A stretch of DNA of 20,000 nt from an uncultured virus (IMG/VR IMGVR_UViG_3300038828_000030) (lineage: Duplodnaviria; Heunggongvirae; Uroviricota; Caudoviricetes). The stretch is from IMG/VR virus record IMGVR_UViG_3300038828_000030. The stretch is one strand, 5' to 3'. A model generated the notes under the pieces. That model made no database searches. It had not been told where the DNA came from and worked only from the letters and a program-made list of their open reading frames with translations. Below, one piece after another: positions 1-20,000 of this stretch. The position numbers and the translations under genes are program-made. Position 1 is the first letter of the stretch. Every line of letters begins with the position of its first letter.

Positions 1-124
1 GTGCCTCATCGCGCCACACCTTCGCCATCTCTGGCATAGCGGCATCAGCCTTGGCTTTGAGCCTGAGAACATCACCACTGCGCGACGTGATCAGGTCTTC
101 CAGCCCCATCTCGCGGTCGTTCAT
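1..124 (-). CDS. Hypothetical phage protein, 5' part only (MNDREMGLEDLITSRSGDVLRLKAK...)
   Basis: ATG at 124 overlaps stop of the upstream ORF (ATGA); frame stays open off the window edge. Confidence 0.5.
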   Translation of the reverse strand, partial: MNDREMGLEDLITSRSGDVLRLKAKADAAMPEMAKVWRDEA

Positions 125-366
125 GACGCACCCCGCAGCTTCTTGCGCCCCGCATCCCCACGCCGGCGAAGCACAGCGCTCGCATCGCGCATCGAGCCGG
201 CGCGCGGCGCGTCGGTCAGCTCATGCGCCTGGCCGGCAACCATTTCCTTCGCCTCAACGATGCGTGTGACGGCGGACTTCTTGCCCTCGGTCCAGTCGAT
301 CTTGGGCTGGTATCCGCGCCCGACGTAGAACGGGCTGGTTCGTGCTGCTGGCAGGTGTTTCTTCAC
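121..366 (-). CDS. Hypothetical phage protein (81 aa, GTG start, VKKHLPAARTSPFYVGRG...)
   Basis: GTGA overlap with the previous stop, GGAGG upstream; this is the 3' part of track ORF 121..699. Confidence 0.55.
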   Translation of the reverse strand: MKKHLPAARTSPFYVGRGYQPKIDWTEGKKSAVTRIVEAKEMVAGQAHELTDAPRAGSMRDASAVLRRRGDAGRKKLRGAS

Positions 367-512
367 TTCATTCCTCCATGGCGCTTGCGCAACTTGCGCG
401 CGCGTCCGATGCGCTCCTGGCGCTTGTCGCGCTCGTCGTAGGCGCGCTTGATTTCGTATGGAGCCGGGTTGTCCTTGCGCTTGACCCGGCGCTTGGTGGT
501 GTTGGTTTGCAT
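363..512 (-). CDS. Small basic hypothetical protein (49 aa, MQTNTTKRRVKRKDNPAPYEIKRAYDERDKRQERIGRARKLRKRHGGMK)
   Basis: ATG overlaps the MTase stop (TGATG); fills the gap exactly; below the ORF-track length cutoff. Confidence 0.55.
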   Translation of the reverse strand: MQTNTTKRRVKRKDNPAPYEIKRAYDERDKRQERIGRARKLRKRHGGMK

Positions 513-2203
513 CAGGGCGCCCGCCTTTTTTGCTGGTTGGGCTGAGCGTCCAAAATGGCCTCAACCGCCTCGATGCGCTCACCGATCCACCTAGCGACTG
601 GAACGGCCCAACTGTTACCCAAACTTTTATACCTTGGCCCGTCCGGGCACTCGCTGGCGGGCTTGCCGCGCCAGGGGATTGCGGTGTAGCCGGGTTCAAA
701 TCCCTGCAATTTTTCGCACTCCGTTGGAGTCAGGCGGCGCACTTGCATGGCACTTTGAACTGCCTGAACCTCCGCGCGGGCTTCCAGCGTGTATGCGTGA
801 TCCGCCTGCACGCCTACGCCGTCCGGGCCGCTTGCCGGGTTTGTTCGCAGTGCGCCAGCCTGGATGGCGAAAGCCACAGCAACCTGCCCGCCGCCATTCG
901 CATGGCTGTCGCCGTGCCCCATGGCACGCAGCGTGGGCGCGATGCTGCCGGCGTCGCCGCCGTAGTCCTTGGCTGAGAATGCCACCGCCACGCCTTGCGC
1001 GCAATCCAGGGTGTGCGTGCATTCTTCTTGGATACCCCACCCGTTACTGCTGGTGTTGGCGGTGCGGATTCCGTAGGCCACAGGCACCGCAACAGCAGAC
1101 TGCGCGTGGCCGTCTGTGGTCAGGGTTTCCACAATTGGCTTAACGCTTACCATTTCGGTGTGCGCGCTTTGCCGCCCTGCTGGTCGGCCTTTGTTGGCGT
1201 GCAGGAACATCGGCACCAGCGGCGTGCCGCGCCCCGTGCCACCCTCGCTGGCGTCGAAGCCTTCGCCGCGCAGGCTGCGCGCCACATACGGCGCTTCGTG
1301 GTTGCAGTTCAGCGTCGGCGCCATGTCGGCACCGATTTCGGCACCGGCCTGACCCGTGGCTACGCACAAAGTTTCAACCGGAATCATGTATCCAGCCGCC
1401 GCATGGTCTGCGCTGTTTGACCAGCCGCCCGAGTCTTTGCACGCCTTCATTGTTCCGGCGACTTGCAGCCCTCCATCGCAGTCGAAGTCCGTTCCAAGGC
1501 CACCGCCTGCAGTGCTGCGTGAAGGGATGGTGGGAGCTGTTTGCCGCGCTTCTCGGCTCGGCGCAGTATCCCGGCGCACGCCGTCCCACTCAAAAAGAAC
1601 CTGGGCGGGATCGAACCCTTTTCGAGCACTTGCGACAACGAACACACGGCGGCGTCGTTGGGCCAGGCCGAAAAATTGGGCGTCGAAGAGTCTCCACGCC
1701 ACTGCTCTTTCGGGTCCAAACACACAACCAGCGTCCGTCCACCGCTTCCCTGGTGGGACAACTGGTACGTCTTCGCCGGCAAGACCTCCAACCAGGCAGC
1801 CAAAGGCGTTGGTTCTGTCGCTGAAGATTCCAGGCACGTTCTCGTAAAGAGCAACAATTGGCGGCTTGCCATACTTTCTTCTGATGTCATCAGCATGGTC
1901 GAGTAGCTCCACATAGATCAGGGTGAGATTTCCTCTGGCATCGAGCAGCCCGCGGCGCGCGCCAGCGACGGAAAACGCTTGGCATGGCGGGCCGCCAACG
2001 ATGGCGTCAGCATCGGCAAACAGTTCATCGGGCCAGTCACGAAACAGGGACATGTCGCCGAGGTTCGGCACATCGGGGTGGTGGTGGGCCAGCACGGCGC
2101 ACGGGAACGGCTCGATTTCGCTGAACGCCACCGGCTGCCAGCCCAGCGGCATCCATGCGGCGCTGGCGGCCTCGATGCCAGAGCAGATACTCAAATAGCG
2201 CAT
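512..2203 (-). CDS. DNA (cytosine-5)-methyltransferase, phage type
   Basis: Motif I-like SICSGIEA, motif IV GGPPCQAFS, VI ENVPG, VIII QRRRRVF, C-terminal RRLTPTECEKLQGF and motif X YKSLGNSWAV; likely start MRYLS at 2203 (TGATG coupling). Confidence 0.93.
   Translation of the reverse strand: MRYLSICSGIEAASAAWMPLGWQPVAFSEIEPFPCAVLAHHHPDVPNLGDMSLFRDWPDELFADADAIVGGPPCQAFSVAGARRGLLDARGNLTLIYVELLDHADDIRRKYGKPPIVALYENVPGIFSDRTNAFGCLVGGLAGEDVPVVPPGKRWTDAGCVFGPERAVAWRLFDAQFFGLAQRRRRVFVVASARKGFDPAQVLFEWDGVRRDTAPSREARQTAPTIPSRSTAGGGLGTDFDCDGGLQVAGTMKACKDSGGWSNSADHAAAGYMIPVETLCVATGQAGAEIGADMAPTLNCNHEAPYVARSLRGEGFDASEGGTGRGTPLVPMFLHANKGRPAGRQSAHTEMVSVKPIVETLTTDGHAQSAVAVPVAYGIRTANTSSNGWGIQEECTHTLDCAQGVAVAFSAKDYGGDAGSIAPTLRAMGHGDSHANGGGQVAVAFAIQAGALRTNPASGPDGVGVQADHAYTLEARAEVQAVQSAMQVRRLTPTECEKLQGFEPGYTAIPWRGKPASECPDGPRYKSLGNSWAVPVARWIGERIEAVEAILDAQPNQQKRRAP
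1447..1872 (-). CDS. Overprinted alternative-frame ORF resembling the beta subunit of M.EcoHK31I-type heterodimeric C5-MTases
   Basis: Same strand, different frame, inside the MTase gene; contains WPNDAAVCSLSQVLE...FFLSGTACAGILRRAEKRGKQLP, recalled as typical of this subunit family; start (1872 vs 1914) uncertain. Confidence 0.65.
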   Translation of the reverse strand: MASRQLLLFTRTCLESSATEPTPLAAWLEVLPAKTYQLSHQGSGGRTLVVCLDPKEQWRGDSSTPNFSAWPNDAAVCSLSQVLEKGSIPPRFFLSGTACAGILRRAEKRGKQLPPSLHAALQAVALERTSTAMEGCKSPEQ

Positions 2204-2262
2204 CACGCCGCGCCGACTTTGAGATGACCGTTGCTGAACAGGCAGACGTAGAGGGAGCTCAT
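2203..2262 (-). CDS. 19-aa minigene MSSLYVCLFSNGHLKVGAA (possible remnant of a GIY-YIG/T5orf172-like gene)
   Basis: ATGA overlap with the HTH stop and TGATG overlap with the MTase start; LYV...KVG pattern. Confidence 0.45.
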   Translation of the reverse strand: MSSLYVCLFSNGHLKVGAA

Positions 2263-2459
2263 GCGGCCTCCTGAGACTCGTTCTCACGCAGCCATGCGTA
2301 CAGCTTTTCTACGGTCTTTATCCCAGGGTTCTTTCTGTCCCCGTAGGCGATCTTGCGCATGAGATGAACACTCACGCCAGAGCCTTCTTGGATGGCCGGC
2401 CAGCCAGCCGGCCCGGCCTCTTTCAGTTTGCGGACAAGGTATTCAGAGATGCTTTCCAT
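2259..2459 (-). CDS. Cro-like helix-turn-helix regulator (66 aa)
   Basis: WPAIQEGSGVSVHLMRKIAYGDRKNPGIKTVEKL is an XRE/Cro-type HTH; first gene of a divergent operon. Confidence 0.8.
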   Translation of the reverse strand: MESISEYLVRKLKEAGPAGWPAIQEGSGVSVHLMRKIAYGDRKNPGIKTVEKLYAWLRENESQEAA

Positions 2460-2466
2460 GCCCGGG

Positions 2467-2496
2467 ATTGTAGTCCCGAATCTGGGAAATGATCAA
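2467..2496 (-). promoter_or_regulatory. Leftward sigma70-type promoter (-35 TTGATC, 18 bp, -10 TACAAT); probably gives a leaderless mRNA for the HTH gene
   Basis: + strand GATCAA 2491-2496 and ATTGTA 2467-2472; ATG lies 7-8 nt past the -10; operator 1 sits in the spacer. Confidence 0.6.
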
Positions 2497-2565
2497 TCCC
2501 GAAAAATAACCATGCGCTCTTGTCGGATTCCCGCATCTGGGATTGACTTCGTCCCGCATTTGGGA
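2474..2565. promoter_or_regulatory. Three 14-bp palindromic operators TCCCGMATYTGGGA (2474-2487, 2529-2542, 2552-2565)
   Basis: TCCCGAATCTGGGA, TCCCGCATCTGGGA, TCCCGCATTTGGGA read directly; half site TCCCGAA at 2497. Confidence 0.8.
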
Positions 2566-2572
2566 CAACAAT
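2543..2572 (+). promoter_or_regulatory. Rightward early promoter (-35 TTGACT, -10 AACAAT)
   Basis: TTGACT 2543-2548, operator 3 in the spacer, AACAAT 2567-2572; AGGAG RBS before 2631. Confidence 0.55.
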
Positions 2573-2630
2573 AGACCCATCGCAACAACCAATCGCCACC
2601 CACACCGGGCGGCCAACAGGAGAGACAGCA

Positions 2631-2915
2631 ATGATTGATCACGGAATGCTCAATCTGCCGCTAGCCAAGCGCGGCTGCATTGATGCCCAGATTGACGCCT
2701 ACAAGGCGCAGAAGGCCCGCAACGCCAAGGCAGAGGCAAAGGCATTGCATGAGGCCCGCCAGCAAGCCCGCGCGGCTGTGGTGGCAATGAGCGACGAGCG
2801 CTGCATCGCATTCAGCAAGGGCCAGATGACGGCCAAGCAAGCGCGAGCAAAGCTGCTGTCTATTGCCCGCTTCACACCCGCGTCGATTCTGAATGTGGTG
2901 GGAGGTGCGGCATGA
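2631..2915 (+). CDS. Hypothetical phage protein (94 aa)
   Basis: AGGAGA RBS, first gene of the rightward operon, ATGA overlap with next gene. Confidence 0.75.
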   Translation: MIDHGMLNLPLAKRGCIDAQIDAYKAQKARNAKAEAKALHEARQQARAAVVAMSDERCIAFSKGQMTAKQARAKLLSIARFTPASILNVVGGAA

Positions 2916-3292
2916 GCAACAGCACCAAAGCTGTAGCAGCCGCGCTCGCAGCAGCGCTGCTTGCCGGCTGCGCCACCGCACCAGGCGGTGCGAATTACGC
3001 GCCCATGGTTGATACCGGCCATCGCATCGGCGTGTACGAGCAAGACCTGGCCGAGTGCCAGCAGTACGCCCAGCGCGCGGCAGGCGCGGGTGACGGCGCT
3101 GTCGCGGGCGCGGTTGGCGGCGCAATCGTCATGGGCGTGCTGAGCGCCATCCTGGGCGGAGGTGGCCATGGCCGCTGGGCGGCTGCAGGCGCTGTTGCTG
3201 GTGGGCTGCAAGGAGCTGGCGCAGGCGAGGCCAATCAACGCGCCGTGGTTGTTCGCTGCATGAGCGTACGCGGTTATCAGGTTTTGAGCTGA
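2912..3292 (+). CDS. Glycine-zipper lipoprotein
   Basis: Signal peptide with lipobox LLAGC; GAVAGAVGGA/GAVAGGLQGA zipper; C-terminal RCMSVRGYQVL. Confidence 0.85.
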   Translation: MSNSTKAVAAALAAALLAGCATAPGGANYAPMVDTGHRIGVYEQDLAECQQYAQRAAGAGDGAVAGAVGGAIVMGVLSAILGGGGHGRWAAAGAVAGGLQGAGAGEANQRAVVVRCMSVRGYQVLS

Positions 3293-3302
3293 GGAGCGCA
3301 CC

Positions 3303-3707
3303 ATGGACAACCCCGACAACCCCATGGCCCGGCCCCTGAGCCGCGCCGAGGAAGAGCGCCTGTACGGCGACGACGTTGCCGACGCGCAGCGCGCCGACTT
3401 CGCCATCGAGCGAACGCTGAACGTCATCAAGAGCGGCATCGACGCTGCATTCGACGAGCTGGAAATCGGCGAGTACGGCCGCGAGCGCGATCTGATCGTG
3501 CAGGTGCTGAAACTCGCTGCCGGCCGGCGTGACGCCGACGTGGTTGCCTCGGCCGTCAATGAGCTGCTGGCCGAAATCGTGAAGAACCGCGATGCCGACT
3601 ACTGGAACGCGGTCGACGAACAAGCCCGCCGTCTCCGTGATGTGTGGCACCTGTCGAACAGCATCGCCAGCGTGGCCTGCGGCCTGAGCATCAGGAGCAA
3701 GGCATGA
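3303..3707 (+). CDS. Hypothetical phage protein (134 aa)
   Basis: GAGGAG RBS, GC3-rich codon usage, ATGA overlap downstream. Confidence 0.8.
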   Translation: MDNPDNPMARPLSRAEEERLYGDDVADAQRADFAIERTLNVIKSGIDAAFDELEIGEYGRERDLIVQVLKLAAGRRDADVVASAVNELLAEIVKNRDADYWNAVDEQARRLRDVWHLSNSIASVACGLSIRSKA

Positions 3708-3892
3708 GCGCCCTGCACCGCTCATGGCTGGCCGACCAGGCCGCCCAGGCCGCCCAGGCCCACGAAGGCCCGCAGACGGCCGAGGACTGGGGCAACGCCC
3801 TGGACAAGCCAACCCCCGAAATGCTGGCCGCAGCCGAGCGGCTGCGCCAGTCGATCAATCAGCGCCGCGCACAGCGGCAGGAGGCGATATGA
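3704..3892 (+). CDS. Hypothetical protein (62 aa, MSALHRSWLADQAAQ...)
   Basis: AGGAG RBS, ATGA overlaps at both ends. Confidence 0.7.
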   Translation: MSALHRSWLADQAAQAAQAHEGPQTAEDWGNALDKPTPEMLAAAERLRQSINQRRAQRQEAI

Positions 3893-4662
3893 GTAAAGAT
3901 ATTTTTGGCGACGACGCCAAGCTGGGCGACAGGGCCAAGCTGGGCAACGGGGCCACGCTGGGCAACGGGGCCAAGCTGGGCAACTGGGCCACGCTGGGCA
4001 ACTGGGCCACGCTGGGCGACAGGGCCAAGCTGGGCAACGGGGCCACGCTGGGCGACGGGGCCACGCTGGGCGACGACGCCACGCTGGGCGACGGGGCCAC
4101 GCTGGGCGACGGGGCCACGCTGGGCGACGGGGCCAAGCTGGGCGACTGGGCCAAGCTGGGCGACGGGGCCACGCTGGGCAACGGGGCCACGCTGGGCGAC
4201 AGGGCCACGCTGGGCGACGGGGCCACGCTGGGCGACGGGGCCACGCTGGGCGACGGGGCCATGCTGGGCAAATGGGCCACGCTGGGCGACGGGGCCACGC
4301 TGGGCGACGGGGCCATGCTGGGCAAATGGGCCACGCTGGGCGACGGGGCCACGCTGGGCGACGACGCCACGCTGGGCGACGGGGCCACGCTGGGCGACAG
4401 GCTCACATCCGAGGGCGTCAGGGTGTACGCGACGATGACCATGAGCAATGTGGACGGGTCTGGTCGTCGAATACAGATATACGTGCACCCGGCCGGCATC
4501 CTGATCCGAGCAGGGTGTTTCAGGGGCAGCCTGGACGAGTTCTGCGACAAGGCGCGGCTCGAAGGCAAGGTGCGTTACGCAACAGTCGTCCGTGCTGCTG
4601 CAGCGGCACTGGCTGAGGATTGCCGCGAACGCGGCATCACCGGCGGCTGGGGCGAGGAATGA
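3889..4662 (+). CDS. Hexapeptide-repeat (left-handed beta-helix-like) phage protein with C-terminal RAGCFRGSLDEF domain
   Basis: 27 x G[DNK]xA[TKM]L repeats; GGAGG RBS before ATG 3889; ATGA overlaps at both ends. Confidence 0.85.
   Translation: MSKDIFGDDAKLGDRAKLGNGATLGNGAKLGNWATLGNWATLGDRAKLGNGATLGDGATLGDDATLGDGATLGDGATLGDGAKLGDWAKLGDGATLGNGATLGDRATLGDGATLGDGATLGDGAMLGKWATLGDGATLGDGAMLGKWATLGDGATLGDDATLGDGATLGDRLTSEGVRVYATMTMSNVDGSGRRIQIYVHPAGILIRAGCFRGSLDEFCDKARLEGKVRYATVVRAAAAALAEDCRERGITGGWGEE
3907..4398 (+). repeat. 18-bp coding tandem repeat, 27 full units (consensus GGCGACGGGGCCACGCTG)
   Basis: Counted directly from the sequence and translation. Confidence 0.95.
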
Positions 4663-4991
4663 AAACCATCCACGCCCCCGAGATGCGCAGCACCACCGAG
4701 CGCTGCATCACCACCAGCACCGGCATCGCCATCGGACGATGCCACGTCCGCAAACCGCCGGCCCGTGTGGCCGGCAGTGTGAGCGGCCCGCACCGTCGCC
4801 CTGGCATCGCCGCCCGCGTGCTGGGCGTGATGGGCAGCATGCGCGCGCTGTTTGTCTGCATCGCCATCTGCGCGGCCGCGCTGCTCTTGAGCGCGTGCGG
4901 CCCGACAGACACCGAGGCGCTGCAGGACGTGGCGCTTGATCTGCAAGACGCGCAGGCTGCGGCCGTAGTCGCGGCGGCCAGCCGCAAGTGA
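4659..4991 (+). CDS. Hypothetical membrane-associated protein (MKTIHAPEM...; hydrophobic stretch ending LSAC)
   Basis: GAGGA RBS, ATGA overlap; ALFVCIAICAAALLLSAC segment. Confidence 0.7.
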   Translation: MKTIHAPEMRSTTERCITTSTGIAIGRCHVRKPPARVAGSVSGPHRRPGIAARVLGVMGSMRALFVCIAICAAALLLSACGPTDTEALQDVALDLQDAQAAAVVAAASRK

Positions 4992-5008
4992 TCAACCACG
5001 AGGAAACC

Positions 5009-5998
5009 ATGAACGCCATCACGAAACACGAGGGCCGCCTGCCTGCCCTGCAAATGGACGAACAGGAGCTGATTCAGGTGCTGCAATCGAGCCTGTACCC
5101 GGGGGCATCACTGTCCAGCATCAAGATGGTGCTTGGATACTGCAGGGCGTCTGGGCTCGATCCGATGCGCAAGCCCGTCCACATCGTGCCCATGTGGGAC
5201 AGCAAGGCCAAGCAAATGCGGGACGTGACGATGCCGGGGATAGGCCTGTATCGAACGGATGCAGCCCGCACTGGCGAGCACGTCGGCACGGATGATCCGG
5301 TGTTTGGACCCATGGTCGAGTACGAACTCAGCGGCTCAAAAGTCACGGTGCCGGAGTGGTGCAAGGTCACTGTCTATCGTCTCAAAAACGGCATGAAGTG
5401 CGCTTTCACAGCCACCGAATACTGGATCGAGAACTACGCCACGGCCGGCAAGGACAGCGCCGCGCCAAACACCATGTGGAAGAAACGCGGTCGCGGTCAA
5501 TTGGCGAAATGCGCCGAGGCCCAGGCTCTGCGCAAGGCGTTTCCCGAAGTCGGCAGCCAGCCCACCGCCGATGAAATGGAGGGCAAGGTGCTGGACATGG
5601 GGCCGGCCGAAGTCGTGCCGCAATCGCCTGCGCACTACCCCGCCGCCGAGTTCGACAAGAACTTGCCCGCCTGGCGCAGGGCCATCGAGGCCGGCAAGAA
5701 GGCCGCCGAAGACCTGATCGCCATGGTCGAAACCAAGGGCGCACTCACCGACGAACAGAAGGCCGCGCTGCGCGCCATCAAGCCGCCGCAGCCTGCCTCT
5801 GACGTGCAAGACGTGCAGCCCAAGGACGAAGCGCCAGCATTCACCTACGCCCAAGTGGCCGACAAGCTGTCCGCCGCCACCGACGTGGAGCAATTGGCCG
5901 AAGCCGGCAGCCTGATCGGAGCCGTGTCCAACGCGGATCACCGCGCCGAACTCGTGACCCTGTACGAACAACGCAGCGCCGAAATGGAGGCCGCATGA
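5009..5998 (+). CDS. bet: Phage recombination protein Bet (single-strand annealing protein)
   Basis: YCRASGLDPMRKPVHIVPMW, GIGLYRTDAARTG, MWKKRGRGQLAKCAEAQALRKAFP motifs; GAGGA RBS before ATG 5009. Confidence 0.92.
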   Translation: MNAITKHEGRLPALQMDEQELIQVLQSSLYPGASLSSIKMVLGYCRASGLDPMRKPVHIVPMWDSKAKQMRDVTMPGIGLYRTDAARTGEHVGTDDPVFGPMVEYELSGSKVTVPEWCKVTVYRLKNGMKCAFTATEYWIENYATAGKDSAAPNTMWKKRGRGQLAKCAEAQALRKAFPEVGSQPTADEMEGKVLDMGPAEVVPQSPAHYPAAEFDKNLPAWRRAIEAGKKAAEDLIAMVETKGALTDEQKAALRAIKPPQPASDVQDVQPKDEAPAFTYAQVADKLSAATDVEQLAEAGSLIGAVSNADHRAELVTLYEQRSAEMEAA

Positions 5999-7785
5999 AG
6001 ACCCTGACCCTGCAACAAGGATCGCCCGAATGGGCTGCTCACCGCGCTCGAAGCCTAAACGCCAGCGAGCTATCTGCGGCCATGGGCCTGTCCTCGTACA
6101 TCACCAGGTCGGCCCTCGTCAAACAGAAGGCGACAGGCATCGCCCCAGAGATTGACGCGGCCACTCAACACCGATTCAACAAGGGCCACGAGTTCGAGGC
6201 TATCGCGCGTCCATGGGCAGAGGAAATCATCGGGGAAGAACTTTTCCCTGTCGTACTGGCTGGCGAAGTTGATGCCCTGCCGCTGTCTGCGTCGCTTGAT
6301 GGACAAACCTTGACGGGTGATGTGACGTGGGAACACAAGAGCGGCAACGCGACGCTTCTGGCCCGTTTGGATGCTGGCGTCATCCCTGACGAATATCACC
6401 CCCAGATGGAGCAGGGCCTGCTGCTGTCTGGTGCAACTCGGTGCCTATTCATGGCGTCCAGTGGAGACCGTGAAGCCATGCGCTATGCGTGGTACGAGTC
6501 AAATCCTGAGTTGCGAGCCAAGATTGTTCCGACCTGGAGGCAATTTCAAGCGGATGTTGCCGCCTACGTCCCCACCGAACCCGCCGCGCCCGTCATGGCC
6601 GCGCCCATCGAAAGCCTGCCCGCCGTCGTGGTGCAGGTGCAAGGCGCGCTGACCGTTGGCGGCAACCTGGACGCCTTCGGTCAGGCCCTGCGCTCGTTCA
6701 TCGAGCGCATCCCCGCAAGACCGGCAACTGATATTGAGTTCGCAAACTGCGAAGCCGCCTGCAAGGCGCTGAAGAGGGCCGAGGACGCACTGACCCAGGC
6801 CGAAGACGGCGCGCTGGCGCAGATCAGCGACGTGGAGCTGATGCGCCGCACCGTGGCCGACCTCAAGGAGCTGGCACGGTCAACCCGCCTCGCGACTGAA
6901 AAGCTGGTCAAAGCCGAGAAAGACGCGCGCCGCACCGAGAAGGTCATGGCCGCGCGCCAAGCGTTTGAAACCCACGTCACGCGCCTGCAGATGGACATCA
7001 AAGGCGTGCGCCTGATCGTGCCCATGCCAGACTTCGGCGGCTCCATCAAGGGCCTGAGCAGCCTGGCAAGCATCGACGACAAGCTGACCGCCGCGCTGAT
7101 CGCCGGCAAGGCCGAGGCCAACACCCTCGCCAGCCGGATCGCGGGCAACCTGCAAACGCTCGACAGCGTGCCGCAGTACGCCCACCTGTTTGCTGACCGG
7201 CAGGAGCTGGCCTACAAGGACGCCGAGACGCTTGAGCTGCTGATGCAGAAGCGCGTCGATGCCGAGCGCGACCGCATCGAAGCCGAGCGCCAGCGTATCC
7301 AGCAGGACGAGGAACGCAAGGCCCGCGAAGCCGCCGAGCGCCAGGCCGAAGCGGAGCGCCAGCGCATCCGCGCCGAAGAGCAGCACAAGGCGCAGATGGA
7401 AGTCGCCGAAAAGCTGAAGGCTGAACAAGAGGCCGAGCGCCAAGCCAACGAAGACCGCCGCCGCATAGAAGCCCAGGCCGCAGAAGCCAAGAAGGCCGAA
7501 GCCGCCGCCCAGGCACAGCAGGCGATCCAGCAGGCCGAAGCGCCAGCCGCGCCAGCACCGGCGCCATGGGACGCCGACGAGGCGGCCACGCTCAAGTTGG
7601 GCGATGTGAACGCGCGCCTGGCGCCGATCCACGTCACCGCTGATGGCCTGCGCTCCATCGGCATTGAGCCGGCCGGGCGCGAGAAGAACGCGACGCTGTA
7701 CCGCGAAAGCCAGTTCGCGGAAATCTGCCAGGTGCTGGTGCTGCACCTGCAATCCGTCGTGCAGCCATCCGAGGCCACGGCATGA
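5995..7785 (+). CDS. YqaJ-like (lambda Exo family) exonuclease with long coiled-coil C-terminus
   Basis: QGSPEWAAHR, ASE, GHEFE, SASLDG, EHK, QMEQGL motifs; adjacent to bet. Confidence 0.92.
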   Translation: MKTLTLQQGSPEWAAHRARSLNASELSAAMGLSSYITRSALVKQKATGIAPEIDAATQHRFNKGHEFEAIARPWAEEIIGEELFPVVLAGEVDALPLSASLDGQTLTGDVTWEHKSGNATLLARLDAGVIPDEYHPQMEQGLLLSGATRCLFMASSGDREAMRYAWYESNPELRAKIVPTWRQFQADVAAYVPTEPAAPVMAAPIESLPAVVVQVQGALTVGGNLDAFGQALRSFIERIPARPATDIEFANCEAACKALKRAEDALTQAEDGALAQISDVELMRRTVADLKELARSTRLATEKLVKAEKDARRTEKVMAARQAFETHVTRLQMDIKGVRLIVPMPDFGGSIKGLSSLASIDDKLTAALIAGKAEANTLASRIAGNLQTLDSVPQYAHLFADRQELAYKDAETLELLMQKRVDAERDRIEAERQRIQQDEERKAREAAERQAEAERQRIRAEEQHKAQMEVAEKLKAEQEAERQANEDRRRIEAQAAEAKKAEAAAQAQQAIQQAEAPAAPAPAPWDADEAATLKLGDVNARLAPIHVTADGLRSIGIEPAGREKNATLYRESQFAEICQVLVLHLQSVVQPSEATA

Positions 7786-7985
7786 GCAGCACCGTCGCCG
7801 ACCTCTACGACGATGACCTGGATGCCTTCGAGAGCGACCTTGAGGACGCTCGCATGCAGGCTGAAAGTGACTGGGACGAGCAGTTCGTCGCCGACATGAA
7901 GGCGCGCTACGACCAGTACCAAGGCCGCATGTTCATCAGCCCCGCGCAGCACGAGCAACTGCTGCGCATTGGAGGAAACGAATGA
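7782..7985 (+). CDS. Hypothetical acidic protein (67 aa)
   Basis: ATGA overlaps both sides; strong codon bias. Confidence 0.75.
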   Translation: MSSTVADLYDDDLDAFESDLEDARMQAESDWDEQFVADMKARYDQYQGRMFISPAQHEQLLRIGGNE

Positions 7986-8173
7986 ACGCCACCCTCTACG
8001 ACCCCTCCGACGTGGCATTCGGCGCACAGCCGCGCCTGGTGTGCGCCGGCTGCGGCCAGATTGAAGTCGGCACCTACGAACCCGTCTGCCCCGAGTGCCG
8101 CAAGTCGCTGGAGCAGGCCGGAATCCTGAAACCAAAAAGCGAGCCGGCTCAGACCGGCCCGCTGGGTGAATGA
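7982..8173 (+). CDS. Small zinc-ribbon-like protein (CAGC...CPEC)
   Basis: GGAGG RBS, two CxxC pairs. Confidence 0.7.
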   Translation: MNATLYDPSDVAFGAQPRLVCAGCGQIEVGTYEPVCPECRKSLEQAGILKPKSEPAQTGPLGE

Positions 8174-8182
8174 AAGCACAGC

Positions 8183-8413
8183 ATGAAAAACACTGATCAA
8201 TCGCGCCCGCCGTTCAAAATCAGCGGCGTCGCCACCATCAAGCACCTGAATGTCCGCAAGGAAGGCCCGGAGGACGAGAAGGTTCTGGCTGACGATGCTG
8301 CGCCCGAATGCACTTGTGCAGCGAAAGACATGACCTTTGGCCGATGCTGCAAGGTGACGCCCAACGCCCCGAGTTCAGCCGACGCGAAGCGGTCGGCTGG
8401 AATGAACTGTTAG
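8183..8413 (+). CDS. Chimeric hypothetical protein: unique N-terminus fused to the 81-bp repeat peptide and attC read-through
   Basis: C-terminal ADDAAPECTCAAKDMTFGRCCKVTPNA is identical to that of ORFs 11049 and 14053. Confidence 0.6.
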   Translation: MKNTDQSRPPFKISGVATIKHLNVRKEGPEDEKVLADDAAPECTCAAKDMTFGRCCKVTPNAPSSADAKRSAGMNC

Positions 8414-8415
8414 AA
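8359..8415 (-). other. attC site 1 (57 bp)
   Basis: Minus strand TTCTAAC-AGTTC-ATTCCAGC...GCTGAAC-TCGGGGC-GTTGGGC; imperfect hairpin with bulged bases. Confidence 0.85.
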
Positions 8416-8425
8416 GGCTGTATCC

Positions 8426-8662
8426 ATGAACAGACCAGAGCGAATTTACAACGTGAGCCAAACGCAATTGAGCGTTGCTAGGTTTTACGGCGGCTGCAAA
8501 TTCAACGGCGCGGATTATCACTACGACGCCGAAAGCGACACGCTGACACGCATGGACATTTGGCAAGCGCGATGCGCCAGCAGCAAGAAAGAAGCCGCGA
8601 AAGCAGCAAAGGCAGAGCGAGAAAAATGGATGAAGGCACAGCAGAGTTTTGCCGCCTTCTAA
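8426..8662 (+). CDS. Cassette-borne hypothetical protein (78 aa)
   Basis: Fills the interval between attC1 and attC2; stop TAA inside the TTCTAAC box. Confidence 0.8.
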   Translation: MNRPERIYNVSQTQLSVARFYGGCKFNGADYHYDAESDTLTRMDIWQARCASSKKEAAKAAKAEREKWMKAQQSFAAF

Positions 8663-8709
8663 CGCCGGAAATAAGCCGCCGCAGGTCGGCCTTGATTGAC
8701 CTGTTATGC
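8657..8709 (-). other. attC site 2 (53 bp)
   Basis: Minus strand GCATAAC-AGGTC-AATCAAGG...GCTTATT-TCCGGC-GTTAGAA. Confidence 0.85.
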
Positions 8710-8729
8710 AGAAACTTTAGGAATACCAA

Positions 8730-8981
8730 ATGGACACGATACAGCAAGAGCTTCGCAAGCCAGCGCACTATCTGAGCATGAGAAAGCGCGAGCAGGCTGC
8801 AAACTACATTGATAAGTTGCAAGCCGCCTTGAACCAGTACAGCGCAGACGAAGTGATGCTTACGCACCAATCAACTATCGCAGCGCAGGCCGAGCAAATC
8901 GAAGCCTTGACGCAGGCGATAGTCGAGCGAGACGCGATCATTTCGCAGTACATCGCAGCACTTGGCTATGTTGCGGCATAA
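8730..8981 (+). CDS. Cassette-borne coiled-coil hypothetical protein (83 aa)
   Basis: AGGA RBS after attC2; stop TAA inside GCATAAC. Confidence 0.75.
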   Translation: MDTIQQELRKPAHYLSMRKREQAANYIDKLQAALNQYSADEVMLTHQSTIAAQAEQIEALTQAIVERDAIISQYIAALGYVAA

Positions 8982-9027
8982 CCCGTGATTAGGCGACAAG
9001 CCCGCCCCGCGCCACGTCGCCTAATCA
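8976..9027 (-). other. attI-like simple site with a 12-bp inverted repeat
   Basis: Minus strand GTCGCCTAAT-CACGG-GTTATGC (L box, 5 bp, R box); TGATTAGGCGAC/GTCGCCTAATCA perfect inverted repeat; no second GTT/AAC box, so not an attC. Confidence 0.55.
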
Positions 9028-9079
9028 GCCACTGGCGCAAGCAAACCCCAATAGGCAAACCTAAAAAACCGAGGACGTA

Positions 9080-9748
9080 ATGACCCCGCTTGTACGTGAA
9101 ATGGCAGCCATCGTGCCGGAACCAGAAACCGCGCACTGGTTCGATCTGGGCACGATCCCCGGGCGCATCGAAGCCCAACGGGTGTATTGGGATGACATTC
9201 GCCACATGCCGTACCCGCGCACCATCGTGGTATTCATCACCGACAAAGGCAGCAAGGCCGCATGCTGGATACAGGCATCGGAACATTCGCTGTCCATGGC
9301 CTACCTGATGGTCGATCCAGGCAAAGCGCCTCGCTTTTCCATCCCCATTGTCATCACCGAGGTGGATGGCGAGCTGCGCTATGAAGCCAAGGGCGGCGAC
9401 GGCAAGGCCGCTGCGGGCGTGCTGTGTGCCATCGCCAAGCGCCTGCAAACCGCCAGTGCCGCCTACCGCCCCGAGTCGATTGGCACACCAGCGCAGCAGC
9501 GCAAGCGCGCGGCCAAAGGCAAGAGGCCACTGTTTGCATGGCACACCGTCACCATCGGCGCTACGCCCAAAGTAGCCATTGCTACGTCAGATGTAGCTGG
9601 CACGCACGCCAGCCCACGCGCGCACGACAGGCGCGGGCACTGGCGCACCTACCCCAGCGGCAAACGCAGCTGGGTCAAGCACTGCCGCGTCGGCAATCCT
9701 GCGGACGGGGTGGTGTTCAAGGATTACCGGATCAGGAGCGAGAAATGA
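9080..9748 (+). CDS. Uncharacterised phage protein with HASPRAHDRRGHWR motif (222 aa)
   Basis: GAGGA RBS; conserved-looking C-terminal HxRRGHWR motif. Confidence 0.8.
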   Translation: MTPLVREMAAIVPEPETAHWFDLGTIPGRIEAQRVYWDDIRHMPYPRTIVVFITDKGSKAACWIQASEHSLSMAYLMVDPGKAPRFSIPIVITEVDGELRYEAKGGDGKAAAGVLCAIAKRLQTASAAYRPESIGTPAQQRKRAAKGKRPLFAWHTVTIGATPKVAIATSDVAGTHASPRAHDRRGHWRTYPSGKRSWVKHCRVGNPADGVVFKDYRIRSEK

Positions 9749-10017
9749 GCACATACACACCACCCGACAAGATCGAGATTTACGCCGCCGCGCTGAAAAG
9801 CGACATCAACTCTGAGCGCTTCCAGGTTGTGGAGAGCGGCAGGCTCGAAACCTACTGGATCGGCACGGTATATGGCGGCGGCGTCGCAACCGAGCGCGGG
9901 CACAAATTTCGGACTGCAGAAGAGGCGTGGGACAACGCAAGCAAATTTGTGGAGCGCTGCGCGGAGATCGTCAGCGAGCGCGACCGCGCAGCCAAGGCAG
10001 GAGATCAGCATGGCTGA
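9745..10017 (+). CDS. Hypothetical phage protein (MSTYTPPDK..., 90 aa)
   Basis: AGGAG RBS, ATGA overlap. Confidence 0.7.
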   Translation: MSTYTPPDKIEIYAAALKSDINSERFQVVESGRLETYWIGTVYGGGVATERGHKFRTAEEAWDNASKFVERCAEIVSERDRAAKAGDQHG

Positions 10018-10108
10018 AAGCACGGTCTGGCGCGTGATGCACCCAGACGGCTCGCGCACGGTGGTGGGCGGTGGTTGCTCGGAGAAAGACAATGTCGCGT
10101 GCGCTTGA
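10010..10108 (+). CDS. Small hypothetical protein (MAESTVWRV..., 32 aa)
   Basis: AGGAG RBS; overlaps both neighbours. Confidence 0.45.
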   Translation: MAESTVWRVMHPDGSRTVVGGGCSEKDNVACA

Positions 10109-10700
10109 TGTGGTGACGCTGACCGGCGAGGAATACGACGACCTCATGGAATGCAAAGAGATGGTCGCCTCACTACTAGCCCAGTTGAGCGCCGCGAAAG
10201 ACCGAATTGCCGAATTGACGCCAGTTGCTGGAATGGACTGGCGGGAAACGATGCAGCGCATGCTGACACGCATGGAGGAAACAGACCGCTGGCCTGCGAT
10301 ATGCGACGAGGCGCGGGCCGTCCTGTCGCTGGCGAATGATGCCACCAGGGAGCCTGCCGCCTACCTGTGGGGCGGCTGCCTCTGGCGCACGGACGAAATG
10401 GGGCGCGGCAGACCTGGGGCAGTCGAACTGTATCGAGCGCAAACGCCGCTGACCGATGCCGACATTACCGCATTGCTTCCGATATGGCAGCAGGGATCAT
10501 GGACGCTGCCAGACTACGGCAGATGGGTAGCGCGGGCCGTCGAGCGGGCGCACGGGATCAAGACATCGCACAACCTATGCCTATCCTGCGGGCACAGCAT
10601 CGATGCCCACGACAAGCAATACGGCTGCGCAGAGGACGGGTGCGATTGCGAGACGCCCAACGATCAGCATAACCGGCCCGCTTCAGCGGGTCCGGGTTGA
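10092..10700 (+). CDS. Mosaic hypothetical phage protein with C-terminal CxSCGH...C...CxC motif, reading into attC4
   Basis: GGAG RBS before ATG 10092; ARAVERAHGI motif; stop inside attC4. Confidence 0.7.
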   Translation: MSRALDVVTLTGEEYDDLMECKEMVASLLAQLSAAKDRIAELTPVAGMDWRETMQRMLTRMEETDRWPAICDEARAVLSLANDATREPAAYLWGGCLWRTDEMGRGRPGAVELYRAQTPLTDADITALLPIWQQGSWTLPDYGRWVARAVERAHGIKTSHNLCLSCGHSIDAHDKQYGCAEDGCDCETPNDQHNRPASAGPG

Positions 10701-10714
10701 TGCGCCAGTTGGGC
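10655..10714 (-). other. attC site 4 (60 bp)
   Basis: Minus strand GCCCAAC-TGGCG-CATCAACC...GGTTATG-CTGATC-GTTGGGC. Confidence 0.88.
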
Positions 10715-10728
10715 GCGGGAGGTGAGAG

Positions 10729-11052
10729 ATGGGGACATACGTTGTTTGGTGCCCGGACCTGGGCCAGGATCAGGAAGACGGTGCGACGATCCCGGCGACC
10801 GACCCCGCCGATGCGGCGGAAGGGTGGGCCGAATGGCACGACCGCAGCAGTGCCGAATACCGGATTGCCAGCGGGCGCGAGGAGATCGTGATCGTCCGCG
10901 ACGTTGAGACAGGCGAGCAGCGCGAATGGATTGTGCGCGGCGAGGCGATGCCGTACTACACGGCGCAGCCTGGGGAGTCCGCGACGATCCGGGCGCAAGT
11001 GGCGCCGGGCCGATGGGAGGATGTTCCTAGACGTAGCGAGGCCAACGAATGA
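10729..11052 (+). CDS. Cassette-borne acidic hypothetical protein (107 aa)
   Basis: GGAGG RBS just after attC4. Confidence 0.8.
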   Translation: MGTYVVWCPDLGQDQEDGATIPATDPADAAEGWAEWHDRSSAEYRIASGREEIVIVRDVETGEQREWIVRGEAMPYYTAQPGESATIRAQVAPGRWEDVPRRSEANE

Positions 11053-11417
11053 AATGGCAGCCGATTGAAACCGCACCTACAGACGGCACCCGCATCCTGC
11101 TGCGCGGCAGGGGCGGCAAGATTGCGGATGGGCACTACGGACAGCCGGATGGGTGGGCAAACCCGAAGCGTTTTGTCTGGCCGTACATCCATGCTAATCC
11201 GACGCACTGGGCTCCGCTCCCGTTGATTGCTGCTGCGCCGGAAAACAAGAAATTGCGTGCCGCCATCGCAAAAGCAACAGGACGTGTGGTCGCTGACGAT
11301 GCTGCGCCCGAATGCACTTGTGCAGCGAAAGACATGACCTTTGGCCGATGCTGCAAGGTGACGCCCAACGCCCCGAGTTCAGCCGACGCGAAGCGGTCGG
11401 CTGGAATGAACTGTTAG
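11049..11417 (+). CDS. DUF551-like (WQPIETAP...PTHW) mosaic phage protein, reading through the attC1 copy
   Basis: WQPIETAPxDGTRILL...PTHWAPLP motif, then LIAAAPE/AAIAKA and a Cys-rich tail. Confidence 0.75.
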   Translation: MKWQPIETAPTDGTRILLRGRGGKIADGHYGQPDGWANPKRFVWPYIHANPTHWAPLPLIAAAPENKKLRAAIAKATGRVVADDAAPECTCAAKDMTFGRCCKVTPNAPSSADAKRSAGMNC

Positions 11418-11419
11418 AA
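11363..11419 (-). other. attC site 1, duplicate copy
   Basis: Identical to 8359-8415. Confidence 0.85.
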
Positions 11420-11429
11420 GGCTGTATCC

Positions 11430-11666
11430 ATGAACAGACCAGAGCGAATTTACAACGTGAGCCAAACGCAATTGAGCGTTGCTAGGTTTTACGGCGGCTG
11501 CAAATTCAACGGCGCGGATTATCACTACGACGCCGAAAGCGACACGCTGACACGCATGGACATTTGGCAAGCGCGATGCGCCAGCAGCAAGAAAGAAGCC
11601 GCGAAAGCAGCAAAGGCAGAGCGAGAAAAATGGATGAAGGCACAGCAGAGTTTTGCCGCCTTCTAA
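11430..11666 (+). CDS. Duplicate of 8426-8662
   Basis: Identical translation. Confidence 0.8.
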   Translation: MNRPERIYNVSQTQLSVARFYGGCKFNGADYHYDAESDTLTRMDIWQARCASSKKEAAKAAKAEREKWMKAQQSFAAF

Positions 11667-11713
11667 CGCCGGAAATAAGCCGCCGCAGGTCGGCCTTGAT
11701 TGACCTGTTATGC
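11661..11713 (-). other. attC site 2, duplicate copy
   Basis: Identical to 8657-8709. Confidence 0.85.
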
Positions 11714-11733
11714 AGAAACTTTAGGAATACCAA

Positions 11734-11985
11734 ATGGACACGATACAGCAAGAGCTTCGCAAGCCAGCGCACTATCTGAGCATGAGAAAGCGCGAGCAGG
11801 CTGCAAACTACATTGATAAGTTGCAAGCCGCCTTGAACCAGTACAGCGCAGACGAAGTGATGCTTACGCACCAATCAACTATCGCAGCGCAGGCCGAGCA
11901 AATCGAAGCCTTGACGCAGGCGATAGTCGAGCGAGACGCGATCATTTCGCAGTACATCGCAGCACTTGGCTATGTTGCGGCATAA
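11734..11985 (+). CDS. Duplicate of 8730-8981
   Basis: Identical translation. Confidence 0.75.
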   Translation: MDTIQQELRKPAHYLSMRKREQAANYIDKLQAALNQYSADEVMLTHQSTIAAQAEQIEALTQAIVERDAIISQYIAALGYVAA

Positions 11986-12031
11986 CCCGTGATTAGGCGA
12001 CAAGCCCGCCCCGCGCCACGTCGCCTAATCA
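11980..12031 (-). other. attI-like site, duplicate copy
   Basis: Identical to 8976-9027. Confidence 0.55.
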
Positions 12032-12083
12032 GCCACTGGCGCAAGCAAACCCCAATAGGCAAACCTAAAAAACCGAGGACGTA

Positions 12084-12752
12084 ATGACCCCGCTTGTACG
12101 TGAAATGGCAGCCATCGTGCCGGAACCAGAAACCGCGCACTGGTTCGATCTGGGCACGATCCCCGGGCGCATCGAAGCCCAACGGGTGTATTGGGATGAC
12201 ATTCGCCACATGCCGTACCCGCGCACCATCGTGGTATTCATCACCGACAAAGGCAGCAAGGCCGCATGCTGGATACAGGCATCGGAACATTCGCTGTCCA
12301 TGGCCTACCTGATGGTCGATCCAGGCAAAGCGCCTCGCTTTTCCATCCCCATTGTCATCACCGAGGTGGATGGCGAGCTGCGCTATGAAGCCAAGGGCGG
12401 CGACGGCAAGGCCGCTGCGGGCGTGCTGTGTGCCATCGCCAAGCGCCTGCAAACCGCCAGTGCCGCCTACCGCCCCGAGTCGATTGGCACACCAGCGCAG
12501 CAGCGCAAGCGCGCGGCCAAAGGCAAGAGGCCACTGTTTGCATGGCACACCGTCACCATCGGCGCTACGCCCAAAGTAGCCATTGCTACGTCAGATGTAG
12601 CTGGCACGCACGCCAGCCCACGCGCGCACGACAGGCGCGGGCACTGGCGCACCTACCCCAGCGGCAAACGCAGCTGGGTCAAGCACTGCCGCGTCGGCAA
12701 TCCTGCGGACGGGGTGGTGTTCAAGGATTACCGGATCAGGAGCGAGAAATGA
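12084..12752 (+). CDS. Duplicate of 9080-9748
   Basis: Identical translation. Confidence 0.8.
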   Translation: MTPLVREMAAIVPEPETAHWFDLGTIPGRIEAQRVYWDDIRHMPYPRTIVVFITDKGSKAACWIQASEHSLSMAYLMVDPGKAPRFSIPIVITEVDGELRYEAKGGDGKAAAGVLCAIAKRLQTASAAYRPESIGTPAQQRKRAAKGKRPLFAWHTVTIGATPKVAIATSDVAGTHASPRAHDRRGHWRTYPSGKRSWVKHCRVGNPADGVVFKDYRIRSEK

Positions 12753-13021
12753 GCACATACACACCACCCGACAAGATCGAGATTTACGCCGCCGCGCTGA
12801 AAAGCGACATCAACTCTGAGCGCTTCCAGGTTGTGGAGAGCGGCAGGCTCGAAACCTACTGGATCGGCACGGTATATGGCGGCGGCGTCGCAACCGAGCG
12901 CGGGCACAAATTTCGGACTGCAGAAGAGGCGTGGGACAACGCAAGCAAATTTGTGGAGCGCTGCGCGGAGATCGTCAGCGAGCGCGACCGCGCAGCCAAG
13001 GCAGGAGATCAGCATGGCTGA
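12749..13021 (+). CDS. Duplicate of 9745-10017
   Basis: Identical translation. Confidence 0.7.
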   Translation: MSTYTPPDKIEIYAAALKSDINSERFQVVESGRLETYWIGTVYGGGVATERGHKFRTAEEAWDNASKFVERCAEIVSERDRAAKAGDQHG

Positions 13022-13112
13022 AAGCACGGTCTGGCGCGTGATGCACCCAGACGGCTCGCGCACGGTGGTGGGCGGTGGTTGCTCGGAGAAAGACAATGTC
13101 GCGTGCGCTTGA
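13014..13112 (+). CDS. Duplicate of 10010-10108
   Basis: Identical translation. Confidence 0.45.
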   Translation: MAESTVWRVMHPDGSRTVVGGGCSEKDNVACA

Positions 13113-13704
13113 TGTGGTGACGCTGACCGGCGAGGAATACGACGACCTCATGGAATGCAAAGAGATGGTCGCCTCACTACTAGCCCAGTTGAGCGCCGCG
13201 AAAGACCGAATTGCCGAATTGACGCCAGTTGCTGGAATGGACTGGCGGGAAACGATGCAGCGCATGCTGACACGCATGGAGGAAACAGACCGCTGGCCTG
13301 CGATATGCGACGAGGCGCGGGCCGTCCTGTCGCTGGCGAATGATGCCACCAGGGAGCCTGCCGCCTACCTGTGGGGCGGCTGCCTCTGGCGCACGGACGA
13401 AATGGGGCGCGGCAGACCTGGGGCAGTCGAACTGTATCGAGCGCAAACGCCGCTGACCGATGCCGACATTACCGCATTGCTTCCGATATGGCAGCAGGGA
13501 TCATGGACGCTGCCAGACTACGGCAGATGGGTAGCGCGGGCCGTCGAGCGGGCGCACGGGATCAAGACATCGCACAACCTATGCCTATCCTGCGGGCACA
13601 GCATCGATGCCCACGACAAGCAATACGGCTGCGCAGAGGACGGGTGCGATTGCGAGACGCCCAACGATCAGCATAACCGGCCCGCTTCAGCGGGTCCGGG
13701 TTGA
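13096..13704 (+). CDS. Duplicate of 10092-10700
   Basis: Identical translation. Confidence 0.7.
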   Translation: MSRALDVVTLTGEEYDDLMECKEMVASLLAQLSAAKDRIAELTPVAGMDWRETMQRMLTRMEETDRWPAICDEARAVLSLANDATREPAAYLWGGCLWRTDEMGRGRPGAVELYRAQTPLTDADITALLPIWQQGSWTLPDYGRWVARAVERAHGIKTSHNLCLSCGHSIDAHDKQYGCAEDGCDCETPNDQHNRPASAGPG

Positions 13705-13718
13705 TGCGCCAGTTGGGC
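13659..13718 (-). other. attC site 4, duplicate copy
   Basis: Identical to 10655-10714. Confidence 0.88.
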
Positions 13719-13732
13719 GCGGGAGGTGAGAG

Positions 13733-14056
13733 ATGGGGACATACGTTGTTTGGTGCCCGGACCTGGGCCAGGATCAGGAAGACGGTGCGACGATCCCGGC
13801 GACCGACCCCGCCGATGCGGCGGAAGGGTGGGCCGAATGGCACGACCGCAGCAGTGCCGAATACCGGATTGCCAGCGGGCGCGAGGAGATCGTGATCGTC
13901 CGCGACGTTGAGACAGGCGAGCAGCGCGAATGGATTGTGCGCGGCGAGGCGATGCCGTACTACACGGCGCAGCCTGGGGAGTCCGCGACGATCCGGGCGC
14001 AAGTGGCGCCGGGCCGATGGGAGGATGTTCCTAGACGTAGCGAGGCCAACGAATGA
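13733..14056 (+). CDS. Duplicate of 10729-11052
   Basis: Identical translation. Confidence 0.8.
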   Translation: MGTYVVWCPDLGQDQEDGATIPATDPADAAEGWAEWHDRSSAEYRIASGREEIVIVRDVETGEQREWIVRGEAMPYYTAQPGESATIRAQVAPGRWEDVPRRSEANE

Positions 14057-14379
14057 AATGGCAGCCGATTGAAACCGCACCTACAGACGGCACCCGCATC
14101 CTGCTGCGCGGCAGGGGCGGCAAGATTGCGGATGGGCACTACGGACAGCCGGATGGGTGGGCAAACCCGAAGCGTTTTGTCTGGCCGTACATCCATGCTA
14201 ATCCGACGCACTGGGCTCCGCTCCCGTTGATTGCTGCTGCGCCGGAAAACAAGAAATTGCGTGCCGCCATCGCAAAAGCAACAGGACGTGTGGTCGCTGA
14301 CGATGCTGCGCCCGAATGCACTTGTGCAGCGAAAGACATGACCTTTGGCCGATGCTGCAAGGTGACGCCCAACGCCTGA
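14053..14379 (+). CDS. DUF551-like protein, second copy, with a shorter C-terminus set by attC5
   Basis: Identical to 11049 up to ...VTPNA, then TGA inside attC5. Confidence 0.75.
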   Translation: MKWQPIETAPTDGTRILLRGRGGKIADGHYGQPDGWANPKRFVWPYIHANPTHWAPLPLIAAAPENKKLRAAIAKATGRVVADDAAPECTCAAKDMTFGRCCKVTPNA

Positions 14380-14422
14380 ATTAAGCCGCGCCGAAGGCGT
14401 CGGCTTGAATGAATTGTTAGGG
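14367..14422 (-). other. attC site 5 (56 bp, aadA-type)
   Basis: Minus strand CCCTAAC-AATTC-ATTCAAGC-CGACGCC-TTC-GGCGCG-GCTTAAT-TCAGGC-GTTGGGC. Confidence 0.95.
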
Positions 14423-14448
14423 CGCATTGCCCGAAAAGGAAAGCAAAA

Positions 14449-14784
14449 ATGCTTGATGTGAAAATTGTCCTCGACGCAGTGCCGGACTACTTGTTCAAGG
14501 CGTGCGGCGCAGAAACGCAAGATGAGCGCGACACCGTCGCGGCATGCGTGCGGACGTATGCCCGCGACTGCATCACCGCGACGCTTCTCACCATTGAAGA
14601 TGGGCCGATCTTCAAGGATGCCTGGCGCTACCGCGTGATGGTGGAAAACGGCGCAGTACCCACGCAATGGCACGAAATCATCAGCGAACAGCGCGAAGGA
14701 TTCCGGGCACGCGCGGACGCCGCGTTTGACGATTTCGTTTCCGAGGAACTTTCGGATTACGAGTACGGTGAACATGCGCCCTAA
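14449..14784 (+). CDS. Cassette-borne hypothetical protein (111 aa)
   Basis: AAGGA RBS; stop TAA inside CCCTAAC. Confidence 0.8.
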   Translation: MLDVKIVLDAVPDYLFKACGAETQDERDTVAACVRTYARDCITATLLTIEDGPIFKDAWRYRVMVENGAVPTQWHEIISEQREGFRARADAAFDDFVSEELSDYEYGEHAP

Positions 14785-14838
14785 CGGCTGAGATAACCTG
14801 CGCGCTTTAGCGCGTCCGAGTTGATTGATGGGTTAGGA
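14779..14838 (-). other. attC site 6 (60 bp)
   Basis: + strand CCCTAAC-GGCTGA-GATAACC...AGTTGATT-GATGG-GTTAGGA. Confidence 0.8.
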
Positions 14839-14844
14839 GTAAGC

Positions 14845-15066
14845 ATGAAAAACGAAGAAATTTTTTACACGCACAAACAAAACGCTGTGGTGGATAACAG
14901 CGGAAAGCAGATAGCGATTGTTCTGCCTAGTAATTGCACTATGCGCGAAGCACGGGCCATGGCTGCTTTTGCTGCGCAGCAAATGAATCATGAGCTGCGA
15001 GCGAAAAAATTGAAGAAATCTAACGCCAAGGTAAGCGGCGGCGGCGCTTTTCCGCCGTCCGCTTGA
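14845..15066 (+). CDS. Cassette-borne hypothetical protein (MKNEEIF..., 73 aa), reads into attC7
   Basis: AGGAG RBS overlaps the end of attC6; visibly AT-richer than flanks. Confidence 0.75.
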   Translation: MKNEEIFYTHKQNAVVDNSGKQIAIVLPSNCTMREARAMAAFAAQQMNHELRAKKLKKSNAKVSGGGAFPPSA

Positions 15067-15080
15067 CCGACGTGTTATGC
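15018..15080 (-). other. attC site 7 (63 bp)
   Basis: + strand ATCTAAC-GCCAA-GGTAAGC-GGCGGCGG...CCGCCGTCC-GCTTGACC-GACGT-GTTATGC. Confidence 0.88.
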
Positions 15081-15097
15081 CTTTTGAGGATGATGCG

Positions 15098-15481
15098 ATG
15101 AAGAAGAAATACGACCCGCTGAAAGTGGAAAAGAGCGACCACCCTGACCTTGTTGGCGGGATTGTGTGGGCCGACTGCGAACTGGACTGGATTCGCGCCT
15201 ACGGGACGCGCTGCTACAACCACGGCAACGCAAAAGGCATGGAAGCCGGAAGGCTGCTGTTTGAAGAACCGAAAGTCGGCGCTGGCGATACGGCGGTAGT
15301 GACGAAGGAAATGATCGGCGCTGCGCACGACGTGATGCTGGCGAAGGGCGATTTCGTTCTGTCCGCCGCGCTGTTGGAGCGCATCTATTTGGCGATGGCT
15401 GCGAAGAGGCATAACACCCGATTAGACGACACCGCAGCCGCCATTGACGCCGCGCGCAGCGCAGGAGGGCAAGAGCCATGA
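15098..15481 (+). CDS. Cassette-borne hypothetical protein (MKKKYDPL...), reads through the attI-like site
   Basis: GAGGA RBS after attC7; ATGA overlap downstream. Confidence 0.75.
   Translation: MKKKYDPLKVEKSDHPDLVGGIVWADCELDWIRAYGTRCYNHGNAKGMEAGRLLFEEPKVGAGDTAVVTKEMIGAAHDVMLAKGDFVLSAALLERIYLAMAAKRHNTRLDDTAAAIDAARSAGGQEP
15409..15430 (-). other. Second attI-like simple site
   Basis: Minus strand GTCGTCTAAT-CGGGT-GTTATGC; same GCATAAC-N5-ATTAGRCGAC pattern as 8976-8997. Confidence 0.55.
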
Positions 15482-15942
15482 CAACTGACACCCGTCCCCT
15501 GGAGCCGACAGACGACGAGTTAGACGAACTGCGTCAAGCGAACAGCGGGCGACTGAACTTCGTCACGTTTCGTGAGTTCCGAGTAATTGCCCGCGCAGTC
15601 CTTGCCAAGTGGGGCACTCCCGCCACTGTGGGGGTGGAGCCGGTGGCGCGACTGGCGGTTGGGAAAACAAAAGGTGGCGTTTCGCTCACTCACATAGCCG
15701 AGCCAGCGGCCTTTCAGCTTCCAGAAGGCATGTATGCCCTCTACACCCCCCAGCAGCCCACCCAAGCCGTGCCGCCTGTAGGGCGGGAGCCGTTGCCATT
15801 CACTCCACGACAGCGCGAACGCCTGTTCAAAAACCGCCCGACCAATGTCGGCAAGGACTTGGCGCTGGCCGACTGGCATCGCGTGGTGGAATTTATCGAG
15901 GTCGCACACGGCATCAAAGGAGGCCAGCATGGCACTGAGTGA
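15478..15942 (+). CDS. Mosaic hypothetical phage protein (154 aa; ARAVLAKWG, EVAHGI motifs)
   Basis: GGAGG upstream, ATGA overlap. Confidence 0.75.
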   Translation: MTTDTRPLEPTDDELDELRQANSGRLNFVTFREFRVIARAVLAKWGTPATVGVEPVARLAVGKTKGGVSLTHIAEPAAFQLPEGMYALYTPQQPTQAVPPVGREPLPFTPRQRERLFKNRPTNVGKDLALADWHRVVEFIEVAHGIKGGQHGTE

Positions 15943-16207
15943 CGAACTGGAAGCACTGGCAAAGCGCCACGGTGCACTGAGCTACCGCAACCGCGCAGAC
16001 ACGCAGAACCCGGCCTTCGGGTTTTCGGTGGCGGGGCTGGAAAGCCTTCTGGCCGAAGTCCGCAAGCGGGATGAGGCGCTGATCCGCCAGCTTGTCGAGG
16101 CGCTGGAGGATTTTGACGACGCGGGGCCAATTGGCGAGGGCTGGAAATCAGACCGGCTGTTATCGCTGCTCGCATCCGCCCGTGCGCGGCTGGAGGGCAA
16201 GCCATGA
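15929..16207 (+). CDS. Hypothetical phage protein (MALSDELE..., 92 aa)
   Basis: AGGAGG RBS; ATGA overlap downstream. Confidence 0.75.
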   Translation: MALSDELEALAKRHGALSYRNRADTQNPAFGFSVAGLESLLAEVRKRDEALIRQLVEALEDFDDAGPIGEGWKSDRLLSLLASARARLEGKP

Positions 16208-16494
16208 CCCACGACGAGATCATGGCGATGGCGCGCGAGGCTGGGTTCCGGACGGGGCAAATCAACCTGTCCAATGGCCCCCCTGTGCCGTTCATCGCCC
16301 CGGCATCCGGGACGAGCTGCATGTTCGAGCTGGAACGCTTCGCCGCCCTGGTAGCTTCCGCCGAGCGCGAGGCGTGCGCGGCGCTGATCGAGAGCACGAC
16401 AGAGCGCAGCAGATGGATTCGCTGCGGCATCAACGGCACGCCCATAGAGCCGTGCCAGTACGCCGCAGCGATCCGCGCAAGGGGCAAGCCATGA
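16204..16494 (+). CDS. Hypothetical phage protein (MTHDEIMAMAREAG...LERFAALV...EREACA...AAAIRARG)
   Basis: GGAGG RBS; motif pattern common in small betaproteobacterial phage ORFs. Confidence 0.8.
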   Translation: MTHDEIMAMAREAGFRTGQINLSNGPPVPFIAPASGTSCMFELERFAALVASAEREACAALIESTTERSRWIRCGINGTPIEPCQYAAAIRARGKP

Positions 16495-16583
16495 GCCGCC
16501 GCGCCCGCACCCGGCGCGACAAGCGCCAGCCCATCGCCCCGAGTTCACCGGCTGCGAAGCAGTCCGGTGGAATGAATGGTTAG
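16491..16583 (+). CDS. Short ORF MSRRARTRRDKRQP..., interrupted by and reading into attC9
   Basis: ATGA overlap; after ~14 codons it enters the attC. Confidence 0.4.
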   Translation: MSRRARTRRDKRQPIAPSSPAAKQSGGMNG

Positions 16584-16585
16584 CG
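16529..16585 (-). other. attC site 9 (57 bp) with a non-canonical R' box GATGGGC
   Basis: + strand GCCCATC-GCCCCGA-GTTCACC-GGCTGC-GAA-GCAGTCC-GGTGGAAT-GAATG-GTTAGCG. Confidence 0.8.
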
Positions 16586-16603
16586 AACTGAAAGGATGAA
16601 GAG

Positions 16604-16783
16604 ATGGACTTGGACGACGTAAAAGAAATCGTAGCCAGGGCGACTGACAACAATTACGAAGAAGTCGATATTGTGTGCCTCCAGTGGCTGGAAGGCATTA
16701 CGTATGGTCATGGAAAAGATGGCGAGACGGCTCGAAAGTTGCTCGCTATTGTGCGGGAACTCATTGATATTGATGCAGGCTAA
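16604..16783 (+). CDS. Cassette-borne hypothetical protein (59 aa, MDLDDVKEIVARATDNNYEEV...)
   Basis: AAGGA RBS after attC9; stop TAA inside GGCTAAC; below the ORF-track cutoff. Confidence 0.7.
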   Translation: MDLDDVKEIVARATDNNYEEVDIVCLQWLEGITYGHGKDGETARKLLAIVRELIDIDAG

Positions 16784-16833
16784 CGCCTGAGATAACCGGC
16801 TGCGCAGCAGTCCGGTTGATGGACGGGTTAGGC
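16778..16833 (-). other. attC site 10 (56 bp)
   Basis: + strand GGCTAAC-GCCTGA-GATAACC-GGCTGC-GCA-GCAGTCC-GGTTGATG-GACGG-GTTAGGC. Confidence 0.9.
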
Positions 16834-16862
16834 GCGCGGTTGATTGACGAAAGGACAGACGA

Positions 16863-17195
16863 ATGCACCCGAGAGAGAAAGCGGCTATTGCCGCAACCCT
16901 GAGCGATGCCGGACTGCTGGACCGCGTGCGCGCCGTGGCTGGCCGCGACGTTGGCGACCCGCTGAACAACGCGCAGGACAGCGTGGCGCTGCGCGAGCAG
17001 TTCGACCTGACGGTTGAGTTCACGCACAGCAGCGTGATGGCGTTCAACGATGACGGCGTGTGCGCGACGCTGCGCTGCCACGCGCCCGACTCGCAACAGT
17101 GGTCGCGGCGTGCCGCGTGCGTGGCGGTGGCCTCGATGTGGACCCCGGCCATTGGCAAAGCCGCGCGGGCGGCAAGCGCCCAACGCCTGAATTAA
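16863..17195 (+). CDS. Cassette-borne hypothetical phage protein (110 aa; DPLNNAQDSVAL...RRA motif)
   Basis: AAGGA RBS; stop inside attC11. Confidence 0.75.
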   Translation: MHPREKAAIAATLSDAGLLDRVRAVAGRDVGDPLNNAQDSVALREQFDLTVEFTHSSVMAFNDDGVCATLRCHAPDSQQWSRRAACVAVASMWTPAIGKAARAASAQRLN

Positions 17196-17233
17196 GCCGC
17201 GCCGAAGGCGTCGGCTTGAATTGCTTGTTAGAT
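17178..17233 (-). other. attC site 11 (56 bp, near-identical to attC5)
   Basis: First 44 nt identical to 14367-14410; ends TGCTT-GTTAGAT. Confidence 0.93.
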
Positions 17234-17258
17234 GGCTGGTGGAGAAACGCGAGAACCT

Positions 17259-17360
17259 ATGAACCGAGTGATTTTCGGAGACTGCCCGACAAAACCGCAT
17301 GGGCTTTGCCGGGTAAGTGTACGAAATCAGCGTACGGATGATCTGTCAAGGATTACTTGA
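17259..17360 (+). pseudogene. Truncated ORF starting MNRVIFGDC (N4/N6 DNA methylase-like N-terminus)
   Basis: IxxGDC start typical of beta-class amino-MTases; sequence unrelated after 9 codons, stop at codon 34. Confidence 0.4.
17285..17313. terminator. Imperfect hairpin between convergent operons (possible terminator)
   Basis: CCCGACAAAACC-GCAT-GGGCTTTGCCGGG; no clear U-tract. Confidence 0.3.
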
Positions 17361-18003
17361 CTGCTGGCCTCATTGCTTCGCGGGCGGCGTCGTAGTCCCG
17401 CTCGCAGGCGAGTCCTGCGGCATGAGCGCGGTCAGCCGCGTCTGCCAGGATTCCCGCTCGCTGGTCAGCGCGGCCGAGCACGTCGGCGAGCACACCGATG
17501 GCATCACCGGCTGGCGGCTGGTGTCCGGCAGCGGCGGGATTTGCGCCTGGCGTGCCGTCAGCGCGATAGCGTTGGACGAGGGTGGCGAGCTGGTCGCGCA
17601 GGCGGTGCTCAGCAGCGCGAGCACGATCACGGTCAGCAGCGAGGGCAGATTGGACACGTTGAGACTCCTTGGCGTTGGCTTCTAGGGTTGCGGTCAGGGA
17701 CTGCTCTTTGGCGGCGATGGCGCGCTCGCGCTCCAGCGCCTGCTGGCGGGCGTCGGATTCGGCCTTGGCGTAGTCGCCGACCAACTTGTCGATACGGGAT
17801 TCGGCCTGCGCCAGCTTGACCTGGACGCCGGCCGTGATCTCGCGTTGGCCTACAAACGCGGCGCCCAGCACGCCAAAGGCAATCGTCCAGGCCAGCGCCG
17901 ACCACGCGCGCGGCGCGACAAAGTGAGCGGCCACGGCCAGGCCGAACGCGGCCAGGATGGCGGTGTAGCCGGCGGTGCCGGTGAGGAAATTCAGGACGCC
18001 CAT
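17353..18003 (-). CDS. Rz-like i-spanin
   Basis: N-terminal hydrophobic segments, long coiled coil, C-terminal ADRAHAAGLACERDYDA; downstream of endolysin; GGAG before ATG 18003. Confidence 0.85.
   Translation of the reverse strand: MGVLNFLTGTAGYTAILAAFGLAVAAHFVAPRAWSALAWTIAFGVLGAAFVGQREITAGVQVKLAQAESRIDKLVGDYAKAESDARQQALERERAIAAKEQSLTATLEANAKESQRVQSALAADRDRARAAEHRLRDQLATLVQRYRADGTPGANPAAAGHQPPAGDAIGVLADVLGRADQRAGILADAADRAHAAGLACERDYDAAREAMRPAVK
17370..17657 (-). CDS. Rz1-like o-spanin lipoprotein embedded in the Rz gene
   Basis: AGGAG RBS, lipobox LSTAC, Pro-rich, CSPTC; nested in another frame. Confidence 0.8.
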   Translation of the reverse strand: MSNLPSLLTVIVLALLSTACATSSPPSSNAIALTARQAQIPPLPDTSRQPVMPSVCSPTCSAALTSERESWQTRLTALMPQDSPASGTTTPPAKQ

Positions 18004-18073
18004 AGGTCGCTCCAGTACGAGGCTGCCGCTAGCCACCACGCGGCGCAGTGCATGAAGATCATTCCCATAGCGA

Positions 18074-18796
18074 TCACGTCCAGCCCCCCCGCCTCTGCTT
18101 GAGTCGTTGCCACACAATGTACCCGCACAGCCCCACCACGGCCACCAGCAGCAGAGGCACAAGCCACTCGCCCAGGATGTCCGCGCTGGTCTTCACGTCG
18201 GCCAGCGTGCGGGCGGTTTCAGCCACGGTGGCGACAGCTGCCGTGCCGCCGCCGAGGACGGCCGCGCGGTTGATTTCCGAATGCGCCATCGGGCGCTCGG
18301 GCTCGACAGCGTGCGGCATCGGGTCGGGGTCGTCCTCCGGCTCGACCGCCGGATCGGCCGCTCGCGTGGGCGTCAGGTACAGCGCGCCCTCGGCCGCACG
18401 GCGGCGCGTCAGGCCCGGCAGCTCACGGCCGCCCGCCCTGTTCCAGAGGCCAAAGGCCCGTGCGGCGGCCTGGTGGTCGCCCTCGTTGTGCCGCTTGATG
18501 ACCGTGCTGCGTGCCATGCCGGCCACGCCGACGTTGAAGGCGAAGCTCACCAGCGCATCGAACTGCGGCTGCGTGGCGTGGCCCTTGGTCGCGCGCTCGA
18601 CGCCACGCTCGTACTCGACCAGCTCACGGCGCAGGCGAATCTCGGCCTCGGCGCGCGTGATCGTGTCGCCCTGCTTCACGCCCTTGGTAAAACCGTAGCC
18701 GATGGTCCATGGGTCGCTTGGTATTGGCTTGTACGCCTCAGCGCGGAAGCCTTCAAATTCCTTGATGAGGTTCAAACCAGCGCTGGAGATTTTCAT
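18074..18796 (-). CDS. GH24 lysozyme endolysin with C-terminal membrane extension
   Basis: IKEFEG...AY...D.WTIGYG.T, QFDALVSFAFNVG, GLTRRRAAE; C-terminal hydrophobic helix WLVPLLLVAVVGLCGYIVW. Confidence 0.93.
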   Translation of the reverse strand: MKISSAGLNLIKEFEGFRAEAYKPIPSDPWTIGYGFTKGVKQGDTITRAEAEIRLRRELVEYERGVERATKGHATQPQFDALVSFAFNVGVAGMARSTVIKRHNEGDHQAAARAFGLWNRAGGRELPGLTRRRAAEGALYLTPTRAADPAVEPEDDPDPMPHAVEPERPMAHSEINRAAVLGGGTAAVATVAETARTLADVKTSADILGEWLVPLLLVAVVGLCGYIVWQRLKQRRGGWT

Positions 18797-19125
18797 TTTT
18801 GTCCCCCCATGTGAGACTGGACCCACATCCACAGCGCTGCCGCCATTGCCAGCAGGGCTGACCATGCGCCGCCGCTCACCAGCTTTTCCAGCACGGCTAG
18901 GTTCAGAGCTTTGCGCGACTTCATCAGCTCGATCTGCTCCTTGTGGTACTCGCGGTGCAGGATGGGGTCGCCTTCGGGGAAGCCGGATAAAAAAATGGTG
19001 CGCACCTCCACGAACTTGGTGTCCATGTGCGCCACCAAGCGCTGCTCCATGTCGTCGAGGCGCGTCTCCACGAAGTCCGCGATGTCGCGCGGGTCGTTGG
19101 ATTCAGGACGGTTCTGGCGTGGCAC
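18793..19125 (-). CDS. Putative holin/lysis membrane protein (single C-terminal TM helix)
   Basis: Directly upstream of endolysin with ATGA overlap; FPEGDPILHREYH motif and hydrophobic C-terminus. Confidence 0.65.
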   Translation of the reverse strand: MPRQNRPESNDPRDIADFVETRLDDMEQRLVAHMDTKFVEVRTIFLSGFPEGDPILHREYHKEQIELMKSRKALNLAVLEKLVSGGAWSALLAMAAALWMWVQSHMGGQK

Positions 19126-19126
19126 T

Positions 19127-19903
19127 TCAAACCCGCCTGCGTTTCAGCGACCGCCCGATTGCCACCGCCGCCGCGCGTCCAGTACCTTCGGCGCTCTTGA
19201 ACGGAATCTCCAGCTTGTAGCCGTAGCTGCGCGTGAGCGCGAAGGGGCCGAAGGCGCGGATGCTCTTGTAGTGGAATGTGTCGCCGTGGCGCAGTACAAA
19301 ATGGCCGTAGGGGCCGTGACGGTGGATGGTTGGGTCACCGCTCACCACCACGGGGCGCGCAGTCACGTCACGGCCGAGCTTGACCGACAGCATGCTTGCC
19401 CGATTGCGCAGGCCGACCCACGCATACCGTGCGCGGAAGCTGCGGGGATGGTGGCCCCGGGCGTAGTAGCAGTCGCCACCGTAGGCGGGGTCGCTGTGGC
19501 TGACAAGAGGCACGCCGGCCGGCGCGGGCTTCACACGAATATCGAACCATTCGCCCGTTTCCGGGTCTTGCCAGCCGTAGCCGTCGCCGTTGAGGCTGAC
19601 GTTGTTGTCCCACGCAGAGAACAGACGGGGCAGGCGGTCGGCCTCACGCTTCACGAATGGCAAAACCAGCAGCATCACGATGGGCGCCGCGAGGTCGTAG
19701 AAGCGAACCTTGTTGTCGGCGGCTTTGGCTGACTCGCAACACGACTTGAGAGCGGCCTTGGTCGTGGCATCGAGGTCGAGCGCTTCAATCTCGGACAGCA
19801 CCTTCGTCGGGCTGGTCATCCAGGCGTACAGGGCGACCACGGTTGCGATGATGGCGATCAGGACGACCGCGCCGAGGGTGAGGTAGTAGCCAAAGTGCGT
19901 CAA
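19127..19903 (-). CDS. Uncharacterised phage membrane protein (258 aa)
   Basis: Two hydrophobic segments, WDN...L.GD and RYAWVGLRNRA motifs; TTG start overlaps the upstream stop. Confidence 0.7.
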   Translation of the reverse strand: MTHFGYYLTLGAVVLIAIIATVVALYAWMTSPTKVLSEIEALDLDATTKAALKSCCESAKAADNKVRFYDLAAPIVMLLVLPFVKREADRLPRLFSAWDNNVSLNGDGYGWQDPETGEWFDIRVKPAPAGVPLVSHSDPAYGGDCYYARGHHPRSFRARYAWVGLRNRASMLSVKLGRDVTARPVVVSGDPTIHRHGPYGHFVLRHGDTFHYKSIRAFGPFALTRSYGYKLEIPFKSAEGTGRAAAVAIGRSLKRRRV

Positions 19904-20000
19904 GTGATTGCTCCGTACCGCGTGCCGGTGTTGATCCAGGTGATGTAGGCGTTGCCCACGACCGCGGCGCCGCCAGCGGCATTGCCACCGCCACCGCCAT
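19900..20000 (-). CDS. C-terminus of a glycine-rich gp38-like receptor-binding adhesin (partial)
   Basis: Frame starting at 19998 reads GGGGGNAAGGAAVVGNAYITWINTGTRYGAIT*, resembling the GAAV.G...W.N.G..YG end of T2/S16-type gp38. Confidence 0.6.
   Translation of the reverse strand, partial: GGGGGNAAGGAAVVGNAYITWINTGTRYGAIT

What the first reader, a model, noticed from the sequence alone, without database searches (positions are those of the whole stretch)
8359..17233. All attC sites are inverted relative to their genes: the phage coding strand is the recombinogenic bottom strand
Seen: on the + strand the bulged bases fall in the RIGHT arm, usually as T and G (site 5 GGCG[T]CGGCTT[G]AAT; site 10 GCAG[T]CCGGTT[G]ATG; site 7 CCG[T]CCGCTT[G]ACC). 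The 5-nt spacer is always on the right (GAACT, GACCT, CGCCA, GAATT, GATGG, GACGT, GAATG, GACGG, TGCTT). Established: in canonical cassettes the 5-nt R''-L'' spacer comes first after the gene, and the extrahelical G/T lie on the non-coding bottom strand. So here each attC sits at the 5' end of its own gene, in 9 of 9 distinct sites. Inference: such cassettes would be antisense to Pc (silent) in a host integron but expressed from the phage early promoter. This may be a distinct, phage-adapted cassette class.
Basis: partly seen in the sequence, partly recalled or inferred. Interest (0 to 1): 0.88.

Follow-up and report, generated by a model that had tools for sequence, protein, structure and literature searches.

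The report
Phage gene cassettes with reversed attC polarity
A phage from activated sludge carries a row of integron-type recombination sites that all point the opposite way, relative to their genes, from bacterial integrons, and dozens of other phage contigs share this layout, which suggests phages trade their own pool of gene cassettes.

Summary
The window is a phage region: RecT/RecE early genes on +, spanin and endolysin on -. Between them lie 12 attC sites (9 distinct, 3 duplicated).

A covariance model built only from canonical top strands hits all 12 on the minus strand (17.9-69.3 bits; plus strand 9.9 bits or less). The training strands were five sites of an intI-linked array plus attC_aadA1 of plasmid R100. 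So the plus (coding) strand is the recombinogenic bottom strand.

Related contigs show each attC travelling with the gene downstream of it. Homology breaks at the left R box (RYYYAA|C), the canonical crossover.

The layout recurs. In 46 viral loci with this attC family, array genes lie 205 on the bottom strand and 10 on the top. In bacterial genome arrays the split is 68 to 419. The clearest bottom-strand case there is a Rhodanobacter prophage.

Cultured phage H101, whose sites IntI1 recombines (Qi 2023), is also reversed. TJE1 and P12002L are canonical, so this is no universal phage rule.

One phage contig encodes its own IntI, downstream of and co-directional with reversed cassettes.

Phage attC clusters are known. 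Systematic reversal appears undescribed. IntI activity, strand preference and expression remain untested here.

The parts
4988..7785 (+). RecT-like annealing protein (4988-5998) and RecE-like exonuclease (5995-7785): the phage early recombination module upstream of the array, on the same strand
   Evidence: Pfam RecT 2.6e-22, YqaJ 3.7e-05; phrog_2449 1.1e-94, phrog_7655 4.8e-145
8360..8414 (+). attC A, bottom strand on +; upstream ORF 8183-8413 reads through it and stops in the GTTAG box
   Evidence: R1 hit on minus strand 42.3 bits; fold
8658..8708 (+). attC B, bottom strand on +; the TAA stop of ORF 8426-8662 lies in its TCTAAC box
   Evidence: R1 minus strand 32.9 bits
8972..9035 (+). Hairpin C: a left R box (CATAAC) and a perfect 11-bp inverted repeat, but no GTT box and no bulges; likely a decayed attC. 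Copy at 11976-12039
   Evidence: sequence; not found by R1 at E up to 10
10656..10713 (+). attC D, bottom strand on +; the weakest match
   Evidence: R1 minus strand 17.9 bits, plus strand 9.9 bits; the module shared with L020 starts at its AAC, 10659
8288..14376 (+). Tandem duplication: 3004-bp unit twice (8288-11291, 11292-14295) plus 81 nt of a third copy. The period equals the distance between the left R boxes of A, A' and E (8363, 11367, 14371). It duplicates attCs A, B, hairpin C and D (copies at 11364-11418, 11662-11712, 11976-12039, 13660-13717)
   Evidence: the repeat finder D2 and D5 at 100% identity; model hits
14368..14421 (+). attC E, bottom strand on +; nearly identical to attC_aadA1/aadA7 bottom strands and to sites of the G001 integron
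   Evidence: R1 minus strand 69.3 bits, plus strand 8.3; junction in L053
14780..14837 (+). attC F, bottom strand on +
   Evidence: R1 minus strand 29.0 bits, plus strand 7.9
15019..15079 (+). attC G, bottom strand on +; clean bulged T and G in the right arm
   Evidence: R1 minus strand 37.5 bits; fold -15.3 kcal/mol with T37 and G44 unpaired
16530..16584 (+). attC I, bottom strand on +, with ATC in place of the AAC cleavage triplet (probably inactive at that box)
   Evidence: R1 minus strand 31.3 bits; sequence
16779..16832 (+). attC J, bottom strand on +
   Evidence: R1 minus strand 39.7 bits
17179..17232 (+). attC K, bottom strand on +; last site of the array; 95% identical to E apart from the right spacer
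   Evidence: R1 minus strand 58.7 bits; the repeat finder D3
8183..17195 (+). Array genes, all on +: 8183-8413, 8426-8662, 8730-8981, 9080-9748, 9745-10017, 10010-10108, 10092-10700, 10729-11052, 11049-11417 (and their duplicates), 14053-14379, 14449-14784, 14845-15066, 15077-15481, 15478-15942, 15929-16207, 16204-16494, 16604-16783, 16863-17195. Units between attCs hold 1 to 4 overlapping genes
   Evidence: ORF list; codon-position GC; codon log-odds calls; phrog_21008 for 10729-11052; homologs in L020, L034, L053, L010, L006, L008, L055
17353..18865 (-). Rz-like spanin (17353-18162) and endolysin (18074-18865), converging on the end of the array
   Evidence: DUF2514 3.3e-19, Phage_lysozyme 6.6e-42; phrog_312, phrog_7

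Best explanation
What it is. These are genuine integron-type attC sites inside a phage early operon, forming a cluster with no integrase nearby. Their gene polarity is reversed. Each mobile unit is an attC followed by one to four genes on the attC bottom strand, and it ends at the AA of the next R box.

How it moves (inferred). An integron integrase folds the single-stranded + strand of two sites. The enzyme comes from the host or, in some relatives, from the phage. It exchanges strands at the 5' RYYYAA|C box. Units are thereby excised, inserted, swapped between phages and duplicated.

How it is expressed (inferred). The genes are read by through-transcription of the phage early operon, not from an integron Pc promoter. 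Inserted into a bacterial integron, they would face Pc.

Why the polarity is reversed (inferred, about 50%). The integron platform sits in a one-directional phage operon with intI at its far end, as in contig G006. The geometry between intI and attC is kept, so only genes on the bottom strand are co-directional with phage transcription. A phage-specific cassette pool with this polarity then spread across phage backbones, most of which lack intI.

A side effect. The bottom strand becomes the non-template strand. If replication runs with the genes, it is also the lagging-strand template, which is the configuration reported to raise cassette excision.
For: Shown here.
(1) Strand. All 12 window sites match a canonical top-strand model on the minus strand. 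They are near-identical to the bottom strands of attC_aadA1, of aadA7 as used experimentally, and of an array next to a true IntI scoring 489 bits on TIGR02249.
(2) Structure is under selection. Across 142 phage-contig sites, 94.3% of cells pair. Fifteen of 20 pairs show changes on both sides. None of 500 shuffles reaches the observed covariation score. Slid controls pair 46.6% or less. The central AAC/GTT pairs are invariant or nearly so (this alignment was fitted to the model).
(3) Crossover position. The L053 junction falls inside AACGCCTGA. L020 shares a module running from AAC to AAC. Of 35 homology ends near attCs, 21 lie at the bottom-strand 5' R box. One contig joins 8660 to 10659, the left R box of B to the left R box of D.
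(4) Recurrence. In 46 viral loci, array genes lie 205 on the bottom strand and 10 on the top. In bacterial genome loci the split is 68 and 419 (Fisher p about 5e-102, but the genes are not independent). Twenty-five in-array genes with PHROG matches are all on the bottom strand.
(5) Different backbones. The arrays sit beside a DNA-polymerase/gp2.5 module in a complete phage with terminal repeats, beside RecT/RecE, beside Erf plus exonuclease, beside a serine integrase and beside a primase-helicase.
(6) A phage integron. G006/L243 has a true IntI (446 bits) directly downstream of, and co-directional with, reversed cassettes. Spanin and tail-fibre genes lie beyond it.
(7) Published activity. Phage H101 has the reversed layout, and Qi et al. 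2023 report that IntI1 recombines two of its sites, bottom strand better than top.
(8) Separate pool. Of 230 viral array proteins, 5 have a hit in the bacterial loci. All 5 hits are in prophage loci L079 and L105, and none is in a canonical array.
Against: No recombination, strand preference or transcription was measured for these sites.

The model R1 was trained on six closely related sequences, so part of its strand discrimination comes from sequence rather than structure.

The viral loci were all found with one attC-family pattern, and many share RecT/RecE. The 46 loci are therefore fewer independent lineages than they appear.

Gene strands come from my own simple codon-score caller. It made visible errors: it missed the spanin and called 9724-10092 on the minus strand.

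Six of 35 homology ends lie at the other R box and six lie inside sites. Several contig joints do not fall at R boxes.

Two of three experimentally studied phage clusters (TJE1, P12002L) are canonical.

Only 1 of the 29 phage-type records searched carries intI (30 records were searched; the other positive, G001, is a canonical array). The intI-in-operon origin therefore rests on one contig, rated 14% complete.

Site I lacks AAC and hairpin C lacks an R box, so part of the array may be decaying.
Confidence: 0.72

Rival explanations
1. The sites are IntI substrates, but the reversed polarity is selected for recombination rate, not set by operon geometry. Phage genes run with replication and transcription. 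Putting the bottom strand on the coding strand makes it the lagging-strand template and the non-template strand. The sites then fold often and the array turns over fast whenever IntI is present.
For: Richard et al. 2024 report that cassette excision rises from below 7e-5 to 3e-2 when bottom strands are moved to the lagging-strand template (passages). The array region has positive GC skew on +. Arrays differ in content between closely related contigs and between samples.
Against: The replication direction of this phage is unknown. GC skew in phages also follows transcription. The idea does not explain why TJE1 and P12002L are canonical. It is compatible with the main explanation rather than exclusive of it.
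Confidence: 0.15
2. The hairpins are intergenic repeats of the phage itself. They would serve as short homology for RecT/RecE-type module exchange or as RNA-level regulators. Their likeness to attC would come from one old capture, and IntI would play no role.
For: Many arrays sit beside annealing-protein and exonuclease genes. Twenty-eight of the 29 phage-type records searched have no intI. Some homology ends and joints fall inside sites.
Against: At the L053 junction the two parental attCs share only nine identical bases. That is too few for homology-driven exchange, and the stretch contains the AA|C cleavage point. Compensatory changes preserve the hairpin, the AAC/GTT triplets are invariant and the bulges stay on one arm. 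Those are the features IntI reads. The sites belong to the same family as those of bacterial integrons. The H101 sites work with IntI1. No terminator-like signal above shuffles was found.
Confidence: 0.08
3. Artefact. A fragment of a bacterial integron was captured or mis-assembled into a phage contig, and the real cassette genes are on the minus strand.
For: High-GC DNA gives long antisense ORFs here, for example 13960-14775 on the minus strand. The exact 3-kb tandem repeat could be an assembly product.
Against: The minus ORFs cross attC sites and score worse. The + ORFs carry ribosome-binding sites, overlap start-to-stop, match PHROGs and have homologs on the same relative strand in many contigs. 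The same stretch is held by 20 runs from 9 studies. No window array protein hits any of the bacterial array loci.
Confidence: 0.03

Closest known systems
Clusters of attC sites lacking an integrase (CALINs) in phage genomes (Qi et al. 2023, PMC9892861)
   Same: Arrays of attC sites between small phage genes, with no intI nearby. DNA methyltransferases are among the cargo. Sites of three virulent phages were recombined by IntI1, bottom strand better than top (sections and supplement read).
   Different: That paper describes the arrays as resembling typical bacterial arrays. In the parts I read it does not compare gene strand with attC strand. Here the genes lie on the bottom strand. From its own bottom-strand sequences I find H101 reversed, and TJE1 and P12002L canonical.
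Chromosomal integrons of Lysobacterales/Xanthomonadales, and class 1 cassettes aadA1/aadA7
   Same: The same attC sequence family. Site E is almost identical to attC_aadA1/aadA7 and to sites of the G001 array. The pattern is found mainly in Luteimonas, Lysobacter, Xanthomonas and Rhodanobacter.
   Different: There the genes are on the top strand, read away from intI: 419 top against 68 bottom, and 12 against 0 in G001. Here they are on the bottom strand.
Reverse-oriented cassettes (mostly toxin-antitoxin) in sedentary chromosomal integrons (background in Richard et al. 2024, PMC13108822; the statement about their share is recalled)
   Same: Cassettes whose ORF is antisense to the array direction and which therefore need another promoter.
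   Different: In bacteria they are a minority scattered among canonical cassettes. Here whole arrays are reversed and are read by an external phage operon.
Inverted integron-integrase group (Treponema and others; Cury et al. 2016, PMC4889954, passage)
   Same: intI and cassette genes are co-directional, as in phage contig G006.
   Different: In that group the intI gene is flipped relative to the attC sites. In G006 the intI-attC geometry is canonical and the cassette ORFs are flipped instead, so intI lies downstream of the cassettes.

Membership tests
Integron attC recombination site | Inverse core sites RYYYAAC and GTTRRRY at the two ends, with conserved AAC/GTT triplets | tested here: met
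   Eight of 9 distinct sites have AAC...GTT; site I has ATC. In 138 distinct phage-contig sites two of the three AAC/GTT pairs never vary and the third varies in 2.
Integron attC recombination site | Imperfect hairpin whose structure is conserved while its sequence varies | tested here: met
   94.3% of cells paired; 15 of 20 pairs with changes on both sides; 0 of 500 shuffles reach the covariation score; slid controls 46.6% or less (the alignment was fitted to the model).
Integron attC recombination site | Extrahelical bases and unequal spacers that mark one strand as the bottom strand (Nivina et al. 2016, passages) | tested here: met
   Bulged T/G in the right arm and a 5-nt right spacer on + in 9 of 9 sites. 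This mirrors the canonical top strand of attC_aadA1. The model hits the minus strand only.
Integron attC recombination site | Strand exchange at AA|C of the R' box of the bottom strand | tested here: met
   Indirect, from comparisons: the L053 junction, the L020 module ends, the end of the triple repeat, 21 of 35 homology ends and one contig joint from 8660 to 10659.
Integron attC recombination site | Recombined by an integron integrase as folded single-stranded DNA | not testable with these tools
   Only by analogy: the near-identical aadA7 bottom strand and the H101 sites recombine with IntI1 in Qi et al. 2023.
Canonical integron gene cassette | Promoterless ORF on the attC top strand, followed by its own attC, expressed from Pc | tested here: not met
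   Window array genes: 14 on the bottom strand and 1 (a doubtful call) on the top. The attC travels with the downstream gene. Some units hold 4 overlapping genes.
CALIN (attC cluster without integrase) | Two or more attC sites on one strand less than 4 kb apart, with no intI next to them (definition in Cury et al. 2016) | tested here: met
   Twelve co-oriented sites. No IntI-like match in the window by tblastn at E 1e-3, and no Phage_integrase hit among the 33 ORFs scanned. Only 20 kb is visible.
Complete integron | intI with an adjacent attI and array | tested here: not met
   Not in the window. Met in relative G006 (446 bits, above the cut-off of 265).
Tailed-phage genome region | Phage recombination and lysis genes flanking the feature | tested here: met
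   RecT, RecE-like, endolysin and spanin. No whole genome is held for the window.

The most novel reading that the evidence does not exclude
Phages of integron-bearing bacteria run a mirror-image integron system. A cassette pool separate from the host's, with genes on the attC bottom strand, is exchanged among unrelated temperate and virulent phages by host or phage-encoded IntI. The cargo is rich in DNA-modification and other likely anti-defence genes. The reversed polarity keeps these genes expressed in one-directional phage operons and silent if a host integron captures them. It also places the recombinogenic strand where it is most often single-stranded. This would be the phage counterpart of integrons acting as banks of anti-phage defence.
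Probability: 0.4. Interest if true: 0.9.

Novelty: new variant of a known kind. Interest (0 to 1): 0.78.

Why it matters
Integrons are usually described as bacterial devices. Their cassettes are promoterless genes on the attC top strand, and strand selectivity exists to keep them readable from Pc.

Here whole arrays break that rule in one consistent direction, across dozens of phage contigs, a prophage and one cultured phage. One phage even carries its own integron integrase behind such an array.

If IntI really shuffles these units, phages have a site-specific way to swap accessory genes. That could explain part of the mosaicism of phage early regions. Methyltransferases, a queuine tRNA-ribosyltransferase homolog, a radical SAM protein and DHH phosphoesterases are among the cargo.

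It would also mean that the host and phage cassette pools use the same recombinase but are insulated from each other at the level of expression.

The idea is directly testable with standard strand-specific attC assays, and by re-reading existing IntegronFinder output with gene strands attached.

Tried and rejected
- Rfam gave no family at gathering thresholds; it holds no attC model.
- A generic AAC...GTT fold scan was too noisy to use. A first arm-alignment script crashed on hairpin C, which lacks GTT.
- Megablast of the whole window against cultured phages matched only the methyltransferase gene.
- Site E against cultured phages found only a P1 carrying class 1 integrons and a Salmonella record.
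- Earlier notes of this scan held nothing.
- The promoter and terminator scans were not above shuffles: 3 against 3.1, and 18 against 16.3. I found no promoter for the array and no sign that attCs act as terminators.
- nhmmer profiles agreed with the model on strand in 107 of 107 shared sites but missed 73 of 180. They were used only for the bacterial loci.
- Laying contigs of four runs gave one clean joint from R box to R box. The many other joints and loose ends are probably from related phages and from bacterial attCs of the same family. Contigs cannot give copy number, so the 3-kb duplication could not be checked.
- The stretch is present in contigs of RNA libraries, but that does not show transcription or strand.
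- The idea that the window array is a captured piece of a host integron was dropped, for the reasons given under the artefact rival.
- Literature searches for a description of reversed phage cassettes found none. A fourth search was rejected for a malformed term and was not repeated.
- No structure, complex or large protein-homology searches were run, because cassette function was not the question.

Full report
**Context**

The window is part of a tailed-phage genome.
- On the + strand it carries a RecT-like annealing protein (4988-5998) and a RecE-like exonuclease (5995-7785).
- On the - strand it carries a C5 DNA methyltransferase (512-2287), an Rz-like spanin (17353-18162) and an endolysin (18074-18865).
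- No whole genome is held for it.
- The stretch 8000-17500 is held by 20 public runs from 9 studies of activated sludge, wastewater, freshwater and biofilm.
- Between RecE and the spanin lies a run of small + strand ORFs separated by conserved hairpins.

**The observation**

Nine distinct sites (A, B, D, E, F, G, I, J, K) have the form RYYYAAC, spacer, arm, loop, arm, 5-nt spacer, GTTRR on the + strand. A, B and D occur twice because of a 3004-bp tandem duplication.

In constrained DNA folds, the unpaired base inside the G+C-rich stem is in the right arm in all nine:
- T in B, D, E, G, I, J and K
- G in A
- C/C/A in F

Site G shows the full picture cleanly, with bulged T37 and G44 and 5-nt spacers.

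- Site I has ATC instead of AAC.
- A tenth hairpin (8972-9035 and its copy) has a left R box but no right one and no bulges.

**Which strand is which**

I did not rely on memory for the canonical layout.
- In plasmid R100 the aadA1 coding strand reads GTCTAAC, a 5-nt spacer, then an arm with an extra C and an extra A. After the loop come the other arm, a 6-nt spacer and GTTAGAT. Its complement is almost letter for letter site E on the window's + strand.
- The bottom strand of attC_aadA7 printed in Supplementary Table S3 of Qi et al. 2023 is also nearly identical to E. That strand is the standard recombinogenic substrate.
- Viral record G001 holds a true integron integrase (TIGR02249 489 bits, cut-off 265). 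Its array genes run away from intI. The attC strand that looks like the window's + strand is the non-coding one there.
- Nivina et al. 2016 place cleavage in the AAC of R' on the bottom strand and the extrahelical bases near L'' (passages).

I then built a covariance model (R1) from six canonical top strands, five from G001 and attC_aadA1, using the known structure. I searched the window with filters off. Twelve sites match at E of 0.011 or less, all on the minus strand (69.3 to 17.9 bits). The best plus-strand score at any of them is 9.9 bits.

R1 also assigns the published bottom strands correctly in phages TJE1 and H101.

Caveat: the six training sequences are 93% identical on average, so R1 discriminates partly by sequence.

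**The genes are on +**
- Codon-position G+C favours the + ORFs.
- A codon log-odds caller, trained on 171 long ORFs from related contigs, puts the array genes on +. After removing duplicates the count is 14 on + and 1 on -.
- ORF 10729-11052 matches phrog_21008 at E 4.9e-41.
- Eleven of the array proteins have homologs on the same relative strand in other viral contigs.
- The caller is crude: it missed the spanin. It does recover the opposite, canonical polarity in G001 (12 against 0).

**Each attC belongs to the gene after it**
- In L053 the homolog of window gene 16604-16783 is followed by an E-type attC and the homolog of gene 14449-14784. In the window, a J-type attC follows gene 16604-16783. 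The sequence switches from J context to E context inside GGCTAAC|GCCTGA. The two parents share only nine bases there.
- L020 shares exactly 10659-11370, from the AAC of D to the AAC of A.
- The 81-nt tail of gene 11049 occurs three times at 100% identity. It is followed twice by attC A and once by attC E, diverging after AACGCC. Gene 11049's product therefore has 122 or 108 residues, depending on the next unit.
- Among 35 homology ends that fall near attCs in all-against-all comparisons of viral loci, 21 lie at the 5' R box of the bottom strand. Six lie at the other R box, six inside sites and two just outside.
- One contig from a public run joins 8660 to 10659, the left R box of B to the left R box of D. 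Other joints in that call are untidy and are not used as evidence.

**The sites are under structural selection**

In 142 model-aligned sites from the window and 43 viral loci (138 distinct rows):
- 94.3% of cells form pairs.
- Fifteen of 20 pairs change on both sides.
- None of 500 shuffles reaches the covariation score.
- Slid controls pair 46.6% or less.
- Two of the three AAC/GTT pairs never vary.

The alignment was fitted to the model, which favours pairing.

**How general is the reversed polarity**

An IUPAC pattern taken from sites E, J and K found 58 stretches in viral contigs.

Viral loci:
- R1 found 210 matches in 53 of these sources at E of 0.01 or less.
- I dropped duplicate loci and second-strand hits, and counted genes lying inside or next to arrays in 46 loci.
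- Ten genes lie on the top strand and 205 on the bottom.
- Forty-three loci are mostly bottom, one is mostly top (L015) and two are tied.
- Of 23 arrays with at least three sites and three genes, 22 are mostly bottom and none mostly top.
- Twenty-five in-array genes with PHROG matches at E of 1e-5 or less in eight annotated loci are all on the bottom strand.

Bacterial loci:
- The same pattern in bacterial genomes found 181 stretches, with about 1700 estimated. Most are Lysobacterales/Xanthomonadales and some are Burkholderiales.
- With nhmmer site calls, genes there lie 419 on the top strand and 68 on the bottom.
- Of 34 larger arrays, 32 are mostly top.
- The clear exception, L079 in Rhodanobacter caeni, is a prophage. 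It reads CI-like repressor, Erf, exonuclease, SSB, the array, then an integrase.
- The viral exception L015 is a filamentous phage.

The contrast is extreme (Fisher p about 1e-13 on arrays). The loci are not independent, however. All were found with one attC family and many share RecT/RecE.

**Several backbones**

The arrays sit in different phage types:
- a complete 59-kb genome with terminal repeats that has its own DNA polymerase, helicase, gp2.5-like SSB and exonuclease (G005/L036, ten sites)
- RecT/RecE phages (the window, L006, L025, L054, L017, L024)
- an Erf-plus-exonuclease phage (L013)
- a phage with a serine integrase (L004)
- one with a primase-helicase (L049)

Array cargo in those loci includes:
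- six DNA methyltransferases inside arrays and two more directly beside them
- two DHH phosphoesterases
- a radical SAM protein
- a queuine tRNA-ribosyltransferase homolog
- a PAPS-reductase homolog

This has a DNA-modification flavour, as Qi et al. also noted for phage cassettes. The window's own array proteins have no Pfam match, and only one has a PHROG match, to a family of unknown function.

**Who supplies the integrase**

The window has no IntI-like sequence. Of 30 viral records searched with TIGR02249, two are positive above the cut-off:
- G001, the canonical array.
- G006/L243.

In G006, intI (10838-11779, 446 bits) lies at the end of a + strand run of reversed cassettes, which includes two N6_N4 methyltransferases. 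Only a GCCTAAC box and about 40 nt separate intI from the last cassette gene. Beyond intI come a spanin, a DUF5675 protein and a tail-fibre gene on the other strand.

The attC-to-intI geometry in G006 is the canonical one. Only the gene polarity is flipped, so cassettes and intI form one transcriptional direction.

Six records rated 93-100% complete have no intI (G003, G004, G005, G010, G019, G026). Those phages would depend on a host enzyme.

**Published phages**

Using the bottom strands printed by Qi et al.:
- TJE1 has its sites' bottom strand opposite to its genes, so it is canonical.
- In P12002L the active site follows a methyltransferase gene canonically.
- H101 has three sites whose bottom strand is on the same strand as all 12 annotated genes of the region, each site followed by a gene. 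Qi et al. report that two of these sites integrate at attI1 with IntI1 as well as attC_aadA7, and better as bottom than as top strand.

The reversed layout therefore already exists in a cultured virulent phage with experimentally active sites. The text I read describes its array as typical. I could not see the figures or the Dryad annotation file, which may show the strands.

**Explanation and its limits**

What is shown:
- The identity of the sites and their strand.
- Their linkage to the downstream genes.
- The crossover position.
- The recurrence of the layout.
- A phage-borne IntI.

What is inferred:
- That IntI acts on these sites during infection or induction.
- That the genes are read from the phage early promoter.
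- That they would be silent in a host integron.
- The reason for the polarity.

I favour operon geometry as the reason. An integron platform whose intI is read at the end of a one-directional phage operon can only express cassette genes that lie on the bottom strand. A pool of such cassettes then spreads among phages. IntI-mediated insertion at non-att sites is one way to seed new genomes (Loot et al. preprint, passages).

Selection for a frequently single-stranded bottom strand is a compatible alternative (Richard et al. 2024).

Of 230 viral array proteins, only 5 hit the sampled bacterial loci, all in prophages. This fits a separate pool, but only about 5 of 64 parts of the genome collection were sampled.

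**Novelty**

attC clusters in phages are known. Three literature searches, together with the sections and passages I read of Qi et al. 2023, Cury et al. 2016, Nivina et al. 2016 and Richard et al. 2024, turned up no description of systematic reversal of gene polarity relative to attC in phage arrays. They also turned up no phage integron with cassettes reading into intI. That is absence from my searches, not proof of absence from the literature.

Noticed in passing
window 8288-14376: Exact 3004-bp tandem duplication (two copies plus 81 nt). Its period equals the spacing of the left R boxes of A, A' and E. It looks like a four-unit block (A, B, hairpin C, D) inserted twice, as excision and re-insertion by an integrase would give. 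It could equally be an assembly product.
   Followed up: partly
window 11049-11417 versus 14053-14379: The same gene ends differently depending on the next unit. It reads through attC A to a TAG in the GTTAG box (122 aa), or stops at a TGA in the spacer of attC E (108 aa). In five other cases the stop codon is the TAA of the RYYYAAC box. The C-terminal tails of these proteins are therefore encoded by the neighbour's attC.
   Followed up: partly
L243 (G006) 9500-13800: A phage contig with a true integron integrase (446 bits) placed at the end of a run of reversed cassettes and just before lysis and tail genes, where a temperate phage would carry int. A GCCTAAC box lies about 40 nt upstream of the intI start. 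Whether this is an attI was not examined.
   Followed up: partly
L079 (Rhodanobacter caeni contig) 7999-19530: Lambdoid prophage with a reversed attC array between the Erf/exonuclease/SSB genes and a tyrosine integrase. It gives a named host lineage for this kind of phage. L105 (Pseudothauera rhizosphaerae) is identical to viral locus L018 over the genes compared.
   Followed up: partly
L015 1-6247: Filamentous-phage contig (Zot-like assembly protein, replication initiator, ssDNA-binding protein) with two attC sites in canonical polarity at its end. It may be an inovirus sitting beside or inside an integron array.
   Followed up: no
window 16533-16535: Site I carries ATC where every other site has the AAC cleavage triplet, yet it keeps the hairpin and bulges. 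It is a natural knock-out control for an assay.
   Followed up: no
window 3724-4662: An 18-nt tandem repeat (26 registers) inside a 312-aa ORF is the DNA image of a hexapeptide-repeat (left-handed beta-helix) protein: Pfam Hexapep 4.1e-36. G+C reaches 0.72 here.
   Followed up: partly
window 16194-16482: Gene 16204-16494 is bracketed by a 13-nt direct repeat (GGCAAGCCATGA core). One contig from another sample lacks it exactly between the repeats. This is gene loss or gain at a start/stop overlap, not at an attC.
   Followed up: no
L240 (phage H101, NC_029094 73419-78476): A cultured virulent Pseudoalteromonas phage has three attC sites whose published bottom strand lies on the coding strand of all 12 neighbouring genes. 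This is the same reversed layout as the window, next to its endolysin gene.
   Followed up: yes

Follow-up and report, generated by a model that had tools for sequence, protein, structure and literature searches.

Reverse-oriented genes in a probable integrase-less integron cassette array of an uncultured tailed phage

The array and its phage setting

The window analyzed here, a single stretch of 20 kb, comes from a tailed phage of activated-sludge or wastewater origin. Its upstream backbone (4988..7785, with profile matches to phrog_2449, E=1e-94, and phrog_7655, E=5e-145) encodes a RecT-like annealing protein (4988-5998, + strand; Pfam RecT, E=2.6e-22) and a RecE-like exonuclease (5995-7785, +). 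At the far end, an Rz-like spanin (17353-18162, - strand; DUF2514, E=3e-19) and an endolysin (18074-18865, -; Phage_lysozyme, E=7e-42) form a block (17353..18865, -) that matches phrog_312 and phrog_7 and converges on the region under study. Between the recET genes and these lysis genes, embedded in an early, rightward gene block, lies a series of short genes separated by repeats. We are confident, if not certain, that an integron-type array of gene cassettes, lacking an integrase, occupies bases 8359-17233. Clusters of attC sites that lack an integrase are known as CALINs, following the IntegronFinder definition (at least two clustered attC sites and no integron integrase nearby); here, 12 attC sites lie inside 8.9 kb.

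A covariance model (R1) built from the repeats of the window identifies these 12 sites on the + strand (E from 5e-19 to 1e-11), whereas the best match on the - strand of the window reaches only E=0.076. Nine of the sites are distinct, with scores of 53-81 bits, and two further elements, C and H, are decayed, C having no R1 match. All on the + strand, the sites are A (8359..8415; left box GCCCAAC, right box GTTAGAA; 70.1 bits, E=4e-16) with its exact copy A' (11363-11419), B (8657..8709; TTCTAAC ... GTTATGC; 56.4 bits, E=1.6e-12) with its copy B' (11661-11713), D (10655..10714; GCCCAAC ... GTTGGGC; 53.3 bits, E=1.1e-11) with its copy D' (13659-13718), E (14367..14422; 81.2 bits, closest to the class 1 aadB and fosE sites), F (14779..14838; 53.3 bits, E=1e-11), G (15018..15080; 60.6 bits, E=1.2e-13), I (16529..16585; 62 bits, E=5.6e-14), in which the left box is GCCCATC, with AAC changed to ATC, J (16778..16833; 71.2 bits) and, last, K (17178..17233; 71.2 bits), which is followed by 119 non-coding bases and then the lysis genes. 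Four of the 12 sites are copies because bases 8288-11291 are repeated in tandem on the + strand as 11292-14295 (repeat families D2 and D5), with 0 mismatches in 3004 bases, and the first 81 bases of the duplication occur a third time at 14296-14376, so that the duplicated region extends over 8288..14376. The duplication is exact and, therefore, very recent; it had gone unmentioned in the initial annotation.

The array comprises eight units, each with one to five small genes, all on the + strand and delimited here by the AA^C reading of the left box. The first cassette (8365..8662) consists of centre A, the right box, ORF 8426-8662 and the left box up to AA, with the TAA stop codon within that box, and recurs at 11369-11666. 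It is followed by a composite unit (8663..10660, repeated 3004 bases downstream) that comprises centre B, ORF 8730-8981, the decayed element C and ORFs 9080-9748, 9745-10017 and 10092-10700; ORF 8730-8981 has a left box of its own, GCATAAC (8976-8982), and bases 8976-9021 recur (97.8%) behind a different left box in a related viral contig, L140. Next come a two-gene cassette (10661..11368; ORFs 10729-11052 and 11049-11417; phrog_21008, E=5e-41), copied at 13665-14372 (with the second ORF of the copy ending at 14379); a cassette with centre E and ORF 14449-14784 (14373..14784); and one with centre F and ORF 14845-15066 (14785..15023), the final residues of which are encoded by site G. A second composite unit (15024..16534) joins centre G and ORF 15098-15481, with a left box GGCATAAC at 15408-15415, to DNA not of the attC type that carries ORFs 15478-15942, 15845-16207 and 16204-16494. 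The series closes with the cassettes of centre I and ORF 16604-16783 (16535..16783) and of centre J and ORF 16863-17195 (16784..17183). Given that the units from B to D and from G to I are composite and contain decayed sites, part of the array may have lost mobility. The right box and the start codon are only 6-29 bases apart, which leaves no room for promoters of individual genes, and the array is probably read through from an early phage promoter.

Sequence and predicted structure of the attC sites

By sequence and predicted structure, the repeats are true integron attC sites, of the aadA/aadB-like type. All nine distinct sites of the window can be aligned to the attC sites of aadB and fosE from clinical class 1 integrons, and site E has attC matches in at least 5000 plasmid records (4901 among the matches listed at 80-90% identity). 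The outer boxes follow the pattern RYYYAAC ... GTTRRRY, with AAC and GTT present in eight of the nine distinct sites (site I, with ATC, is the exception). The sequence between the boxes is an imperfect inner palindrome, in which one strand has extrahelical bases, the spacers are unpaired and the loop varies. In the shared structure, 84.9% of the cells are paired compared to 71.8% in shuffled alignments, and none of 500 shuffles reaches the observed value; the inner helix is 90.8% paired, with both sides changed in 8 of its 13 pairs, and a bulged T and a bulged G on the 3' arm are invariant in all 11 aligned sites. The R1 model also recovers the sites of aac(6')-Ib, OXA-21 and qacG2; class 1 sites outside the set from which it was built score 28-43 bits on the R1 strand versus at most 10 on the gene strand.

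These features bear on an alternative interpretation, under which the repeats are intergenic regulatory or terminator-like hairpins of the phage, and the modules between them are shuffled by RecET homologous recombination, with no integron-type site-specific recombination involved. The location of RecT and RecE just upstream, in a window devoid of an integrase, fits this possibility. However, terminator-like sites show no excess (18 observed vs 16.9 expected), and the identity of 80-90% to verified attC sites, down to the shared bulged T and G, would be hard to reconcile with such hairpins.

Cassette-specific ends and exchange between genomes

In the array, the two ends of each unit are complementary in a unit-specific manner. 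The eight complementary end pairs claimed in the initial annotation are all present in the sequence where it had placed them. Counted from the G of GTT, perfect complementarity extends over 10 bases for ORF 8426, 7 for ORF 8730, 8 for the pair of ORFs 10729 and 11049, 12 for ORF 14449 (GTTAGGGCGCAT / ATGCGCCCTAAC), 9 for ORF 15098 and 6 for ORF 16604; the ends of ORF 14845 match over 5 bases, as previously counted, and those of ORF 16863 over 3, or over 9 of 12 with mismatches, which corresponds to the earlier figure of 9 with 1 mismatch. Chance does not account for this complementarity: across all 40320 re-pairings of the eight right ends with the eight left ends, the summed perfect run, 60 for the actual pairs, averages 37.0 (sd 5.3; P=2.5e-4), and the signal comes both from the variable core positions 4-7 (28 vs 17.6, P=2e-4) and from positions 8-12 beyond the core (22 vs 12.6, P=0.0024). 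Within an integrated site, by comparison, the two boxes mostly mismatch, in line with the initial annotation, with perfect runs of 1-6 in eight of nine sites (8 in site D).

These patterns are what the integron mechanism predicts. An IntI enzyme, provided by either the host or a co-resident prophage, would cleave the left box of the folded + strand at AA^C, and a cassette would then consist of C, the site centre, the GTTRRRY box, a ribosome site, the gene and RYYYAA, with the site preceding the gene. Excision as a circle would bring both cassette ends together as the R-box stem, which would explain why they are complementary and cassette-specific, whereas the integrated site would be a hybrid of two cassettes and, hence, would pair poorly. 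When the circles were reconstructed in silico by joining at AA^C and folded, the summed dG was -141.1, against -113.6 for the integrated sites, and ends folded with their own partner gave a mean of -17.6 compared to -14.3 with wrong partners. The join point at AA^C had been correctly identified, but its validity depends on the + strand being the bottom strand of the sites (see below).

Comparison with other contigs indicates that the cassettes move as units, each site travelling with its downstream gene. The contig L140 shares with window positions 14371-15421 a block of three cassettes at 96.6% identity; the upstream neighbour of this block, however, is the cassette of ORF 16604 (91%), unlike in the window, so that the ORF 14449 cassette sits behind a different neighbour, and the ORF 16604 gene is followed by centre E in L140 and by centre J in the window. 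The switch falls in the shared AACGCCTGA and the right edge of the block is at GGCATAAC; that both edges fall in the left box, at AA^C, is the reason to consider the cassettes as the moving units. The ORF 15098 family retains the ends GTTATGCC / GGCATAAC in five contexts (the window, L140, L035, L143 and L144), with at least four different continuations after AAC, and a homologue of ORF 14449 (in L138) has the compensated ends GTTAGAGCC / GGCTCTAAC. Contigs from other studies break at 16784 and 16535 (runs X3 and X7) and at 14780. This comparison covered contigs only, the joints listed have short sides, and no circle or excision product was seen. In the comparison named as a check in the initial annotation, homologues elsewhere have termini that are still self-complementary, either unchanged or compensated, although their neighbourhoods differ, and the same cassette occurs in different arrays, bounded at the predicted crossover point. 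The alignment and structure of the sites, the folding of the circle forms and the retention of termini in homologues jointly support its assignment of the units to integron-type cassettes.

Homologous recombination would fit some of these observations: the L140 junction lies in nine common bases, a possible microhomology, and the 81 identical bases that flank the 3004-base duplication would suffice for RecET. What such exchange leaves unexplained is the complementarity of unit ends and their coordinated change (GTTAGGGCGCAT / ATGCGCCCTAAC vs GTTAGAGCC / GGCTCTAAC), and, in the provirus G006, a true IntI adjoins cassettes of this kind. Altogether, we consider the hairpin and RecET interpretation improbable. 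Hardly more probable, in our assessment, is the view of the array as a fossil, taken up in a single event, as one block, from an integron of a bacterium or prophage and now inert, with the complementarity left over. The lack of an integrase in the window, the decayed sites C and H, the mutated left box of site I and the composite units are all compatible with this scenario, and no such sites were found with RecE relatives of 45-71% identity. Against it, a relative at 91-97% identity has another cassette order with breaks at the left box, further neighbours appear in contigs from other studies, nine sites still score 53-81 bits, and the duplication is exact and recent.

Gene polarity, integrases and known systems

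The genes of the array are on the recombining bottom strand, the reverse of the arrangement in bacterial integrons, an observation that is new here. The coding + strand bears the bottom-strand features, namely, RYYYAAC at the 5' end and the bulged T and G on the 3' arm, and the genes are on this strand by virtue of the phrog_21008 match and the ribosome sites. When class 1 loci are oriented as the window + strand, aadB, blaOXA-21, qacEdelta1, sul1, fosE, blaIMP-1 and aac(6')-Ib are on the - strand, with intI1 to the right, on the + strand. A classical cassette has its promoterless gene on the top strand and its site behind the gene; with the + strand being the bottom one, the genes of the array have the opposite orientation, and the gene that owns a site is the one downstream of it. 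The same polarity holds well beyond the window: in viral contigs with this site family, all 23 family-matched genes are on the R1 strand (21/21 with PHROG matches and two with Pfam matches only), whereas in bacterial arrays with the same family, 11 of the 12 Pfam-supported genes are on the opposite strand and one is reversed (Fisher P=2.9e-8). The array of phage TJE1 is canonical, with three R1 matches on the strand opposite to the annotated genes, and therefore, the reversal is not universal among phages. This agrees with the description of TJE1 as having the typical cassette structure in the accessible part of PMC9892861, where no mention of reversed gene orientation was found; the aadA7 control-site oligonucleotide in Table S3 of that paper has the orientation of the window + strand, with the bottom-strand colour marking not visible in the accessible version.

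The orientation could be read the other way, with the + strand as the top strand, a crossover point within the right box (G^TT) and each site belonging to the upstream gene. As in classical cassettes, genes end in or at the left box (TAA is inside it in 4 of 9 ORFs); the tail of ORF 11049 is followed by an E-type centre in L117, and, in two runs, the sequence after GTTAG of site E continues in many different ways (seven contigs in X7 and six in X14). In our reading, these continuations arise because the commonest centre is present in numerous cassettes (E, K and a third site in L140 are identical in the centre and differ in the right box), but they could also reflect a G^TT crossover. Among 13 homologous gene pairs, a biased sample, only 7 showed the greater similarity in the upstream centre. 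The contig L117, however, was fetched via the E-type pattern and is accordingly a biased row, the gene strand of class 1 loci is opposite to the R1 strand, ORF 16604 would own three different sites, namely, J in the window, E in L140 and yet another one in run X7, and the tail of ORF 11049 precedes both centre A and centre E inside the window. We regard the top-strand reading as highly improbable and retain the bottom-strand assignment.

In other respects, the array closely resembles class 1 integrons of the aadB, aadA and fosE type: site identity of 80-90%, the boxes, unpaired spacers, bulges and variable loop, the cassette-specific R-box complementarity and, where intI is present, the geometry relative to it are all alike. 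The differences are that, in class 1 integrons (L005 and L006), all annotated cassette genes are on the other strand, and that the window has no intI, attI or Pc, belongs to a phage replicon and carries, instead of resistance genes, small phage proteins of unknown function. Sedentary chromosomal integrons (L164-L169) likewise have R1 matches, arrays of 3-15 sites and one or a few genes per cassette; in four of these six bacterial loci (L165, L166, L168 and L169), IntI lies beside the array. Chromosomal integrons also hold reverse-oriented cassettes, such as those for toxin-antitoxin modules, as a minority with their own promoters in canonical arrays; these are antisense like the phage genes, but in the window the reversal extends to all cassettes, and a promoter would not fit in any of them. 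Phage CALINs, that is, integrase-less attC clusters in phage genomes, have been described (Qi, Rajabal, Ghaly, Tetu and Gillings 2023, PMC9892861), and, according to the accessible part of that paper, IntI1 was shown to recombine five of six phage sites, and DNA methyltransferases are noted among the cargo. The CALINs given there have two or three predicted sites (three in TJE1, two or three in the rows of Table S1), compared to 12, nine of them distinct, in the window.

Integrons are known as bacterial devices, and the phage examples in print are few and small. A phage with a dozen working-looking sites of the clinical type implies that phage and resistance cassettes could meet at one integrase; added to this are direct evidence of single-cassette exchange between phage genomes and a whole class of viral arrays that is gene-reversed, unlike bacterial arrays with the same sites. 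Tentatively, we propose that many wastewater and freshwater phages share their own mirror-image cassette pool, exchanged between unrelated phages by integrases of hosts or prophages such as G006, a plausible scenario that, nevertheless, falls somewhat short of being probable. If it is valid, the polarity would allow cassettes to be read in one-directional phage operons running towards intI, phage cassettes would be silent in bacterial integrons and vice versa, such that the machinery is common while expression is separate, and the main cargo would be DNA methyltransferases and other counter-defence genes. Should the mirror orientation be a functional rule, it would explain the shuffling of small early genes by phages, including methyltransferases and possible counter-defence genes, and would bear on the unsolved origin of cassettes, that is, how they are made.

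An integron integrase is present in this gene pool, though not in the window. None of the 32 ORFs scanned in the 20-kb window, which covers 8.3 kb to the left and 2.8 kb to the right of the array, matches an integrase family, and no tyrosine recombinase match was obtained in any of five near-complete phage genomes that carry 8-12 sites of this kind, from which it would follow that the enzyme acts in trans. In the provirus G006, an IntI that scores 450 bits (cut-off 265) lies beside four sites with reversed cassettes, which include an 87% homologue of ORF 15098.

An integron-type array in a phage genome

The family content of the ORFs identifies the 20-kb window as phage DNA. A C5 DNA methylase is encoded on the minus strand (512-2287), followed on the plus strand by an early-type gene run that consists of a hexapeptide-repeat protein (3724-4662; Pfam Hexapep, E=4e-36), RecT (4988-5998), a RecE-like exonuclease (5995-7785), and small ORFs; at the right end of the window, a Rz-like spanin and an endolysin on the minus strand converge on the array. 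The hexapeptide-repeat gene contains 26 tandem 18-base units (3799-4491), a regularity that is unusual at the DNA level. Among GenBank phages, no cultured relative beyond the methylase was detected: the whole-window matches comprise 7 records and involve the methylase alone, and the sole match to a 3-kb piece of the array is E. coli P1 with a class 1 integron. The relatives of the RecE-like gene found without an array, in 4 IMG/VR loci and 2 genome loci (44-52%), name no host.

The array itself (8359-17233) consists of 53-63-base repeats between small plus-strand ORFs, each repeat starting with a left box RYYYAAC, ending with a right box GTTRRRY, and containing an imperfect palindrome. Counting distinct sites, nine are good (A, B, D, E, F, G, I, J, and K, from left to right); a further three are copies, and another two (C and H) have decayed. 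At least 5000 plasmid records contain attC sites that site E matches, the identity being 80-90% in most of them; the sites of the aadB, fosE, and aac(3)-Ib cassettes are among these matches. All nine window sites align over their full length with the aadB and fosE sites. In the common structure of these 11 sequences, 84.9% of the cells are paired; column shuffling lowers this to 71.8%, and sliding of the partners to 46% or less. Both sides change in 8 of the 13 pairs of the inner helix. A covariance model built from the 11 sequences (hereafter R1) recovers 12 sites in the window, all on the plus strand, with E-values from 5e-19 to 1e-11. By this alignment and covariation, the repeats are real attC sites. 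Other approaches to site identification were abandoned: Rfam does not include them as a family and gave a single match, a chance snoRNA (E=0.94); the strict consensus RYYYAAC...GTTRRRY is too narrow, recovering 3 sites; and energy ranking of AAC...GTT pairs is noisy.

The initial annotation proposed that these units had moved as excised circles, given that the two ends of each are reverse complements. All the end pairs it quoted are present in the sequence, and their complementarity exceeds chance: when the 8 right boxes were compared with the reverse complements of the 8 unit-closing left boxes over all 40320 re-pairings, the summed perfect run was 60 versus 37.0 +/- 5.3 (P=2.5e-4). In the same type of permutation test, the signal is found in the variable core positions (P=2e-4) as well as outside the 7-base core (P=0.0024). 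In integrated sites, as had been noticed, the left and right boxes mostly fail to match, with site D as the exception. Circles joined in silico at AA^C, the proposed cut in the left box, fold better than the sites as integrated (summed dG -141.1 vs -113.6), and the circle form folds better with its own partner (mean -17.6) than with wrong partners (-14.3). Together with the kinship of the sites to attC and the cassette-level exchange described below, this complementarity supports the original reading of the units as integron-type cassettes.

Mirror orientation of the cassette genes

When class 1 integron loci are turned so that their attC sites match the plus strand of the window, aadB, blaOXA-21, qacEdelta1, sul1, fosE, qacG2, blaIMP-1, and aac(6')-Ib are all on the minus strand, and intI1 is located to the right, on the plus strand. 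R1 also recovers class 1 sites outside its training set (aac(6')-Ib, OXA-21, and qacG2), with 28-43 bits on the strand of its matches (the R1 strand) and at most about 10-14 bits on the gene strand. Integron integrases fold and cut the bottom strand. Because the class 1 genes run opposite to the R1 strand, this strand, which is the plus strand of the window, corresponds to the bottom strand, complementary to classical cassette genes; on it, the bulged T and G are on the 3' arm of the sites. The cassette genes of the window are on the plus strand as well: ORF 10729 (ORFs are denoted by their start positions) matches phrog_21008 (E=5e-41), and ribosome-site-like purine runs, with an ATG 6-29 bases past each right box, support plus-strand genes. 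From this arrangement of sites and genes, the window cassettes are mirror images of the classical ones, with the cut AA^C in the left box and each site belonging to the gene downstream of it.

This orientation is found beyond the window. The exact pattern of the E-type centre (the part of the site between the boxes) occurs in 127 IMG/VR stretches, with about 210 estimated in total, and R1 yields 170 matches in the 76 loci searched; the tally of contigs with at least three sites stands at 25, with a maximum of 12 sites, and none has R1 matches on both strands. Strand calls from the longest ORF proved noisy in GC-rich DNA and were dropped in favor of family-supported genes. The test ORFs were the longest per strand in each inter-site segment of contigs with at least three sites, and 150 of the 173 were run against Pfam and PHROGs. 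In the viral contigs, all 9 Pfam-supported and all 21 PHROG-supported ORFs are on the R1 strand, the union being 23 ORFs in 11 contigs, with 0 on the other strand. As a control, R1 was run on 151 Pseudomonadota genomes, 17 of which had matches; in six array loci from four genomes that were analyzed, four with IntI in the canonical place, 11 of 12 Pfam-supported ORFs are opposite to the R1 strand (viral versus bacterial gene strand, Fisher P = 2.9e-8). A counter-example is the Tetrasphaera phage TJE1, a published phage CALIN, where three R1 matches are opposite to the annotated genes, so that its orientation is canonical whereas that of the window is mirror. The mirror class is common for this site family in viral contigs but is no rule for all phages.

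PMC9892861 reports 17 phage CALINs, each with at least 2 predicted sites (3 in TJE1 and 2-3 in rows of Table S1), as well as recombination of 5 of 6 tested phage sites by IntI1; no statement on reversed gene orientation was found in that paper. Among open-access papers and bioRxiv preprints, this was the only one found on phage attC arrays, and reversed polarity was described in none that we found. Phage CALINs are, then, already in print; what is added here is the mirror gene orientation and cassette exchange in a large phage array. In the window, a phage carries a large attC array whose site type is familiar from the clinic, whose cassettes are mirror-oriented, and in which the exchange of cassettes can be demonstrated.

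No integrase was found in the window. With a cut-off as permissive as E 0.001, the integron-integrase model also failed to match anything in five viral genomes with 8-12 sites. These five genomes are 90-100% complete according to CheckV, one having terminal repeats, and terminase or capsid families identify 3 of the 5 as tailed phages; the model picks up ordinary tyrosine recombinases in 14 of 14 control genomes. Of the viral loci that were retrieved, 6 carry an IntI, one of these loci being a class 1 integron. In the provirus G006 (locus L152, 1-5000), a prophage-type integrase at the provirus end (1-1125) is followed by an integron integrase (1444-2508; 450 bits, cut-off 265), four attC sites, and cassettes, which are on the same strand as the sites, run towards intI, and include an 87% homologue of ORF 15098 along with one PHROG-supported gene. 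By its gene order, G006 carries a complete mirror-type integron, so mirror cassettes do occur beside a true IntI in the usual site-to-intI geometry. For the window phage, the enzyme is presumably supplied in trans, as an IntI from its host or from a co-resident prophage.

Cassette exchange and the crossover point

For two cassette proteins, homologues were retrieved from IMG/VR. The viral contig L140 shares with the window, at 96.6%, a block (14371-15421) that consists of centre E, ORF 14449, site F, ORF 14845, site G, and ORF 15098. Upstream of this block, L140 carries the ORF 16604 cassette (91% to window 16631-16837); in the window, the position of this gene is 2 kb further along, with centre J after it. 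Partner switching among the three sequences occurs inside the common AACGCCTGA of the left box: the left box of ORF 16604 stays the same and a different centre comes after it, and ORF 14449 keeps centre E while its upstream neighbor changes, which is the pattern predicted for a crossover at AA^C. The right edge of the block is GGCATAAC, beyond which L140 has an intact site and the window has non-attC DNA.

The initial annotation proposed checking whether homologues share termini in other surroundings, and they do, with ends that are the same or compensated. The ORF 15098 family retains GTTATGCC...GGCATAAC in the window, L140, L035, L143, and L144, with at least 4 different continuations past the AAC; in another relative, L141, the site has collapsed. 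A relative of ORF 14449 (L138, 79% identical) has different ends that are again self-complementary, GTTAGAGCC / GGCTCTAAC, a compensated change; no sites were found in two further relatives, L137 and L139.

Logan contigs of four runs from four other studies, placed on the array, break at the sites. One contig of run X7 matches up to 16784 and continues with another centre, three contigs of run X3 join other DNA ending in TCTAA to 16535, and two X3 contigs join at 14780; these joints are noisy, with sides of 21-66 letters that may stem from repeats, and missing cover in some runs carries no weight. The many continuations behind the GTTAG of site E are ambiguous. Of the 24 runs listed, 23 contain the array stretch, and 13 studies, on activated sludge, wastewater, freshwater, and biofilm, are represented. 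Comparison of gene with neighboring site centre in 13 homologous pairs gave 7 versus 6, a split that carries no weight because the loci had been fetched via one centre type. Contigs L026 and L065 are identical over three sites and do not diverge until 11 bases into the gene that follows; lying inside a gene, this divergence has no bearing on the crossover point. With L140 and the relatives of ORF 15098, cassette-level exchange is demonstrable in this array.

Duplication, atypical elements, and coding content

An exact tandem duplication that the initial annotation did not mention (8288-11291 = 11292-14295; 3004 bases, 0 mismatches) spans left box to left box, and a third copy of its first 81 bases follows the second unit, so that the region extends over 8288-14376. 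Re-integration of a multi-cassette circle would give such a duplication, as would RecET exchange between the 81-base repeats; it may also be an assembly artefact. The junction 8287/8288 is bridged by contigs from two other studies (X7, 8040-8335; X8, 8023-8322), which implies that the chimeric ORF 8183 is real. The 81-base repeat encodes one and the same C-terminal stretch (ADDAAPECTCAAKDMTFGRCCKVTPNA...) in two otherwise unrelated ORFs (8183-8413 and 11049-11417).

Several elements deviate from the common site plan. Behind the left box GCATAAC of ORF 8730 (8976-9035), there is a different element with a perfect 11-base palindrome, GATTAGGCGAC ... GTCGCCTAATC, without bulges or a GTT box. In L140 (1925-1970), the first 39 bases of this element are found again at 97.8%, behind another left box, and a related remnant lies 3' of ORF 15098 (15409-15440). 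The element could represent a site that has decayed, or else a second type of site. The collapsed site in L141 (~1460-1480) reads GCATAAC GCCCA TTATGCC, that is, a left box, five bases, and a right box without its G, and looks as though an attC preceding the ORF 15098 homologue had lost its centre. In L026 (5984-6133) and L065 (2537-2686), two attC sites are 25 bases apart and form an empty cassette, the right box of the first site being altered to GTAAGGA.

In 2200-17500, promoter-like and terminator-like sites occur about as often as expected by chance, and the single divergent pair of promoter-like sites lies at ~2470-2570; together with the short gaps in front of the start codons, this suggests that the array is read through from the early promoter. 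In 4 of 9 ORFs, the stop codon lies in the TAA of the left box, and 5 of 9 run into the site of the next cassette, so that their C-termini depend on the neighbor; the two copies of ORF 11049/14053 encode 122 and 108 residues. A G-type site gives unrelated ORFs one common tail (...NAKVSG...; window 15018-15066, L035 4497-4579), and here the recombination site also serves as coding sequence.

Ten cassette proteins have no Pfam match up to E=10, noise apart. ORF 9080 (9080-9748, 222 aa), for which the Pfam search was empty even at E=10, adjoins ESM Atlas clusters (score 0.97) in which AcrVA2-like anti-CRISPR proteins account for 31% and 19% of members, a link that we regard as a lead only. The GC content of some cassettes is 53-55% (8501-9000 and 14501-15000) compared with 60-75% in the phage backbone, which fits a foreign origin of the cargo. 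In viral arrays, DNA methyltransferases are the commonest recognizable cargo, with 9 of 23 family-matched genes, and further cargo includes HNH endonucleases, a DHH phosphoesterase, and a queuine tRNA-ribosyltransferase-like gene (contigs L025, L050, L056, L068, L070, and L079).

Follow-up and report, generated by a model that had tools for sequence, protein, structure and literature searches.

Phages are known to carry CALINs, i.e. integrase-less arrays of attC sites with methyltransferase cassettes, and IntI1 has been shown to recombine phage attC sites with attI1 (Qi et al. 2023, PMC9892861). In the accessible portion of that paper attI is confined to complete integrons and to attI1 as the target in assays, and neither an attI-type head of an integrase-less phage array, nor an allelic series at such a head, nor inverted cassette ORFs are described. 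A distinct kind of target, attG, comprises double-stranded sites outside integrons at which IntI inserts cassettes; according to the available part of the preprint, these differ from attI in sequence and structure and require GWT only (Loot et al., bioRxiv 10.1101/2022.09.11.507474). The attI sites themselves are exemplified by attI1 of R100 (In2), which reads GCAGTCGCCCTAAAACAAAGTTAAAC and shows the order DR2 (GTTACGC), L box (GTCGCCCTAAA), 5 nt and R box (G^TTAAAC), in agreement with the L-5 bp-R layout given in the first-pass annotation, and by chromosomal sites such as L189, L202, L203 and L170 in the Burkholderiales family that holds the genome G006 (L013, labelled 'MAG: Ottowia sp.', belongs to G006). 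The stretch analysed here, 20 kb of DNA (the window), also bears integrase-less attC arrays with methyltransferase cassettes. Its source is a wastewater phage, and the stretch has two predicted attI-type landing sites but lacks an integrase.

We consider it probable that two motifs of the window are integron attI-type recombination sites on a phage with no integron integrase nearby. The comparisons show their polarity, their identity to chromosomal attI sequence, their geometry, an exact junction at site 1 that has been used repeatedly, and an integrase-free window. The motif GCATAAC-N5-ATTAGRCGAC, reported at positions 8976, 11980 and 15409, has exactly these three matches in the window at up to two mismatches, and chance is expected to supply none (mean 0.00 and maximum 0 in 200 dinucleotide-preserving shuffles). 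Site 1 (GCATAACCCGTGATTAGGCGAC, 8976-8997) recurs at 11980-12001, and site 2 (GCATAACACCCGATTAGACGAC) lies at 15409-15430 (Table 1). The 11980 copy exists, but it is not independent, since an exact repeat of the segment 8288-11372 lies 3004 bp further on, and two independent sites therefore remain. In run X1 the contig depths are 14.6 for the left flank, 48.2 for the 81-nt piece and 24.2 for the 3-kb unit; as X1 may be the source sample, these depths are not independent support for the duplication. On the minus strand, as had been quoted correctly, site 1 reads GTCGCCTAAT-CACGG-G^TTATGC and site 2 GTCGTCTAAT-CGGGT-G^TTATGC. The shared layout is thus an L box GTCG(C/T)CTAAT, a 5-nt spacer and an R box G^TTATGC, with the array to the left in window coordinates, and both sites conform to the simple attI plan, in which a short spacer separates the L box from an R box G^TTRRRY and the crossover falls at G^TT. 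Furthermore, each R box is the reverse complement, at 7 of 7 positions, of the 3' box of the preceding attC (attC b, 8703-8709, for site 1; attC e, 15074-15080, for site 2).

Table 1. Coordinates of the duplication, attC arrays, attI-type sites and associated genes in the window
Feature	Position	Strand	Remarks
Exact tandem duplication	8288-14376		unit 8288-11291; repeat 11292-14295; third copy of the first 81 nt 14296-14376
Array 1, attC a	8359-8415	+	71.1 bits; covariance model, + strand only
Array 1, attC b	8657-8709	+	50.9 bits; covariance model, + strand only
Array 1, cassette ORFs	8426-8662, 8730-8981	+	
Site 1, R box GTTATGC	8976-8982	-	predicted crossover 8981^8982; 8976-8981 is part of the first cassette
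Site 1, spacer CACGG (8983-8987) and L box (8988-8997)	8983-8997	-	L box equals a chromosomal attI L box
Site 1, R-box-like repeat ATTAGGCGAC within TGATTAGGCGAC	9016-9027	-	second arm of the 12-bp inverted repeat
Site 1, 15-mer TTTTAGGTTTGCCTA	9052-9066	-	exact match; with inverted pair TTTAGG..CCTA
AcrVA2-like gene	9080-9748	+	222 aa; position and orientation of intI
Short attC i	10655-10714, duplicate 13659-13718	+	nested R boxes; 25.6 bits, E 1.8e-4
Duplicate of site 1 with its R box, L box, repeat and 15-mer	11980-12070	-	from the tandem duplication
Array 2, attC c	14367-14422	+	78.7 bits; covariance model
Array 2, attC d	14779-14838	+	48.9 bits; covariance model
Array 2, attC e	15018-15080	+	57.3 bits; covariance model
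Array 2, cassette ORFs	14449-14784, 14845-15066, 15098-15481	+	
Fused ORF	15077-15481	+	cassette-e ORF through site 2 into a 22-codon backbone-gene tail; ATGA overlap onto a 154-aa gene
Site 2	15409-15430	-	L box as in L202 and L205; predicted crossover 15414^15415
Array 3, attC f, g, h	16529-16585, 16778-16833, 17178-17233	+	covariance model

The polarity of the arrays was read with a strand-specific covariance model (R1), trained mainly on the window's own sites with the short attC i outside the training set, which placed 12 of 12 window attCs on the plus strand (e.g. 17178-17233, with 69.4 bits on this strand versus 7.7 bits on the minus strand). These plus-strand sequences align with the bottom strands of the aadA1 attC of R100, in which the coding strand carries the bulged bases on its 5' arm, and of a Comamonas attC; the first attC away from intI in this Comamonas MAG integron is near-identical to the reverse complement of window attC c. 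As the recombinogenic bottom strand of the attCs is therefore the plus strand of the window, both motifs lie at the attI-proximal head of their arrays, which upholds the earlier proposal that, with the minus strand as the canonical top strand, they occupy the place where attI belongs. The cassette runs do end in the motifs, with attCs beginning at 8359 and 8657 before site 1 and at 14367, 14779 and 15018 before site 2, and in array 1 the 3' box of each attC, when reverse-complemented, gives the next 5' box. The cassette ORFs are antisense to the canonical cassette direction, and array 3 is headed by a whole attC rather than an attI-like site. With 12 attC matches, the 20 kb conform to a CALIN (at least two attCs and no integron integrase nearby). 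In all eight chromosomal loci with both attI and attCs, attI lies upstream on the strand opposite to the bottom-strand attC matches, and the same geometry is seen at both window sites and in the related loci L002, L004, L008 and L211. Among 20 further viral loci with the L+R pattern, attCs are in the right geometry in 11; as the pattern was drawn from the sites themselves, this geometry check is the only independent part of that comparison.

The 12-bp perfect inverted repeat pointed out earlier (8986-8997 and 9016-9027; TGATTAGGCGAC / GTCGCCTAATCA) is present, and with its 18-nt loop it gives site 1 a marked hairpin (fold z = -3.9). As this recalls the L''-loop-L' hairpin of attC, and as AAC, 5 nt and ATTAGG resemble the AAC, 6 nt and ATTAAG of the local attCs, one might regard the motifs as decayed attC halves, site 1 having lost its R'' box and site 2 all but one arm. 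We consider such an origin highly improbable: neither site scored as an attC with model R1 at E <= 10 with filters off, in the same scan that found the 12 attCs, site 1 has neither R'' box nor bulged bases, and the changes in its variant alleles in L004 and L002 break hairpin pairs with no compensating changes. Moreover, the L boxes match chromosomal attI and do not occur in the attCs of 154 attC-rich loci, and site 1 has the 15-mer of the intI side. Site 2 folds no better than shuffled sequence (z = 0.5 and 0.3); an attC identity was accordingly rejected for both sites. In the canonical orientation the sites are L'-R'-side sequences, so the earlier refuting condition, that the motif be the left half of an attC, does not apply. 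That the hairpin follows a stop codon directly, ahead of the next gene, would also suit a phage terminator or operator between modules, unrelated to integrons. This is scarcely credible, as a scan of 8600-9200 gave neither terminator-like nor sigma-70 promoter-like calls, site 2 lacks a fold, and the attI identity, the geometry and the junction polymorphism would be left unexplained. The second arm of the repeat contains a single R-box-like copy 18 nt upstream of the L box and may be a further binding site for integrase, as a counterpart of attI1 DR2. The order DR2, L box, 5 nt and R box of attI1 recurs at site 1. The DR-L-R order is also found in the phage sites L216, L221, L229 and L235. The window sites share the GTCGCC..TAA core with attI1, but only about 9 of 11 L-box bases; attI1 has two repeats whereas site 1 has one, and intI1 and Pc are absent from the window.

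By sequence, the attI-type sites are kin to the chromosomal attI sites introduced above. The L box GTCGCCTAAT is letter for letter that of L189, L207 and L083, and GTCGTCTAAT that of L202 and L205; L189 and L202 adjoin intI (the genes beside them score 472.5 and 466.7 bits on TIGR02249), and L205, L207 and L083 are orphan attI modules, all within the family holding G006. Both 10-mers are thus those of intI-adjacent attI sites, although such short similarity is weak evidence by itself, as one enzyme binds both kinds of site and the L' boxes of attC therefore look like attI L boxes. The pattern GTCG[CT]CTA[AT][AT]-N4-5-GTT[AG] occurs twice in the 154 attC-rich loci (400,506 nt), each time about 95 nt downstream of the 15-mer and hence in attI modules rather than attCs. 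The 15-mer itself, identical at site 1, is found with up to two mismatches in 7 of 34 intI-upstream regions, with attI 78-83 nt further on in each, and in five genomes it has 11 places at up to one mismatch versus 2 for the reversed control. The chromosomal sites have GTTAGGY as the R box at their crossover and, with respect to the attC arrays, lie in the same place and on the same strand as those of the window; site 1 further shares with them an upstream TTA..CGAC element and the 15-mer on the side of the divergent gene. The window sites differ from them in being phage-borne, in having, at site 1, the start of an AcrVA2-like gene where intI would be, and in their inverted cassette ORFs. At site 1 the 15-mer stands 54 nt from the L box, versus 78-83 nt in the chromosomal sites, and 13 nt upstream of the start codon (AcrVA2-like), versus 8-11 nt (intI). 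Judged by its sequence, site 1 is nearly a whole chromosomal-type attI region with intI replaced by the AcrVA2-like gene. The earlier description of the sites as minimal therefore fits the bare L+R of site 2, where neither upstream repeat nor 15-mer was detected, but not site 1, which keeps both.

The divergent gene beside site 1 has 335 homologues, and its naming follows a precomputed PF26125 assignment on the close ones and atlas clusters named AcrVA2-like; it had no match in the local Pfam. An adjacent divergent intI, as expected of attI, is thus replaced by this gene, and the earlier statement that no intI adjoins the sites is borne out throughout the window, as no recombinase family was found among its 94 frames of at least 110 aa. 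This absence applies to the 20 kb, and an integrase may lie elsewhere in the phage genome; of 12 viral records searched, one has an integron integrase, 19 kb from the site. In the family holding G006, 132 of 301 genomes have a match to TIGR02249 above its cut-off and so could supply an integrase.

The lack of an integrase would also be expected if the sites were relics of a once-acquired piece of chromosomal integron, with attI now inert and cassette differences due to phage homologous recombination or attC x attC exchange. Orphan attI modules without intI do occur in chromosomes (L204, L205, L206, L207 and L083). Both window sites, like five of the eight site 1 alleles, have a 5-nt spacer, against 4 nt in L009, L211, L002 and all 11 chromosomal attI sites read; the extra base could impair a tyrosine recombinase. 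Rearrangement not due to IntI has taken place nearby, namely the duplication mediated by the 81-nt repeat and truncated backbone genes (8183-8287 and 15416-15481), and the diversity at site 1 could stem from other genomes, with homologous recombination through the conserved flanks as the means of spread. The junction itself, however, makes an inert site unlikely. Eight loci (the window, L002, L003, L004, L008, L009, L010 and L211) have eight different left neighbours joined at xxxTAA^C, while to the right of site 1 they are 95-100% identical in DNA or 98-99% in protein. Exchange between attCs cannot change the cassette abutting attI, yet all eight loci differ exactly at TAA^C. This matches the crossover at 8981^8982 and the new cassettes in related phages foreseen in the first-pass annotation. 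The left neighbours include Mom, a C5 methylase and DUF5131, often a DNA-modification gene, and the six bases left of C vary among relatives (GCATAA, GCCTAA, TTCTAA and ATCTAA). The R box of site 1 agrees with the attC 3' box of its own first cassette at 7 of 7 positions in L004 as in the window. Finally, read depth in two independent studies is 3 to 9 times higher on the constant side than on any single first cassette: run X14 has a depth of 1022-1385 right of 8988 versus 141-174 for the window's first cassette, with a contig branch point exactly at 8988, and run X8 has 77 versus 26. These observations suggest cassette swapping at site 1 by a host integrase.

Site 2 is less secure, as it is internal to the fused ORF and lacks an allelic series; no close relatives with alternative cassettes there were found. 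With less certainty than for site 1, its sequence suggests a bare L+R simple site joined to a backbone-gene tail. The tail of the fused ORF, ending in AAIDAARSAGGQEP and a stop, matches those ending in AAIDAARKQGANHD in L005 and RLDAARKQGANHD in L006. The homologous tail in these loci seems to start just downstream of the site 2 L box, and homology of the window to L004 stops at 15415. The L box could partly be coding sequence. This position in a backbone-gene tail, with cassette-free homologues in L005 and L006, would be compatible with an attG-like secondary site, in which backbone coding sequence with G^TT and a passable left arm took an off-target IntI entry; the available part of the preprint cited above has IntI inserting cassettes at GWT sites genome-wide (bioRxiv 10.1101/2022.09.11.507474). 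We regard this as quite improbable for site 2, because attG requires GWT only, whereas GTCGTCTAAT (10-mer) and, in L205, CGGTGTCGTCTAAT (14-mer) are chromosomal attI sequence, and because site 2 and the site 1 allele of L002 both contain GCGGTGTCGNCTAATCGG, which suggests that the two sites share an ancestor. With their complete attI L boxes, neither window site has the GWT core without attI-like arms that defines attG. Relatives with ATTAGACGAC in an intact, cassette-free backbone gene would bear against site 2 as an attI, and relatives with an uninterrupted backbone gene containing CGATTAGACGAC at the place of site 2 would bear against the attG-like reading.

On the attI-type interpretation, a host IntI would act in trans, binding and cleaving the site as double-stranded DNA, and site 2 would still be active. 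During infection or lysogeny the host IntI would bind the double-stranded site and pair it with an attC folded from the plus strand, the bottom strand in canonical terms. One strand would be exchanged between A and C of AA^C (8981^8982 and 15414^15415), and replication would resolve the product, so that a cassette is gained or lost directly left of the site. As the cassette ORFs are antisense, we propose that phage early transcription may read the cassettes towards attI, and hence that no Pc promoter would be needed for their expression.

Comparison with chromosomal integrons supports, at the level of nucleotide sequence, reading both motifs as attI-type sites, strongly for site 1 (8976-8997) and moderately for site 2 (15409-15430). 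The underlying pattern reported by the first-pass annotation, GCATAAC-N5-ATTAGRCGAC, is indeed found at 8976, 11980 and 15409; a search tolerating up to two mismatches gives three matches, and 200 shuffled controls gave none at that tolerance. The copy at 11980 belongs to an exact 3004-bp tandem duplication (8288-11372 = 11292-14376; whole region 8288-14376), and the independent sites therefore number two. The duplication is bounded by an 81-nt piece present in three copies, which forms the common 3' end of ORFs 8183-8413 and 11049-11417 / 14053-14379, and unequal crossing-over between these repeats would generate it. In sequencing run X1, which may be the source sample, contig depths of 14.6, 48.2 and 24.2 fit 1:3:2 copies. 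ORFs 8183-8413 and 11049-11417 cross the 5' box and the entire hairpin of attC a, gaining an identical 14 residues (PSSADAKRSAGMNC), and ORF 8183-8287 resembles the truncated 5' part of a backbone gene to which the 81-nt piece has been joined.

The window is phage DNA, with the gene content listed in the table. No near relative was found in the GenBank phage collection, and the sole match of a distant GenBank phage search, phage P1, spanned 64 nt and was irrelevant. The segment 8650-9750 is present, whole or in part, in runs from 11 activated-sludge or wastewater studies. The hexapeptide-repeat gene contains an 18-nt unit repeated 26 times head-to-tail at 3799-4491, a tract that gives a collagen-like match in another frame.

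Features of the window and of the loci compared with it
Feature	Locus	Position	Strand	Detail
C5 methylase	window	512-2287	minus	
Hexapeptide-repeat gene	window	3724-4662	plus	
RecT	window	4988-5998	plus	
RecE/YqaJ-like exonuclease	window	5995-7785	plus	
Small genes	window	about 9 kb, after RecE/YqaJ-like exonuclease	plus	
Spanin, lysozyme, further lysis-region genes	window	17353-19125	minus	
attC matches	window	8359, 8657, 10655, 11363, 11661, 13659, 14367, 14779, 15018, 16529, 16778, 17178	plus	covariance model
Left neighbour of site 1	window			83-aa ORF
Left neighbour of site 1	L002			30-nt filler, then C5 methylase cassette
Left neighbour of site 1	L003			67-aa ORF
Left neighbour of site 1	L004			Mom-family gene
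Left neighbour of site 1	L008			84-aa ORF
Left neighbour of site 1	L009			ORF equal to window's own 14845-15066
Left neighbour of site 1	L010			DUF5131 gene
Left neighbour of site 1	L211			77-aa ORF
Chromosomal attI	L189			TGTCGCCTAATTCTAG^TTAGGT
Chromosomal attI	L202			CGTCGTCTAATTCCAG^TTAGTC
Chromosomal attI	L203, L170			GTCGTCTAAATCTAG^TTAGGC
15-mer and attI modules adjoining intI	L189, L191, L199, L202, L203, L169, L170			
15-mer and attI modules, orphan	L204-L207, L083			without intact intI, same genomes
Chromosomal arrays in ORF-orientation comparison	L083, L169, L191, L202-L204, L206, L207			
Further viral loci with arrays	L214, L216, L218, L219, L221, L222, L229, L230, L233-L235			

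The polarity of the arrays was established with an attC covariance model whose training set comprised 13 sites from the window and related loci and two reference attCs, entered as bottom strands. All of its 12 matches in the window lie on the plus strand; the model is strand-specific (7.7 bits on the opposite strand versus 69.4) and scores 25.6 bits at 10655/13659, an attC outside the training set. On the coding strand of aadA1 in R100, the two bulged bases of the aadA1 attC fall on the 5' arm, and the first attC away from intI (466.6 bits) in a Comamonas MAG integron is almost the exact reverse complement of attC c of the window. These references identify the plus strand of the window as the canonical bottom strand, on which the crossover of the window attCs reads RYYYAA^C. 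Hence the arrays run canonically from right to left, and both motifs lie at the attI-proximal head, as the first-pass annotation had proposed. Complementarity between a 3' box and the next 5' box was dropped as a polarity test, since either orientation predicts such pairing. The short attC at 10655-10714 and 13659-13718 has nested R boxes, an outer GCCCAAC..GTTGGGC enclosing an inner GCATAAC..GTTGATG, and bounds a two-gene cassette. A member of the attC e family at 1430-1550 of the related viral locus L211 has a loop about 60 bases longer.

The concern that the motifs might be halves of decayed attCs is countered by this model, which matches neither of them at E <= 10. Chromosomal integrons of bacteria point in the same direction. 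In the family holding the Burkholderiales genome G006, 132 of 301 sampled genomes encode an integron integrase that scores above the curated cut-off. Among the 34 intI-upstream regions examined in this family, seven contain the 15-mer TTTTAGGTTTGCCTA (up to two mismatches) at a distance of 8-11 nt from the start codon of intI, with an attI site 78-83 nt beyond it. Alignment with such bacterial attI sites had been suggested earlier, and in it the L box of site 1 equals that of L189, and the L box of site 2 that of L202, in every letter. Across 154 genome loci rich in attCs (400,506 nt), the combined L and R pattern has only two occurrences, each some 95 nt downstream of the 15-mer; the pattern marks attI modules, not attCs. 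The geometry of the sites agrees with that of all eight chromosomal loci having both attI and attC matches.

At site 1 the resemblance extends beyond the core boxes. The 222-aa gene, which has the same position and orientation as intI, is preceded at 13 nt from its start codon by an exact copy of the 15-mer (9052-9066). The 15-mer is rare, with 11 places at up to one mismatch in five genomes versus 2 for a reversed control. Each of the four extra copies examined precedes an attI-like site that lacks an intact intI beside it, and one such orphan module heads seven attCs. The arms of the 15-mer are palindromic (TTTAGG..CCTAAA), and it is found in one class of Burkholderiales integrons. The 12-bp inverted repeat noticed earlier at site 1 is perfect (fold z = -3.9), and its second arm, on the canonical strand, is the R-box-like ATTAGGCGAC upstream of L, an arrangement shared with attI1 of R100 (DR2, L, R). 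No fold was found at site 2, and scanning 8600-9200 revealed neither promoters nor terminators.

The alleles of related phages indicate that site 1 is used repeatedly. The 222-aa gene and the site 1 module recur at eight distinct loci, the window included. To the right of the site these are 95-100% identical in DNA or 98-99% identical in protein, and to the left of xxxTAA^C each has a different neighbour. It was at this junction, 8981^8982, that the first-pass annotation had suggested looking for new cassettes in related phages. The six bases preceding the C differ by cassette (GCATAA, GCCTAA, TTCTAA, ATCTAA), and in the window and L004 they exactly complement the 3' box of the same cassette's own attC. 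Contig depth to the right of 8988 is 1022-1385 in run X14, against 141-174 over the window's first cassette, and 77 against 26 in run X8, the two runs coming from different studies. One contig begins at 8988, and its loose end, CTAACAAGA, is the L009 and L211 allele. The spacer reads CACGG in five of the eight loci, TCTT in two and CGGC in one. A search for an empty allele, in which the 81-nt tail would be joined to the L box, matched L002 only. At 944-975 of this locus a 30-nt filler (GTGTTCTAGGGCGCAAAAGTGACGCCTAA), which resembles the end of the 81-nt repeat, separates the C5 methylase cassette from the attI-like site and is suggestive of a remnant of the ancestral flank of an unoccupied site. 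The AcrVA2-like module of L002 is followed almost directly by lysis genes (L002 2067-2155 versus window 10070-17379). L002 is thus wholly devoid of arrays 2 and 3 of the window. The interval between the AcrVA2-like module and the lysis genes is a hypervariable region.

Site 2 is less certain than site 1. Its features include the L box, the correct geometry, a breakpoint, and an R box complementing attC e at 7/7 positions; homology to L004 stops at 15415, where L004 has an ordinary attC. It contains neither the R-box-like repeat nor the 15-mer. The ORF around it (15077-15481) is a cassette ORF fused to the terminal 22 codons of a backbone gene, whose tail is recognisable in the distant relatives L005 and L006. 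The relatives found for the 154-aa gene that follows are confined to distant viral loci (31-59% identity), and no attC-like site was seen around its homologue in L005 or immediately upstream of those in L006 and L007. No match was obtained in a pattern search with the sequence flanking site 2 on the right, and neither a close relative of the region nor an allelic series for 15414^15415 was found. Site 2 and the site 1 allele found in L002 have GCGGTGTCGNCTAATCGG in common, suggesting shared ancestry of the two sites or exchange between them.

The window encodes no integrase, in line with the first-pass inference of sites without an adjacent intI: no recombinase family was detected in its 94 frames of at least 110 aa. 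The possibility that the 222-aa protein (gene at 9080-9748, plus strand) is a hidden recombinase was rejected, as it is a member of the AcrVA2-like family, with PF26125 precomputed on close homologues and atlas clusters so named; the local Pfam copy gave no match to it, and no relative was found in the genome contigs. From these two observations we infer that a host IntI acting in trans would be the simplest source of recombination.

The L and R pattern was recovered at 23 viral loci, comprising three known relatives and 20 others. Eleven of the latter have attC matches downstream on the opposite strand, none overlapping the site, and several of these have an R-box-like repeat directly upstream of L. 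The remaining nine, like locus L208, show no attC match in the right geometry; most of them, and L208 too, are rich in AT and seem to be matches by chance. In a search of 12 viral records (the 11 further loci and the record of L211), an integron integrase above the cut-off was found in one, G314 (record of L221; L236; 468 bits; 99% complete), and three records rated 96-100% complete gave no match. The G314 integrase is full and has its own attC matches, and a second, integrase-less array headed by an attI lies about 19 kb away.

The phage cassettes also differ in the orientation of their ORFs. Among cassettes of chromosomal arrays that have this type of attI, 22 of 23 carry their longest ORF on the canonical top strand. 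The 11 further viral arrays show the reverse, with 24 of 27 on the bottom strand, suggesting that phage cassettes form a distinct pool. For the window together with close relatives, the bottom strand is favoured in 14 of 19 cassettes by ORF length alone, a measure that leaves the coding strand of GC-rich window cassettes unsettled, and ribosome-binding sites, GC by codon position and family matches were added. In all seven single-ORF cassettes of the window, the plus (bottom) strand ORF has a ribosome-binding motif between a few and about 9 bases upstream, and in six of the seven GC3 is at least GC1. Family matches also back the plus strand (the methylase, Mom and DUF5131 cassettes, 10729-11052). 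Relative to the usual direction of cassettes, the ORFs in phage arrays are antisense.

Taken together, these observations can be accommodated in a tentative scenario, which we consider possible but somewhat doubtful as a whole, wherein Burkholderiales phages of wastewater maintain integrase-less 'phage integrons' that use host IntI in trans and draw on an inverted counter-defence cassette pool. The attI platforms, stripped of the integrase, would sit in an anti-defence region beside the AcrVA2-like gene and might be serviced by host IntI, plausibly when the SOS response induces intI and the prophage together. They would trade a separate pool of cassettes with ORFs inverted relative to attC, so that phage transcription would proceed through the ORFs in the direction of attI; were replication and the genes co-oriented, the lagging-strand template would also carry the recombinogenic strand. 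The cargo (Mom, C5 methylase, DUF5131 and small proteins of unknown kind) would serve counter-defence.

An integron is defined by intI, attI and Pc together, and integrase-less cassette arrays are known, including in phages. The excerpts of Qi et al. 2023 (PMC9892861) describe 17 integrase-less attC clusters in phages, report cassettes encoding methyltransferases, and show that phage attCs recombine in an IntI1-dependent manner; these excerpts mention attI only in complete integrons or as an assay target. According to part of the attG preprint, attG secondary sites need only GWT. In the literature retrieved on orphan or attI-like sites and inverted cassettes, no title or abstract opening mentions an attI heading an integrase-less phage array. 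A phage array headed by an attI-type site, with a repeatedly changed first cassette, would provide integrase-less arrays with a working entry point, and makes cassette traffic between host and phage testable with a simple assay. The inversion of the ORFs bears on the old question of how cassettes arise and why their orientation persists. The presence of DNA-modification cargo beside an anti-CRISPR-like gene links integron recombination to phage counter-defence, and such cargo, if its role is true, would mirror the stocking of defence systems by bacterial integrons.
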